Below, piece after piece: positions 1-64,000 of a DNA stretch of 64,000 nucleotides (positions are counted from its first letter, which is position 1; each line of letters opens with the position of its first letter). The notes beneath the pieces are model-generated. The model ran no database searches and was not told the DNA's origin. It worked only from the letters and a program-made list of their open reading frames with translations. Source of the stretch: Vulcanimicrobiota bacterium (GTDB taxonomy: Bacteria; Vulcanimicrobiota; Vulcanimicrobiia; Vulcanimicrobiales; Vulcanimicrobiaceae); NCBI GenBank assembly GCA_963833095.1, contig CAWHWQ010000002.1, positions 96,001 to 160,000 of the forward strand, read 5' to 3'. The translations under genes and the position numbers were made by a program.

Positions 1-32
1 TGACAACCTCATCGTTGCGCATGGCGACTGGC

Positions 33-467
33 TCACCGGCGGTGCAAAGAAACTCGTCGAGGGTTCCTTCGCGTTTCTTTCAACCCCACGATGACGATGA
101 TCGCCACGACGCAAACACCGATCGTGAGAATCCAGATGCTCCACGTGCCAACCCGGTCGATAAGTACGCCGCTCAGCACCGCACCGCCCGAGATTGCAAG
201 ATTCTGCACGAAGCGCTGAAGCGCGCCGGCGGTTCATTGTGCGCTCGCGGGAAACGCCGCCAGCGAAAGGGCGATAACCGGCGTCTGCAGCGCGCCCGTG
301 CCAAAGCCGAAGAGCAACAAACTGATCGTCCACGCGGCAAGCCCCGCGTTGACCTGTAACACGTGCGTGAGCCGCGGTAGGGCGACATTCATCACGCCGG
401 TGTCGAGGGTCGAGATGAAAAATGACAGTGCGGCCGTAGCCACCGCAAGACGTTCGGAAATGCGCAT
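33..467 (-). pseudogene. Degraded MFS (DHA2/EmrB-like) transporter: N-terminal TM1 region joined to C-terminal TMs, in-frame TGA at 234-236
   Basis: ISTLDTGVMNVALPRL (DHA2 motif D1-like) is followed directly by LLLFGFGTG...SAQ*TAGALQRFVQNLAISGG; the frame continues past the TGA to a stop at 33-35; only about 145 codons. Confidence 0.7.
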
Positions 468-490
468 AGGCGGTAACTATACCGCCTATG
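465..490. promoter_or_regulatory. Perfect 11-bp inverted repeat CATAGGCGGTA-acta-TACCGCCTATG covering the MFS start codon and a TATAGT -10 box (operator, or lon terminator hairpin)
   Basis: Inverted repeat seen directly; minus-strand TATAGT at 476-481. Confidence 0.55.
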
Positions 491-520
491 TGCTTCAGCT
501 ATCGGTGAACTATCAGCGAG

Positions 521-2999
<2,479 letters not shown>

Positions 3000-3002
3000 A
3001 TT

Positions 3003-3392
3003 TTACGTTAGCGTCCTCTTCACGATCATACGGATCTCGGTGCGCGTCGCCGGAACGTACGCCGTCGACGAGATGGGAAGCGCGATGACTAATACGCCGT
3101 CGGCGTAGTTGGCGTGCGCATCGCCGAGCAGATCCACCGGCACCGGCAGGCGGATACGCTTGGCAAAGGACCCGTACGTGATCTCTTTTTGGATAAATGA
3201 GCCGCGTCTAAACCGGACCGGCTCGGCCCGGAGGCCGGAGATAGTAAGCGAGCGGTCGTCGATTTCGACCCGCAGGCTATCAGGGTCGGCGCCGGCCACC
3301 TCGACCGCTACCACTACCTGGCCTCGCTCTTCGTCGACCACAACATCGGCATTGGGCTCGAAGCCCAGCCGGGAACGCACGATATACTCCAT
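3003..3392 (-). CDS. Hsp20/alpha-crystallin family small heat-shock protein
   Basis: EPNADV...EITYGSFAKRIRLP...ANYADGVLVIALP; RBS AGGAG; 3 nt upstream of lon. Confidence 0.9.
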   Translation of the reverse strand: MEYIVRSRLGFEPNADVVVDEERGQVVVAVEVAGADPDSLRVEIDDRSLTISGLRAEPVRFRRGSFIQKEITYGSFAKRIRLPVPVDLLGDAHANYADGVLVIALPISSTAYVPATRTEIRMIVKRTLT

Positions 3393-3419
3393 AGCTCCTA
3401 TGTCTCTAGATTCGCAATC

Positions 3420-3446
3420 TTAGCACTCAGTTGCACCGTCTGCTAG
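3420..3446. promoter_or_regulatory. CIRCE (HrcA operator) upstream of hsp20-lon
   Basis: TTAGCACTC-N9-GTCTGCTAG versus consensus TTAGCACTC-N9-GAGTGCTAA. Confidence 0.8.
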
Positions 3447-3564
3447 ACTCCTCCTGGTCGCCTGCCCCAAACTGCCGATCACTTCTACTTAGAGGGTGCC
3501 TTTCGAGACACCCTGGCTTACTCCGTGGCGACCCCGGGCGGGTTTCCGGGTTAGGAACAGGCAC

Positions 3565-4617
3565 ATGCACGTAGCCGTCGTCGACGACCAGGAAGCGTCG
3601 CTCGCTGGCTTCTCGCAGATCCTTCGGCGTATCGCAGACGTCGAACCGATCTGCTTCAAGAAGGCGTCCGACGCCCTGCACTGGATAGGCGGCGTAGACC
3701 CTGCTTTCGTCGTCGTCAACAATACCCTCGCTGATATCCCCGGCGTCGATTTCATCCGTCGCATGCGCCTGGTCGACGGTCGCGCCGGCACGCCGGTCAT
3801 CTTTACCACCGCTAAGTCTGACCGCGATTTGCGGCGCTCCGTGTTCGACCTCGACGTGCACGCCTTCCTCGAAAAGCCGATCAATCCGTCGGAGTTTCTG
3901 GTGCACGCGATGCATATCGTCGATGCGCGCCGCGAACGCGCCGATATGCACGCTCGTCTCCAAGAGGCGGGCACGCGCTCGGCGAGTCCCGTGCCGACGC
4001 GCGAAGCGCCCGACACCAATGCGTTGATCGATGCGATGCTCGATGTTGCCGTGCTGCACGATCCCACGATCGTTGCCCATCACGACCTCTCCTCGCAGCT
4101 TGCCATGGCCCTCGCGCGCGAACTCAAACTCACCGGCGACGAACTCGAAACACTTCGCCTTGCATCGCGCATTTACGACATCGGAAAAGCCGAGATTCCA
4201 CAGCGAATTTTAGAAAGCCGCAATCCGGCCACGCAGGCCGATCGCGTGTCGATCGAGAGGCATGCTGAGGCGGGAACGCGTCTGCTCGCCGGTCGCGACG
4301 ACGCGACCTTGCGCGCCGCGTCGATCATCGCGCAAACGCATCACGAGCGTTACGACGGCTCGGGATATCCGCGCAAGTTGCGCGGCTCGTCGATTCCGAT
4401 CATGGGCCGCATCGTCGCGGTCTCCGATACGATGAGCGCGTTGTTACGGGCACGCGGCGACCGGCCCGCGCTCACGCTCGCGCAAGCGATCGAGGTCGCG
4501 GAAAAAGGCGCCGGCACCCTCTACGATCCAGCGGTAGTCGCTGCGATCCGCGGCAATCTCAACGAAATTTCGCGCATCGCGCACGAAGTTGCGGCTCGGA
4601 GCGCGCAGGCAAGCTAG
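3565..4617 (+). CDS. Response regulator REC + HD-GYP domain protein (degenerate: Asn at the phospho-acceptor position, YD instead of HD)
   Basis: HVAVVDD...VVVNNTLADIPG...FLEKP; IYDIGK; HHERYDGSGYP; RBS AGGA before ATG 3565. Confidence 0.85.
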   Translation: MHVAVVDDQEASLAGFSQILRRIADVEPICFKKASDALHWIGGVDPAFVVVNNTLADIPGVDFIRRMRLVDGRAGTPVIFTTAKSDRDLRRSVFDLDVHAFLEKPINPSEFLVHAMHIVDARRERADMHARLQEAGTRSASPVPTREAPDTNALIDAMLDVAVLHDPTIVAHHDLSSQLAMALARELKLTGDELETLRLASRIYDIGKAEIPQRILESRNPATQADRVSIERHAEAGTRLLAGRDDATLRAASIIAQTHHERYDGSGYPRKLRGSSIPIMGRIVAVSDTMSALLRARGDRPALTLAQAIEVAEKGAGTLYDPAVVAAIRGNLNEISRIAHEVAARSAQAS

Positions 4618-4641
4618 TCCCCCCGGTGGTATTGGGCAGGA

Positions 4642-5955
4642 ATGTCCACGCTTCGACGTCGGCTGAACGTATTCGACCTGACGCTGATTACCATCGGCAG
4701 CATCATCGGTTCGGGCATTTTTCGGAATCCGGCTGTTGTCGCGCAGCGCGCGCACTTGCCGGGCCTCGCGATCGGGTGCTGGATCCTTGGCGGCCTCATC
4801 GCAATGATTGGTGCCTTCGTCTTTGCCGAACTTGCCGAGCGGCGTCCGGCAAACGGCGGTATCTACGCCTATCTCCGCGACGCGTACCATCCGGTCGTCG
4901 CGTTCGTCTTCGGGTGGACGCTCCTGCTCATCGCCGATACCGGCGGTACGGCCGCCTCAGCCGTGCTCTTCGCCGGCTATCTGACGCCTCTCACAGGCTT
5001 ACAGTTCGACCCGCGCATCGTCGCAGTGATCACGCTCGCAGTGCTGGTCACGATCAATTGCCTAGGCGTGCGCGAAGGCGGGACGTGGCAGAACGTTCTC
5101 GTGATCTTAAAGGTCACTGCGATCGTCGGACTAATCGGCGCGGGACTGTTCGCGCACCCGGCTGCCGGCGCAGTGATGACGCTCCCAGGCTTCAGTACGA
5201 ATACCGCCTTGCTCGGAGCGTTCGGCGTTGCAATGCTCCCGGTACTCTTTGCCTACAACGGCTTTCAAGGTGCTACCTACATTACCGGCGAGACGGTGAA
5301 TCCGCAGCGCACGATTCCACGCGGATTGATCTTCGGCGTGCTGGCCGTTATCGCAATCTACGTCTTGGTGAATATCGGGGATCTGCGTGTGCTGGGGCCG
5401 GCTGGACTGGCCGCGACCAAAGTTCCCGCTTCGGACGTAATGCAGGCGGCGCTCGGCCCAATCGGCGCGCGCATCATTGCCATCGCGATCGCACTTTCGA
5501 CGCTCGGCTTCATGAGCACGCGTATGCTGGTAACGCCGCGCGTCTACTTTCAAATGGCTGCCGACGGCGTGTTCTTCAAACAGATCGCCTGGGTTAGCCC
5601 GCGCACCCATGTGCCGACGATCGCGATTATCATTGAGGGCGTCATCGCGGCAATCATCGCCGTCAGCGGGACGTTCGAGCAGATCGTCAACTGGACGGTC
5701 GCACCCGAGTGGATCTTCGTCGTGCTCGCTGCCGGAGCGATCTTCATTTTCCGTAAACGCGACGGCAACGCTGTAAAGCCTGCGTTCCGCGTGCCGCTGC
5801 ATCCGTTCTCGACGATTCTCCTGATGGTCGTACTGCTTGCGATCTTCGTTACCGAGGTGATCCTCGTGCCGCTCGACACGCTCTACGGCACGCTCGTGAT
5901 CATCGCGGGAATTATCTTCTACTATGCCTGGAGGCGTTTTGCCCGAACGGCCTGA
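4642..5955 (+). CDS. APC-family amino acid permease
   Basis: GSIIGSGIF, FAELA, GGIYAYL, FAYNG; about 12 hydrophobic segments. Confidence 0.9.
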   Translation: MSTLRRRLNVFDLTLITIGSIIGSGIFRNPAVVAQRAHLPGLAIGCWILGGLIAMIGAFVFAELAERRPANGGIYAYLRDAYHPVVAFVFGWTLLLIADTGGTAASAVLFAGYLTPLTGLQFDPRIVAVITLAVLVTINCLGVREGGTWQNVLVILKVTAIVGLIGAGLFAHPAAGAVMTLPGFSTNTALLGAFGVAMLPVLFAYNGFQGATYITGETVNPQRTIPRGLIFGVLAVIAIYVLVNIGDLRVLGPAGLAATKVPASDVMQAALGPIGARIIAIAIALSTLGFMSTRMLVTPRVYFQMAADGVFFKQIAWVSPRTHVPTIAIIIEGVIAAIIAVSGTFEQIVNWTVAPEWIFVVLAAGAIFIFRKRDGNAVKPAFRVPLHPFSTILLMVVLLAIFVTEVILVPLDTLYGTLVIIAGIIFYYAWRRFARTA

Positions 5956-7285
5956 CCAACCCCATCTACTGCGACGGCTCGGCGTCCGCGATGCCGCGCT
6001 GATCGTGATGGGCGGCATCGTCGGCTCGGGAATCTTCGTCAACCCCTCGGTTGTCGCGCGTTTGGTGCATACACCGTTTTTTGTGATGCTCGCCTGGACG
6101 ATCGGCGGAGTCATCGCGATCATCGGTGCCGGCGTCTTCGCCGAGCTTGCGGCGCGGCGCGCGCACGACGGCGGCGTGTACGCCTACCTGCGCGATGCCT
6201 ATCACCCGGTTGTCGCCTTCTGTTACGGATGGACGTTGCTGCTCGTTTCGCAAAGCGGCGGCGCGGCTGCGTCGGCGGTCACGTTTGCGTTCTATCTTCC
6301 CGCGATCACCGGCATCACGCTCAATGCCGTGCAAGCAACGATCGTTGCCGTCATCGTGCTCGGTGTGTTCACCGTGGTAAATTGCTTCGGCGTCCGCGAA
6401 AGCACGACGACACAAAATGGCTTCATGCTCGCCAAGATCGTCGCAATCGGCGCGGTGATCGTCGTCGGAGTCTTCGCCGCGCATGCCGCGTCAGGCCAAG
6501 GCGCGCCACTGCTGCCGTCCGATTTCAATCCGCTCGTCGCGATTGGGCTTTCACTCGTTCCGGTGATGTTCGCGTACAGCGGGTGGCAAACGTCGACGTT
6601 CATGGCCGGCGAGACACGCGATTCGAATCGCTCGCTCCCGATCGGCATCCTGCTCGGTGTCCTTGGCGTAATCGTGCTCTATCTCGGCATGAACGCCGTC
6701 TGCCTCTACGTTTTGGGGCCGGCACGGCTTGCGGCAACGATGACGCCCGCCTCGGATATCGTACAAGCCGTGGTTGGCCCGCTGGGCGCGAAGATCATGG
6801 CGAGCATCGTTGCGCTTTCAACGCTCGGCTTTATCGCCAATCAAATCCTTACCTCGCCGCGCGTCTACTTTCAAATGGCGTCCGACGGCACATTCTTCAA
6901 ACAACTAGCCTGGATTAGTCCACGTACGCACGTTCCCGTGATTGCCATTGCGGTGCAAGGGGCCGCAGCGATTTTGATTGCCTGCTCGGGACGTTATGAC
7001 CTCATTCTCAACTGGGTCACCAGCATCGACTACGTCTTCTTCGGCTTTTCAGCGCTGGCGATCTTCATTTTTCGCCGCCGCGACCATGCGCTCGGCGCAC
7101 CCGAGCCATGGTTTGTGATCCCGCTCCATCCGTGGAGTACGTTGCTTTTTCTGGTGGTGGCTTGGGGAATCGTGATCGATGTGGTCCTAAAGTCACCCAA
7201 AGACGCATCCTTCGGCATCGCCGTGCTCTTGACCGGAATCCCGGTCTATTATGCCTTTCGTCGCATGAAACGAGCGCCTGGGTAA
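5939..7285 (+). CDS. APC-family amino acid permease (paralog of upstream gene)
   Basis: GGIVGSGIF, GGVYAYLRDAYHP, FAYSGW; probable TTG start at 5939 after GGAGG. Confidence 0.9.
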   Translation: MPERPDQPHLLRRLGVRDAALIVMGGIVGSGIFVNPSVVARLVHTPFFVMLAWTIGGVIAIIGAGVFAELAARRAHDGGVYAYLRDAYHPVVAFCYGWTLLLVSQSGGAAASAVTFAFYLPAITGITLNAVQATIVAVIVLGVFTVVNCFGVRESTTTQNGFMLAKIVAIGAVIVVGVFAAHAASGQGAPLLPSDFNPLVAIGLSLVPVMFAYSGWQTSTFMAGETRDSNRSLPIGILLGVLGVIVLYLGMNAVCLYVLGPARLAATMTPASDIVQAVVGPLGAKIMASIVALSTLGFIANQILTSPRVYFQMASDGTFFKQLAWISPRTHVPVIAIAVQGAAAILIACSGRYDLILNWVTSIDYVFFGFSALAIFIFRRRDHALGAPEPWFVIPLHPWSTLLFLVVAWGIVIDVVLKSPKDASFGIAVLLTGIPVYYAFRRMKRAPG

Positions 7286-7382
7286 GGCCGGCTCGCCCGC
7301 TTGACGGCCCCTTTACATGGACGCGGCAAAAGGTTTTCCCCACGATAATCTGCCGTAGCGAAAAAATGGGCACACTAGTCCT

Positions 7383-8372
7383 ATGTACCGCGTGGTTATC
7401 GTCGACGACGACGAGGCGACCCTCAAACTCTACGCTGCCGTCATCAAGCGCGTCCTAGGCGAAACACCGATCGCCTTTAGCGATCCGCACGTGGCCCTGA
7501 GCGAGCTCGAGCGGCTACGCCCTGCCCTCGTGATCGTGGATTACTTCATGCCCGAGATGGATGGTATCGCGTTCACCCAGGAGCTGCGCTCCCAGCCGGC
7601 CCATGAGTTCACGCCGATCCTCATGCTGACCGCCAATAGCGATCGTGCGCTCGGTCCGCGCGCTCTTGATGCGGGCGCCACCACGTTCGTCGAAAAGCCG
7701 ATTTCGCTCAAAGATTTCACGGCGCAGCTTCGCCGGTTTGCAATTGCGCAAACGGCAAGCCGTTCGACCTACGGCGAGGTCATGCCGACCGACGAACGCG
7801 ATACGATCGACCGCCTCCATCGAACGATGCGCTCGTACAATCGCGAGCTGGCCGATCACGCAGAACAAGTTCGCGACGTCGCCGTAGCGATCGCCGATGA
7901 AATGCGGGTACCCGCCAGCGAGATCGAAATGCTGCGCTCGGCTGCGTTGGTTTACGATATCGGCATGGTGTCGGTCCCGGAACGCGTTCGGACGATGCCC
8001 TCGGCACTGCCGATGCGCTGGCGCAGCATCGTGAATAGCCATGTCGACGTCGGCGCTTCGATTCTCGGTGGCGCGACGCGACCGCTGTTGCGTGCCGCGG
8101 AAGCCGTCGCGCGTTTTCACCACGAGCGCTACGACGGCACCGGTTATCCAGAAGGGCTCACCGGTGACGAAATTCCTCTGCTTGCTCGCATCGTCGCAGT
8201 GGCCGACACGTTTATCGCGCTCACGTCTGAGCGCCCGCACCGTATCGAGTTCACGCAGACGAACGCCGTTGCGCAGATCCGCGCCGAGCGCGGGAAGGCT
8301 TTCGATCCGAATGTGGTCGAGGCGTTTACTCGACTAGAAGACCGCCTCAGCGACTTCCGCCGTTCAGCTTAG
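7383..8372 (+). CDS. Response regulator REC + HD-GYP domain protein (intact REC Asp; YD instead of HD)
   Basis: VIVDDD, VDYFMPEMDG, FVEKP; VYDIG; HHERYDGTGYP. Confidence 0.88.
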   Translation: MYRVVIVDDDEATLKLYAAVIKRVLGETPIAFSDPHVALSELERLRPALVIVDYFMPEMDGIAFTQELRSQPAHEFTPILMLTANSDRALGPRALDAGATTFVEKPISLKDFTAQLRRFAIAQTASRSTYGEVMPTDERDTIDRLHRTMRSYNRELADHAEQVRDVAVAIADEMRVPASEIEMLRSAALVYDIGMVSVPERVRTMPSALPMRWRSIVNSHVDVGASILGGATRPLLRAAEAVARFHHERYDGTGYPEGLTGDEIPLLARIVAVADTFIALTSERPHRIEFTQTNAVAQIRAERGKAFDPNVVEAFTRLEDRLSDFRRSA

Positions 8373-8839
8373 GCGCGTACCTTTTCGAGCAGCTCCTCGA
8401 GGCGCCGCATCCCTTCGTCGTAGCCCGCCTTTGCGCCGCCCTCCATCATCCCGTCGCGCTCGGCTTGCGTGTCGAAGAGTTGATGGGCCGTGAGCGTCGT
8501 GCGACCGTCGCGCTCTTGCAGCGTGTGCGTCGCTCGGCTAACGTGCCCGGGATAGCCCTCGTATTCGAAGGTCATAACGACGCGCTCGGGTTTAACGATG
8601 TCGATGTACTCTCCGTTGAAGGCGTGCAGCGTTCCGTCCGGCTCGTATTGTAAGAAACGCCACTTACCGCCCGGATGAAAGTTCATCGCATCGATCACCG
8701 TACGGAGACGCGCCGGACCCCACCAATTCGGGATGTGCTTTGGGTCGTACATGACTTCCCACACGAGCGCGCGTGGCGCATTGAAGGTGTACTCGAAGAC
8801 CAACTCCCGGTCGGAGGGTAGCGTATGCGTCGTCATCAT
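8369..8839 (-). CDS. SRPBCC/AHSA1-like domain protein
   Basis: RELVFEYTFNAPRALVW...WWGP...PGGKWRF...PERVVMTF. Confidence 0.85.
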   Translation of the reverse strand: MMTTHTLPSDRELVFEYTFNAPRALVWEVMYDPKHIPNWWGPARLRTVIDAMNFHPGGKWRFLQYEPDGTLHAFNGEYIDIVKPERVVMTFEYEGYPGHVSRATHTLQERDGRTTLTAHQLFDTQAERDGMMEGGAKAGYDEGMRRLEELLEKVRA

Positions 8840-9225
8840 ACGCTTGCCTTTCGTGCGAAGAGTGGGGCAAATTGCGCGCGGATCGGCCACGCGGTGAGAA
8901 ACCAGAGAATTAGCGCGAAGATCGGCATCGGTAACCCTGCCGGCTGCATCGTGAAGTGGAAGGTGAAGATGTTTGCGAACACCGCGCCGAGCACGACGAC
9001 CGCGAGCGGAACGTATTGATCGGTTAGGAGCAGCAAGCCGCAGATGAGCTGCGCGCCGAAGATCAATACATAGAAGTGTGATGTAAAGAGGATCGTTGTG
9101 AATTGCACGACGAGGCTGTCGGGCGACATCGGCGGCTGCGGAATGAAGTGAAAGAAGCCATTCAACCCAAAGATGGTAAACATCAGGCCGAGCAGAATGC
9201 GCGCGACCATCGAAACGATCTTCAT
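8836..9225 (-). CDS. DoxX-like membrane protein
   Basis: ARILLGLMFTIFGLNGFFHFIP; 4 TM segments; ATGA overlaps with neighbours. Confidence 0.7.
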   Translation of the reverse strand: MKIVSMVARILLGLMFTIFGLNGFFHFIPQPPMSPDSLVVQFTTILFTSHFYVLIFGAQLICGLLLLTDQYVPLAVVVLGAVFANIFTFHFTMQPAGLPMPIFALILWFLTAWPIRAQFAPLFARKASV

Positions 9226-9707
9226 GCCGACACCGTCGCCTTCACGCCGTTCAAATAGGCGCCGAGACTATCGAGGAGATGCGCGGAACCTTGCTCGCGA
9301 TCTTCGGGCGTTGCATAGCCATCCAGATACACCGCGTGCTCGGTAAAATTCATCTGGGTGCGCTCGCCCTGCGGATGCAATTCGATCGTCGCGAGCGAGA
9401 CCGAGATGCGTTTGTCGTTGACGTACATGTCATAGAGATACACCACGCGACGATCCTCGACGATGTCGAGATAGGTTGCCTGAAAATCCGAGGTTGTCCC
9501 GTCAAGCCACGCGCCCTTAGCCCGTTCGCGGCCACCGACGCGAAAGTCGAATTCACGCGCGAGCGGCTTCCACTGTCCCTCAGGGCCGCCGAACCACTTG
9601 GCTTTTTCGTCGGCATTGGAAAGCGCACTGAAAACCCGGTGCGCCGGAGCGTCGTACGTGCGCTCGATGGTGAACGTGAAGTGCTGCGTTAGCGGTGCGT
9701 CGGTCAC
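9222..9707 (-). CDS. SRPBCC/AHSA1-like domain protein
   Basis: FTIERTYDAP...EFDFRVGGRE...YLDIVEDRRVVY; GTG start overlaps ArsR stop. Confidence 0.85.
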   Translation of the reverse strand: MTDAPLTQHFTFTIERTYDAPAHRVFSALSNADEKAKWFGGPEGQWKPLAREFDFRVGGRERAKGAWLDGTTSDFQATYLDIVEDRRVVYLYDMYVNDKRISVSLATIELHPQGERTQMNFTEHAVYLDGYATPEDREQGSAHLLDSLGAYLNGVKATVSA

Positions 9708-10048
9708 GATTGGTCCTTCTTTCTCTGCAGTTCGCGCAGGTAGTCGCCCAGGCGGTCGAAGCTCTCTTCCCAGAAGCGGCGGTGTTCTTCCATCCACTCC
9801 GCGAGCGGCCGCAAACCACGCGGGTCCGCCCGGTAAAACGTATTGCGGCCGTCTTTTCGGCCCAGCACCAGCCGCGCGTCGAGCAGTGCTTTGAGGTGTT
9901 GCGAAACCGCGGGCTGGGAAACCCCGGCATACTCGGTGAGCGTCCGCACGGTCGCTTCGCGCTTGGTGATGATCCGTTCGTAAATCGCTCGCCGGGTGGG
10001 GTCGGAAAGCGTACGCATGACGGAATCGATCGGCTGGGCAGCGGCCAC
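9704..10048 (-). CDS. ArsR/SmtB family transcriptional regulator
   Basis: LSDPTRRAI...VSQPAVSQHLKAL...GRNTFY; typical ArsR-SRPBCC operon. Confidence 0.9.
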   Translation of the reverse strand: MAAAQPIDSVMRTLSDPTRRAIYERIITKREATVRTLTEYAGVSQPAVSQHLKALLDARLVLGRKDGRNTFYRADPRGLRPLAEWMEEHRRFWEESFDRLGDYLRELQRKKDQS

Positions 10049-10055
10049 AGCCAAA

Positions 10056-10085
10056 AGGATAAGTCTTTGCTTATGTATATGTCAA
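10056..10085 (-). promoter_or_regulatory. Sigma70-type promoter (TTGACA-18-TATCCT) with overlapping ATAAG-N6-CTTAT palindrome (putative ArsR operator)
   Basis: TGTCAA at 10080-10085, AGGATA at 10056-10061, palindrome at 10059-10074. Confidence 0.65.
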
Positions 10086-10144
10086 GCGGGGCCGCCCCCG
10101 CCGCGGCGAAGGGTGACCGGCATCATCGCCCGATGGAGGAGTTC

Positions 10145-10480
10145 ATGGTCGAGACCTCTCCCAGCACAAACGACAAAATCGCCGCGATGGCCATACATAT
10201 CGCCGGGATTTTCGTTGGATTCATCCCCTCGCTGATCGTGTATCTCGCCGTCACCGGCAACCCGTGGCTCAAAGAGCAGGCACGTAACGCGCTCAACTTT
10301 CAGCTCACGCTGTTGATCGCATACATCATCGGATGCGCTCTGACGTTCGTGTTGATCGGTGCCTTCGTGCTATTTGCGGTCTGGCTCGCCAACAGCGTCT
10401 TTTCGATCATCGCGGCGGTGAAAGCCAATCAGGGCGAGACCTACAAGTACCCGCTCACCATCGAACTCGTCAAGGCGTAA
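10145..10480 (+). CDS. DUF4870-like small membrane protein
   Basis: KEQARNALNFQLT...AAVKANQGETYKYPLTI; RBS GGAGG. Confidence 0.8.
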   Translation: MVETSPSTNDKIAAMAIHIAGIFVGFIPSLIVYLAVTGNPWLKEQARNALNFQLTLLIAYIIGCALTFVLIGAFVLFAVWLANSVFSIIAAVKANQGETYKYPLTIELVKA

Positions 10481-11480
10481 AGAGCGCGTCCCACTCAGAC
10501 CGAGCGATGCGCAGTTCGTCCTCTTTGAGGTCTTTGAGCGGCGTCAGCGTGAGCTTTTCACGCTCGCACAAATCGGGCACGCCGGTGTCGACGAAAAGCA
10601 GACCGGTGACGAACTCGCCACGGTCGCGCGTCTCGTGGATCATTGAAAGTGCGCCGATACGGCTGGTGGCGTCGTAGTCGCGATCGACTTTGCGTAGGAG
10701 CACGTGCGAGCCATCCTCCAGCTCGATGTCTTGCATCGTGCCCGGCTCGTAGTCGACCGTAATCTCTTCGCGCGGGCGAATGAAATCGGGCGCGTTGAGC
10801 GTCACGTCGTGATCCTTCACGTACGCGTAGCTCTTGGTCGAGCCTTCGTGATCGTTGAACGTGACGCACGGGCTGATGATATCGATGATCGACGTGCCGC
10901 GATGGGCAAATGCTGCTTGCAGCAGCGGAACGAGCTGCTTGCCGTCGCCCGAGAAGGAGCGCGCAACGAAGGTCGCGCCAAGCTCGATCGCAAGGCCGCA
11001 AACGTCGATCGTCGCGTACTCGTTGGGCGTACCGTTCTTGAGCGTTGAGCCGACGTCGGCGGTCGCCGAAAACTGTCCTTTGGTCAAGCCATAGACGCCG
11101 TTATTCTCGATGATGTACACGCAATCGACGTTGCGGCGAACCATATGCGCGTACTGTCCAAGCCCGATGCTCGCCGTGTCGCCGTCACCGCTGATGCCGA
11201 GCACCACCATCTCGCGGTTGGCGAGCTTGGCGCCGGTGGCTGCGGAAGGCATGCGGCCATGCACCCCGTTGAAACCGTGCGCCTGCTCGACGAAGTAGGC
11301 CGGCGTCTTCGAAGAGCAACCGATCCCGCTCATCTTCGCGAGCAGATGCGGCGCTACACCGTACTCGTACAATGCTTTGATCAGGTGATTGGTAATCGAG
11401 TTGTGGCCGCAGCCCGCGCACAACGTGGTCGGCAGACCCTTATACACCTCGCGCGTGAGGCCGACGATATTGACGGTCAT
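10470..11480 (-). CDS. korB: 2-oxoacid:ferredoxin oxidoreductase beta subunit
   Basis: LCAGCG, SGIGCS, HGR, GDGD...ENNGVYGLTKGQ TPP-binding motif. Confidence 0.9.
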   Translation of the reverse strand: MTVNIVGLTREVYKGLPTTLCAGCGHNSITNHLIKALYEYGVAPHLLAKMSGIGCSSKTPAYFVEQAHGFNGVHGRMPSAATGAKLANREMVVLGISGDGDTASIGLGQYAHMVRRNVDCVYIIENNGVYGLTKGQFSATADVGSTLKNGTPNEYATIDVCGLAIELGATFVARSFSGDGKQLVPLLQAAFAHRGTSIIDIISPCVTFNDHEGSTKSYAYVKDHDVTLNAPDFIRPREEITVDYEPGTMQDIELEDGSHVLLRKVDRDYDATSRIGALSMIHETRDRGEFVTGLLFVDTGVPDLCEREKLTLTPLKDLKEDELRIARSEWDALFTP

Positions 11481-13294
11481 TCCGCTGCCACCGCCGGCTC
11501 GCGCTCGGCCTCCAGCAGCGGATCCACGATCGAATGCGCGTCAATCGGCACACCGTTGTAGTGCCGCACCGATTGAATTCGCGAGACGAGATGATCGGGC
11601 AGCTCGATGCGCAACAAGCCGAAGAGTTGCCCGTCGCGATTCTGCTCGACGACGTACACGCGCTCGTGGCGCGCGATAAATGCCGCAACTTCGGGCGAAA
11701 ATGGCAACGCGCGCACCCGCAGATAATCGGTTTCTATGCCGGCATTGCGCAGAATATCGCGCGCTTCGATGACCGCGTGATGCGTTGTTCCATAAGCTAA
11801 TATTGCCGCCGGATGTCCCTGTTCGTCGACGATGGGCTGTGGTACGGCCGTGCGCGCCGTCTCGTGCTTGCGCACCAACCGATCGAGATTGCGCTGCCAC
11901 ACATCGGGCATCTCCGAGTACCGCGCCTCTTCATCATGGCCGGTGCCGCGCGTAAAGTAGCCGGCGCCGTTGTGATTGGTTCCCGGTAAGGTGCGATAGG
12001 GAATGCCGTCGCGATCGACGTCGCGATAGCGTCCCCACGATTCGAGCTTGTTGAGATCTTTTTCGTTGAGCACTTTGCCTCGATCGAAAGGTTTTTGCGG
12101 ATACGGCAGCGGCTGCGTCAGCCACGAGTTCATGCCCAGATCGAGATCGGAGAGCACGAAGATCGGCGTCTGAAAACGATCCGCCAGATCGAAGGCTTCC
12201 ATCGACATCTCGTAGGCCTCTTCCACGGTTGCGGGGAGGAGCACGATGTGTTTCGTGTCACCATGCGAGAGCGTGTACGCAAACGACACGTCGCCTTGCA
12301 TCGTGCGCGTTGGAAGTCCGGTCGACGGCCCCGCGCGCTGCACGTCGAAAATCACCGCCGGCACTTCGGCGTAGTAGCCGTAGCCGGCCCATTCCGCCAT
12401 CAGCGAAATGCCCGGGCCCGACGTCGACGTCATGGCGCGCGCTCCGGCCCACCCGGCGCCGAGCACCATGCCGATCGCGGCGAGTTCGTCTTCGGCCTGC
12501 ACGATCGCGACCCGCTTCTCGCCGGTCTGCGGATCGACGCGGAATTTCTCGGCGAGCGCTATAAAATTTTCACATAGGGATGACGACGGCGTGATCGGAT
12601 ACCACGCCGCAACCGTGCAGCCGCCCTGAATGCAACCGAGCGCAGCCGCGCGATTGCCGTCGAGGAACGAACGTCCCTCGGTTTGGCCGCTCATGCGTTC
12701 GAGCGCAAAGCGATCGCCTTTGGTCAAATGTTCGCGCGCATAGGAGAAACCGATGCGCACCGCTTCGACATTGGTTGCCGCAGCCTTCGCCTTACGTTTG
12801 AATTGGCCGGCGATCGCAGCCTCGACGTCGGCTTCGCCGATGCCCAGCAATTCGGCGACGACGCCGACGTAGATCATGTTGAGCAAATACTTACGCAGGG
12901 TACCGTCGCTAAAGTTCGTCTTGGCCAGCTCATTGAACGGTACGGCGTAATAGACGATGTCGTCGCGCAGACTCTCGCCCGCGACCGGATAGGTCGCCTC
13001 GTGAATCACCGCACCCCCCGCTTTGACGCCGGCGATATCGGTGCGCCATGTTGCCGTATTGAGCGCAACCAGTAGGTCGACGTCGCGCGTGCGGCATTGA
13101 TAGCCTTTGGATGAAATGCGAACGTCAAACCATGTGGGCAACCCCTCGATGTTCGAGGGGAAAACGTTTTTCGGAGCGACCGGGATGCCTAAACGAAAGA
13201 TCGCGTTGGTGAGGACGAGATTTGAGGATTGACTGCCCGAACCGTTAACTGTGGCAACCCGGATCGTGAAATCGTTGGTGGCCCGTTGGTGCAT
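11477..13294 (-). CDS. korA: 2-oxoacid:ferredoxin oxidoreductase alpha (gamma-alpha fused) subunit
   Basis: YPITPS, QAEDELAA, TSGPG, QRAGPSTGLPT. Confidence 0.9.
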   Translation of the reverse strand: MHQRATNDFTIRVATVNGSGSQSSNLVLTNAIFRLGIPVAPKNVFPSNIEGLPTWFDVRISSKGYQCRTRDVDLLVALNTATWRTDIAGVKAGGAVIHEATYPVAGESLRDDIVYYAVPFNELAKTNFSDGTLRKYLLNMIYVGVVAELLGIGEADVEAAIAGQFKRKAKAAATNVEAVRIGFSYAREHLTKGDRFALERMSGQTEGRSFLDGNRAAALGCIQGGCTVAAWYPITPSSSLCENFIALAEKFRVDPQTGEKRVAIVQAEDELAAIGMVLGAGWAGARAMTSTSGPGISLMAEWAGYGYYAEVPAVIFDVQRAGPSTGLPTRTMQGDVSFAYTLSHGDTKHIVLLPATVEEAYEMSMEAFDLADRFQTPIFVLSDLDLGMNSWLTQPLPYPQKPFDRGKVLNEKDLNKLESWGRYRDVDRDGIPYRTLPGTNHNGAGYFTRGTGHDEEARYSEMPDVWQRNLDRLVRKHETARTAVPQPIVDEQGHPAAILAYGTTHHAVIEARDILRNAGIETDYLRVRALPFSPEVAAFIARHERVYVVEQNRDGQLFGLLRIELPDHLVSRIQSVRHYNGVPIDAHSIVDPLLEAEREPAVAAE

Positions 13295-13375
13295 GCTTCT
13301 GCTACCTTTGTGGCTTTAGCCCCGAGCCCTTCCCTTGACGGAAGGACTCCTGCCGCGATAACCCAAGTCGGCAAC

Positions 13376-14005
13376 ATGAAGCAGATCGCAATTGCCGCCC
13401 TCGCTGCCCTCGTCGTACTGGGAGGCTGCGGCAGAAGCTCCAACGTCACCACGCAAAGCGCGGTCACGGGCGCCCCCGCTGCGGACGGCGCCGTGCTGGT
13501 GAAATCCGGCACGGAGTTCCGCGGAAAACTGCAACAAGAGATCGCGACCAATAAGAGCCACGACGGCGATACATTCACCATCGTGCAACAAGACACGCTC
13601 ATGCACAAAGATCCGGCGCTTCATGGCGTGATCGTCGAAGGTCACCTAGCGAACGTTTCGGCAGCAGGGCTGGGCAAGAAACCCGCGATGACGATCGTTT
13701 TTGACGATGTGCGGATGCCGGATGGCCAGACCGCGCCGATTCACGTTCAGATCGTCAACGTCGGCGCTTTCGATGCCAAGACGCATCACTGGCGCACGGT
13801 GGGCATGGTGTTGGGGGCGGGAATCGCGGGGCACATGGCTGCGGGAAAGCATCACGGCGGCACGATGGGCGCGGCCGGCGCCTATGTGCTCTCGCAACAG
13901 ATGAAAACGAATGTCGACGTGAAACCCGGCACGCTCGTCGAACTGAAGTTCTTGAACGACGCGGTTGCTGCGACGAGTCCGGCGCCTACCGGAAGCGGCA
14001 CCTAG
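13376..14005 (+). CDS. Putative lipoprotein, unknown function
   Basis: Signal peptide with lipobox LGGC; beta-rich body with Gly/Ala-rich segment. Confidence 0.7.
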   Translation: MKQIAIAALAALVVLGGCGRSSNVTTQSAVTGAPAADGAVLVKSGTEFRGKLQQEIATNKSHDGDTFTIVQQDTLMHKDPALHGVIVEGHLANVSAAGLGKKPAMTIVFDDVRMPDGQTAPIHVQIVNVGAFDAKTHHWRTVGMVLGAGIAGHMAAGKHHGGTMGAAGAYVLSQQMKTNVDVKPGTLVELKFLNDAVAATSPAPTGSGT

Positions 14006-14340
14006 TACGTTCGGTTCGCGATACTGAAATACAAGACGGCAAGCAATGCGAGCGGTATAATCGTCCGGGTGATATAGATCGCGATTACGGCACGCGCGTG
14101 CGCGCTCTCGGGTGAAAACGCGGCATAGCGAGTTGCCGCAAGCTCCTCGACTGACGTCATGCCCGCCATTTTCCGAGCGGACCGGTCGACGAAATAGAAA
14201 ACGACGAGCATAAAGGGCCAAACCCAAAACGTGTGCGGGGCCTTCACGAAGACATAACCGAGGCCGACCGCATAGGCGATCGCGAGGATCGCGACGACGA
14301 CGATCCATATTCGGCGCACGCGAGTCTCGAACGCACTCAT
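14002..14340 (-). CDS. Hypothetical membrane protein
   Basis: Three hydrophobic segments; ATGA overlap with upstream small gene. Confidence 0.6.
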   Translation of the reverse strand: MSAFETRVRRIWIVVVAILAIAYAVGLGYVFVKAPHTFWVWPFMLVVFYFVDRSARKMAGMTSVEELAATRYAAFSPESAHARAVIAIYITRTIIPLALLAVLYFSIANRTY

Positions 14341-14594
14341 GCGGTCTGTCCTGCTCGAAGCACGGCGACGCCGATAAGAAGGCCGGCGAGCCCAAGTGCC
14401 ACGTCCGCCATGCGAAGAAGCGGCGCCGTCGGGAGAGGCGTGATTCCTTGGTAGAGCGCGAAGACGCCGCATCCAATCAAAGCGATCGACCATTGCCGAA
14501 CCGGCGCACAATCAATTCGGCGAACCAGCAAGAGTGTAATGCTGCAGGCGACGACCGCTATCAGCGCCAGCGCGGCGAGTACGGTACTAGCCAT
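14337..14594 (-). CDS. Small hypothetical membrane protein
   Basis: 85 aa, three hydrophobic segments. Confidence 0.55.
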   Translation of the reverse strand: MASTVLAALALIAVVACSITLLLVRRIDCAPVRQWSIALIGCGVFALYQGITPLPTAPLLRMADVALGLAGLLIGVAVLRAGQTA

Positions 14595-14769
14595 CGACGC
14601 TTCTAGAGAGCAAAAAGATCATACAGGTCTCCGAACTGAAAAATCGGGTCCTCGCTGTCGACGGTCTGGCTTAAGCCATACCACCCGGATAACGATCTAA
14701 GCAACTCTTCCGCCTTTTCGCTCGACAACTTCAACAGCGCGGCAGATCGAGAAACTGACACTGTGTTGC

Positions 14770-15042
14770 TCAACAAGATATCGTCGATGAAGCGTAACCG
14801 TGGAGCGTCCCGATCGTGACGTCTGCGACGGCATTGCCGTGTTCGTCGACAGTCATCCCCGCGCCGCGCGCCGCCGTACGATCGATCACCAAAGCCGACG
14901 TACCCGTATCGAGATGAAACCAAAGATGATGTCCGTTGATATCGGCCCCGACGAGCACGCGACCTGGAAAGAGCGCCGGAATGACCTGTGGAGTGGTGGC
15001 GTCGCTCAAAAAGAGCTGGGCCGCAAGAACCAGCCCAATCAA
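14770..15042 (-). pseudogene. Truncated retropepsin-like aspartyl protease
   Basis: INGHHLWFHLDTGTSALVID motif; ends before the expected C-terminal G-x-x-G motif, at a junction with more AT-rich sequence. Confidence 0.55.
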
Positions 15043-15689
15043 CGTTTTTCCGTTACGTTCGTCGACGGCGGCATGCGCGTCGCGACCTGATAGTTGGAGA
15101 ACGTGGCCCACGCCATCGCGCGATATTGCGGCATCACGATCTCGGCTTCTTCGGTCGACGGAAAGGAGAAGCCGCCGACCGTTTGCGGAACGATCGTGAG
15201 TTTGACGTGTCCACCGTAATCATACGTCCAGAGAATCTGCAAGAGCCCCTGCGACGGATCGATCTGCGCACGTGCCTCGACTAGCGGACTCTTTTTCACA
15301 TCGTGCATCGAAAGCGTCGTGACGTTGCCTTGCGACCCCGCGACGGACATCGTATAGAGTGACGGCCAGTTGGAAACGTCGAGCGCGCTCATCGGCATCG
15401 TATCGTAGCCGCGCCCGAACCACGGCACATTATCGAAATGCACGCTGTAGTCGCCGCCGCGCGTATACGTTCCATGCCCGTGTAGCGTGAAACGAATCCA
15501 CGGAAAGGTCAGCAGCGCGATGCGCGCGTCGACATCAAAGGTGTAGTGTTGCAAAGCGGCATTGCGCCCCGCGAACGAGGCAATAACCGCCGGCGGAGAC
15601 GGCGGTGCCGAGGCGACCGTTGCAGCGGGTTGCGGCGCCTGCGCAGTCAGGAACAGCGCGGCGATGAGAATGGGAACGCGGCGGAGCAT
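15039..15689 (-). CDS. Secreted hypothetical protein
   Basis: N-terminal signal peptide, Pro/Ala linker, beta-strand-rich body. Confidence 0.7.
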   Translation of the reverse strand: MLRRVPILIAALFLTAQAPQPAATVASAPPSPPAVIASFAGRNAALQHYTFDVDARIALLTFPWIRFTLHGHGTYTRGGDYSVHFDNVPWFGRGYDTMPMSALDVSNWPSLYTMSVAGSQGNVTTLSMHDVKKSPLVEARAQIDPSQGLLQILWTYDYGGHVKLTIVPQTVGGFSFPSTEEAEIVMPQYRAMAWATFSNYQVATRMPPSTNVTEKR

Positions 15690-15760
15690 GCTTGGGATAT
15701 TTCGTCGGGTAAGTAGCCGGCCCCTTACGACTTTTGTTGGTTTTGATTAGAAGCAAGCAG

Positions 15761-16297
15761 CTACGGCTTGGCTGCCGTGTGCGAAAGCAGCTTGAGCTTG
15801 CGGTCGACGATTGTGTAGGTGTCGGTGGAATACCTCGACGGGCAACAGTTCGGGTCACCTACGGCGTAGTCGGGGTACGTCGCGACGATGCCGCGGTAGG
15901 TGATGTTGACTTCGAGGTGTCCTCCCGAAGAGATCTGTCCAAGGTAGTACGGCGTCGCATCTTGGATATCGCGCGCGAAGAGAATCTGCGTAAAAATGCC
16001 GCCGCTACCACCACTCTCGAGGGGAACCGACATCACCTGGGTGCCCCCGGCCACGAGCCCGATCGAGGCGGCGTCGGCGTCGATGTAGCCGCCGACCTGT
16101 TCGTGCTCGTCGACCGAACGGACGTAGGGATGGGTCTGCGGATCCCACCCGAACGATTGAGGAACCGTGGTGTCAATTGTCAACGCCGGGGTGGCGCGAA
16201 TGAGCGCGATGATGCTTGCGGAATCGGTCGTCATCCCGAGCATAGGAATGGCGAACGCAGCAAAGAGGACGATGAGCAGAACCTTGCGAGCCAGCAT
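15761..16297 (-). CDS. Secreted protein with DPNCCPS motif (LppP/LprE-like)
   Basis: Signal peptide; SGGSGG and YAVGDPNCCPS motifs; TG-N-TATGAT 7 nt upstream of ATG. Confidence 0.65.
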   Translation of the reverse strand: MLARKVLLIVLFAAFAIPMLGMTTDSASIIALIRATPALTIDTTVPQSFGWDPQTHPYVRSVDEHEQVGGYIDADAASIGLVAGGTQVMSVPLESGGSGGIFTQILFARDIQDATPYYLGQISSGGHLEVNITYRGIVATYPDYAVGDPNCCPSRYSTDTYTIVDRKLKLLSHTAAKP

Positions 16298-16312
16298 GCG
16301 GTTGATCATACC

Positions 16313-18274
16313 ATGACGAGCACCGTTGCCCCGGTTACGACGCGCGAGGAGTTGCTGTACCTTCTTACACGCGCATGCGAACTCGAACACAATTTGGCGT
16401 GCGTCTATTTGTACGCCGGCTATTCGCTTAAGACCGAACTACACGAAGGCGGCATGACGCCCGACGAGCTCGCGGCGGTTCGCGGCTGGAAGCGCAAACT
16501 CGCGCACGTCGCGGTTGAAGAAATGCTGCACCTCGGGCAAGTCTGCAATCTCGCGACGGCAGTAGGTGGAGCGCCGCACTTCGCGCGCTCTAACTTCCCG
16601 ATCGCGGCGACCGCGTTTCCCTTCGGCATCGAGATGTCGCTCGAGCCGTTCTCCAGAGGGCTTAGCGAGCGCTTCGTGTGCTACGAGATGCCCGACGACG
16701 GCGTGCTGCCCAAGGAGCGCATGGGCGAATACGACGAGATCTTCGCGCGGGTAGCACACTGCACGCCGAACGAGCAAATCCGCGTGCAGAACAGCGTCGA
16801 GCCGTTCGACGTCGATTTTCGCACCATCGGCGAATTTTATCGCAAGATCGAATCGGCGTTTTCGTGCATCGAACCGGCGCGGCTCTTTATTGGCGATCCC
16901 GTCGCGCAGGCCAATCCGCGCTACCTCGATTTCCCGCGCGAGCTTATCCAAGTTACCGATGCAGACTCAGCCCAGCGCGCCATCGAGATGATCATCGAGC
17001 AGGGTGAATCACCGACCGAAGAGCACCCCGAAGCGCACTTCTGTATTTTCGATGCAATACGCCGCGAATATGCTGCGCTCACCGAGAACGCGCAGCGCCA
17101 AGGACGTGCGTTCAACCCCATACGCCCGCTACTGAGCAATCCGAGCACGCGCGGTATTGCCGAAACCCCGGGCACCAATCGCATTACCGATCCGGTCGCG
17201 CAGGAGCTTGCCGGCCTCTTTAACAGCACCTACGCGCTCATGCTTTCGATGCTCGCGCGCTTTTTTGCGCACGCCGACGAGACGGAAGAAGAGATGCGCT
17301 TGATGGCGCGGGGCACGCTGCGCATCATGGCTTCGGGTTTGCGACCGCTCGGTGAAGCGCTATCCAAAACGCCGGCGGGACGCGAATACCCCGGCATGAA
17401 TGCGGGACCCGGCTTCGGATTCACGCGCAGCATCCACTTACTTGCGCACAAGCAGGCCGCATGGATCTATTTCTCCGAGCGCCTCTACGATCTCTCGACG
17501 CGACTGACGCGGCTTGCCGACGAAGCCGGCCTCCCACAGGAAGTGCAGGAGGCCGCGGCTGCAATCGAATCGGTTGCCGACCATCTCGCGCCGTTCATCC
17601 CGGCGCAATTCGCGATGTCGATTCGCAGCGATGCCGACGAACGCAATGCCCGCACGACGATTCGTCCCGAGATCGACGGGCCGTATATCGTACGCAATCT
17701 GCGCAAGCTCACTAACTCCAAGGGAGAGACGCTAGCCGTTCGGCCGCTGGTTGCGCTTTGCCGGTGCGGCGGTTCGAGCATCAAACCGTACTGCGACGGA
17801 ACCCATTCGCGCAACGGTTTCAGCAGCGAAAAGGACCCCGAACGGGTATCCGATCGCCTGGATCGTTATGAAACGAACGACATCACCGTTCTCGACAATC
17901 GGGGTACATGCTGCCATTTCGGCAACTGTACCGACACGCTCCCCAGCGTCTTTCACGCAGCCGGCGAACCGTTTGTCACGCCCGACGGCGCGACTCCCGA
18001 CGCCATTGTGGATGTCGTTCGCGCTTGTCCCTCCGGCGCGCTAGGATTCATTCGTGACGGCGTGGTGTATGAAGGCGAAGCGCGTGAGCCCGAGATCTAT
18101 GTGGCCGAGAACGCGAGCTACTACGTACGCGGCGGCATCGAACTGGAGGGCGAGCCCATGAATGCCGGCGCCAGTCGCGAGCACTATGCGCTGTGCCGCT
18201 GCGGGCACTCCAAGAACAAGCCCTTTTGCGACGGCACGCACTGGTGGATCAAGTTCCAAGACCCTGAGAATTAG
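16313..18274 (+). CDS. Ferritin-like (VioB/RebD-type) di-iron domain fused to CDGSH + divergent 4Fe-4S (Fer4_19-like) + CDGSH domains
   Basis: ELEHNL..YLYAGYSL, VEEMLHL, TIGEFY, IIEQGE, AHF; CRCGGSSIKPYCDGTH; CCHFGNC...CPSGAL; CRCGHSKNKPFCDGTH. Confidence 0.85.
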   Translation: MTSTVAPVTTREELLYLLTRACELEHNLACVYLYAGYSLKTELHEGGMTPDELAAVRGWKRKLAHVAVEEMLHLGQVCNLATAVGGAPHFARSNFPIAATAFPFGIEMSLEPFSRGLSERFVCYEMPDDGVLPKERMGEYDEIFARVAHCTPNEQIRVQNSVEPFDVDFRTIGEFYRKIESAFSCIEPARLFIGDPVAQANPRYLDFPRELIQVTDADSAQRAIEMIIEQGESPTEEHPEAHFCIFDAIRREYAALTENAQRQGRAFNPIRPLLSNPSTRGIAETPGTNRITDPVAQELAGLFNSTYALMLSMLARFFAHADETEEEMRLMARGTLRIMASGLRPLGEALSKTPAGREYPGMNAGPGFGFTRSIHLLAHKQAAWIYFSERLYDLSTRLTRLADEAGLPQEVQEAAAAIESVADHLAPFIPAQFAMSIRSDADERNARTTIRPEIDGPYIVRNLRKLTNSKGETLAVRPLVALCRCGGSSIKPYCDGTHSRNGFSSEKDPERVSDRLDRYETNDITVLDNRGTCCHFGNCTDTLPSVFHAAGEPFVTPDGATPDAIVDVVRACPSGALGFIRDGVVYEGEAREPEIYVAENASYYVRGGIELEGEPMNAGASREHYALCRCGHSKNKPFCDGTHWWIKFQDPEN

Positions 18275-18288
18275 CGTATACTAGCGGC

Positions 18289-19767
18289 ATGAAGCGAATG
18301 GCCGCTCTTACCGTTGGCGTCGCCGCCCTCGCGCTTCTGTGCGCGCAGACGGCCCGTTCGGCCAACGACAACGCCCTTCCAATAATTCCTCAAGCAACCC
18401 CGGCGAGCGGCATTACGACGCTGACGCTGACCGCTCAGGAGAACGACGGGCATGCTGCCATGTCGTACCGCGGCGCATTTGTGCCGCCGACGATCCGCGT
18501 TGTTCCCGGCGGCGAGTTGCGCATTACCTATGTGAACGACCTACCGGTCCACACCACCGAGCAATGCGCGCTCGGAACGTGCATGGATACGACGAATCTC
18601 CATTTCCACGGCATGGAGGTGTCACCGCGGGCTCCTCAGGACGACGTTATTACGATGCTCGCCGCGCCGGGACAAACGTTGCATTACGACGTGCAGGTTC
18701 CAAGCGACGTACCGCCCGGACTCTACTGGTTTCACACACACCCGATGGCTGAGAGCGAGGAGCAAGATCTTGACGGAATGTCGGGTGCGATCGTCGTCGA
18801 GGGCATCGACCGCTACGTGCCGCAGGTTCGTAGCATGCCCGAACGTGTGCTCGTGCTGCGCACGACGCCGATTGCGCGGTACGGCCCGGCACCGCTCAAG
18901 CTGATGCGCTTGCTCGATGTCGGCAACGGCCTTGCGTGCCGTTCGGAGCTTCAACCGCCGACCGCCCTCTTTACCGTGAACGGCGCGTTTCGTCCGTCAA
19001 TTGCGATTGCACCGGAAGAGCGGCAGTTTTGGCGGATCGTCAACGCTTCGGCTGATACCTACACCGATCTGCGTGTCGACGGATCGTCGCTGCGCGTTGT
19101 CGCATTCGACGGAGAGCCGATCGCCTTACACGACCCGCAGCATCCGATGCGCACGTTCACGCACGTCGTGGTGCCGCCGGCCGGACGCATCGAAGCGATC
19201 GTGACCGGACCGCCCGCCGGAATTCATGCCACGCTGCGGACGCATTGCGTCAATTCGGGGCCGGACGGCGACCCGATGCGCGGTCAAGTGCTAGCAGACA
19301 TTGCATCCAACGACACCAGGCCACGGCCGCCGCCCGTGCCCACAGTCTCCGGCGCCCCAACGTACCGAGTCGTCGACGTTTCAAAGATCGAGCAAGCTCC
19401 GCCGAGTTTCGTCGCGACGTTTACGGAAGGCCATCATCGGTTTTACATCAACGGCCAGATGTATTCGGATGCTGCCCCGCCGATGGCAACCGTGAAAGTT
19501 GGCACGTACGTTCACTGGCGCATCGTCAACCGAACGCACGAGATTCATCCGTTTCACATTCATCAGGTCCATTTTTTGACGTACGCCGTCAACGGAAAAC
19601 CGGTCGCCGATCCGATTTGGGCCGATACGATGAACGTTCCACTCCAGCAAAGCATCGACGTCATTCTCGACGCGTCCTACGTGCATATCCGTGGCATGTC
19701 GGTGTTCCATTGCCACATCCTCAGTCACGAGGACAAGGGCATGATGGCCAAAGTGCTCTTTATCTGA
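18289..19767 (+). CDS. Secreted multicopper oxidase (laccase-like)
   Basis: HFHG, YWFHTH, HPFHIH, HCHILSHEDKGMM; signal peptide. Confidence 0.92.
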   Translation: MKRMAALTVGVAALALLCAQTARSANDNALPIIPQATPASGITTLTLTAQENDGHAAMSYRGAFVPPTIRVVPGGELRITYVNDLPVHTTEQCALGTCMDTTNLHFHGMEVSPRAPQDDVITMLAAPGQTLHYDVQVPSDVPPGLYWFHTHPMAESEEQDLDGMSGAIVVEGIDRYVPQVRSMPERVLVLRTTPIARYGPAPLKLMRLLDVGNGLACRSELQPPTALFTVNGAFRPSIAIAPEERQFWRIVNASADTYTDLRVDGSSLRVVAFDGEPIALHDPQHPMRTFTHVVVPPAGRIEAIVTGPPAGIHATLRTHCVNSGPDGDPMRGQVLADIASNDTRPRPPPVPTVSGAPTYRVVDVSKIEQAPPSFVATFTEGHHRFYINGQMYSDAAPPMATVKVGTYVHWRIVNRTHEIHPFHIHQVHFLTYAVNGKPVADPIWADTMNVPLQQSIDVILDASYVHIRGMSVFHCHILSHEDKGMMAKVLFI

Positions 19768-19844
19768 CCCACATACAAGCGACCCGGCGTTAGAGTTCGA
19801 TGAATGTCCTAATGCAGGCACAGACATTTGTCGATCACTGAAGT

Positions 19845-20906
19845 GTGAAGGTCAGGCATCTGCTTAGCGCAAGCGCGCTTTTAGCGGCGGGCTTCTTTCT
19901 CGCGTGCGCACCGATTGCGCTCGACGCGCGCCGGGCTCCCGCGCTCAACGTCGGCACGACCATGATCGATGGCCGAGTCGTTCAGTTTGTGATCGCGCGA
20001 CTCGATCGAGTACAGGTTCACGCCGCGCTCGGAGGTTCCGAGGTCGGAGACACCGCTTGGCTCTCCGACATTGCAAGGCACCAAAACGCAATAGCCGCCA
20101 TTAATGGCGGCTATTTTGAAGCGTATGCCAAGCACGTGCCGCGCAAGAACCTGGATCAAACGACGGTGATCGACGGCTCGATGGTTTTCAAGGGCGACGT
20201 CGGCAGCGTGCTCTACTTCGATCGCGGTAATCACGCGACGATCGAGCGCATCCCGCTACGCATCGACGGTTCACTGGACGGCAACTCGACCTATCCAAAC
20301 AACTGGTACGCGTATTGGTTCAACCGTCTCCCGGGCCCGACGGGCGAGACCATCACCATTTTCACGCCGGCGTGGGGCCATTCAACGGGACTGGCCGGTG
20401 GCCCGCAGATCCAAGTCACTGGCGGCGTCGTCTCGCAGATCAACTACGGACCGACGCGCATTCCAAGCGACGGTTACGTCATCTACTTCCGCGGCGAGTA
20501 TCCGGTCGCATCGCGCTTCTGGGTGGGGCGGCGCGCATCGTATACCGTAACGGCCGAGGACGGTTCGGCGCCAGGCGTTGCGAATGCGTGGGAGGCAATC
20601 GGCGGCGGACCGCAATTGCTCGTCGAGGGCATGGAGTTCGCCGATCCGGCCGCTGAGGGATTCAAAGATCCAAAGGTGTTTCGTTCGGGTAAACGCGCGA
20701 TGGTCGGCGTAAGCGAGGATCAATCCGAGCTGATCTTTGCCGTCGCGAGCGGCTCGCTGGATCAATGCGCGCACATTATGAAGAAGCTCGGCGCTTACGA
20801 CGCGATGAACCTCGACGGCGGCGCATCAACCGGCTTGTGGGCGAACGGAAAGTATCTCGTCTCCCCCGGCCGCCGAATCAACAACGCGCTGCTACTGACG
20901 CGATAG
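19845..20906 (+). CDS. Phosphodiester glycosidase (NAGPA/DUF2233) family secreted protein
   Basis: AAINGGYF, AIGGGPQL, AMNLDGGAS. Confidence 0.85.
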   Translation: MKVRHLLSASALLAAGFFLACAPIALDARRAPALNVGTTMIDGRVVQFVIARLDRVQVHAALGGSEVGDTAWLSDIARHQNAIAAINGGYFEAYAKHVPRKNLDQTTVIDGSMVFKGDVGSVLYFDRGNHATIERIPLRIDGSLDGNSTYPNNWYAYWFNRLPGPTGETITIFTPAWGHSTGLAGGPQIQVTGGVVSQINYGPTRIPSDGYVIYFRGEYPVASRFWVGRRASYTVTAEDGSAPGVANAWEAIGGGPQLLVEGMEFADPAAEGFKDPKVFRSGKRAMVGVSEDQSELIFAVASGSLDQCAHIMKKLGAYDAMNLDGGASTGLWANGKYLVSPGRRINNALLLTR

Positions 20907-20908
20907 CA

Positions 20909-21430
20909 CTAGGGCGCGGCTACGGAATAGATCGCTAGCACTTCCTCGTCGTTTGCGTCGAACGTCGTGTTGCCGCCGCCGGCCCCGAAGCTCACCGTCG
21001 TGCCGTTCGCTGTTGCCGGTCCTTCCAGGGCCGGAAGCCATGAGATGCCGTTACTGCTTGCCGCGAAGTAGAACTAGCGATTCGTGGTGAGCACGCCCGC
21101 GGGCAGCGAGACCGTGAGCGACGGGAGCCCGCTAGCGTATTCGGTCGAGCTGAACGTCAGGCCGAATTAGACCACATCCTGAGTCGTGGGATTTGTCGAC
21201 GTGAACGGCAGGCCGATCGGCAAGAGCGACGTGTTCGTAGTGACCGTCGCAGACGAGAAGCAGCCCGACGCGGACGTGATCGTCCCCGATGCAGAAAAGC
21301 CCGCGAGCGCGGGAAAATTCATCGAATAGCTGGTGGGTGAGCAGCCTGCGCTGCCGAGTATCCCGCCGCCGCCGCTACCGCTGAGCGCGAAGAACGAGGC
21401 ACATAGCAAGAAGGCCGTGCGTTTAACCAT
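20909..21430 (-). pseudogene. Decayed secreted/lipoprotein gene with two in-frame stops (TAA 21167-21169, TAG 21074-21076)
   Basis: Frame continues plausibly through both stops (QDVV*FGLTFSS...TNR*FYFAAS...GPATANGTTVSF); lipobox-like LSG(S)GGGG lacks Cys. Confidence 0.7.
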
Positions 21431-21479
21431 GAGCCAATCGTACCATGCGAACGCTAGTCCGTTTGGCCCACCGCTCGAC

Positions 21480-22148
21480 CTATTGTAATAGGCCGCCAGA
21501 AAGAACGGTGAGGACCGCCTCCCGCGCGGTGGAGAGTTGGCTGCGCATCTCGGCTTCGGCCATATCCTCATTGCCGCTCGCGATCGCTTCGACGATTGCG
21601 ACGGCGTGTTCGTAGGATGCGTGCAGACGGTCTGGATACTGCATCGCGATGCGGCGCAGACGGCGCACGGGACCCGTGAGGGCTTCATACGAACGGCGTA
21701 GCACGCCGTTGCCCGCGGCCTCCATCAGCAATTCGTAAAAGCGATCGAGTTGCGCGGTATAGGCGCGCTCGTCATCCGCCTTAGCCGCGTCGCCGAGCGC
21801 ACCAAGGCGTTCGCGCAAACGCGCGATCGTTACCGGCGTCTGCCGCCGCGCCGCCAAACGCGCTGCCTGCGTCTCGAGCGCTTCGCGCGTTTCGTAGATG
21901 TCTTCGGCTTCGCGCGCATCGATAATACGCACGTAGACGCCCGTCCGAGCTACGGTGAGGACGAGCCCCTCGCGCTCGAGCTGCGCAAACGCTTCACGAA
22001 CCGGTGTGCGGCTGACGCCGAATCGGCTCGCGATCGCCTGCTCCGAGAGGCGACTTCCTGGAGCGAGTTCGCCGTCGACGATGGCCTCGCGCAAGACGGG
22101 GACGACTTTGCTGGCCGAGAGCGGCTGACCGCTTGGCATACCACTCAT
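21480..22148 (-). CDS. GntR family (FCD) transcriptional regulator
   Basis: LREAIVDGELAPGSRLSE...FGVSRTPVREA; FCD-like C-terminus. Confidence 0.9.
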   Translation of the reverse strand: MSGMPSGQPLSASKVVPVLREAIVDGELAPGSRLSEQAIASRFGVSRTPVREAFAQLEREGLVLTVARTGVYVRIIDAREAEDIYETREALETQAARLAARRQTPVTIARLRERLGALGDAAKADDERAYTAQLDRFYELLMEAAGNGVLRRSYEALTGPVRRLRRIAMQYPDRLHASYEHAVAIVEAIASGNEDMAEAEMRSQLSTAREAVLTVLSGGLLQ

Positions 22149-22189
22149 TTCTGGAGCAGGAAGTCGTGAATACATGCACCGTATTTTTC

Positions 22190-22199
22190 TTGTATACAA
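22190..22199. promoter_or_regulatory. Palindrome TTGTATACAA, putative GntR operator abutting the enoyl-CoA hydratase start
   Basis: Perfect 10-bp palindrome in the divergent intergenic region; a degenerate GTGAATACAT-like copy lies about 25 nt upstream. Confidence 0.65.
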
Positions 22200-22954
22200 T
22201 GTCGACAACCTCGTCCGATTCTGCGCTGAAGCCCGATGGGCGCGTCCTGGTTGAACAACAGGACCGGGTCCTCACGCTCACGCTCGACCGCCCTGATCAC
22301 GGGAACGAAATCACGGCCGCGATGTTCGCAGCCATCGCCGGAACGCTGCAGGCGCAAGCCGAACAGCCGACCGCCACCGTGCTCGTGCTTCGCGCGAACG
22401 GTCCGGCGTTTTGCACCGGCCGCGAACGGGCTGCCAGCGATCTGGCCGGTCTGCGCGCCGAGGCGGCGCGACTCATCGCGGTCAAGCGCGCGCTACGCCG
22501 CTCGCCGCTCATCACGGTCGCACGCGTGCAAGGCGCGGCCAAAGGCTTTGGTCTTGGCCTCGCGATCCTTTGCGATTTCGCTCTCGTCGCTTCGGATGCG
22601 CCGCTCGCGTTCCCGGAGATGCGTGCGGGACTTCCGCCGGCCGCGATCATGGCCTACCTCGGCGAGTATGCGCTGCCGCGCCACGCGTTTCCACTCGTGC
22701 TTTTCGGTGACGATTTCACCCCGGAGTACGCATGCAACATCGGACTGATCAACGACGCCGTCACACCCGACCGACTCGACGCGGCCGTCGACATGCTCGT
22801 TGCGCGGCTACTTGCGCTCAAACCGGACTCGGCTCTGGCCTGCAAAGAGCTCTTCGCGACGATGGCGCAAGGCTCGTTCGATTCCAACTGCCGTTTGGCA
22901 GCAGATGCGCTCACGGTTGCAAGCGCGACCTTGATGCGCAAGCCTGCGCACTGA
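22199..22954 (+). CDS. Enoyl-CoA hydratase/isomerase (crotonase) superfamily protein
   Basis: LTLTLDRP..GNEI, AFCTG, VQGAAKGFGLGLAILCDF, FPE. Confidence 0.85.
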   Translation: MSTTSSDSALKPDGRVLVEQQDRVLTLTLDRPDHGNEITAAMFAAIAGTLQAQAEQPTATVLVLRANGPAFCTGRERAASDLAGLRAEAARLIAVKRALRRSPLITVARVQGAAKGFGLGLAILCDFALVASDAPLAFPEMRAGLPPAAIMAYLGEYALPRHAFPLVLFGDDFTPEYACNIGLINDAVTPDRLDAAVDMLVARLLALKPDSALACKELFATMAQGSFDSNCRLAADALTVASATLMRKPAH

Positions 22955-22976
22955 CCCTCATCTTCGGGAGGTATCC

Positions 22977-24368
22977 ATGACCGCCACGTTCCCCGTAAAC
23001 GCCGGTGCACGACTCGACCGTCTGCCCGTCTCACCGCTTCACCGGCGCGTCTTCTGGCTCGTCGCAAGCGGCATGTTCTTCGATGGCTTCGACATCTATG
23101 TCGCGGCGTTTGTGCTCGGCGCGCTGCTCAAATCCGGCTTCTCCTCGCTCGGGCAAGCGGCGCTCTTCGTTTCGCTGACGTTCCTGGGTACGATGATCGG
23201 ATCGATCGTCACCGGCTTTCTCGGCGACAAGTACGGCCGGCGGTTTACCTATCAAGCAAATCTTTTGATCTTCGGTCTCGCGGCAATAGGCGCCGTTTTC
23301 GCGCCGTCCATGGGGATCTTGATTGCGTTGCGCTTCATCATGGGCATCGGCCTCGGCGCGGAAAACGTCGTCGGTTACGCGACGATGACCGAGTTCGCGC
23401 CGGCAAAGACGCGCGGCCGGTGGCTTGCGCTCACGTCGTTTTTCGTCGTCTCGGGCTTGCCGGCGACGGCACTCTTGGGCAGCTATATCGTGCCGCACTT
23501 TGGCTGGCGTTGGATGTTCTTGATCGGCGGCATCGGCGCGCTGATCGTGTGGTATTTGCGCAAACAACTCCCTGAGTCGCCGCGTTGGCTCGAGAGCGTC
23601 GGCCGAGATAAGGAAGCCGAAACGATCGTCGAAGAGTTCGAACGCTCCGCCGCGTCGACGGGCGCCACCGTAACGCCCGTGACCCTTGTGCCTAGCGCCA
23701 CACCCGCCGCGAAGTTCACATTCGGCTCGCTCTTCGAACCGGGGCTGCTGCCACGCACGATTACCGCGCTCGTCATTCTCTTCACGATCAACGCCTTGCT
23801 CTACGGGTTTATCACGTGGATACCGACCTTCTTCGTCAAGGAAGGCATGAGCATCGCGCACTCGTTCCAATTCGCTCTGCTCATGTCGTTCGGCGCGCCG
23901 ATTGGTGCTTTGATCGGCGCCTATACGGCGGATTCGTGGGGGCGCAAGCCGTCGATCATCATCGCGTCAGTTCTCTCGATTATCTTCAGCGCCATCTACC
24001 CGTTCGTGCACAGCGCAGTGCTGCTGCCGCTGGTCGGTTTTTTACTGACCGTGCCGGTATACGTGCTCGTTGCGCTGATCTTCGGCGTCTATGTGCCCGA
24101 ACTGTTCCCGACGGAAATTCGTCTGCGCGCGTCGGGAGCGACGAATATGGTCGGGCGTTCGGCAGCGGTCATCGTGCCGCCGCTTGTCGTCGTGCTCTTC
24201 ACACGCAGCGGCGTCGGTGGCGTGCTCGCGTTCATGATCGCGCTGCTCGTCATTCAAATCGCCGTCGTCGCGGTGTTCGGCATCGAGCCGAAGGCACGCG
24301 GCCTTGAAGAACTCGACGCCGTCCCTTCGGAAAGCGACGTGACCAAAGCACAAACCGCGGGAGTCTAA
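22977..24368 (+). CDS. MFS transporter (aromatic acid/sugar porter-like)
   Basis: FFDGFD, GDKYGRR, LPESPRWL, PELFPTEIR. Confidence 0.9.
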   Translation: MTATFPVNAGARLDRLPVSPLHRRVFWLVASGMFFDGFDIYVAAFVLGALLKSGFSSLGQAALFVSLTFLGTMIGSIVTGFLGDKYGRRFTYQANLLIFGLAAIGAVFAPSMGILIALRFIMGIGLGAENVVGYATMTEFAPAKTRGRWLALTSFFVVSGLPATALLGSYIVPHFGWRWMFLIGGIGALIVWYLRKQLPESPRWLESVGRDKEAETIVEEFERSAASTGATVTPVTLVPSATPAAKFTFGSLFEPGLLPRTITALVILFTINALLYGFITWIPTFFVKEGMSIAHSFQFALLMSFGAPIGALIGAYTADSWGRKPSIIIASVLSIIFSAIYPFVHSAVLLPLVGFLLTVPVYVLVALIFGVYVPELFPTEIRLRASGATNMVGRSAAVIVPPLVVVLFTRSGVGGVLAFMIALLVIQIAVVAVFGIEPKARGLEELDAVPSESDVTKAQTAGV

Positions 24369-24372
24369 GACC

Positions 24373-25888
24373 ATGATCGGTCCACTGGTTGAACAGCAAC
24401 TGCACGCTCCACTCTTCATCGACGGTACCTGGTGCGACGCCGCCAATGGTGCCGTGTTGGAGGTGCGCAATCCGGCGACCGGCGGACTGCTCGGCACGCT
24501 TGCGGCCGCATCGCCCGACGACGTGGACCGCGCGGTGCGCGCGACCACGTCCGGCTTCGAGAGTGGCGTGTGGAGCCATGCAAGCAATATCGAGCGCGCG
24601 CGCGTCCTCAATCGCTTCGCCGATCTGTTCGAACGCGATCTCGAGACATTCTTTGCGCTCGAAACACGCAACAACGGCCGGCCGATTGTCGAGACACGCG
24701 CGCAGATCACGCGACTGCCCTACTTCTATCGCTACAACGCAGCCCTAGCCCTCACCCAGCGCAGCTCGGTGATTCCCGTTGAGGGTCCGTATCTGCAGTA
24801 CACGCAGCGCGTGCCGCTCGGCGTCGCCGCACTGATGTCGTCGTTCAACCACCCGCTGATGATCCTCACGAAGAGTCTTGCGCCTGCGCTTGCAACCGGA
24901 AACAGTGTCGTAATCAAACCATCGGAGCAAACGCCCTACACGACCGTTCGTCTGGTGGAATTGCTTTTGGAAGCCGGCTTGCCGCCGAGCGTAATCGCAC
25001 TAGTCAATGGCGCCGGAGTGACCGCCGGCGCAGCGCTCGCCGCGCATCCCGCGATCAAGAAAGTGGTCTTTACCGGCGGCACCGAGGTCGGACGTCAGAT
25101 CGGTGCTGCCGCTGGGAAGAATCTTGCGCTGGCGACGCTCGAACTCGGCGGCAAAGGCGCGGTGATCGTGTTCGACGACATGCCGATCGATCGGGCGGTC
25201 AACGGCGCTGCATTTGCCGCATTCATCGCCGCCGGACAAACCTGCGTCTGCGGCTCGCGCATTCTCGTCGCGCGATCGAAGTACGACGAATTTCTTGCGG
25301 CGTTCACGCAAAAGGTGCGCGGCATTCGGGTCGGTGACCCAACGCAGGCATCGACGCAGCTCGGCCCGGTCATCTCGGCGCGCTCGCGCGAGCGGATTCT
25401 CGCTATGCTCGAGCGCGCACAAAAGGCGGGTGCCGTCATTCGCACCGGCGGGGCGGTACCGGCGAACGTCGAATCCAGGTGGGTTCTTTCTCGAGCCGAC
25501 GATCGTAAGCGATGTTGACCCCAGCAGCGAGATCGCGCAGGACGAAGTCTTCGGCCCGGTCACGGTCGTTATGCCGTTCGACGATGAGCGCGACGCGCTG
25601 CGTATCGCCAACGACACCAAGTTTGGTCTGGCGGCATCGGTCTGGACGACGGACGTTGCGCGAGCCCATCGCGTGGCGTCAAGACTGCTCTTTGGGATGG
25701 TCTGGATCAACGATCATCATCGCCTCGATCCAGCCTCGCCGTGGGGCGGCTTCAAACAAAGCGGCATTGGGCGCGAAACGGGCATCGAATCGTTCGATCA
25801 ATTCACCGAGCCGCGCGCCATCACCGTAAACACGACGGGCGAAACACCAGACTGGTACGGCGAGCGTCCGCCCGAGCGCTTGAATTAA
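24373..25888 (+). CDS. Aldehyde dehydrogenase (one +1 frameshift near 25472-25478)
   Basis: FTGG, LELGGK, AGQTCV catalytic Cys; second frame EVFGPV, PWGGFKQSG. Confidence 0.9.
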
Positions 25889-25890
25889 GC

Positions 25891-25920
25891 AAAGAAAAGG
25901 CCCCGCGTTCGCGGGGCCCT
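25891..25920 (-). terminator. Intrinsic terminator of groEL (possibly bidirectional)
   Basis: GGCCCCGC-gttc-GCGGGGCC hairpin with adjacent A-tract (U-tract on minus strand). Confidence 0.75.
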
Positions 25921-25998
25921 TAGATGTCAGCGGATGGACGAGGGCGCTTAGCGCCCCGTCCGATTTAGCGGGCGAAGCTTGGCATTGACCGATAAAGT

Positions 25999-27675
<1,677 letters not shown>

Positions 27676-27691
27676 TTAGTTCAAATGCTCC

Positions 27692-28000
27692 TTAAGCTAC
27701 GCCGGCCGGAACTTTGTCGACAACAGCGAGAACGTCTTTTTCAGATACAATGAGGAATTCTTTGCCGTCGATCTTTACTTCGGAGCCGGAGTACTTCGAG
27801 TAGATCACTCGGTCGCCGACTTTAACGGCCATCGGAAGCGTCTTGCCATCGTCGGTCACGCGGCCGGTTCCGACCGCACGGACGATGCCCTCTTGCGGCT
27901 TTTCTTTAGCGGTGTCGGGCAAGAAGATGCCGCCGGTGCTCTTCTCGTTTTGCTCGACGTGCTCAATGACCACGCGATCGGCCAAAGGCTTGAGATTCAC
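27692..28000 (-). CDS. groES: Co-chaperonin GroES
   Basis: NLKPLADRV...PDTAKEKPQEG; GTG start with GGAGG. Confidence 0.97.
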   Translation of the reverse strand: MNLKPLADRVVIEHVEQNEKSTGGIFLPDTAKEKPQEGIVRAVGTGRVTDDGKTLPMAVKVGDRVIYSKYSGSEVKIDGKEFLIVSEKDVLAVVDKVPAGVA

Positions 28001-28032
28001 GGAAACCTCCAAAAACTGTGGGTTTTTACATT

Positions 28033-28059
28033 TTGGCACTCGCAGCAAAGGAGTGCCAG
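28033..28059. promoter_or_regulatory. CIRCE element 1 upstream of groES
   Basis: TTGGCACTC-N9-GAGTGCCAG. Confidence 0.85.
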
Positions 28060-28066
28060 CCCCGAG

Positions 28067-28096
28067 ATTTTAGCAGACGGGGTCGAGGAGTGCAAG
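28067..28096 (-). promoter_or_regulatory. groESL promoter (TTGCAC-17-TAAAAT) overlapped by CIRCE element 2
   Basis: TTAGCAGAC-N9-GAGTGCAAG at 28070-28096. Confidence 0.75.
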
Positions 28097-28127
28097 CGTC
28101 CTTTGACGCTTTACGAGGGGGGAATCT

Positions 28128-28424
28128 TTACGAAGTCAGGGCCGCGAAGGCGCCGGAGCCGCCAAAAAAGGCCAGCGCCAGCGAAAGGGCCGCGATGACG
28201 AGGAAGAGCCGGGTGCCGAAGCTGCGGATCGCCACGCCCACCAACGCCGCGCCCAGACAGAGCGCCGCGACCGAGGCGGTGAGGAGTCCAGGGGCTGCGG
28301 TGTGCTGCAGCTGCGACCAAAGGCCGAAGGCGATGCCTGTACCGGTGAGGATAGCAAGCAAGATGGTCGATCCACGAATCACGACTTCGGAGGCCACTTG
28401 CGTCGGACGTTCACCCAAGATCAT
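28128..28424 (-). CDS. Small hypothetical membrane protein
   Basis: Three TM segments; TAGCAT 6 nt upstream of ATG. Confidence 0.6.
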   Translation of the reverse strand: MILGERPTQVASEVVIRGSTILLAILTGTGIAFGLWSQLQHTAAPGLLTASVAALCLGAALVGVAIRSFGTRLFLVIAALSLALAFFGGSGAFAALTS

Positions 28425-28514
28425 AAGAGCATGCTACCCGGCCAATCTGAAAAAGCACTCGGGTTTCTCTGGGACCGCGAGAAATTTAATCTCTCGTCGA
28501 CGAATCGTGCGCCC

Positions 28515-28988
28515 ATGGCAACCAGCGTTCGCCTCAATTGGGGCCGTATTATCATGCAAGGCGTCAGCGCCGGCATCGCGGGCGGCATCGTTCTGGATCT
28601 GTACCTCTATCTCACCGCGATCGTGCCGGCGCACGGCAGCATCCTTGCGATGTGGCAGTGGGTCGCATCGGCCGCGATCGGCCCGGTTGCGCTAACCAAC
28701 CCGTCGTATGCGTGGCTCGGACTGCTCGTGCACGTCGTCGTTAGCATCGCGTGGGCCGGCGGCTATGCCTACTTCGCGCAGACGCAAGACTTTGTGAACA
28801 CGCGTTGGCTCATCTCGGGATTGATGTACGGACTGGTCGTCTACGTCTTTATGCAGATTCTGTTGCTCGGCGCGCACGCATTCGTGTGGCCGCCCACGCC
28901 GACCGCGTTCGTCAACCAGATACTCGCGCACATGCTGTTCTTCGGCGTCCCCGTCGCGTACGTCGTCGCGCGTATGGACAAGGCGTGA
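28515..28988 (+). CDS. Hypothetical membrane protein (His residues in TM helices)
   Basis: Four TM segments, LGLLVH...AHMLFFG; GTGA overlap with alr. Confidence 0.75.
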   Translation: MATSVRLNWGRIIMQGVSAGIAGGIVLDLYLYLTAIVPAHGSILAMWQWVASAAIGPVALTNPSYAWLGLLVHVVVSIAWAGGYAYFAQTQDFVNTRWLISGLMYGLVVYVFMQILLLGAHAFVWPPTPTAFVNQILAHMLFFGVPVAYVVARMDKA

Positions 28989-30112
28989 TCGGAACGCTTC
29001 GCATCTCCACGCAGGCGTTGCGCCAAAACGCCGAAGCGCTGCGCAACCTCGTGGGCCCGCAGCACGCCGCGTTCGTCGTCAAAGGCAACGCCTACGGGCA
29101 TGGGATGGTTGAAACCGCGCTCGCCATCGAAGGGCTCGCCAACAAGCTTTGCGTGTACGCGATCGACGAGGCGCTCGAATTGCGCGACGGCGGGATTACC
29201 GCGCCCATTCTGATTCTTGGTCCGGTGCCGGCGAATCGGCTCGACGACGCGATGGCCGCGAACGCCGAGATTGCGCTCTGGGATACGAAGGATTTTGTGC
29301 GCGATCTCAGTGCCGCTGCGCTTGCCGCGCAGAAGCGCGCACGCGTGCACGTGAAGATCAACACGGGACTGAATCGCCTTGGTTTGCAACCCGGCGATCT
29401 CCCCGATGCGGTTGAAGCGTACGGGCGCGTCAACGCAATCGAAATCGCCGGCGTCTTTTCGCACCTCGCGGCGGCGGAAGAACTTGACTCGCCGTTTACC
29501 ATGCTGCAGCTCGAACGCTTCAACGAAGCCTACAATCATGCTGAACCGCTTTTTGCGGCGCGCGGATTTAGACCGATTCGCCACATTGCGGCGTCCGCCG
29601 CGGCGATGCTCTGGCCGCAAACGCGGCTGGACCTTTCGCGCTTCGGTATCGCGCTGTACGGCCTGTGGCCGTCGGCGCCGACGCGCGAGGCGATGAACGG
29701 CGGAAAGCTGCCGCTGCAACCCGCGCTCTCCTACGAGACCGAACTCGTCGTCGTGCGGAGCATCGATGCCGGCGAGCCCGTCGGCTACGGTATCACCTTT
29801 CACGCCCCGCGCCGGATGTCGATCGGCGTCGTGCCGCTCGGGTATGCCGACGGCATACCACGCGCGCTTTCGAATAAGGGGGCCGTCTTGATCGACGGTG
29901 CGCGCGCATCGATCATCGGGCGCATCGCGATGAACATGTTCTTTGTCGATCTTTCTCATGCCCCAAACGCGCATGCCGGTTCGAAAGTCACCCTGATCGG
30001 GCGCGACGGCACGGCAGAGATTACGGCCGACGATTGGGCCAAGTGGGCTGAAACGATCAACTACGAAATCGTCACGCGTCTGCCGGTCACGCTAACCCGC
30101 GAGTACACGTAA
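28985..30112 (+). CDS. alr: Alanine racemase
   Basis: VVKGNAYGHG PLP-Lys, HVKINTGLNRLG, GYADG, TINYE. Confidence 0.95.
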   Translation: MIGTLRISTQALRQNAEALRNLVGPQHAAFVVKGNAYGHGMVETALAIEGLANKLCVYAIDEALELRDGGITAPILILGPVPANRLDDAMAANAEIALWDTKDFVRDLSAAALAAQKRARVHVKINTGLNRLGLQPGDLPDAVEAYGRVNAIEIAGVFSHLAAAEELDSPFTMLQLERFNEAYNHAEPLFAARGFRPIRHIAASAAAMLWPQTRLDLSRFGIALYGLWPSAPTREAMNGGKLPLQPALSYETELVVVRSIDAGEPVGYGITFHAPRRMSIGVVPLGYADGIPRALSNKGAVLIDGARASIIGRIAMNMFFVDLSHAPNAHAGSKVTLIGRDGTAEITADDWAKWAETINYEIVTRLPVTLTREYT

Positions 30113-30119
30113 GAGGCGA

Positions 30120-30395
30120 TCACGGCGTTGGAGAAGCAACTGGCGTGCTGATTTGTATGCTGGGATCCCCGGGACCGCAGGGACGAAAGGAAAGATCGCC
30201 GCTGTCGTAGGCCTTACGCCAAACCGGTCCCATTTTGTTTGGATCCGCACTTGGCGTTTCGTGCGACCGCCCGACCGAATCTGCGACCGCTTTCGATTTC
30301 CAGACGAAGACGACGCAGTTGTACGGTGGCCGCGTCGCACTCGGCGTGGGCGAGGAAACGGTCGTGGCGGCAAGCAGTACGTATGGAAGCAACAT
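30120..30395 (-). CDS. Small hypothetical secreted protein
   Basis: Hydrophobic N-terminus, Pro/Thr linker, two Cys. Confidence 0.4.
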   Translation of the reverse strand: MLLPYVLLAATTVSSPTPSATRPPYNCVVFVWKSKAVADSVGRSHETPSADPNKMGPVWRKAYDSGDLSFRPCGPGDPSIQISTPVASPTP

Positions 30396-30512
30396 CGAGG
30401 CATCTTCCCAGTCCTTAGGGCCTCCCCTTCGAGGCGCGCTAGGTTCTCAGGAACTCAGCATAGTCGTGACCCGCTTGTCGTCGAGGCTCGGCGTTGTCTA
30501 TACTGATCGGGC

Positions 30513-30539
30513 GACCCTTCGACAAGCTCAGGGTGACAA
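30513..30539. repeat. REP-like short palindromic element (ACCCTTCGACAAGCTCAGGGTGACAA)
   Basis: ACCCT/AGGGT stem; degenerate copy at 37945-37969. Confidence 0.55.
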
Positions 30540-30975
30540 ATGATGATGAGGAAACTGCTCATTTCCGCAATTGCGCTCGGCGTTCTGTGTGCCTGTAGTG
30601 GTGCGAGCGCGATGACGCCGCCGGGTACGTCCACGCGATATATGTAGTACGCAGGCGGTTCCGCCATTCAATCTTGCGAGCCCCACCGCCGGTTCAACCG
30701 GAGTTTCGGACTCCACGTCGGCGCTACTGTTCACCGGAACGCTGTACACCGCGGTTGGACCACCGTCGATTAAGCTGTCGACGGCAGCAGGCGCCACGCA
30801 AACGTTGACAACCTTCAACTCAAGCTCGAACGGCTATAGCGTGCCGCTATCGAGCGCGCTCTCGCCGAGCACGATGTACACCGTGACCTATGTCGCCCAA
30901 CTCATTGCAAACGGCACGCAGACGCAATGCAGCTATACCGCGTCTGTCGACGAAGGTTCGTTTACAACGCAGTAA
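30540..30975 (+). CDS. Putative Ser/Thr-rich lipoprotein (Ig-like), one frameshift near 30635
   Basis: MRKLLISAIALGVLCAC lipobox; continuation in shifted frame ICSTQAVPPFNLASP...LSPSTMYTVT...GSFTTQ*; TATACT at 30499-30504. Confidence 0.6.
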
Positions 30976-30976
30976 A

Positions 30977-31696
30977 CTAGCCGACGGCGGCGATAGCGTC
31001 GACGAGTTTGATCGTCCCTTTGTAGATCGCACTCGCGACGATGCACGAATCGACGGCCGCGGGCGCTTGCGCTTTGAGCGCGCGCAGATCCTCGATCGTG
31101 CGCGCTCCGCCGTTCGCCGTCACCAGCACGTCGGCGGCGCTCGCGACTTCGGTGAGCGCGACAATGTCGTACCCCTCGCCCATGCCGTCGCGCCGAATCT
31201 CGGTAAAGATAATCCGTTTGATGCCCCACATCGCTACGCGCTTGACCAGCGCATCGCGATCGACCGGCGTGTGTTCTTGCCAGCCGTGGGTCGCGACGTG
31301 CTTGCCGCGCGCATCGATACCGGCAATCACGCGTTCGCCGAAGCGCCCGATGATGGCGCGCGTCGCGCGCTCGTCATCCACCAGCATCGTGCCGAGCACA
31401 ATCTCCGAAACGCCGGCGTCGATGCGCTGTTGCGCTTTATCGAGCGTGCGAATACCGCCGCCGACTTGTACCGGCACATCGACCGCCTTGACGATCGCGC
31501 GCACGACCTCCATGTTGTCGCCGTGTCCAAACGCAGCATCGAGGTCGACCACGTGCAAACGACGCGCGCCCTGCGCGACGAAGGCTTTGGCTTGTGCAAC
31601 GGGATCGTCGGCATAGACGGTCGACGTCGAAATGTCGCCTCGCTCCATGCGGATACACTTCCCGCCGCGCAGATCGAGCGCCGGGATGACGATCAT
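30977..31696 (-). CDS. hisA: ProFAR isomerase HisA
   Basis: IPALDLRGGKCIR, LHVVDLD, VQVGGGIR, GIDAR. Confidence 0.92.
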   Translation of the reverse strand: MIVIPALDLRGGKCIRMERGDISTSTVYADDPVAQAKAFVAQGARRLHVVDLDAAFGHGDNMEVVRAIVKAVDVPVQVGGGIRTLDKAQQRIDAGVSEIVLGTMLVDDERATRAIIGRFGERVIAGIDARGKHVATHGWQEHTPVDRDALVKRVAMWGIKRIIFTEIRRDGMGEGYDIVALTEVASAADVLVTANGGARTIEDLRALKAQAPAAVDSCIVASAIYKGTIKLVDAIAAVG

Positions 31697-32847
31697 CCGC
31701 GCTGGCCGATCGGCACGAACGGCCCCGCCGGCGGTCCGCTGTAGGTGGCCTGCGGACGAATCAGCCGGTTGTCGTGCAACTGCTCGAGAATGTGCGCGGT
31801 CCAGCCGGCGACGCGGCCGCACGCAAACAAGCACGTGAATTCATCGCCCGGCATGCCGAGGTCAGCCAGCACCGGTGCGGTGTAGAAGTCGACGTTGGCG
31901 TAAATTTTGCGATCCGGTTTTTCTTCGGCCAGAATGCGCTGGCTTTGATTTTCCAATTCCCGCGCAATCGGATACCATTTGCTATTGCCGACGTGGTCGG
32001 AGAGTTTCTTCGCAATCGCTTCGAGATGTTTGGCGCGCGGGTCGCGCACGCGATACTCGCGATGCCCCATGCCCATGATCCGATTGCCTTTAGTCAGCTC
32101 GTCGTGCACGAATTTCTCGGCCTTTTCGGGCGCACCGATGGCGACGAGATTCGTGTAGGTGGCGCTGGCCGCACCGCCGTGTAAATCGCCGTTGAGCGTC
32201 GCGATGGCCGAGGTCACGCTTGCGTAGATGTCGGCACGGGTTGACGCGGTCACGCGCGCAGAAAAGGTCGATGCGTTGTACGAATGGTCGGCCAAGAGCA
32301 CGAGATACGTGTCGACCGCGGCTTCCTCGATCTCCGAAGGCACTTTGCCGGTGCGCATATAGAGGAAGTTGGCCGCGTGCGAGAGATCGGTGCGCGGCTC
32401 GATCGGATCCAGGCCGCGGCGGATGCGATCCCACGCCGCGAGGATCGTCGTCATCTTCGCGATCAGCTCGATCGCGCTGTGCACGTCGGATACGTGCTCG
32501 CCGTGATTATTCACCGGTACGAAGAGCGCGAGGCCGCTCACGATCGTGCGCATCACGTCCATCGGCCACGCCGTTTTTGGAACGGACTGCATCGCTCCAA
32601 GCAACGGTCCGGGCAGCGCGTGGCGCGAGGCAAGCTCCGATTTAAAAGCCGCAAGTTCCGTCGCGTTGGGTAAGTGACCGAAGAGCAGCAGGTGCGAGAC
32701 TTCTTCGAAGCTGGCGTTGGGCGCCAGGTCGTCGATATCGTAGCCGCGGTAGGTCAGACGTCCAATCTGGCCTTCAACATTACTCAGAACCGTCGATCCA
32801 ACGACGACGCCCTCAAGCCCGCGATCGACAACCAAACCTGTAGACAT
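31693..32847 (-). CDS. Citrate synthase (or 2-methylcitrate synthase)
   Basis: GLEGV, YRGY, DHSYNAST, LHGGA, GMGHREY, NVDFY. Confidence 0.92.
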   Translation of the reverse strand: MSTGLVVDRGLEGVVVGSTVLSNVEGQIGRLTYRGYDIDDLAPNASFEEVSHLLLFGHLPNATELAAFKSELASRHALPGPLLGAMQSVPKTAWPMDVMRTIVSGLALFVPVNNHGEHVSDVHSAIELIAKMTTILAAWDRIRRGLDPIEPRTDLSHAANFLYMRTGKVPSEIEEAAVDTYLVLLADHSYNASTFSARVTASTRADIYASVTSAIATLNGDLHGGAASATYTNLVAIGAPEKAEKFVHDELTKGNRIMGMGHREYRVRDPRAKHLEAIAKKLSDHVGNSKWYPIARELENQSQRILAEEKPDRKIYANVDFYTAPVLADLGMPGDEFTCLFACGRVAGWTAHILEQLHDNRLIRPQATYSGPPAGPFVPIGQRG

Positions 32848-32913
32848 AGTAGGGGGGATTTTGAGGGGGCGGGCACCCCCGCCTGCCGACATTTGTCGCT
32901 CGAGAACGAGCCC

Positions 32914-34230
32914 TTACGCGAGGTTGACGCGCTTGCCGCCCAGCAGCGTGAGCGCCGGCGCCTTTTCCATAAGCGACATGTCGCGCGTCGGATCGCCGTT
33001 GAAGGCGACGACGTCGGCCCGCTTTCCCGGCGCGAGCTTGCCGCGGTCGCTGACGCCGATCAACTCGGCCGCGCCCGATGTCGCGGAACGAAGCACGTCG
33101 GTTGGGCGCATGCCCATGTGCACGAGCAATGCGAAATCCTTGTTGTTTTCCTGATGCGGGAAGACGCCGGCATCGGTACCGTAGACGATGGTCACGCTCG
33201 ATGCGACCGCGCGCAGCATCCCCTCGTTGCGCACCGTCGCGGCATACTCGGCCTTTTGCACCGAACCCGGCGGAATGTGCATCGGGTTGCCCGGCTGCAG
33301 AATCGAGTCGAGCGCCCAGATCGTCGGCACTAACGCCGTGCCGCGCTGCTGCATGTTCTTCAAGGTTGCTTCGCTCACACCGGTGCAGTGTTCAACGGAA
33401 TGCACGCCGCCTTCGACCGCGATCGAAATGCCTTTGTCGCCGTGACAGTGCGCCGCAACTTTGCGATTAAATTTGGTTGATTCGTCGACCACCGCTTGAA
33501 TCTCGTCGAGATTCATCTGCGGAATGTCCCACACGTCGCCGTAGCTGAGCACGCCGCCGGTCGCAAGAATTTTCACCAGATCCGTGTGACGCTTGACGTG
33601 TTCACGCACCACTTCGCGGAAGCCGTACGGTCCATAGGATACGGCGCTTTCGATCGTCGTCTCTTCGGTGACGAAGTCGGGCATATCGTTGGTATCACCG
33701 TGGCCGCCGGTAATTGAAAGCGCCGGCCCCGCCGCGAAGATCTGCGGACCCGAGTAGACGCCTTCGTTGATCGCGTCGCGCACGGCGAGATCGATGCCCC
33801 AGCCGCCACCGACGTCGCGCAGCGTGGTAAACCCGTTGGCCAACATCTTCTGTGCGTTGTGCATGCCGTAGATCGCGGCTTCGCCGACGTTGTCTTCGGC
33901 GCGTCCCGGGCTTACCAAATAGTGCGAGGTGACGATGAACGGTGCGACGTGCGTGTGGCAGTCGATCAAACCTGGCATCAAGGTAGCATCGCCAAGATCG
34001 ATCACGTGCGCATCGGCGCCGGCATCGCCGGCACTCATCGACACGATGCGATCGCCCTTGATCACCACCAGGCCCGGCGTACGCATCGTCACGCCGTCGA
34101 ACATCCGCGCCGATTTGAGCACGGTCACATCGTTCGCCGCCGCGCGCGCGCGCCACGGAATCAGCGTCGCCGCAGTTGCTGCGGCCGCGCCGGCGATAAA
34201 CGCGCGGCGGCCAAGCGACAACTTCGCCAT
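32914..34230 (-). CDS. Tat-exported metal-dependent amidohydrolase (Xaa-Pro dipeptidase-like)
   Basis: GRRAFI Tat motif; PGLIDCHTH, KILATGG, AHCHG, GTDAG. Confidence 0.88.
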   Translation of the reverse strand: MAKLSLGRRAFIAGAAAATAATLIPWRARAAANDVTVLKSARMFDGVTMRTPGLVVIKGDRIVSMSAGDAGADAHVIDLGDATLMPGLIDCHTHVAPFIVTSHYLVSPGRAEDNVGEAAIYGMHNAQKMLANGFTTLRDVGGGWGIDLAVRDAINEGVYSGPQIFAAGPALSITGGHGDTNDMPDFVTEETTIESAVSYGPYGFREVVREHVKRHTDLVKILATGGVLSYGDVWDIPQMNLDEIQAVVDESTKFNRKVAAHCHGDKGISIAVEGGVHSVEHCTGVSEATLKNMQQRGTALVPTIWALDSILQPGNPMHIPPGSVQKAEYAATVRNEGMLRAVASSVTIVYGTDAGVFPHQENNKDFALLVHMGMRPTDVLRSATSGAAELIGVSDRGKLAPGKRADVVAFNGDPTRDMSLMEKAPALTLLGGKRVNLA

Positions 34231-34290
34231 GTCAAAGGCGCGTTGAGAAAATCCGCTATGCGGGCAACGGCAATCGAAGTGTTCCATCAG

Positions 34291-35226
34291 TTACGCAACA
34301 TCTCTCACGTCGCGACGCGCGAGCGCATACCCCACGAGCCGATCGACTAACGCTTCATAGGAAATTCCCACGGCCGCACACGCGTCGGGCACGAGGCTCG
34401 TTGCGGTAAGGCCGGGTAAGGTATTTATCTCCAAAATCTGTGGGCGGCCCTCTTTGGTCACGATGAAATCGGTGCGCGAGTAATCGCGCAGCCCAAGCAG
34501 ACGGTGTACCGACAACGCAATCATCTGCAACCGCGCGGCGAGATCTTCGTCGATCCGCGCCGGCACGATGTGCGTGCTGCCGCCGGGCGCATATTTTGCA
34601 TCGAAGGTATAGAATTCATCGGCGTTTGGAATGATTTCGATAACCGGAAGCGCTTCTTCGCCCAGAATCGCGACGGTGAACTCGCGTCCGTCCAAATATT
34701 CCTCAGCCATGATCTGCGAATACGTCTTGGCTGCCGCAAGCATGGCACTGGTCCACTGTTCGTGCGTTTTCACGATCGCAACGCCGAGCGCGCTTCCTTC
34801 AAAGCGCGGCTTGATCACCAGCGGCAGATCCAGCGAGCCGGGCAAGAGCGGCAGCGTGCCGCCCGAGAGATCGAAGACGTCCCACGCCGCCGTCGGGAGG
34901 CCTTCGGCGGCGAGCAGCTTCTTGGTGAGATGCTTATCCATCGCAAGCGCCGCGGCTTCCACGCCGCTGCCGGTGTACGGAATGCCCAAGAAATCGAGCA
35001 GCGCCTGCACGTGTCCGTCTTCGCCGCCCGGTCCGTGCAACGCGTTGAAGACCACGTCGGGCGCAATCTCGCGAATCGCATCGAGAAAGCGTTGATCGTA
35101 ATCGAGCGATTGCGCGTCATAGCCGAGCGCTTGAAGCGCGCGCATGACGCCGGACCCGGTGCGAATCGAGATCTCGCGTTCCGCGCTCGATCCACCCATA
35201 ACGACTGCTACTCTAGCGTTCTTCAT
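34291..35226 (-). CDS. ddl: D-alanine--D-alanine ligase
   Basis: GGSSAEREIS, LHGPGGEDG, LEINTLPG. Confidence 0.95.
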   Translation of the reverse strand: MKNARVAVVMGGSSAEREISIRTGSGVMRALQALGYDAQSLDYDQRFLDAIREIAPDVVFNALHGPGGEDGHVQALLDFLGIPYTGSGVEAAALAMDKHLTKKLLAAEGLPTAAWDVFDLSGGTLPLLPGSLDLPLVIKPRFEGSALGVAIVKTHEQWTSAMLAAAKTYSQIMAEEYLDGREFTVAILGEEALPVIEIIPNADEFYTFDAKYAPGGSTHIVPARIDEDLAARLQMIALSVHRLLGLRDYSRTDFIVTKEGRPQILEINTLPGLTATSLVPDACAAVGISYEALVDRLVGYALARRDVRDVA

Positions 35227-36172
35227 CGATAAATACACCGACCAAGTGAACTTCCAATTGCAATTCCACGCCGAATTTCTCGAACACCGATCGGCGAACG
35301 CGAGCCAGGAGCGTCGCGACGTCCTTGGCGCTGGCCCCTCCGACGTTATTGATGAAGTTGGCGTGGAGCGTGGAGACTTCCGCGCCACCGGCCCGCCATC
35401 CCTTAGCCCCGGCCGCTTCGATTAGGCGCGCGGCCTTATCGCCGGGCGGATTGCGAAAACAGGAGCCGGCGTTAGGCAGCGCAACCGGTTGTGTGCTCTT
35501 GCGGCGAACCAAGCGCGCCTGCATCTCTTCGCGTACGTCCTTAGGATCGCCGCGCTCGAACGTCAGGTGCACGCGCGCGACGATCGCATCGCGCGCCAGC
35601 GTGGTCTGCCGGTAGTAGTACTGTACGGCAATCGCATGCGGCTTGGGCTTGGCCGGACTTTGCACCAGAATCTCACTGACGAACTCGCCCATCTCGCGAT
35701 CGGTCCCGGCGTTCATGCGCAGCGATCCGCCGACCGTTCCGGGGATACCGGCAAGCGAGCCGATCCCGATCGCGCCGAGCGACGCCGCGCGCGCCGTCAC
35801 CGTTTCCATCTTCGCGGAAGCACCGGCGTCCACGAAAACGCGTTCGCCTTCGATCCGCGCTTCAACCGACGTAAACGCGCCGCCCAAGCGCAGCACGATG
35901 CCGCGCAACCCGCCGTCACCTACCAGCACGTTGCTGCCGCTGCCGAGCACAAACCACGGCAGTTTGCGTTTGAAACACAACGCCATGACCGCGGCGACTT
36001 CATCTTCGCGCTCGGCGGTGGCAAATGCGTCGGCGGGTCCGCCGACTTTCCACGAGGTATACGGCGCGAGCGGCTCATCGAAGCGTACGCGATCGCCGAA
36101 CGTCTCGAGCAGCGCCGCCCGATCTTCAATCGTGAGCAGCGACGCGATCGCGAGATCGTTCGTGAGGCTCAC
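35213..36172 (-). CDS. murB: UDP-N-acetylenolpyruvoylglucosamine reductase
   Basis: VGGPAD, GSGSN, GIPGTVGG..MNAG, NAGSCFRNP, HANF. Confidence 0.95.
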   Translation of the reverse strand: MSLTNDLAIASLLTIEDRAALLETFGDRVRFDEPLAPYTSWKVGGPADAFATAEREDEVAAVMALCFKRKLPWFVLGSGSNVLVGDGGLRGIVLRLGGAFTSVEARIEGERVFVDAGASAKMETVTARAASLGAIGIGSLAGIPGTVGGSLRMNAGTDREMGEFVSEILVQSPAKPKPHAIAVQYYYRQTTLARDAIVARVHLTFERGDPKDVREEMQARLVRRKSTQPVALPNAGSCFRNPPGDKAARLIEAAGAKGWRAGGAEVSTLHANFINNVGGASAKDVATLLARVRRSVFEKFGVELQLEVHLVGVFIDEER

Positions 36173-37569
36173 GAAACTTTGATGTCGGCCTGGTTCGCGC
36201 GTTGGGCGAGGCGGGCCGCGACCTCGGTGATGTTGCCGGCGCCGAGCATCAGCACCAGCGCTCCGCGCGGCGCTTCCTCGAAAAGGCGGTCTTCCAACTC
36301 GTCGACCCGCGTCACGTAGGTAACGCGCGCACCCAACGCGGCGAGCGGTTCGCCGATCGAGCGCTCCGACACGCCGGGAATCGGCGGTTCGGACGCGGCG
36401 TAGATCGGCGCGAGATAGACGCGATCGGCGCCCTTGAGCGAATCGGCAAAATCGCGCGCGAGATACGCGGTTCGCGAGTAACGGTGCGGCTGAAATGCCA
36501 CGATCACCGGGCCGCGGTGATACTGCCGCGCAGCGGCGATGGTGGCACGGATGGCCGTCGGATGATGCGCGTAGTCGTCGACGAGCACCATGCGATCGGT
36601 GCGCACGAGGATATCGAAACGCCGGCGCACACCGCGAAACGCGCTCAGTCCCTGCGCGATGCGCGCAAACGGAATCTCGAGCTCGCGCGCGGTGGCAATT
36701 GCGGCCAGCGCATTCTGCACGTTGATTGCGCCAGGCACGTTGAGTTCTATCGTTCCTAGGCACACGTCGCCAACGATGACGTCGAACGACATCCCGAGGC
36801 CCTGCGAGCGCACGTTACCGGCGCGCACGCCGGCACGCGGACCGAATCCGAAGGACACCGTGCGCACACGGCGCTCGCGTTCGACCAACGAGGCGGCGAG
36901 CGGATCGTCGACGCCGACGATCGCACAACCGTCCTCGGGCAGCTTGCGCAGAAATTCTTCAAAGGCGCGCACGAGCTGGGGCAGTTCGTCGTCGCTCTGC
37001 AGATGATCGTTCTCGATGTTGGTAACGATCGCGATCTTGGGATCGAGCAACGCAAACGAGCCGTCGGACTCGTCGGCTTCGGTCACAAACCAGGGCGAGC
37101 GGCCGTCGCACGCGTTGGTCCCAAGCGAACCGTCGATACCGCCGAGCACGAGGCTCGCATCGATATCGCCCGCCCGAAGGACCGCTGCGATCATCGCCGT
37201 CGTGGTCGTTTTGCCGTGCGTTCCGCAGATCGCAATGCCGCTGCGATTGCGCAGCAGCTCGGCCAGCATCTCACCACGATGCAGCAGCGGAATGTTGCGC
37301 CGTTGCGCCGCCACATACTCTGGGTTGCGCCGATCGATCGCCGAGCTGACGATCACGGTGTGCGCGCGATCGAGGTTGGCGGCGTCGTGTCCGATCGTTA
37401 CCTCGGCGCCTTCTTCGCGCAAGCGCGCGATCAACACGGTTTCTTTGACGTCGGAGCCCGAAACGCACTGGCCGCGCGCAAGCAAAATCCGCGCGATCGC
37501 GCTCATGCCGATCCCGCCGATGCCCACGAAATGCCAGGTTTTTGCGCCTTGCTCGCTTACCGAGGTCAC
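36169..37569 (-). CDS. murC: UDP-N-acetylmuramate--L-alanine ligase
   Basis: GIGGIGMS, GTHGKTTT, EADESD, DDYAHHP. Confidence 0.97.
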   Translation of the reverse strand: MTSVSEQGAKTWHFVGIGGIGMSAIARILLARGQCVSGSDVKETVLIARLREEGAEVTIGHDAANLDRAHTVIVSSAIDRRNPEYVAAQRRNIPLLHRGEMLAELLRNRSGIAICGTHGKTTTTAMIAAVLRAGDIDASLVLGGIDGSLGTNACDGRSPWFVTEADESDGSFALLDPKIAIVTNIENDHLQSDDELPQLVRAFEEFLRKLPEDGCAIVGVDDPLAASLVERERRVRTVSFGFGPRAGVRAGNVRSQGLGMSFDVIVGDVCLGTIELNVPGAINVQNALAAIATARELEIPFARIAQGLSAFRGVRRRFDILVRTDRMVLVDDYAHHPTAIRATIAAARQYHRGPVIVAFQPHRYSRTAYLARDFADSLKGADRVYLAPIYAASEPPIPGVSERSIGEPLAALGARVTYVTRVDELEDRLFEEAPRGALVLMLGAGNITEVAARLAQRANQADIKVS

Positions 37570-38663
37570 ATGCGATTCTTCCGCGTCGTAAGCGCATCGA
37601 CCCGGGCGAGAATTGTCGTAACGGGATCGATTGTGCGAGCGCGCTCGGCTGCTGCGCGCAGATCCGCGAGACGACTGGGCTGCGTCACCTCGGCCAGAAT
37701 CCCGCGTAGCTTGCCGGCGATCAGCTCGCGATCGTCAACCACCACGGCCGCGCCCGCTCGCGCGACGGTGGCCGCGTTGGCGCGCTGGTGATCCTCGGCC
37801 GCGAACGGGTAGGGCACGAGAATCGCCGGGCGACCGGTGGCCGCCAGCTCGCCCAGCGTCGAGGCGCCCGCGCGCGCGAGCACCAGATCCGCCGCCGCAT
37901 AGGCGTCCCCCACATCGTTTAGATAAGCGCGAAGGGCGCCGCCGTTGTCACCCTGCGTGTGCCGGAGGGCTGCCTTCACTCGGTCGTACTCGTTTTCGCC
38001 GGTCACGTGGATCAGTTGCCAGCCTTCGGGCAAGCCGTCACTCTGGAGCAACGAGGTCAACGCGTCGTTGATCGAACGCGCTCCTTGGCTGCCGCCCATG
38101 GCAAGCAGCGTATTGCGTTTCGACGAGAGTCCCAAGCGCTCGATTGCCGCATCGCGTGACGGTAAGGTGCGTAGCGAGGCGCGCACCGGAATGCCGGTCT
38201 GCACGTACTTGCCGGCAAACCGCGGATCACCGCCGGGGAACGCGCCCCACACTTCGTCGACCAGCGGCGCCAGCAGCCGGTTGGTGAGGCCCGGACGCGC
38301 ATTGGGTTCGAGCAACGCGATCTTGGCGTGGATGCGTTTGAATTGACGCAGGATGCGCGCGGCAAGCACGACCGGCAGCGCGACATAGCCTCCAGTTGCG
38401 ATCACGATGTCGGGCTTGAGGCGGGGCAGCACGTTCAGCGCTTGAACGATGCCGGCGAGATTGACGTAGGCGCGTTTCGCGGGCGCACTCTTTACCGTGA
38501 TCAGCGGATAGCCGGCGTTCGGCACGATGGTTGCTTCAAGGCGATCGGCCGCACCGATGAAGGTGACGTTGGCGCGTTCGCCCAGCGCCTGCGCGATCGC
38601 TATGGCCGGATAGAGATGACCGCCGGTGCCGCCGCCGGTAAAGACGACGTTTAATCGATCCAT
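37566..38663 (-). CDS. murG: Lipid II GlcNAc transferase
   Basis: GGGTGGHLYP, GGSQGA, RAGAST, HQRANA. Confidence 0.96.
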   Translation of the reverse strand: MDRLNVVFTGGGTGGHLYPAIAIAQALGERANVTFIGAADRLEATIVPNAGYPLITVKSAPAKRAYVNLAGIVQALNVLPRLKPDIVIATGGYVALPVVLAARILRQFKRIHAKIALLEPNARPGLTNRLLAPLVDEVWGAFPGGDPRFAGKYVQTGIPVRASLRTLPSRDAAIERLGLSSKRNTLLAMGGSQGARSINDALTSLLQSDGLPEGWQLIHVTGENEYDRVKAALRHTQGDNGGALRAYLNDVGDAYAAADLVLARAGASTLGELAATGRPAILVPYPFAAEDHQRANAATVARAGAAVVVDDRELIAGKLRGILAEVTQPSRLADLRAAAERARTIDPVTTILARVDALTTRKNRM

Positions 38664-39601
38664 TCGATGTCTCGCGCGTGGCCGGTGCTCGAGGCAATCA
38701 GTTGCTCATTGCCGCCCGGCCAGACGCGCAAACGCGTTTGGTAGCGGCGCGTCGGGTGATCGAATTCCATGCGCAGCCAGGCAAACGGACTTTGCCCAGT
38801 GGCTTGCTCCCCGATTGCTTGGATGGTTCCGGAAAGCCGCGCGCGATCGTCTTTCGAAAGGTGATCCGCCACCACCGACTGCATCACGACGGTCGCATAG
38901 CCGGTTTTCGGTTCGACACGATGCGACAGCCATTCAAACATATCGGCTTGTTCGACCACGAGCGGGAGGTTGCGCGCGGCGTCAATTGCCTCGTGAAGCC
39001 GCGCGATGCGTTCGGCGTCGTCAGCCCACACGAACGAGAGCAAGCGCAGCCGATCTTTTTCGTCGTTGATATCGAGCGGGTGCAGATCGCACGCCGCGCG
39101 TTCTGCGATAACGCCATCCTCGCCGCACAGGCGCGTGTTCAGTCCCGCGCTTGCACCAATTTCGAATAGCCGCAAAGGCAGACCGGTGTTTCGTGCAAAG
39201 GCCGAGAGCCCGGCGGACAGCACGGTCCCGCGCAGGACCTCATTCGTCTGCGGCGTCTCGTCGAAGAGCTCGCCGATGCGCTCCTCGCGCGAGGCGAGCA
39301 GTTCTTGCGCGAGTTCCCAAATTGCCTCGGCATCGCCGTCGCCGCCGCACGACGGAAACCGAGCTGCCAACTCCGGCGATTCGCCGCTGAGCGCGAGAAA
39401 GTGCAGCGCGCCCATTAGGCGCACGCCCGGCGTCGACGCCGCCGCGCGCGACGGCACGTCGGTAAAGAAGTCGTGAACGACACCGCGCGCGCGGTAGTCG
39501 TCCAGCGCGAGTTGCGCGACCCGCGCATAGAGCGGGGAGCCCATGACGGCGAACGCTTCGATTTGCTGTTCGAAGCGCCGTACGACCGGATCGGCGATCA
39601 C
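38651..39601 (-). CDS. DUF2332-like protein (methyltransferase-like fold) inside the dcw operon
   Basis: GSPLY, PQTNEV.R, LFEIGASAGLN, LLSFVWAD, WLRME; GTG overlaps ftsW stop. Confidence 0.8.
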   Translation of the reverse strand: MIADPVVRRFEQQIEAFAVMGSPLYARVAQLALDDYRARGVVHDFFTDVPSRAAASTPGVRLMGALHFLALSGESPELAARFPSCGGDGDAEAIWELAQELLASREERIGELFDETPQTNEVLRGTVLSAGLSAFARNTGLPLRLFEIGASAGLNTRLCGEDGVIAERAACDLHPLDINDEKDRLRLLSFVWADDAERIARLHEAIDAARNLPLVVEQADMFEWLSHRVEPKTGYATVVMQSVVADHLSKDDRARLSGTIQAIGEQATGQSPFAWLRMEFDHPTRRYQTRLRVWPGGNEQLIASSTGHARDIEWID

Positions 39602-40746
39602 GTTTGCGCGAGGCGCTGTCCGCGACCGACGTTTGCGATCAGGGCGACCGCTACGAGGTTGACGATCAACGAGCTGCCGCCGAACGAAATGAACGGCAAC
39701 GGCACACCGGTGACCGGCCACGACGACGTCACGACGCCGATATTGACGAAGGCTTGAATCACCACGATCGACACGCAGCCGATCACCAAAAAGAAGCCGA
39801 ACCGATCCGGCGCCGCGATCGCGATCTTGATTGCGCGATAGCCGAACACGATGAAGAGCACGACGACTGCAAGCGCGCCGACCAGGCCCAGTTCTTCGCC
39901 CAGAATCGAAAAAATGAAATCGGTATATTGTTCGGGCAAATAAAAGAACTTCGCGCGCGAGTCGCCCAGGCCGACGCCGAAGAGGCCGCCGCTTCCAAGC
40001 GCCAACAGCGATTGCACGATGTGGAAGCCCGCGTTTTGCGGATCTTTCCACGGATTCAAGAAGGCAAAGACACGCGCACGCTTGTACGGGCTTGCCAGCA
40101 CTTCCACGATCACCGCCGGCGTGGTGGCAAGCAAGATCACGAAGAGGTGCGTGAGTCGCGCGCCTGCGGCAAAGAACATTGCGAAAGCGATCATCACCAG
40201 CAGGCTGGCGGTGCCCATGTCGGGTTCTTTGAGCACGAGTACGGCCATCAGCACAACCGGAATGCACAGCGGGAACAGGCCCCGGACCAGCGAGACGATG
40301 CGCTCGCCGCGCGAGGCCAGCATCGCTGCGAGATAGATCACCAGCGAGAGCTTGGCGAACTCCGACGGCTGAAACGAAAATGACGATGCGCCGACCCAGC
40401 GGCGCGCGCCGTTGACCGTGACGCCGACGTGCGGCACCAGCACCAGCACCAGCGAGATGAACGTTGCGACCAGCAAATACGGCGCCCAGCGTTTGAGCTG
40501 ATGGTAATCGAGTTTGTAAGCGCCAAAGGCTACGATCAACCCGACCACCAGCCACACCAGTTGTCGTTTGGCGTAGTAGGCGACGTCGTGATGTTCCAGA
40601 TACGCCGTCGCACTCGAGGCCGAAAAAATCATTACCAGACCAATGCCGACCAGCGACGCCACAGCAAAAAACAGTAGCGTGTCGGGCGGCGCAGCCGCGT
40701 ACGATCGGCGCGGATTCGTGCTCGCGCGGGCGTTCGCGTTAAGCAC
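39598..40746 (-). CDS. ftsW: SEDS peptidoglycan polymerase FtsW
   Basis: GARRW, QPSEFAK, EPDMGT, LPEQYTDF, GVPLPFISFGG. Confidence 0.96.
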   Translation of the reverse strand: MLNANARASTNPRRSYAAAPPDTLLFFAVASLVGIGLVMIFSASSATAYLEHHDVAYYAKRQLVWLVVGLIVAFGAYKLDYHQLKRWAPYLLVATFISLVLVLVPHVGVTVNGARRWVGASSFSFQPSEFAKLSLVIYLAAMLASRGERIVSLVRGLFPLCIPVVLMAVLVLKEPDMGTASLLVMIAFAMFFAAGARLTHLFVILLATTPAVIVEVLASPYKRARVFAFLNPWKDPQNAGFHIVQSLLALGSGGLFGVGLGDSRAKFFYLPEQYTDFIFSILGEELGLVGALAVVVLFIVFGYRAIKIAIAAPDRFGFFLVIGCVSIVVIQAFVNIGVVTSSWPVTGVPLPFISFGGSSLIVNLVAVALIANVGRGQRLAQT

Positions 40747-42133
40747 CAGCCGGCGCTCGCATAGCCTGCACGGCCGCGGTAAACTGTTCGCCGCGATCTT
40801 CGGCCGAACGGAACATATCGAACGACGCGCAGCCCGGAGAGAGCAGCACCGCGTCGCCCGGCACCGCAAGCTCGCGTGCCTTCTGCACGGCGTCGATCAT
40901 CGAGTCCGCGTGCACGATCTCGATGCCCAATGCGTGGGCTGCGATTTGGTCGGCCGCTTCGCCCATAACCACCAGCGCCTTAGCGCGTTGGCGAATCGCG
41001 ACGCCCATTTCAACGAAATCGGTGCCCTTCGAGCGCCCGCCCGCAATGAGCACGATCGGCCGCGCGTAGGCATGCAGCGCGGCTACCACGGAACCAGGAT
41101 TGGTCGACTTGGAATCGTCGACGTAGAGCACGCCGTCGATTTCGCCCGCGCTCTCGAGGCGATGCGGCATCGCGCGGAAACTCATCACCGCTTCGCGCAG
41201 CGCGGCGGTCTCGCACCCGACGACGTACGCTGCCAACAGCGCAGCCATCACGTTCTGCACGTTGTGCGCGCCGGCGAGCGGAATCTCGTCTTTGCGCATC
41301 ACTTTGACCGGGCGTGGATCGCCGCTGATCGGCGCGTAGACGATATCGTCGCCGTGCACGTAGATCGTCGCGTTGTCGTGGCGATCGGCGAGAGTGAACC
41401 AAAGCTGACGCGAGCGGATGTTGCGTTCGCTGGTGCTGACGTCGAGCGAGGTCACGCGCCCGTCGTCGAGGTTGCCCACGAAGAAATCGCCGAATGATTG
41501 ATTGGCGAAGATGCGGTACTTGGCTTCCGCGTACTCGTCCATCGAATGATAGCGATCCAGATGATCCGGCGCGACGTTGAGGAGCACGGCGACGCGTGGT
41601 TTGAACGCGCGAATCGTCTCGAGCTGGAAGGAGGAGACTTCAGCCACCACCCAATCAGTGGTGCGCGCGTCGATCACTTCGTCGATCAGCGGGTTGCCGA
41701 TGTTGCCGCCCACGCGCACGCCGCGTCCGCTGCAGCGCAGCATATGCCCGATCAATGCGGTGGTGGTCGATTTGCCTTTGGTGCCGGTGACGGCGATGAC
41801 CGGCGCCTTGCACAACCGGAAGGCGACTTCAATCTCGCCCAGCACCGGTACTGCGTGGTTTTGCACCGCGATCACTACCGCCGAGTTGAGCGGGACGCCG
41901 GGCGAGAGCACCGCCGACGTGAGCCCGCCGACGATCGGTTCGAGTTGATCCGGTGCGATGAAACGCGCGCCGGTCGCCTCGACGATATCGATCGCGTCTT
42001 GCAGCTCGCTCGCCGGCTTTTCGTCGGTAGCATAGACGGTCGCTCCGCGCGAACGCAACACGCGCACGCAGGCAAGGCCACTTTTACCGAGGCCAATGAC
42101 GAGAATCGTCTCGCGCGCATCAAAGGTCATCAT
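40739..42133 (-). CDS. murD: UDP-MurNAc-L-Ala--D-glutamate ligase
   Basis: GLGKSG, GTKGKSTT, EVSSFQL, DDSKSTN, SPGCASFD. Confidence 0.96.
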   Translation of the reverse strand: MMTFDARETILVIGLGKSGLACVRVLRSRGATVYATDEKPASELQDAIDIVEATGARFIAPDQLEPIVGGLTSAVLSPGVPLNSAVVIAVQNHAVPVLGEIEVAFRLCKAPVIAVTGTKGKSTTTALIGHMLRCSGRGVRVGGNIGNPLIDEVIDARTTDWVVAEVSSFQLETIRAFKPRVAVLLNVAPDHLDRYHSMDEYAEAKYRIFANQSFGDFFVGNLDDGRVTSLDVSTSERNIRSRQLWFTLADRHDNATIYVHGDDIVYAPISGDPRPVKVMRKDEIPLAGAHNVQNVMAALLAAYVVGCETAALREAVMSFRAMPHRLESAGEIDGVLYVDDSKSTNPGSVVAALHAYARPIVLIAGGRSKGTDFVEMGVAIRQRAKALVVMGEAADQIAAHALGIEIVHADSMIDAVQKARELAVPGDAVLLSPGCASFDMFRSAEDRGEQFTAAVQAMRAPAGA

Positions 42134-43089
42134 CGTACGAGAAACCATCCGGCTGCGGAGAGCACGAGCGAAGCGGTCCAAAAACGTGCCGTGACCTTGG
42201 TCTCGGGCCAACCACCGAGTTCGAAGTGGTGATGCAGCGGGCTCATGCGAAAAATGCGCTTGCCGCCCGTTGCTTTGAAATAGCCGACTTGCATGATCAC
42301 TGAAAGAGCTTCGGCCACAAACACGCCGCCGATGAGGATCAAGAGCAGCATCTCGCCTTCCAGAATAGCGATGCCGGAAAGCAAGGCGCCCAACGCAAGC
42401 GAGCCGGTGTCACCCATGAAGATTTTTGCGGGATGCCGATTGTACACGAGAAAGCCGAAACACGCGCCGATACCGATGAGTGCAGCATAGGCCGGCACGA
42501 GCAGGTCCATCGAAAATCCGACCGCCGCGAAGACGACGAGCGGCGGAATCATCGTCCCGGTCGCGAGGCCGTCGAGCCCGTCGGTAAGATTGACGGCGTG
42601 GATCGTCCCCGTGACCGCCAGGATGCCGAGCACGAGCCACAGCCAGTGCGGCACAAGTAACGCATACGTACCGGCGTGGAAGATCACGTCGCGCGGATAG
42701 ATCGCGGTGGTCGCGTCGATCATGCGCAGGAAAATGATGGCGACCAGTGCCGTTGCAAGCAACTTTGTGCGCGCGCGCAAACCTTGGTTGCGCCCGCGCG
42801 TGATCCCGAGCATATCGTCGGCGAAGCCGATGGCGCCACAGGCGAGCACGAGAAAGACGATCGGCGCGGCAAACGGCGCCGAGGGATTCACGAGCAAGAA
42901 CAGCATGGGTACGAGGAAGGCGATGCCGCCCATCGTGGGCGTGCCCGTCTTGGTTTGGTGCGACGCCGGCGCATCTTCATAGGCGTGCTGAGCAAGCTGC
43001 ATACGCCGCAGCAGCGGTAGCAGCAGACCGGCAACCGCCAGGGAGAACACGAACCCGATGCCACAGAAGATCGCGATCGTCGCTAACAT
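42130..43089 (-). CDS. mraY: Phospho-MurNAc-pentapeptide transferase
   Basis: KTGTPTMGG, NLTDGLDGL, FMGDTGS, PLHHHFE. Confidence 0.97.
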   Translation of the reverse strand: MLATIAIFCGIGFVFSLAVAGLLLPLLRRMQLAQHAYEDAPASHQTKTGTPTMGGIAFLVPMLFLLVNPSAPFAAPIVFLVLACGAIGFADDMLGITRGRNQGLRARTKLLATALVAIIFLRMIDATTAIYPRDVIFHAGTYALLVPHWLWLVLGILAVTGTIHAVNLTDGLDGLATGTMIPPLVVFAAVGFSMDLLVPAYAALIGIGACFGFLVYNRHPAKIFMGDTGSLALGALLSGIAILEGEMLLLILIGGVFVAEALSVIMQVGYFKATGGKRIFRMSPLHHHFELGGWPETKVTARFWTASLVLSAAGWFLVR

Positions 43090-43757
43090 TGCAGCGGGTT
43101 CTCCCCGGCGGCGCGCCACTTGAGCACCACGATCGGCGTTTGTTCGTCGCCGTTGCCGTGGGGGTTGTCGAGCAGCGCCTGTTCGACCGCGGCGCGATCG
43201 ACGCCGCGCGAGGCTCCCAGCACTTTAGCTTTGTGCAGATCGTTGGCATCGACGATCGCGCAGGCTACGCCGGTCACGGCGGCGATCGTTTCGCAGACAT
43301 CGTCGGGATCGCGTGGTGACAACACGATTGCGCGCTCGTAGGGCGGCATCGTTCCGGTGTAGCCGTCGATCGCGGCGATCGCCTCGCCCATCAATTCGTA
43401 GAATACGCCGCGCTTGCCAAAAACGCGGCCGACCGCATGCAGCACTGAAGCGAAAAACACGCGCCATGCGCCGACCTGATCGATCACGAGTTGGACGGAT
43501 TCGGGCTGACTGACCGTCGCGAGCGCGCCGGCTCGGCGCGCAAGCACGTAGGCTAAACGCGACGGGCGAATGTGCTCCGCCGCGACGAACTCACCTTGCG
43601 CGATGGCTACGGCTGTTTCGGAGATCGCGATCACGTCGCCAGAACGCGCGATGCCATGCACTGCCGCCGCGACGAGCACGCTAAGGTCGTCGCCCTCGCG
43701 CACGATGCGCGTGCGGACGGGGATTGCAACCAAACCGGGAATGCGCGTGGCCGTCAA
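43083..43757 (-). CDS. CofE-like (F420-0:gamma-glutamyl ligase family) protein inside the dcw operon
   Basis: IVREGDDL, GDVIAISE, AIDG, LSPRDPD, AIVDAND, DNPHGNGDEQTP; overlaps murF stop and mraY start. Confidence 0.8.
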   Translation of the reverse strand: MTATRIPGLVAIPVRTRIVREGDDLSVLVAAAVHGIARSGDVIAISETAVAIAQGEFVAAEHIRPSRLAYVLARRAGALATVSQPESVQLVIDQVGAWRVFFASVLHAVGRVFGKRGVFYELMGEAIAAIDGYTGTMPPYERAIVLSPRDPDDVCETIAAVTGVACAIVDANDLHKAKVLGASRGVDRAAVEQALLDNPHGNGDEQTPIVVLKWRAAGENPLQC

Positions 43758-45133
43758 CGCCGTAACTCCTCGACGATTTCCTCTAACTTATATTTGCGCG
43801 AACCCTTGAGCAACACCGCGTCGCCGGCTCGCGCGTGATCGCGCACCCACCGCGCTGCCTGTTCGTTCGTCATGAAGGGCACGATGCGCTCCGAGGGGAG
43901 CCCTGCGCTGCGCGCTCCTAGAGCAAGCTCGCCCGCGAATTCGCCGCCGACCAGCATCACGTCGACCTTGGTGGCCGCGGCATGTCCGCCGACACGGCGA
44001 TGTAAGTCGGCCGCTCCCTCGCCAAGCTCGGCCATGCTTGCAAGCAGGGCGATATGGCGCGGCGCAGATTCGGCCGCAAAGGCGTCGAGCGCCGCCATCA
44101 TCCCGGCGGCGTTGGCGTTGTAGGCATCGAAGATCAAAACCACGCCGCTCTGAAGCGCGATGCGCTCGTAACGCCCGCTGGGCAATTCGATTTGCGGAAT
44201 CGCCGCGACGATCTGACGCGGATCGATGCCGTGCTCACGCGCTGCGGCGATCGCGGCTGCGAGATTGGCGCGATTGTGCAAGCCGGGAACGCGCGCGTCG
44301 ATCGAGTAGTTGTCGTCGCGGTCGCCGTCGATTTCGAGCCACTGCTGGGCGCCCGAGATCGCGCTGACGCGCCCGTGCATCGGGATGTCGCCGCCGACTT
44401 CGCCCGCAAAAAACCAATGCGAGGGTTTGGCTAGCGACGGCGCGCGGCGAATCGACGTGACGTCGCGCGCATTGAGAATCGCGCGCGCGCCGGTCGAAAA
44501 GAGCGCCCACTTCGTTTCTTCGAGCCGCTCGCGCGTGCCCATGATTTCCAAATGCGCATCACCGACGTTGGTAAGAATGCCCAGATCCGGCCGCGCGGCG
44601 CGTACCAGCCGCTCGATGTCGCCGTAGTGCCGCGCGCCCAACTCGATGACGAGCAACTCGTGCTTGTCGTTGTCGGCGGCTAGCAGCAGTTTGCTCACGC
44701 CGACTTCGTTATTCTCATTGGCGGGCGAGGCCAAGATGCGATCGCCGTAGCGCACGGAAAGCAGTTGCGCGGCAAAGGCTTTGGTCGTGGTCTTCCCCGC
44801 GCTGCCGGTGATCGCGAGCACGCGTCCGCGAAAATGCGCGCGCGCCACGCCGGCCAGATCCAAGTAGGCCTGCAAGGTTTCCTCGACCACGAGCGTGGTC
44901 GTGCCCGCAACGGCGGCATCGGGATCCTCGACGATCAAGGCTTTCGCGCCGCGCTCGACGGCTTCGCGTGTGTAGGCATGGCCGTCGAAGTGCTCGCCGC
45001 GCAGCGCAAGAAATGTTTGCCCCGGCACAATGGTGCGGGTGTCGCTCACGACGTCGACGTGCGACGGCGCCGCGTCGATATCGAGCACCTGCGCCTGCGT
45101 CCCCTTGACCGCTTCGTCGAACGTCAGCTTCAT
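43754..45133 (-). CDS. murF: UDP-MurNAc-tripeptide--D-Ala-D-Ala ligase
   Basis: SDTR, FDGH, TGSAGKTTTK, DAYNAN, LKGSR. Confidence 0.95.
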   Translation of the reverse strand: MKLTFDEAVKGTQAQVLDIDAAPSHVDVVSDTRTIVPGQTFLALRGEHFDGHAYTREAVERGAKALIVEDPDAAVAGTTTLVVEETLQAYLDLAGVARAHFRGRVLAITGSAGKTTTKAFAAQLLSVRYGDRILASPANENNEVGVSKLLLAADNDKHELLVIELGARHYGDIERLVRAARPDLGILTNVGDAHLEIMGTRERLEETKWALFSTGARAILNARDVTSIRRAPSLAKPSHWFFAGEVGGDIPMHGRVSAISGAQQWLEIDGDRDDNYSIDARVPGLHNRANLAAAIAAAREHGIDPRQIVAAIPQIELPSGRYERIALQSGVVLIFDAYNANAAGMMAALDAFAAESAPRHIALLASMAELGEGAADLHRRVGGHAAATKVDVMLVGGEFAGELALGARSAGLPSERIVPFMTNEQAARWVRDHARAGDAVLLKGSRKYKLEEIVEELRR

Positions 45134-46581
45134 GTTCGCGCACCTCGCGCGGCGAGCGCCTCGCGCGCAACGGCGACGTCATCGAAGGGCAGCGTCTGCG
45201 TGCCGATGATTTGATACGTTTCGTGGCCTTTGCCTGCGATGAGCACCACGTCGCCCGGCGCGGCTTCTTCGATCGCGCGGCGAATGGCGATCCGGCGATC
45301 GATTTCGGCCACATGCGGATGCGCGCCGATTCCGGTTTCGATGTCGGCCACGATCGCTTGCGGCGATTCACTGCGCGGATTGTCGCTGGTGACGTAAACG
45401 CGATCTGCAAACGCTGCTGCAATGCGGCCCATCTCCGGGCGCTTGCCGCGATCGCGATCGCCGCCGCACCCGAACACGACGGCCAGCTTGTGCGGCGTCG
45501 TTTCGCGCAGTGCGATCAGCGCGTTCTCGAGCGAATCGGGGGTATGCGAGTAGTCGACCACGACGTCGATATCCCCACCGCTGACGTGCTCCATGCGTCC
45601 GGCCACGCGCACGAGCGTATCGAGTCCGCGCGCGCAGGTATCCAGATCGATGCCCAGCGTGATCGCGACAGCGATAGCGGCGAGCGCGTTTTGCACGTTG
45701 AAAAGGCCGGGAAGATGCACGCGCATCGCCGTGCCGTCGACGTCAAATGACGTTCCCGCGGCGTCGGGTTCGACGTTGCGCGCGACAACGTCGGCATCGC
45801 CGCGCAGCGAGTAGGTCAGCGTCGGTACCTTGCGGCGCACTTCGGGGAGCCAACGCGCGCCGTGCTCGTCGTCGATATTGAGCACCGCGGCCTGGGTCAT
45901 GTGAAAGAGGCGATGTTTTGCGGCGGCGTAGGCTTCGAGCGTCTGATGAAAGTCGAGATGATCGCGCGTGATATTAGTCAACGCCGCGACGCGAAAGTGC
46001 ACGTCCTCGACGCGATCGAGGGCCAGGGCATGCGAGCTGACTTCCATGGCAACGGCCCAAGCCCCGAGTTCGCGCATCTGCGCGAGCAGACCGTGCAACT
46101 CGGGCGGCTGCGGCGTGGTCTGATCGAGCGTCCACGAACGATCGCGAAAGTGCGCGCCGACCGTGCCGATCACCCCGCACGGACGACCCGAGGTTTCTAC
46201 AATTGCAGCGATCATGCGCGTGGTCGTGGTTTTTCCGTTGGTGCCGGTGACGCCAAGCACGTCAACCGCGCGTGACGGATCGCCGTAAAAGGCCGCCGCG
46301 ATCACCGAAAGCGCGCGGCGCGAATCCGGCACGGCAATCGCCGTGACGTGCTCGGGCACATCGAGCGCGCGCGCTTCTTCCAAGACGACCGCGGTCGCGC
46401 CATTGTGGGCTGCGGCTTGGATAAAGGCGTGTCCGTCGGTGTGCTCCCCGGCAAGCGCAACGAACATCGCGCCGGGCGTGACCCGGCGCGAATCGATCTC
46501 GATGCTTGCAATCTCGCGCGCCGAGTCGCCGATGACACGCGTACTTGCGGGCAAGCGTGCGACGAGCTGCGCGATCGTCAC
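45130..46581 (-). CDS. murE: UDP-MurNAc-dipeptide--meso-DAP ligase
   Basis: GTNGKTT, MEVSSH, DYSHTPD, DNPR (DAP-type motif), GKGHE. Confidence 0.96.
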   Translation of the reverse strand: MTIAQLVARLPASTRVIGDSAREIASIEIDSRRVTPGAMFVALAGEHTDGHAFIQAAAHNGATAVVLEEARALDVPEHVTAIAVPDSRRALSVIAAAFYGDPSRAVDVLGVTGTNGKTTTTRMIAAIVETSGRPCGVIGTVGAHFRDRSWTLDQTTPQPPELHGLLAQMRELGAWAVAMEVSSHALALDRVEDVHFRVAALTNITRDHLDFHQTLEAYAAAKHRLFHMTQAAVLNIDDEHGARWLPEVRRKVPTLTYSLRGDADVVARNVEPDAAGTSFDVDGTAMRVHLPGLFNVQNALAAIAVAITLGIDLDTCARGLDTLVRVAGRMEHVSGGDIDVVVDYSHTPDSLENALIALRETTPHKLAVVFGCGGDRDRGKRPEMGRIAAAFADRVYVTSDNPRSESPQAIVADIETGIGAHPHVAEIDRRIAIRRAIEEAAPGDVVLIAGKGHETYQIIGTQTLPFDDVAVAREALAARGART

Positions 46582-48303
46582 GGAAGAACTCCCGCATGCA
46601 GCATCGCTTCGCGCGCGATCTTCACGAAGACCGGGGCGGCCACGATGCCGCCGTAGTAGGCGCCCTGCGGATCTTCGATCTTGACATAGATGACGTAACG
46701 CGGATGCTCGGCTGGAATCATGCCGATGAACGACGCTGCGTATGCTCCGGTCGAGTATTGCCCGTTGACGACCATTTGCGCGGTGCCGGTTTTGCCGGCG
46801 GTGGTGTAGCCCGGAATTTGCGCGACGCCTTTGCCGGTGCCGCCGGTCACGACCGCGCGTAAGAACGAGCGCAACTCAGCCGCAATCTTTTGCGAGAAGA
46901 CGCGATGCTCGACTTCGGGCGGGTAATCGTAGACGACTTTGCCGTGCTGATCTTCGATCGCCTTGACAATGCGCGGGCGAAGCAGCGTACCGCCATTGGC
47001 GATCGCGCAGTAGTAGCGCGCCATCGCAATCGGCGTTACCGAGACGCCTTGACCAAACGCCATCGTGGGCAGCGACAGTTCGCTCCACTGCGCGGGCGCG
47101 GGCACGATTCCCGGACTCTCGCCGGGCAACTCGACGTCGCTGACTTCGCCGAATCCGGCGTTGCGTTCCATGTCGTAGAAATTCTGTTGGCCGGTCGCAA
47201 GCCCGACTTCTGCCGCGCCGACGTTGTGCGAATACTCGACGATCTCTTGCAGCGTCTCGGTGCTGCTGCGCACCGGCATGTCGTCGTCGGCGTTGTGAAT
47301 CGTGTGGCCGTCGAGCGTCAGCGTCTCGCGCGCGGGGAAGCGCGTCTGCAGATTCACGCGACCCGAGGCCAGCGCGGCGGCGGCGGTGACGAGTTTGAAG
47401 GTCGAGCCGGGCTCATAGGTATCCGCCACGGCACGGTCGTCGTAATCGCGCGCCGGATATTTCCAGAAGTGGTTCGGATCGAAGTGTGGGACGTTCGCCA
47501 TGGCCAAGATCTCGCCGGTCCACGGATCCATCACGATCGCGGTGCCGTCTTTCGCGTGATACTTCGCGACTTCTTGATCGAGGGCTTGCTTCGGTGACGA
47601 ACTGCAGGTATGAGTCGACGGTCAATTCGAGAGAATACCCGGGCTGCGCCGCGCTCACCACGTGCTCGTGGCCAAAGGGAATCGGCCGTCCGAAATCGTC
47701 GGTTTCGAGCGTCACCTGGCCCGACTGGCCGCGCAGCAGTTGATCGAACTGGTATTCCAGACCGTCGAGCCCATTTTCATCGGTACCGACGAAACCCAGA
47801 ATCGTCGAGGCCATGTTGCCGACCATGTCGATGCGTTTTCCGGTCGGCTCTTCTTTGAGCGCGATACCGCCCATGTCGGCTTTGCGCACGCGATCGGCGA
47901 TCTCGACGGGGACCTTGCGCGCGATCCAGACGAACCAGATCGACTTGTCGTGCAACTCGGTGACGATCGCCGGATCGAGTTTACCGAAGATCGCCTGGAG
48001 CTTTGCGACGGTGGCGTCGGGATCGGTGAGGTCGTGCGGCACGGCGTAGACGCTCTCGGAGGGGAGAGAACGCACCAGCACCGTGCCGTTACGGTCGGCA
48101 ATGAATCCGCGCCGCGCAAAAACCTCGACCGTGTCGGAACGCTGTGCGAGCGCTCGAGCGGCGAGGGTTGGGCCTTGCACGACTTGGACGAGATAGAGAC
48201 GCGCGCACAGATACGCGCCCATCAGCGCGACCAGATAGAAAAAGAGTTTCGCGCGCATCGGTGCGACGCGCGCGAAAGCTCGATGATGGAGCGTGCGCGC
48301 CAC
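46578..48303 (-). CDS. ftsI: Class B penicillin-binding protein FtsI (+1 frameshift near 47590)
   Basis: RRG.I.DRNG dimerisation domain; EPGSTFK, SHN, KTGT. Confidence 0.93.
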
Positions 48304-48306
48304 CGG

Positions 48307-48732
48307 CTAGAACCAGGCGGCGATGGTATCGAAGAGCGGTATCCTCGACTTCGCAACCAGTGGTGGTGCGTCGAGATGCGCGACCGTAAAGGTCTGCGCA
48401 TCGTGCATGTTCAGCTTAGCAGCCAGCGCTGCAAGCCGTTCTTCGGAGCTGGCTTGCGCGATGCGATCGTCGAGCCGCGCGGTTTGTTCTTGCAAGGCGT
48501 CGCGTTGATGATGCGCCTTGTCGACCGCATAGGTGAGGCTGGTGGTGTTGGAGAGGAGCATGACGTAGGTCATGAGACCGATGAGCGCGACGCACAGTCC
48601 GGTGGTGACGCGGACGATCGCGGTGTAGCGCGCGCGCGTCGTTTTAACGATGCGCGTCTGGGTGGCGGTGCGAGCGCTGCGCGGATTTTTGATGCGCGGG
48701 CGGTGGTCGACCTTGGGTTGAGCCATTGCCAT
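48307..48732 (-). CDS. ftsL: FtsL-like cell division protein
   Basis: Position between rsmH and ftsI; basic N-terminus, one TM, coiled coil. Confidence 0.7.
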   Translation of the reverse strand: MAMAQPKVDHRPRIKNPRSARTATQTRIVKTTRARYTAIVRVTTGLCVALIGLMTYVMLLSNTTSLTYAVDKAHHQRDALQEQTARLDDRIAQASSEERLAALAAKLNMHDAQTFTVAHLDAPPLVAKSRIPLFDTIAAWF

Positions 48733-48735
48733 GGG

Positions 48736-49608
48736 TTAACTTGCCTTCCGTTGCGCGGCACGCAGCTTGGCGCTGCGGGCCCGGGGATTCTCGGCCATCT
48801 CGCGCGCGTCGGGCACGAGCGGCTTTTTGGTGAGGATTTCTAAGCGCGCGTCGCCCCGGAACGTGTGCTTGACGATGCGATCTTCGAGCGAATGAAAGCT
48901 GATCGCGACGATGCGTCCGCCGGCGCGCAACGTGTCGACCGCTGCAGCGAGGCCTTCGCGCAGCACGTCGAGCTCGTCGTTGACGGCGATGCGCAGCGCT
49001 TGAAAGACGCGTGTAGCGGGATGGATGCGCTCGCGCTTGCCCGGCCGATGCACGACACCCGAAACGAACTGCGCAAATTCAAACGTCGTCTTGGGCAATT
49101 TGCCGGCCGTGCGCCGTTCGACGATCGCGTGCGCGATGCGCCGCGCCGCGCGCTCTTCGCCGTACATGAAGAAGATGTCAGCGAGTTCACGCTCGGTCGC
49201 AGTAGTGAGGATGTCGTAGGCGCTGCGCCCCCGGTACGGGTTCATGCGCATATCGAGCGGCGCGCTATCGCGAAACGAGAAGCCGCGCTCTGCATTATCC
49301 AATTGCATCGACGAAACTCCCAAATCGAAGAGCACTCCGTCGACCTGCTCCACCCCGCAGTCGTTCAGGACCCGACGCAGTTCCGAGAAATTCGCATGGA
49401 CGAAAGTAAACGATGGAAGCGTAATGGCTTGCGCGCGTGCAATCGCGTCCGGATCCGCGTCGAGCGCGATCAACCGGCCGGTTTGCAACTGCGAGAGAAT
49501 CGCTTTCGAGTGGCCACCCGCGCCGAAGGTCGCATCGACGTACGTCCCATCCGGCCGGATCGCCAAATAGTCGATCGCCGCATCGAGCAAGACCGAGACG
49601 TGCATCAT
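48736..49608 (-). CDS. rsmH: 16S rRNA m4C1402 methyltransferase
   Basis: DATFGAGGHS, DLGVSSMQ, FQALRIAVN, SFHSLED, RSAKLR. Confidence 0.97.
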   Translation of the reverse strand: MMHVSVLLDAAIDYLAIRPDGTYVDATFGAGGHSKAILSQLQTGRLIALDADPDAIARAQAITLPSFTFVHANFSELRRVLNDCGVEQVDGVLFDLGVSSMQLDNAERGFSFRDSAPLDMRMNPYRGRSAYDILTTATERELADIFFMYGEERAARRIAHAIVERRTAGKLPKTTFEFAQFVSGVVHRPGKRERIHPATRVFQALRIAVNDELDVLREGLAAAVDTLRAGGRIVAISFHSLEDRIVKHTFRGDARLEILTKKPLVPDAREMAENPRARSAKLRAAQRKAS

Positions 49609-49620
49609 GGAGGCATCCCA

Positions 49621-50064
49621 TCAGAAGAGCCCGAGGTCGGCCATAAACTCAGCCACCTCGCCCTCCGGCGCAGCGTGCGCGGAATATTGTTCTTTGGCCC
49701 AGATCTCGACGCGGGTGAGCGCACCGATGGAGACGACGTCGCGGTCGATCGAAGCGTAGCCGCGCTGCGCGGCCGGGATCAGCAGCCGCCCTTGCGCATC
49801 GCACGCCACTTCCTCTGTATGTGCAAAGATGTTGCGCACAATGCGACGGAAACGCTCATCCTTGCGCGGAGCCTCCTCCAGGCGCGTGCAGAACTCGGCC
49901 CAGGTGACGCTGGGGTAGAGCGCAAGGCATGGCTCAGGCTGAGCAATCGTGATGACGAAGCCCGCCCCAAGCCGATCCCGAAAGCGCGCAGGGACGATGA
50001 GGCGCCCTTTCTCATCGAGGGCATGCTCCACCGAACCCGTAAAGCGCGGTAGCTCCGCGTGCAA
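49621..50064 (-). CDS. mraZ: Transcriptional regulator MraZ
   Basis: DEKGRLIVP and DAQGRLLIP repeats; TTG start after GGAGGG. Confidence 0.95.
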   Translation of the reverse strand: MHAELPRFTGSVEHALDEKGRLIVPARFRDRLGAGFVITIAQPEPCLALYPSVTWAEFCTRLEEAPRKDERFRRIVRNIFAHTEEVACDAQGRLLIPAAQRGYASIDRDVVSIGALTRVEIWAKEQYSAHAAPEGEVAEFMADLGLF

Positions 50065-50079
50065 GGTCCCTCCCCCAGA

Positions 50080-50132
50080 CACCACTCAGCACCACTTCAC
50101 ACCACTATACCCGCTGAGGGAGACAAGGGCAA
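50080..50132 (-). promoter_or_regulatory. dcw promoter (TTGCCC-17-TATAGT) with three AGTGGTG MraZ boxes at 10-nt period
   Basis: ACCACT at 50081, 50091, 50101; GTGG repeats with 10-nt period are the established MraZ operator type. Confidence 0.8.
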
Positions 50133-50163
50133 AGGCGAACGGGTGTTCGACGCCTGTGAATTC

Positions 50164-50220
50164 CAGAAGTAGGCTGGACTCACAGAAGTGGGCTGGACTC
50201 ACAGAAGTGAACTGGACTGT
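50164..50220. repeat. Three tandem 19-bp direct repeats, consensus CAGAAGTGGGCTGGACTCA
   Basis: Units at 50164, 50183, 50202; CTGTGAAT at 50154-50161 and 50217-50224. Confidence 0.85.
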
Positions 50221-50258
50221 GAATCATCGGCGTTAGGAACCGAGCGCTCCAAGCGCTG

Positions 50259-50786
50259 GTGGCCAGGAAACGCACGCCGATGAACGCGAACGGCAAGCGC
50301 ATGACATCCGCCCGCTGGCTCATGAACCGCATTGCCGCAGCCATCGCCGGAGCGATTCTCGTCGGGGTGGGTGCTGGTGCTATCCAGGCGGCCGTGAAAG
50401 CCCTCTCATGTGGGCCCACGTGCACCACCCTAAAGGGTAGCGGCGACGGGGTCATGCATTGCGTCGCATATGCTTCTACATGCGGTTACTTCGCTGGGGA
50501 CTTAATATTTGCAGCGATCTGGTCGACGGCTTTCGCGATCGTCCTCGGTACGTTGCCCGGCCTCGCAGCGCTAACACTGACACCGGCGAAACGTCACCCC
50601 TGGCGTTCGTTGCCGGCCCTAGTCCTGGGAACGTTGGCAGGCTTCGGCATTTGGTGTTGTCTCGCAACCCTGACTCCGACGATCGGCGAAGGCTGGGGCT
50701 GGCTCTTACTGCTCGCAATACCCTCAATCGCGGGTCTCTCGGTCGCATACCACATCGAGCGCCTACCTAAGCCGCTGCGCCCGTAA
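50259..50786 (+). CDS. Hypothetical membrane protein with Cys-containing loop (start uncertain)
   Basis: Four hydrophobic segments. Confidence 0.55.
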   Translation: MARKRTPMNANGKRMTSARWLMNRIAAAIAGAILVGVGAGAIQAAVKALSCGPTCTTLKGSGDGVMHCVAYASTCGYFAGDLIFAAIWSTAFAIVLGTLPGLAALTLTPAKRHPWRSLPALVLGTLAGFGIWCCLATLTPTIGEGWGWLLLLAIPSIAGLSVAYHIERLPKPLRP

Positions 50787-50922
50787 TCGGCCCTCGAATC
50801 AGCGGATCCGCCGCGCAGGCTGTCTGAGCACTCTTAATCCGCTAAACCCGGAGCAACGCTGGTAGTGGTTTCGCCCCCGTAGCAAGGCCTCGTCTCGCTT
50901 TCCTTGGCGAAGTAAGGCTCTT

Positions 50923-51105
50923 TTACGCAGCTCGTCCTTGTGTCACCCCCGACGACACTCGTGAGGGAACAATTCCAGCGAGGCGGCCGTACAGAATAAT
51001 CGTCTCTCGGCGGTGTCCAGTGATGCGCTCGACTTCCCGTGCGCTGTGGCCCTCGCGTAAGAGTTCAACGATGCGCTGTTGCTGCTCGACGGTTAGCGTA
51101 TTCAT
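50923..51105 (-). CDS. Small HTH protein resembling a transposase N-terminus (possible IS remnant)
   Basis: MNTLTVEQQQRIVELLREGHSAREVERITGHRRETI; 60 aa; no catalytic domain. Confidence 0.5.
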   Translation of the reverse strand: MNTLTVEQQQRIVELLREGHSAREVERITGHRRETIILYGRLAGIVPSRVSSGVTQGRAA

Positions 51106-51207
51106 GGGTGTTACTCTGCCGGTCGGCGGTCGTAGCCCTGCCGGCGTTGTCCGCTTTTGAAGCGCTAAGTATTCCCCGCGCACATTGGCTTTGCTATAAC
51201 TCTGGCC

Positions 51208-51810
51208 ATGAGCTACCTTGTCCCGACCGTCATCGAGAACACCGCCCGCGGCGAACGCGCCTTCGACATCTATTCGCGGCTCCTCAAAGACCGCATCGTC
51301 TTCATCAGTGGCGAAATCACCGACCAACTCGCGAGCCTTGCCGTCGCGCAGTTGCTCTTTCTGGAGAAAGAAGATCCCGACAAAGACGTCGATCTGTATA
51401 TCAACAGCCCGGGCGGCAGCGTCACCGCCGCGCTTGGAATTTACGATACGATGCAGTTCATCAAGCCGGCGGTCGCGACGATCTGCGTGGGGTTTGCGGC
51501 TTCGATGGCATCGGTGCTGCTAACGGGTGGTGCGCCGGGCAAGCGCGCCGCGCTTCCCTACAGTAAGATCCTCATCCACCAGCCCTGGATCGGCCAGATC
51601 GGCGGCCAAGCCAGCGACATCGAGTTACACGCGCGTGACTTGGTCGCCACGCGCAAGACACTCGCAGGCATTTACGCCAAGACGACGGGCAAACCGGAGG
51701 AGCAGATTTTACGCGATCTCGATCGCGATTTCTACATGACGCCCGAGCAAGCGCGCGAGTACGGTATCGTCGACGACGTGCTCGCAGCCAATGGCCGCGC
51801 TTCGGCCTAA
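51208..51810 (+). CDS. clpP: ATP-dependent Clp protease proteolytic subunit
   Basis: [32 protein letters not shown]. Confidence 0.97.
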
Positions 51811-52190
51811 ACGGACCGCGGCATAACGCGGAAGGGGCCGGAAGCGCAAATTTCCGCAATTTCAGCATTGCTTAGGCGGCTAAAACGCTTGCTGCAGTAT
51901 TCGAACGAATCACCGGACTCAGTCGCGTCGTAACGCGCCTGTGCCTCCGAATTGAGCCCCAGGCGCTGCCGCACGGTCTTGTTCTTGAGGTTCACGCTAT
52001 ACGCGAGGCTCTCCCCAAAGAGGGAAATCTCCCCTCGCGCATTCGAGTAGCCGCCGTAAATAGGCTCGGCTTTCTCCGGTACTACCGTGTCTCGCGCCTT
52101 CGTAACGAGGGTCCCAACCGGTACAGCTATATCTAGAATCATTACAAGCCGTAGAACACCGAAAACGCGAAAAAGGTTTCCTGCCGTCAA
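51807..52190 (-). CDS. Hypothetical protein
   Basis: TTG start overlapping upstream stop; one N-terminal hydrophobic stretch. Confidence 0.4.
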
Positions 52191-53623
52191 CCCGGTGGAA
52201 TGCCTTCTGCGAAACGAAAGACATTTGTCGGATCGACTTTTGACTTGATCTTCCGTAGGTTTTGATAGTTTTCGCCGTGATAAGCGAGTTGCCAATCACG
52301 CAGCGACGGGTCGATGAAGTTCTGATAGGCGCCGCCCTTTGCGAGCGGCACGATCGCGTCGTAGAAGCCGTCGAGCCATGCCATATTGCGAGCGAGCACG
52401 TCGGGCGGCGTCGTCTGGGTCCAATATAGTTCGATCGAACTGAGCCACTGGCTGGAGCGATGAGCGAAGGCCATGTCGTGCGGTCCGTGATCGTTCACGC
52501 GCGCGCCGGTTTGAAATACCTTGAACGCCGCGCTTTTTGCCGTGCGCGGATAGCGCCGAAGCCACTCGAACACGACCGCATTTGCTTGGTGATCAAAGGG
52601 CGCATTAAAGAATCGCGAGCGCTCCTGATAGTACGCCGGATGGCCTGGTTCGGCGAGCACGTCTTGCGCGGCCCAATAGTGATCGTACGTGACGACCCCT
52701 TCGGGTTCGGCGATCGTGTAGACCGGCGCAAGCATCTCGCGCAGTTGCGCAGGAGTGCCTTGATACTGCCCGAGCAGTTGGACGGAAATATCCGGCGTGG
52801 CCGCGTCGGGCGCGATAGCCGACACCTTCGAACCCAGCGTCGCCGGCGCGTGAGCGAGGACGTCGATCAATCGTTCGAAGACGCGCTCGGGTTGACGCTT
52901 CCAAATCAGGTCGAACACTGTCAGTGGTCCAACCGCGTAGGTTTGAAACGAGAACGACGTGTTGATCCCAAAATTTCCGCCGCCTGCGCCACGACAGGCC
53001 CAAAACAACGCGTCGTCGCCGCGTACCGTGCGAATCGTGCCGTCCGCGGTGACGATGTCCGTTGCGATGAGCTGATCGCACGTAAGCCCGTGCGCTCGCA
53101 TATTGAAGCCGATGCCGCCGCCGAGCACGAGCCCGGCGATACCGACGGACGGACAGCGTCCGTGGGTAATCGCGACATTACGATCGCGAAACGCCGCGTA
53201 GAAGTTTGCGTTTCGAGCGCCGCCGCCGATCGTGGCAACGCCGCTGCGCTCGTCGAACGCCACGCGATTCATGCTCCGTAGATCGATCATCAAGCCGGGC
53301 GTCGTCGAATACCCGGCGTATGAGTGGCCGCCCGACCGCGCGACCAGCGGGACGCCGTATTCACGCGCAAAGAGAATCGCCGTGCTGACGTCGCGCGCAT
53401 CGCTGCAGACCGCAATGGCTTGCGGAAGGATTGCATCGTAGCGGAGGTTATTCGGTTGCGCGTACGCGCTATACCATTGATCTCCAGGACGTACGACCTT
53501 CCCGTTGAGACGACGCGCAAGGTCAGCCCATGGAATAGAACGACTCGCGCCCACAAGTCCGAGTGCGGAAGCGCTGAGCGCAGCAGATGCTGCGCCCTGG
53601 AGAAATACCCGCCGATTCAACAT
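52187..53623 (-). CDS. Tat-exported FAD-linked oxidase (berberine-bridge-enzyme-like)
   Basis: NRRVFL Tat motif; RSGGHSY and GRCPSVG (covalent FAD His/Cys positions); YQNF, KSKVDPTNVF. Confidence 0.9.
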   Translation of the reverse strand: MLNRRVFLQGAASAALSASALGLVGASRSIPWADLARRLNGKVVRPGDQWYSAYAQPNNLRYDAILPQAIAVCSDARDVSTAILFAREYGVPLVARSGGHSYAGYSTTPGLMIDLRSMNRVAFDERSGVATIGGGARNANFYAAFRDRNVAITHGRCPSVGIAGLVLGGGIGFNMRAHGLTCDQLIATDIVTADGTIRTVRGDDALFWACRGAGGGNFGINTSFSFQTYAVGPLTVFDLIWKRQPERVFERLIDVLAHAPATLGSKVSAIAPDAATPDISVQLLGQYQGTPAQLREMLAPVYTIAEPEGVVTYDHYWAAQDVLAEPGHPAYYQERSRFFNAPFDHQANAVVFEWLRRYPRTAKSAAFKVFQTGARVNDHGPHDMAFAHRSSQWLSSIELYWTQTTPPDVLARNMAWLDGFYDAIVPLAKGGAYQNFIDPSLRDWQLAYHGENYQNLRKIKSKVDPTNVFRFAEGIPPG

Positions 53624-53736
53624 GTTGTCCGTTTGGTCGTTGGCGAACAGCGCGCACTGCACCCCCGCCGGACATTCCTGGGCGGGCATGATCGAGGCGG
53701 CCGGTTCCTCGGGCAAATAAGGCGAATGACCCAGGC

Positions 53737-54178
53737 GTGGATTACATCGATGACAACCTGCTCACCGGCGAAGAAGTCGTCTATCGAGCAAAACTGCACC
53801 CCGTCATCTTTGCGCCCGGTACGACCGTCGTGCTGCTCGGGATCGTCATTGCTATCGCGTCCTACCAAAGCATTGGATTGGTCGTCGGCGTCATCGGCGT
53901 TCTTATGGGCGCAGGCTGAGCTGGTTCGGTACAACTATTCCGAATTTGCCGTCACGAACCGTCGTGTCATTGCCAAGTTTGGGGCCTTTAACCGCCGGTC
54001 TCTCGAATTGCAGTTGAGCAAGATCGAGGGTCTCGACGTTCACCAGACGCCGCTCGGCCAGATCTTCAACTACGGCACAATCGGTGTTCGAGGAATCGGC
54101 GGCACCGAGGAACTCTTTCCCGCGATTGCAGCACCACTCGAACTGCGCAAGCACGTGCAAGAAATGCTCCCCGAGTAG
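53737..54178 (+). CDS. Bacterial PH-domain membrane protein (frameshift near 53900-53916)
   Basis: YIDDNLLTGEEVVYRAKLH then, in shifted frame, SEFAVTNRRVIAKFG...QIFNYGTI. Confidence 0.75.
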
Positions 54179-54228
54179 CGCAACGCTCCCCGCGCAGCCG
54201 GGGTTAAAACTGGCGAGAGGTTTACGAC

Positions 54229-54744
54229 ATGACATCATCTACCGAGCGTGCAGTTCTTGCCGGCGGCTGCTTCTGGGGCGTCCAGGAGCTGCTGCGCAGT
54301 TACCCTGGGGTCATCTCGACGCGCGTCGGCTACAGCGGGGGCGAGGTGTCCAACGCCACGTATCGCAATCACGGCAACCATGCCGAGGCAGTCGAGATCG
54401 TTTTCGATCCGGCGCAGATCAGCTACCGGCAGTTGCTCGAGGTCTTCTTTCAGCTTCACGACCCGACGACGCTCAATCGCCAAGGTAACGACCGCGGCGC
54501 GAGCTATCGCTCCGCGATCTTCTACACCACCGACGAACAGAAGCGCGTCGCCGACGAGACGATCGCCGACGTTGATGCGTCAGGTTTGTGGCCGGGCAAA
54601 GTCGTGACCGAAGTCGCGCCCGCGGGTCCATTCTGGGAAGCCGAACCCGAGCATCAGGATTACCTCCAGAAATATCCGGATGGCTACACCTGTCACTTCC
54701 TCCGTAAGGACTGGAAGCTTCCGCAAAGGACGCACGTAACGTAA
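54229..54744 (+). CDS. msrA: Peptide-methionine (S)-S-oxide reductase
   Basis: [18 protein letters not shown]. Confidence 0.96.
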
Positions 54745-54761
54745 GAACGTAGCCCGATAGC

Positions 54762-56111
54762 ATGTGGCGGCGTCTATCGGGTCTGCTCGTTCTTGCATTG
54801 GTAACGGGCTGCGTGGGGAGCTTGGCGCCAATTCCGACGGCGAGGAATATCGCGCCGCCCGGTTCGAGCGCGAGCTTCACGATCTACGCCTTCGGAAACA
54901 CGTCAGGCACATACGGCCTGCCGGTGTCCCCGTCAAACGACGGTGCGCAGCCGAAAGGCACGTTGACGCTCGTATCGGGTGCAACCCCCATGCTCTTCGG
55001 TCGAACGGCGGCCGGCGGCAACACAAGCACGTGCGGTGCGTTTTTCGATATGAACCCCGCGTCGCCGTCAAGCTATTCGGTCATCTATCGCTTCAGCGGC
55101 AGCGACGGCTGCTCGCCGCGCCACGACGCGATGGTGCTCAACAGCGGCGGGCTGCTGTTTTCCACGACGCAAGGCGTCAACAACGACGGTATGACGGTCT
55201 ACAACAACGGCGACATCGTCACGGTCACGCCGGCGACGGCCGCAGTGAGCGTCTTCCACCAATTTGCCGGTCAGCCGTCGGACGGTTCGCAGCAGCACAG
55301 CAGTTTCTCATTCGACGCCAGCGGTGATACGTTCGGCATGTCGGCTGACGGCGGTTCGAACGACAAAGGCTTTCTCTACTACATTGCCGCGGGAAGCAGC
55401 ACGCCGATCGGCCTGCATAATTTCAAGAAAAGCGATGGCGAAGATCCGCATGGGCGCATCGTGCTTCTCGGCAACACGCTCTGGGGCATCACGCGCAAAG
55501 GCGGCAGTAACGGTCTTGGCGTCGTCTTCTCGCTTGCCGTTCCGTCGCCGCTTCCCACTACGAGCCAAGATCTCGCGATTACTATCGTGCATCAGTTTGC
55601 CGGGAACGGCAGCGATGGCGCGTTTTCCGATCACGGGTATCTCATTCCCGTCACGCAAGGCGGCTCGACCGTGCTCTACGGAATGACCGAATGCGGCGGC
55701 ACTGGCAACGGTAGCGACACGAGTTCTTGCAGCGGTCAAGGCGGCGGCGATGGGGTGATCTTTCAGATCGACCCGTCGACGGGGAAATACAACACGTTTT
55801 ACCAGTTTGCCGGAATGTCGAATAACGACGGCGCCGACCCCTATGGCTCGCTGCTCTACGATCCCACTTCCAATCTGATCTATGGTATGACGCGCAACGG
55901 CGGAAAATCCGATCAAGGCACCGTGTTCGCAATCGCACCCGGAGCGTTCGGCAGTCACGGAACGATATCGTGGCGTTACAGCTTCACCGGTCAAAACGGC
56001 GACGGAGCAAATCCGATCGACAACGTCATCCTGTATAACGGAACGTTGTACGGGATGACCGAGCAGGGTGGTACCGGCGCCGGCACGATTTTCGCGATCC
56101 CGCTGCCCTAA
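54762..56111 (+). CDS. Lipoprotein with GloVer (Gloeo_Verruco)-type tandem repeats, probable beta-propeller
   Basis: Lipobox VTGC; repeats of F.G..DG..P.G.L....LYG.T..GG....G..F. Confidence 0.8.
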   Translation: MWRRLSGLLVLALVTGCVGSLAPIPTARNIAPPGSSASFTIYAFGNTSGTYGLPVSPSNDGAQPKGTLTLVSGATPMLFGRTAAGGNTSTCGAFFDMNPASPSSYSVIYRFSGSDGCSPRHDAMVLNSGGLLFSTTQGVNNDGMTVYNNGDIVTVTPATAAVSVFHQFAGQPSDGSQQHSSFSFDASGDTFGMSADGGSNDKGFLYYIAAGSSTPIGLHNFKKSDGEDPHGRIVLLGNTLWGITRKGGSNGLGVVFSLAVPSPLPTTSQDLAITIVHQFAGNGSDGAFSDHGYLIPVTQGGSTVLYGMTECGGTGNGSDTSSCSGQGGGDGVIFQIDPSTGKYNTFYQFAGMSNNDGADPYGSLLYDPTSNLIYGMTRNGGKSDQGTVFAIAPGAFGSHGTISWRYSFTGQNGDGANPIDNVILYNGTLYGMTEQGGTGAGTIFAIPLP

Positions 56112-58969
56112 GCGCGAAGCGTTCCCGGAAGTACCGCGCGCAGGTGCGCTCCGCCGCGCACCGTGCGATGGCTGGCGGTAAACTCGCGCGCCAGTTGCGA
56201 GACGATGTACAACCCGCGCCCGCGTTCGGAATACACTTCCGAAGGAAGCTTCGGATTGAGCGAAAAGCCCGGGCCGCTATCGAGGACGTTTAACACGGGC
56301 GATGCTTGCGTTAAATCGAGGCCGACCTGGATCGGCGTGCGCGCATGGCGCACGGCGTTCCCAACGAGCTCGAAAAAGATCGTGTCCGCCGCGAAGCGAT
56401 CGTCGGCGTTCAGGCCACCGCGAACAAGAATTGAACCCATCTCGCTGCGCGCACGGTGCGCGGCGATACCATCGTCCCAGGCAAACGTCCAGCTTGGTGC
56501 AAACGGGGTGCCCAACATCGGCTGCTCGAAATAGGTCGTGAGCACCGCGACGTCGTCGTGCGAAATGCCGCCCGCGCCAAGCACCGCGTCGCGAATGGCG
56601 CTGGCAGCACACGAGGCGGTCGCGCCCGTCGTGTTCATCGCCGATACCGCTTGCATTAAGCGAAATTCGCCCTCTTCATGATCGTGATTCGCTTCCGTCA
56701 AGCCGTCGGTGTAGAGCGCCAACAGCGAACCGGGTTCGAGAATGACGCTCGAGACCCGCCGGTACCCGTGACGGGTTTCCTGGTCGAGGCCAAGCAGCAG
56801 ATCGTTCTCGACCAGCGGAACGATCGAACCATCCGGACACCGTAACAAGCCCGGCGGATGTCCCGCGCTCGCGTACTGCATCGAAAACGTCAGCGGATCG
56901 ACGACGGCAACAAACGCACTCGCGAACGGTGGTCTTCCCGAATCCAAGAACACGCCGTCGGCAGCCTTGAGCATGAGTTGCGGATCGGGATTGATCGTTG
57001 CCGCCGCTCGGATACTCTGACGCACCGCGCCCATCGTCGCGGCAGCTTCGACTCCCGAACCCGCGACGTCGCCAATCGACACCACCAGCCGTCCGTCGAG
57101 GAGCCGAAATGCGTCGTAGAAGTCGCCGCCGACGCGCGTATTGATCATCGCTGGCTCGTATAACGACGCAAAGTGGATGCCTGGAACCTGCGCCAGCGCC
57201 GCGGGGAGCGCTGCATCTTGGAACGAGCGCGCGATCCGCGCTTGCTGTTCGATATGCCAATCGTGGCGGCGCGCCGCGGCCAACTGCGCGCGTACACGCG
57301 TCACGAGTTGATCGGCGGAAAACGGCTTGACGAGATAGTCGTTGGCGCCGGATTGCAAGCCTGCTCTCGACGATTCTTCGCCCGCTCGCGCCGTAAGAAC
57401 GATGACGGGCAGTGCGTGCAACATGGGATCTTCCCGGATCGCTTGTAGTAACGCAAGACCATCCATCTCCGGCATCATTATGTCGCTGATCAGCAGATCG
57501 AACCGCTCGGAACGTAGCGCTGCCAGCGCCTTTCTGCCGTTGGGAACGCCCACCACCTCATAGTCGCTTCCGAGTAAATGCGTGACGTAGTCGCGCAGGT
57601 CGCGATTGTCATCGGCCAGGAGAATTCGTGCAAGCTCGGATTTCGGCTCGTCCCGCAGCGGCGCCCGAAGTGTGGCGGCGGTCTCAATCGTCGCTTGTAT
57701 TTCTGCAAGATATTGCTCGACCGAGCTAATCTGCCCGACGTGCTGCTGCTGCTTGATCTGCGCCGCGTCCAAGTGCGCGGTTCCTAGCGGAATCGCGACG
57801 CGGAACGTCGTGCCCTCGCCGACCGCGCTCGTGACGGTGATCGCGCCGCCATGCAGACGCACGAGTTCCTCGGCAAGCGCGAGCCCAATCCCCGAGCCTT
57901 CGTGCGAACGCGCCTGCGCGTTACGAGCGCGGTGAAACCGCTCGAACACGCGCGGTAGCTGTTCTTCGGGGATACCGACGCCGGTGTCGGACACGGTGAG
58001 CACCGCCGCATCGCCCGCCACGGCAAGCGCCACGCGAATCTCTCCCGTAAGGGTAAACTTCAGGGCGTTCGAGAGCAGGTTAAGGACGATCTTCTCCCAC
58101 ATCTCGCGATCGACGAAGGCGTTGCGCACCGGAGTAAACGCAGTGACGAGACGCAAGCCGGCGCTCTCGATCGCCGAACGAAAGACGCTGGTCAAGTCGT
58201 TGGTCACCGCCCCTAAATCGGTTTCTTCAAATGCGGCGCCGGCGCGACCAGCCTCTAAAGCCGAGAATTGCAGCAGCGTATTGACCAGTTTGAGCAACCG
58301 CAGCGCATTTCGCCGCGCCGACAAGAGAAGCGGCGTCTGCCCGTCATCGGCCGTGCGCAATAGCTCCTCGAGCGGACCGAGCATGAGCGTCAGCGGCGTG
58401 CGAAATTCATGACTGACGTTACTAAAAAAAGCGGTCTTTGCGCGATCTAACTCGGCAAGGGCCTCGGCGCGCTCGGCGGCTTCGCGTTCGCGCATAATCC
58501 GTTCCGTCGTCTCGGTGACCGCGCAGAACACGCCGCCGATTCCGCTCTCGGTTCGAATCGGGCTGTAGGAAAACGTGAAGTAGCGTTCTTCTGCAACGCC
58601 ATGGGTTTCGAGTGGCAGATACAGATCTTCTGAGTACGTCGCGCGCCCATCATTGATCACACAATCGAATAGTGGCTTAATCGAGGACCAGATCTCTGCC
58701 CAGATCTCTCGCGCCGGCTGGCCAAGTGCCGCCGGGTGCTTGTCGCGCAGAATGTCGGCGTACGCGTCGTTGTAGAACAGTATGAGGTCGGAACCCCAGA
58801 AGATGACGATCGGAAAGCGCGAGTCGAGGCAGATGCTCAGCGCCGTGCGAAGGCTTTGCGGCCAGCTCGACTCTGGACCGGCGCAGGTCGATCCCCAGTC
58901 GACACTGGGTAAGAGACCAGCAACAGTCCCAGACCCAGCCTGTGAAGCCTCGTCAGAAATACTCGTCAT
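56108..58969 (-). CDS. Hybrid sensor: PAS-like + HisKA/HATPase + REC + SpoIIE-type PP2C + RsbW-like ATPase
   Basis: SHEFRTPL, NLLSNALKF, DTGVGI; LADDN/SDIMMP; GGDFYD, GDVAG, YTDGL, DDVA; ELVGNAVRH, DSGPG, RGRGL. Confidence 0.9.
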   Translation of the reverse strand: MTSISDEASQAGSGTVAGLLPSVDWGSTCAGPESSWPQSLRTALSICLDSRFPIVIFWGSDLILFYNDAYADILRDKHPAALGQPAREIWAEIWSSIKPLFDCVINDGRATYSEDLYLPLETHGVAEERYFTFSYSPIRTESGIGGVFCAVTETTERIMREREAAERAEALAELDRAKTAFFSNVSHEFRTPLTLMLGPLEELLRTADDGQTPLLLSARRNALRLLKLVNTLLQFSALEAGRAGAAFEETDLGAVTNDLTSVFRSAIESAGLRLVTAFTPVRNAFVDREMWEKIVLNLLSNALKFTLTGEIRVALAVAGDAAVLTVSDTGVGIPEEQLPRVFERFHRARNAQARSHEGSGIGLALAEELVRLHGGAITVTSAVGEGTTFRVAIPLGTAHLDAAQIKQQQHVGQISSVEQYLAEIQATIETAATLRAPLRDEPKSELARILLADDNRDLRDYVTHLLGSDYEVVGVPNGRKALAALRSERFDLLISDIMMPEMDGLALLQAIREDPMLHALPVIVLTARAGEESSRAGLQSGANDYLVKPFSADQLVTRVRAQLAAARRHDWHIEQQARIARSFQDAALPAALAQVPGIHFASLYEPAMINTRVGGDFYDAFRLLDGRLVVSIGDVAGSGVEAAATMGAVRQSIRAAATINPDPQLMLKAADGVFLDSGRPPFASAFVAVVDPLTFSMQYASAGHPPGLLRCPDGSIVPLVENDLLLGLDQETRHGYRRVSSVILEPGSLLALYTDGLTEANHDHEEGEFRLMQAVSAMNTTGATASCAASAIRDAVLGAGGISHDDVAVLTTYFEQPMLGTPFAPSWTFAWDDGIAAHRARSEMGSILVRGGLNADDRFAADTIFFELVGNAVRHARTPIQVGLDLTQASPVLNVLDSGPGFSLNPKLPSEVYSERGRGLYIVSQLAREFTASHRTVRGGAHLRAVLPGTLRA

Positions 58970-59176
58970 CCCGTCTCCGGCACCCCTTTGCGGGCCTCTT
59001 ACCCAACTTCAGGCGCTTGCATGCCTCTCAAAAGAGCGCGCGAAGACGCATTTCCACGTGCTGGCCCGAAGCGACGTCGCCGATCGATTCGACGATAAAT
59101 CCCGCGGCTTGCCTGCTTTCCACTCTAGCACGATGGCGAGCAGGTTTTTGCAGCCCACCGTGCGCAGTGCATAGCG

Positions 59177-59563
59177 TTGACACCCGCGCCGTTCTCCGAT
59201 GCGTTTTCCGATTTTGTTCGGCGAAATATCTTCTCGGTCGAACAGATACAGGTGCTGGTGCTCTTAAGCGAGCAACCGCAACGCGTATGGTTCGCCGATG
59301 AATTGCGCGCCCGGCTTTCGAGCTCTAGCGGCTCGATTTTGAACCGTTTAGCGGTGCTGGTCCGGCGCGGCCTGGTCAGCGGCAACGAGCGCGACGGCTT
59401 TCGCTATAGCCCAGACGCTGCGCGCGACCCGCTGGTCGAGGAGTTGGGGCGCCAGTTTATCGAGCGACCCACGAGCGTGATTGCTTTGGTCTTTTCCGGA
59501 CCCAGCGCATTGGAGTCGTTCTCTGATGCCTTCCGGATCGGTGGCGAAGATGATCCTCGCTAG
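59177..59563 (+). CDS. Hypothetical protein, possible winged-HTH
   Basis: IFSVEQIQVLVLL...ELRARL...LVRRGLV...FSDAFRI; overlaps next gene. Confidence 0.7.
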   Translation: MTPAPFSDAFSDFVRRNIFSVEQIQVLVLLSEQPQRVWFADELRARLSSSSGSILNRLAVLVRRGLVSGNERDGFRYSPDAARDPLVEELGRQFIERPTSVIALVFSGPSALESFSDAFRIGGEDDPR

Positions 59564-59813
59564 CGGCGTGCTCATCGCGTGTACGCTGACCAGCGCACTC
59601 TGCGCGGCGCTCCTGATTCGCGCGTACCGTAAAACTCGTCAGCGTCTCCTTTTCTGGAGCGCACTGTGTTTCATCGGACTCTGCCTGAATAACGCGTTGC
59701 TCTTCGTCGACATTATCGCGCTGCCCAGTATTGATCTCTCGGTCTGGCGCCTGCTCCCGGCACTCTTGGGCATCGGCGCGCTCTGCTACGGACTGATCAT
59801 GGAGGTCGATTGA
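59550..59813 (+). CDS. DUF5985-like small membrane protein
   Basis: CTLTSALCAALLIRAYRKTRQRLLFWSALCF...NNALLFVD. Confidence 0.75.
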   Translation: MILASGVLIACTLTSALCAALLIRAYRKTRQRLLFWSALCFIGLCLNNALLFVDIIALPSIDLSVWRLLPALLGIGALCYGLIMEVD

Positions 59814-59814
59814 C

Positions 59815-60066
59815 GTGGCGTCCTTTCTTTCGGGCGCGATCATGATGGGCTGCTTCGTTGCCGCGACCTTCTTTTGGCGCTCGTGGCTGCGCACCACCGA
59901 CCGTCTGTTTTTCTGGTTCGCGCTCAGCTTTCTTATTTTAGGCGTCGAGCGGCTTGCCATCGTGTTGACCAACGTGGGCGAAACGACCACACCGTGGCTC
60001 TATCTCATGCGCATTCTGGCGTTCGCGCTCATTGCGATCGCCATCATCGGCAAGAATCGCCGTTGA
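59815..60066 (+). CDS. DUF5985-like small membrane protein
   Basis: FLSGAIMMG...FFWRSWLRTTDRLFFWFALSF...YLMRILAF...IIGKNR. Confidence 0.75.
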   Translation: MASFLSGAIMMGCFVAATFFWRSWLRTTDRLFFWFALSFLILGVERLAIVLTNVGETTTPWLYLMRILAFALIAIAIIGKNRR

Positions 60067-60073
60067 ACCGGTC

Positions 60074-61069
60074 CTAGCGGTTGATCATGGCCGCCTGACG
60101 CTCGTTGTAGCGCGGGCCGGAGATCTTGTCCGGCGTCAGCGACGCATCGAGCGTGGCCATGTCGTCGGCGCTAAGGTGCACCTTCGATGCGCCGAGATTC
60201 TCTTCTAAATAGCGCACGTGTTTGGTGCCCGGAATCGGCACGACATCCGGTCCCTTGTGCAAGAGCCACGATATCGCGATTTGGCCGGGCGTCGCGTCGT
60301 GACGCGACGCGATCTCGCGTACGATCGACGCAGCGCGCATATTTGCGTCGAAGTTTTCGCCCTGATAACGCGGGTCGCCGCGGCGATAGTCGCCTTGGGG
60401 ATATTCTTCCGCGCGTTTCACCGCGCCGGTCAAAAAACCGCGGCCCAGCGGCGCGAAGGGTACGATGCCGATGCTGAGTTCGCGCAGCAACGGAATGATC
60501 GCCGGCTCGAGATTACGCTCCCAGAGCGAATACTCGCTTTGCAGCGCGGAGATCGGATGCGTTGCATGCGCGCGCCGAATCGTCTCTTCGCCGACCTCAG
60601 AGAGTCCGAGAAAGAGCACCTTGCCTTCGCGCACGAGTTCGCCCATCGCGCCGACCGTTTCTTCGATCGGTGTGCCCGGATCTAAGCGATGTTGATAGAG
60701 CAAATCGATGCGATCGGTATGAAGACGGCGCAGCGACCCTTCCACCGCGTCGCGCACGTGTTGGGGCCGGCCGTCGGTGCCGGTCACGGCGCCGTCGGGG
60801 CCAAACGTGAAGCCGAACTTCGTCGCGATCACGGCTTGATCGCGTTTGCCCGCGAGCGCTTGCGCGAGCAGCTCTTCGTTGGTGTACGGACCATAGGCTT
60901 CGGCCGTGTCAAAAAACGTGCAGCCCATTTCAAGGGCGCGGTGGATCGTCTTGATCGACTCGGTGTCATCCCGTTCACCCGGGCCGTAGGCAAAGCTCAT
61001 GCCCATGCAGCCGAGCCCAATGTCGGAAACCGCGAGCCCTTCGATGCCGAGATTACGTGTTGCCAGCAT
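60074..61069 (-). CDS. Aldo/keto reductase
   Basis: GLGCMGMS, DTAEAYG, ATKFG, YQHR, PIPGT. Confidence 0.93.
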   Translation of the reverse strand: MLATRNLGIEGLAVSDIGLGCMGMSFAYGPGERDDTESIKTIHRALEMGCTFFDTAEAYGPYTNEELLAQALAGKRDQAVIATKFGFTFGPDGAVTGTDGRPQHVRDAVEGSLRRLHTDRIDLLYQHRLDPGTPIEETVGAMGELVREGKVLFLGLSEVGEETIRRAHATHPISALQSEYSLWERNLEPAIIPLLRELSIGIVPFAPLGRGFLTGAVKRAEEYPQGDYRRGDPRYQGENFDANMRAASIVREIASRHDATPGQIAISWLLHKGPDVVPIPGTKHVRYLEENLGASKVHLSADDMATLDASLTPDKISGPRYNERQAAMINR

Positions 61070-61114
61070 TGCTTCTCCCCACGCTTTGGTCACAGACCGC
61101 TACTATAGCATACG

Positions 61115-61141
61115 AAAAGACCGTCAAGAAGACGGTCTTTT
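61115..61141. terminator. Intrinsic terminator hairpin, symmetric A/U tails
   Basis: AAAAGACCGTC-aagaa-GACGGTCTTTT. Confidence 0.8.
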
Positions 61142-61166
61142 ACGTTACGAAGCGGCCGAGCCGCCT

Positions 61167-61514
61167 TTATCCGTGCGGCGGATGATGATGCGAGCTGCGG
61201 TACTCGTTATTGAATTTCTGCGGATTGTTGCGAAAGTCGCCTTGATGCGAGTGGTAGTACTGCGGGTCTTGGCGCTGATAATACGATTGAGCCGTGTTAT
61301 TGCTGACGTATTCTCGATTTCCGCCGTTGCTGTAGTAATACTGATTGCGGCTGGAATCGTAGATGAGCGTGCCGATGATCGCACCCACGAGTATGGCGGC
61401 GGCGGCGTTGGTCGAATTGTCGGCCTTTGCAACCGTTGGGACCATCAAACCACCCAATATAGCCATGCAGGCGGCCAGGGAACCCGCGCGAGCGAACGTT
61501 GTAAACTTGGACAT
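61167..61514 (-). CDS. Small secreted Tyr/Asn/Gln/His-rich protein
   Basis: Signal peptide ending AKA, second hydrophobic segment, low-complexity tail. Confidence 0.7.
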   Translation of the reverse strand: MSKFTTFARAGSLAACMAILGGLMVPTVAKADNSTNAAAAILVGAIIGTLIYDSSRNQYYYSNGGNREYVSNNTAQSYYQRQDPQYYHSHQGDFRNNPQKFNNEYRSSHHHPPHG

Positions 61515-61587
61515 AAAATCACTTTCCGATCTGGAACTCACAGCGTATCAGCCCAACGCGAGCGTCGCCATCGTTTAATGCGCGATA

Positions 61588-62676
61588 TCAAGCCCTCACA
61601 GCGATCTCGTAGGTGAAATTCGCAGGATCCAAGCTATCGCTTCGCACGCCCCCGACTTCCGCTTGCGGATACATGAGAAACGGCACCGGATCGCCGCTCG
61701 AGCCGGGAAGCGCGACGTCGTGCGCATCATTGTATGCCATGTAATTACCCTCCCACGCGCCGAAGAGCGTTTCACGCGCATTGACCACCTTGGGATCGCT
61801 CGGCGCAAGATTCCCCGGCGGTTCCTCCAGCATCACTTTGCGCACGTCGGCCGCATCGGCCGGAATCCATCCGTACTGACTTACGAAAATTTCGGCGCGG
61901 CAATGCTGCGCTTTGCTGATCGTCGAGGAGTTGGCGCCAAGACTCTTGTAGCCGAACGCCGACGGCGCGACGCGAATGCCGTACAGATCGCGCGCAGGTA
62001 ATCCGGCCGCGCGCGCGAGGCCAACCACCAAGCCATTGAGATCGGCGCATTTCCCGCCAAAATCACCCGTCTCTAGCAGAAATGAGATGTTGCCCAAGCC
62101 ACAGCCCCGCGTCTTGGGATTGCGATACGTGTTGGTTACCACCCACGCGTAGATGCGCTGCGCCTTTTCCAGCTCGGTCGTGGCGCCGGCCGTAATTTTG
62201 TCGGCCGTGGTTTTGACGATACCGTCGGTCGGAATGAACGAGGTCGGCGCCGTGTAGAGGCGGCGCTCGGCGTCGCTCAACGACGACGGGTGCGGCACTA
62301 AGAAATTGACGTTGCGATCGCGCGTCGTAACGTTCGACGTCACGATCAAGGTGCGCGCTTTGGTACTCGCGGGCAGCTGCGCATACAGCATCTGCGCGCC
62401 GTACCGCGGATCGGTTGCAAACTCGGCGGACGCAGCGTCGCCCGACCACGAACTCTTCCCCGGCCGCATCCAGCTGCTTTCCGAGAATGATGACACAGGT
62501 ATCCAAACCTTTGCCGCATCGCCGGGCGCGATGGTCACCGTCGTCGTCACCGCGTACGAGCGCCAGGGGCCCGGTTTGGGATCGAACGGATCGCTCGCCG
62601 CCTTCGCCACTCCGCGCAGACCCGCGATACCGAACGAAAGAGCCGCCGCGCTCTGGATAAATGACTGCCGTTTCAT
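61588..62676 (-). CDS. Exported transglutaminase-like protein
   Basis: GGKCADLN (Cys), QHCRAE (His), WIPADAAD (Asp); Tat-like KRQSFI leader. Confidence 0.85.
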   Translation of the reverse strand: MKRQSFIQSAAALSFGIAGLRGVAKAASDPFDPKPGPWRSYAVTTTVTIAPGDAAKVWIPVSSFSESSWMRPGKSSWSGDAASAEFATDPRYGAQMLYAQLPASTKARTLIVTSNVTTRDRNVNFLVPHPSSLSDAERRLYTAPTSFIPTDGIVKTTADKITAGATTELEKAQRIYAWVVTNTYRNPKTRGCGLGNISFLLETGDFGGKCADLNGLVVGLARAAGLPARDLYGIRVAPSAFGYKSLGANSSTISKAQHCRAEIFVSQYGWIPADAADVRKVMLEEPPGNLAPSDPKVVNARETLFGAWEGNYMAYNDAHDVALPGSSGDPVPFLMYPQAEVGGVRSDSLDPANFTYEIAVRA

Positions 62677-62794
62677 TGTTACATCATAACACCGGCGTCC
62701 GCTGCGCCCACCTAACCGCAACTTTACGCCCCCCTTGTGGCCTCCTTAGGGGAACGCGCTTTCTCAAGCGAATTCTGCATTTTTGGAGGGCCGC

Positions 62795-64000
62795 TTGGAG
62801 ACGTCGGAGCGCAAGGCCTATCAGGACTGGCTCCAAGAGGCCGGAGCAACGAGCATCTGGTTTTACGCCGGATTCATCGTCGTGCTCTTGCCCGCGTTTC
62901 ACTTTATCCTGAGTGCGGTTCCCAATCATCCTCCCGATTCGCTCTCGATCCGCATTGCTGCGGCAGCCGTATCCGCCGCCGTTGCGCTGACGGTCTGGCT
63001 CTATCGTCCCGCGCGCCGATTCGCCGCTGTGCTGCAGATAGTCAACGTGCTTCCGACGATGCTTGCGATCGATGTGCTCGTCGTCGATAGCGGCAACCAT
63101 TATCTCTATATCGCCTCAGCGTTGCTCATGATCGTGGGTGCGCAACAGGCCTTCTATCTCGAATGGCCGCTCGCCCTCGTGATGATCGTCGCCCTCGTGT
63201 TCCAAGCACTTTACTCTGCGCACGCCGGCATTTTTTACACGCCGGCAAACGTCGCCACACTCGCAATCTTTGCCGCCGGATACATCCTCGCGTTCATTCC
63301 GGCGGCGCTACGCATGCGGATCGAGCGGCGCGAGATTCTCGGTCGTTTGCAAGCGCGAAAACTCGCGCGAAGCGACGCGCTCACGGGACTACCCAATCGC
63401 ATATCGCTCGGCTTACATCTCGAAGAAACGCTGAACAGCCCATCGGGCGAGCCGGGTTGCGCCGTGCTTTTCCTCGACCTCGACGGGTTCAAAGACGTCA
63501 ACGACAGCCTCGGCCATAGTGTCGGTGACGTACTTTTACGCTCCGTGGCGGAACGTTTGGAATCCGCACTCGATGGCGGAACGATTCTTGCGCGCTGGGG
63601 CGGCGACGAATTCGTCATCGTGCTGCCGGCGGTGAGTGATCCCGGCGCAGTCTCGGCATTCGCCACCAAGATCTCGGGCCTTTTCACGCAACCGTTTTTC
63701 GTCGACGGCTACGAACTCACGATCGCGGCGAGCATTGGCATCTCGCTCTCGCCCGTCGACGGCACCGACGCAAACGTTCTCATTCGCAATGCCGATACCG
63801 CGATGTACCGCGCAAAGGAAGGTTACGCACCGCGCGTCGCCTTCTGGGCGCCCGAAATGCATGATGCGGCCGACCTGCGCTACAAAGCAGCGAGCGCGCT
63901 GCGCGAAGCGGTGCTGGCAGAACGCTTCATTCTCCACTATCAACCGATCGTCGACACGGTAAGTGCGCGACTAGTCGGCGCCGAAGCGCTGTTGCGCTGG
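62795..64000 (+). CDS. Membrane-anchored GGDEF-EAL protein (3' end beyond window)
   Basis: Open frame from TTG after GGAGGG; TM segments, DALTGLPNR, DLDGFK, GGDEF at 63599-63613, HYQP, EAL near 63983. Confidence 0.9.
   Translation, partial: METSERKAYQDWLQEAGATSIWFYAGFIVVLLPAFHFILSAVPNHPPDSLSIRIAAAAVSAAVALTVWLYRPARRFAAVLQIVNVLPTMLAIDVLVVDSGNHYLYIASALLMIVGAQQAFYLEWPLALVMIVALVFQALYSAHAGIFYTPANVATLAIFAAGYILAFIPAALRMRIERREILGRLQARKLARSDALTGLPNRISLGLHLEETLNSPSGEPGCAVLFLDLDGFKDVNDSLGHSVGDVLLRSVAERLESALDGGTILARWGGDEFVIVLPAVSDPGAVSAFATKISGLFTQPFFVDGYELTIAASIGISLSPVDGTDANVLIRNADTAMYRAKEGYAPRVAFWAPEMHDAADLRYKAASALREAVLAERFILHYQPIVDTVSARLVGAEALLRW

What the first reader, a model, noticed from the sequence alone, without database searches (positions are those of the whole stretch)
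43083..43757. CofE-like amide ligase embedded between murF and mraY: candidate peptidoglycan-precursor modifying enzyme
Seen: a 224-aa ORF with F420-0:gamma-glutamyl-ligase-family motifs overlaps the murF stop (TTGA) and the mraY start, so it is part of the dcw operon at the step between UDP-MurNAc-pentapeptide and lipid I; no other F420 gene is in the window. Established: CofE forms a nucleotide-dependent amide bond between a carboxylate and an amine; some diderm Terrabacteria (e.g. Selenomonas) amidate the D-Glu alpha-carboxyl of the stem peptide with diamines, which is linked to outer-membrane tethering. Inference: this protein ligates an amine (polyamine or amino acid) to the stem peptide or lipid II rather than making F420, i.e. 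an uncharacterised cell-wall modification pathway.
Basis: partly seen in the sequence, partly recalled or inferred. Interest (0 to 1): 0.82.

Follow-up and report, generated by a model that had tools for sequence, protein, structure and literature searches.

The report
CofE-like enzyme in cell-wall operon
A conserved gene shaped like the coenzyme-F420 glutamate ligase sits between two cell-wall precursor genes in a soil bacterium with no F420 pathway, and its relatives occur almost only in bacteria lacking the known enzyme that amidates the cell-wall peptide, so it is probably an undescribed cell-wall-modifying ligase.

Summary
A 224-aa ORF (43083-43757, minus strand) matches Pfam F420_ligase above threshold and folds like CofE. 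It overlaps the murF stop and the likely mraY start.

It is not a true CofE. It scores 37.7 bits against a 180.65-bit cut-off and lacks CofE's C-terminal F420-covering half. The genome shows no CofD, CofC or CofH above cut-off but has a normal folC.

murF-X-mraY is kept in 32 of 32 loci of its class. Other classes of the phylum carry a membrane-anchored form elsewhere, beside a true CofE where F420 genes exist.

The family is widespread (Clostridia, CPR, Microbacterium, Bacteroidales). It is fused to or adjacent to peptidoglycan genes far more often than nearby control genes are.

New here: it is nearly exclusive with MurT. Overlap was 1 of 19 in Clostridia, 0 of 17 in an actinobacterial order and 0 of 10 in a clostridial order.

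Best reading: a nucleotide-dependent ligase acting on a carboxylate of the peptidoglycan stem peptide, probably the D-iso-glutamate alpha-carboxylate. The chemistry is untested.

The scan noted the murF-X-mraY gene before in other genomes.

The parts
43083..43757 (-). X: 224-aa CofE-fold protein (PF01996 superfamily, not a CofE equivalog)
43766..43771 (-). GAGGAG Shine-Dalgarno, 8 nt upstream of the X TTG start, inside the 3' end of murF
   Evidence: read from the sequence
43754..45133 (-). murF (UDP-MurNAc-tripeptide--D-Ala-D-Ala ligase); its stop overlaps the X start (TTGA)
42130..43089 (-). mraY (start taken at ATG 43089; the longest ORF starts at GTG 43119); the start overlaps the X stop (ATGTTAG)
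45130..46581 (-). murE, meso-diaminopimelate-adding type (NF001126 542 bits against cut-off 373)
40739..42211 (-). murD
39598..40869 (-). ftsW
37566..38663 (-). murG (245.5 bits, just under the 250.25 cut-off)
36169..37569 (-). murC
35213..36100 (-). murB (scanned from 36100; the true start was not determined)
34291..35250 (-). ddl (scanned from 35250)

Best explanation
X belongs to a widespread, uncharacterised branch of the CofE fold that has been re-tooled from F420 to peptidoglycan precursors.

Proposed mechanism (inferred). Like CofE, X uses a nucleoside triphosphate and divalent metal to phosphorylate a substrate carboxylate, then lets an amine attack the acyl phosphate to form an amide. 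The substrate would be the stem peptide of UDP-MurNAc-pentapeptide or lipid I/II, on the cytoplasmic face of the membrane. The most likely site is the free alpha-carboxylate of the gamma-linked D-glutamate. That would make X a non-homologous counterpart of MurT; in the fused forms an AsnB-type glutaminase would play the GatD role. The nucleophile (ammonia, an amino acid or a diamine) is not known.

My odds:
- about 0.8 that X acts on or with peptidoglycan precursors and not on F420;
- about 0.5 that it is an amide ligase on a stem-peptide carboxylate;
- about 0.3 that the site is the D-iGlu alpha-carboxylate.

Shown: fold, synteny, absence of the F420 pathway, fusions, neighbourhoods, complementarity with MurT. 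Inferred: nucleotide use, substrate, site, product.
For: 1. Fold. The AlphaFold model has pLDDT 87.7. The only Foldseek PDB matches with E<=0.001 are 5 chains or entries of A. fulgidus CofE, at TM 0.54-0.58; the next hit has E 0.72. hhalign against true CofE gives probability 96.5% over X 12-175.

2. Not CofE.
- TIGR01916 scores 37.7 bits against a cut-off of 180.65.
- The last ~90 residues of CofE have no counterpart in X.
- CofD is strong only in 38 of 151 phylum genomes, all outside the class that has dcw-linked X.
- A true CofE (198-265 bits) was found in 5 of 5 F420-positive relatives searched. In three of them it lies within about 1.5 kb of the strong CofD match. In G062, G058 and G003 the long-form X paralogue shows up as a separate weak hit.

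3. Synteny. murF-X-mraY-murD stands in 32 of 32 class-level loci, with translational coupling.

4. Membrane anchoring. In 18 of 18 loci from other classes X is the C-terminal domain of a roughly 340-520-aa protein with one N-terminal hydrophobic helix followed by basic residues (my reading by the positive-inside rule). That puts X at the cytoplasmic membrane face.

5. Fusions (30 architectures scanned). Amidase_3-X in 6, AsnB-type glutamine amidotransferase-X in 5, X-TM-polysaccharide deacetylase in 1, X-adenylate kinase in 1, and MurF-X in 1 (a single 2.9-kb contig).

6. Neighbours outside the phylum. 20 of 129 immediately flanking ORFs, in 18 of 68 loci, are peptidoglycan or amino-sugar genes: murB x6, glmS x3, nagB, PBP2, murJ, YkuD x2, M23/LysM, VanW, GH25, alr, mraY and ftsW. 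The control at positions +-4/5 gave 6 of 129. Fisher p 0.003.
- alr lies 2 genes away in L141, and its cluster of like ORFs spans 7 loci at +2/+3.
- dapA lies directly downstream of AsnB-X in 2 of 5 loci.

7. Complementarity with MurT_C (PF08353).
- Clostridia: X in 19 and MurT in 175 of 300 genomes, both in 1.
- Order of a Microbacterium: 17 and 64 of 201, both in 0.
- Order of Caloramator: 10 and 83 of 109, both in 0.
- Own phylum: X in 149 and MurT in 0 of 151.
- Uncorrected Fisher p values are 8e-7, 1e-3 and 1e-7.

8. Precedent for re-use of the fold. The Chlamydia CofE homologue CT611 complements E. coli folC (PMC1971073, passages).
Against: - No assay exists.
- Alignment to CofE shows changed residues in the shared N-terminal motif: CofE 'THKxxSKAEGR' against X 'SETAVAIAQGE', so Lys becomes Ile and Glu becomes Gln.
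- The two programs disagree by two residues on which X residue matches the CofE Asp of 'TDTNG'. Retention of the nucleotide and metal site is therefore not established.
- Residues D150/T151 as metal ligands of CofE are recalled; the structure paper was not held.
- The MurT complementarity is not corrected for phylogeny. Kinship of those genomes is withheld, kin are not independent, the class and order samples of Clostridia overlap, and the unscored genomes differ by one.
- Many genomes have neither gene, and one has both (G428).
- The most frequent neighbours (murB, glmS) point to early precursor steps rather than to the stem peptide.
- Most neighbourhoods (50 of 68 loci) show no cell-wall gene next to X.
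- Stand-alone X has no evident glutaminase partner.
Confidence: 0.5

Rival explanations
1. X acts on the lactyl carboxylate of UDP-MurNAc rather than on the stem peptide. It would be a CofE-fold analogue of MurC or of the murein-peptide ligase Mpl, attaching an amino acid or a recycled peptide to UDP-MurNAc.
For: CofE's natural substrate F420-0 ends in a lactyl carboxylate (PMC8498797 and PMC10861534, passages). UDP-MurNAc, the product of MurB, does too (established chemistry). murB is the commonest direct neighbour, in 6 of 68 loci, within a conserved X-murB-PHP-rapZ-yvcK-whiA cluster. Six clusters of Amidase_3-X fusions lack an obvious signal peptide. That would fit release and re-ligation of stem peptides.
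Against: It does not explain the exclusion with MurT. It does not explain the position after murF, where the lactyl group is already blocked. A normal murC is present in the same operon. The AsnB-type fusions fit amidation better.
Confidence: 0.15
2. X is not a ligase. It is a precursor-binding, regulatory or scaffolding protein that has kept the CofE fold but lost catalysis, for instance handing UDP-MurNAc-pentapeptide to MraY.
For: Several CofE motif residues are replaced, and the GRPWR segment and C-terminal half are missing. The gene is coupled to murF and mraY. YvcK, a CofD-family protein (PF01933), lies at position +4 in the six clostridial murB loci. From recall, YvcK is not an F420 enzyme and binds UDP-sugars.
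Against: About 20 polar positions are invariant or nearly so across 30 very diverse members, including D41, Q54, R99, D131, D170, N172, D173, N198 and T207. That looks like an active site. Fusions to an adenylate kinase and to glutamine amidotransferases suggest nucleotide- and ammonia-using chemistry.
Confidence: 0.12
3. X is a FolC2-type enzyme that glutamylates folate or another cofactor, as the Chlamydia CofE homologue CT611 does.
For: There is a precedent in the same superfamily (PMC1971073, PMC4161248, passages).
Against: A canonical folC is present in this genome (TIGR01499 331 bits against cut-off 162.65). No folate gene is next to X in the window, and none appeared among the 129 direct neighbours scanned.
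Confidence: 0.04
4. X is the genome's true CofE and makes F420.
For: Sources name it 'coenzyme F420-0:L-glutamate ligase', and it matches PF01996.
Against: It scores 37.7 bits against the 180.65-bit equivalog cut-off. No CofD was found and no CofC or CofH above cut-off, in an assembly that is 80.7% complete. No strong CofD match occurs in any of the 82 genomes of the class. The F420-covering part of CofE is missing. True CofE and the X family coexist as separate genes in relatives.
Confidence: 0.02
5. X modifies another envelope polymer or metabolite (capsule, teichoic-type polymer, poly-gamma-glutamate), and the link to peptidoglycan genes is indirect.
For: Some neighbours are not peptidoglycan genes: PGA_cap (L092), ATPgrasp_ST (4 Microbacterium loci), an AIR-synthase-like gene (7 loci), and a glycolipid-type cluster next to one AsnB-X.
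Against: The strictly conserved place between murF and mraY, and the excess of peptidoglycan genes among direct neighbours and fusions.
Confidence: 0.07

Closest known systems
[quoted passage not shown]
   Same: Same fold. The N-terminal two thirds are homologous (hhalign 96.5%). They share the 'GDxxxxxE/S..xxxxQ/EGR' region, the 'xLxPxDPD' segment and an acidic strand end. The presumed chemistry is acyl-phosphate-mediated amide formation.
   Different: X fails the equivalog cut-off. It has no counterpart of CofE's last ~90 residues; by recall these hold the domain-swapped hairpin and the residues that hold the deazaflavin. Motif residues are changed. There is no F420 pathway in the genome. 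X sits in the dcw operon.
FolC2 (Chlamydia trachomatis CT611), a CofE-family folylglutamate synthase
   Same: A CofE-superfamily member recruited to a non-F420 substrate in an organism without F420 genes (PMC1971073, PMC4161248; passages).
   Different: FolC2 replaces a missing folC and lies in the folate cluster. Here folC is present and the context is cell-wall synthesis. I could not compare the sequences, because no CT611 sequence was in hand.
MurT/GatD, lipid II isoglutaminyl synthase (function recalled, not from a call)
   Same: The proposed job is the same: ATP/NTP-dependent activation of the D-iGlu alpha-carboxylate of a lipid-linked precursor at the inner face of the membrane, with a glutaminase supplying ammonia. 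In the AsnB-X fusions a glutamine amidotransferase domain is attached. The distributions are nearly exclusive.
   Different: There is no homology. MurT is a Mur-ligase-family protein with the MurT_C domain, while X has the CofE fold. Stand-alone X has no known glutaminase partner, and the product may not be an amide of ammonia.
MurC / Mpl (ligases acting on the lactyl carboxylate of UDP-MurNAc)
   Same: They ligate an amine to a lactyl carboxylate, as CofE does on F420-0. murB is the commonest neighbour of X-family genes.
   Different: They are Mur-ligase fold and ATP-dependent. murC is present beside X, and Mpl-type function for X is untested.

Membership tests
CofE (TIGR01916 / NF009809 equivalogs, F420-0:L-glutamate ligase) | Score over the curated equivalog cut-off | tested here: not met
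   37.7 bits against 180.65, and 35.1 against 274. True CofE genes of the same phylum score 198-265 bits.
CofE (TIGR01916 / NF009809 equivalogs, F420-0:L-glutamate ligase) | Partner genes of F420 synthesis (CofD/FbiA, CofC/FbiD, CofG/H or FbiC) in the genome | tested here: not met
   CofD: none. CofC: best 33.8 bits against 105. CofH: best 126 bits against 374 (assembly 80.7% complete). No strong CofD match in any of the 82 genomes of the class.
CofE (TIGR01916 / NF009809 equivalogs, F420-0:L-glutamate ligase) | C-terminal half with the GRPWR segment and hairpin that cover the deazaflavin | tested here: not met
   The hhalign alignment ends at X 175 / CofE 153. X has about 50 residues left where CofE has about 90. 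Pfam covers only profile positions 2-131 of 218.
CofE (TIGR01916 / NF009809 equivalogs, F420-0:L-glutamate ligase) | GTP/Mn2+ site residues | tested here: inconclusive
   An acidic 'DAND' stands where CofE has 'TDTNG', but the register differs by 2. Lys and Glu of CofE's 'SKAEGR' are Ile and Gln in X. The ligand residues are recalled, not read (paper not held).
PF01996 F420_ligase superfamily (CofE fold) | Pfam gathering score and fold | tested here: met
   55 bits against 25. Foldseek E 9e-10 to 2PHN, TM 0.57.
FolC2 (CofE-family folylglutamate synthase) | Replaces a missing folC and lies with folate genes | tested here: not met
   folC is present at 331 bits against 162.65. The neighbours are mur genes.
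MurT (Mur-ligase-type lipid II isoglutaminyl synthase subunit) | Mur ligase middle domain plus MurT_C (PF08353) | tested here: not met
   X has only PF01996. It may work like MurT but is not a member.
MurT (Mur-ligase-type lipid II isoglutaminyl synthase subunit) | Functional equivalence, shown as complementary distribution | tested here: met
   Genomes with both genes: 1 of 19, 0 of 17 and 0 of 10 X-carrying genomes, where MurT stands in 58%, 32% and 76% of the sample. Not corrected for phylogeny.
MurT (Mur-ligase-type lipid II isoglutaminyl synthase subunit) | Amidation of D-iGlu in lipid II | not testable with these tools
   This needs an enzyme assay or muropeptide analysis.

The most novel reading that the evidence does not exclude
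The X family is a missing, widely distributed second solution to derivatising the D-iso-glutamate alpha-carboxylate of peptidoglycan. It would be a CofE-fold, nucleotide-dependent ligase working on lipid II or UDP-MurNAc-pentapeptide in bacteria that lack MurT/GatD: Eremiobacterota, many Clostridia, candidate-phyla-radiation bacteria, Microbacterium and others. In some lineages it is fused to its own glutaminase. In others it may attach an amino acid or diamine instead of ammonia.
Probability: 0.3. Interest if true: 0.85.

Novelty: new variant of a known kind. Interest (0 to 1): 0.75.

Why it matters
Peptidoglycan precursor synthesis is among the best-mapped pathways in bacteria and a major antibiotic target, yet here a conserved enzyme-like gene sits inside its core operon with no assigned step. 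The family is not confined to an uncultured soil phylum. One search found more than 500 genome loci, in gut Clostridia, ultra-small CPR bacteria and cultured Microbacterium and Caloramator strains, so it can be tested at the bench now.

If it is the MurT-independent route to modifying D-iso-glutamate, three things follow:
- it would explain how MurT-less lineages tune cross-linking and lysozyme or immune recognition of their wall;
- it would add a second enzyme fold to stem-peptide chemistry;
- it would show the F420 tail-building fold being re-used on another gamma-glutamyl-containing molecule.

It would also correct a systematic mis-annotation ('coenzyme F420-0:L-glutamate ligase') that falsely suggests F420 use in many genomes.

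Tried and rejected
1. Complex prediction of MurF with X (alignments A6, A7) returned 'no answer'. It is no evidence either way.

2. The search for related loci with the broad alignments A2 and A3 failed for lack of a conserved stretch. A 4-sequence alignment (A4) worked. That biases the 80 loci towards the 'DNPLGQ' subgroup, and only the best 80 of 507 were seen.

3. Idea: X replaces MurD where it sits between mraY and ftsW (L133). Rejected, because that genome has murD elsewhere at 317 bits.

4. Idea: X marks B-type peptidoglycan of Microbacteriaceae. Not supported. Only 17 of 201 genomes of the order carry it. Six are at 72% identity or more to the Microbacterium protein, the query's own genome among them. 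Eleven are 43-49% matches in 814-1225-aa frames. Family labels are withheld, so a finer test was impossible.

5. FolC2-type function: rejected.

6. SLH/OmpM link: no SLH found in the genome.

7. The N-terminal domain of the long form is only LEA_2-like by structure, with no functional lead.

8. The MurF-X fusion (P0125) comes from one 2.9-kb contig with one member. The X-MraY 'fusions' (P0176, P0251, P0257) may be frame errors at the overlapping gene ends. I give them no weight.

9. The CofE structure paper PMC2678844 was not held, so ligand residues could not be read.

10. Literature: no paper tying a CofE-like gene to murF/mraY, or naming such a family, turned up in searches. The Eremiobacterota isolate paper gives no peptidoglycan chemotype and no F420 mention (passages only).
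Full report
**What is there.**
The minus strand of the window carries a complete division and cell-wall (dcw) cluster. Its order is rsmH, ftsI (in two frames), murE (the meso-diaminopimelate-adding type), murF, X, mraY, murD, ftsW, a DUF2332 gene, murG, murC, murB, ddl. Each named gene was confirmed against NCBIfam or Pfam.

X is the ORF 43083..43757, 224 aa, with a TTG start. The start overlaps the murF stop (TTGA), and a GAGGAG lies 8 nt upstream. The stop overlaps an in-frame mraY ATG (ATGTTAG).

**What kind of protein.**
- Pfam finds F420_ligase (PF01996) at 55 bits against a threshold of 25, but only over the first 131 of 218 profile positions.
- The curated CofE equivalogs are missed by a wide margin: 37.7 bits against 180.65.
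- By sequence alone only residues 17-84 resemble A. fulgidus CofE.
- An AlphaFold model built on 29 relatives is confident (pLDDT 87.7). Its only significant PDB matches are five CofE chains or entries (E about 1e-9, TM 0.54-0.58). The next hit has E 0.72.
- A profile-profile comparison with five true CofE proteins from the same phylum gives 96.5% probability over X 12-175 and CofE 3-153, then stops. The last ~90 residues of CofE have no counterpart in the ~50 residues X has left. By recall, that part of CofE holds the GRPWR segment and the hairpin.
- PMC10861534 (section 8 read) places the deazaflavin against G153-C155, R234 of the partner chain and a domain-swapped hairpin, which are in that missing part.
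- Within the shared part, X keeps an acidic strand end ('VDAND' where CofE has 'TDTNG'). The two programs differ by two residues in register there. CofE's 'SKAEGR' reads 'AIAQGE' in X.
- That D150/T151 bind metal in CofE is my recollection. The structure paper was not held.

X is therefore a member of the fold and superfamily, not a CofE. Whether it keeps the nucleotide site is open.

**No F420 here.**
- The assembly (80.7% complete) has one PF01996 gene, which is X.
- It has no CofD match.
- It has only far sub-threshold CofC and CofH matches. I take the CofH ones to be menaquinone radical-SAM relatives; this was not tested.
- Across 151 genomes of the phylum, strong CofD matches occur in 38. 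All 38 are in families outside the class that holds the window. The 82 genomes of the window's class have nothing better than E 1.4e-6 partial hits.
- In five F420-positive relatives a true CofE (198-265 bits) was found in 5 of 5. In G058, G110 and G072 it lies within about 1.5 kb of the strong CofD match. In G062, G058 and G003 the X-type paralogue appears as a separate weak hit. The two are different genes with different jobs.
- A normal folC is present, so X is not a FolC2-type replacement as in Chlamydia (PMC1971073, PMC4161248; passages).
- The phylum tallies include one genome flagged unpublished (G128).

**Conservation and two forms.**
X relatives were found in 149 of 151 phylum genomes, and in 120 of 120 of the high-quality ones.
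- In 30 of 30 loci of the window's family (the window's own locus among them), and in 2 of 2 loci from two other families of the class, the order is murF-X-mraY-murD.
- In 18 of 18 loci from the other classes no mur gene was found nearby. There the X domain (33-43% identical) is the C-terminal part of a 343-524-aa protein with one N-terminal hydrophobic helix and a ~150-aa domain.
- Pfam sees only PF01996 in the seven of these proteins that were scanned.
- The extra domain is LEA_2-like by structure and otherwise unnamed.
- The residues just after the helix are consistently basic (my reading). By the positive-inside rule the X domain is therefore tethered on the cytoplasmic face of the membrane, where lipid I and II are made.
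Here it holds for one class only.

**The family is wide and keeps company with cell-wall genes.**
An exhaustive profile search found 745 cluster representatives at E<=1e-3.

Among 30 unusual architectures scanned:
- six clusters fuse an N-acetylmuramoyl-L-alanine amidase (Amidase_3) to X; no signal peptide is visible in the three sequences I read;
- five fuse an AsnB-type glutamine amidotransferase to X;
- one links X through a membrane helix to a polysaccharide or peptidoglycan deacetylase;
- one fuses X to adenylate kinase, and one to a GNAT;
- a MurF-X fusion rests on a single short contig, and I give it no weight.

A scan of one genome per species found at least 507 loci. The 80 kept come from Clostridia and Limnochordia, Oscillospiraceae, Bacteroidales, several candidate-phyla-radiation groups, Ignavibacteriales, WOR-3, Microbacterium and Caloramator proteoclasticus DSM 10124. 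From general knowledge, not a call, most of these groups are not known to make F420.

X was located in 68 of the 80 loci. Of their 129 directly flanking ORFs, 20 (in 18 loci) are peptidoglycan or amino-sugar genes:
- murB x6
- glmS x3
- nagB
- PBP2
- murJ
- YkuD x2
- M23/LysM
- VanW/PG_binding
- GH25
- alr
- mraY and ftsW (one CPR-sized genome reads mraY-X-ftsW-murG-murC)

The control used ORFs four or five genes away in the same loci. It gave 6 of 129: glmS x2, mreB, mreC, mraW and one LysM protein. It also gave six YvcK-type CofD-family genes, which I count apart. One-sided Fisher p is 0.003.

Recurrent local contexts:
- The clostridial context is SBP-X-murB-PHP-rapZ-yvcK-signal peptidase-whiA.
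- In Microbacterium, alr lies two genes from X in L141, and its cluster of like ORFs spans 7 loci at +2/+3.
- In actinobacterial AsnB-X loci, dapA follows directly in 2 of 5.

Against this, 50 of the 68 loci show no cell-wall gene next to X. Some neighbours point elsewhere: an AIR-synthase-like gene in 7 loci, ATPgrasp_ST in 4, and PGA_cap in 1.

**Which step?**
The position after murF, the membrane tether, and the fusions to amidotransferases all suggest the finished stem peptide on UDP-MurNAc or lipid I/II.

The known enzyme that activates a stem-peptide carboxylate at that stage is MurT with its glutaminase GatD. It amidates the alpha-carboxylate of D-iso-glutamate on lipid II (recalled knowledge). 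I therefore compared the distributions of X and the MurT_C domain (PF08353):

| Sample | X present | MurT_C present | Both |
|---|---|---|---|
| Clostridia, 300 genomes scored | 19 | 175 | 1 (G428) |
| Order around a Microbacterium, 201 genomes | 17 | 64 | 0 |
| Order around Caloramator, 109 genomes scored | 10 | 83 | 0 |
| Own phylum, 151 genomes | 149 | 0 | 0 |

Uncorrected one-sided Fisher values are 8e-7, 1e-3 and 1e-7.

Caveats on this comparison:
- The kinship of these genomes is withheld, so I cannot correct for shared ancestry.
- The two clostridial samples overlap.
- In the Caloramator-order sample the unscored genomes differ by one.
- Many genomes have neither gene.

Even so, X occurs almost only where MurT is missing, in at least five separate settings:
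- stand-alone X in Microbacterium;
- AsnB-fused X in other actinobacteria;
- at least two sequence groups in Clostridia;
- Eremiobacterota.

That pattern is what non-orthologous displacement, or competition for one site, would give. It fits the chemistry: CofE recognises and extends a gamma-glutamyl chain, and the stem peptide contains a gamma-linked D-glutamate with a free alpha-carboxylate. It also fits the fusions, where an AsnB-type glutaminase domain could feed ammonia to X as GatD does for MurT.

**Rivals.**
- The commonest neighbour, murB, together with the parallel between F420-0 and UDP-MurNAc (both end in a lactyl carboxylate), keeps alive a MurC- or Mpl-like role on UDP-MurNAc. The Amidase_3 fusions would also suit that role. 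I give it 0.15.
- A non-catalytic binding or hand-over role gets 0.12, because of the altered motif residues.
- Another envelope polymer: 0.07.
- FolC2-type: 0.04.
- True CofE: 0.02.

No SLH domain was found in this genome. The only isolate of the phylum is described as a typical diderm with thin peptidoglycan and LPS, with no wall chemistry reported (PMC9758169, passages).

**Novelty and earlier notes.**
- Four literature searches found no paper that links a CofE-like gene to murF/mraY or to peptidoglycan. The searched library lacks most subscription journals.
- This scan has noted the same murF-X-mraY gene in at least five other genomes, with the same general reading. Those notes are not independent evidence.

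**Verdict.**
This is a new variant of a known enzyme fold with a testable, specific hypothesis.

Noticed in passing
window 38651-39640 (-): A DUF2332 gene (PF10094, 245 bits) sits between ftsW and murG, a second non-canonical insertion in this dcw cluster. In L057, a relative from another family, ftsW and murG lie about 100 nt apart with no room for it.
   Followed up: partly
window 46578-48303 (-): ftsI is split into two overlapping ORFs in different frames: PBP_dimer in 47413-48303 and Transpeptidase in 46578-47534. This is a frameshift, either real or an assembly error.
   Followed up: partly
G000:C5:479069-482039 (outside the window): CofH-like radical-SAM matches (probably menaquinone MqnC/MqnE-type, not tested) are broken into six pieces in different frames. 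This hints that the assembly carries frameshift errors.
   Followed up: no
L079, L083, L087, L093, L111, L115: In six Bacillota-type loci a CofE-like gene (X) and a CofD-family gene (YvcK type, PF01933) lie in one cluster with murB and rapZ. So homologues of two consecutive F420-pathway enzymes stand together next to murB.
   Followed up: partly
L133 (G151, about 0.9 Mb genome): A second, independent dcw insertion of the family: mraY-X-ftsW-murG-murC, with murD encoded elsewhere.
   Followed up: yes
L043:6427-7608 (-) and 4626-5069 (-): In one large-genome relative the long membrane-anchored X is flanked by ddl upstream and a DUF188 gene downstream. The other six long-form loci scanned showed no cell-wall neighbour.
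   Followed up: partly
G658:C74:22511-24013: Two X-family genes lie in tandem in one clostridial genome, and three other genomes of that order carry two copies on separate contigs.
   Followed up: no
L063-L069 (Limnochordia-type loci): An AIR-synthase-related gene (AIRS + AIRS_C, about 330 aa) directly precedes X in 7 loci; in L063 it overlaps the start of X. Pyruvate kinase and phosphofructokinase lie upstream, as scanned in one locus each. A possible ATP-using partner.
   Followed up: no
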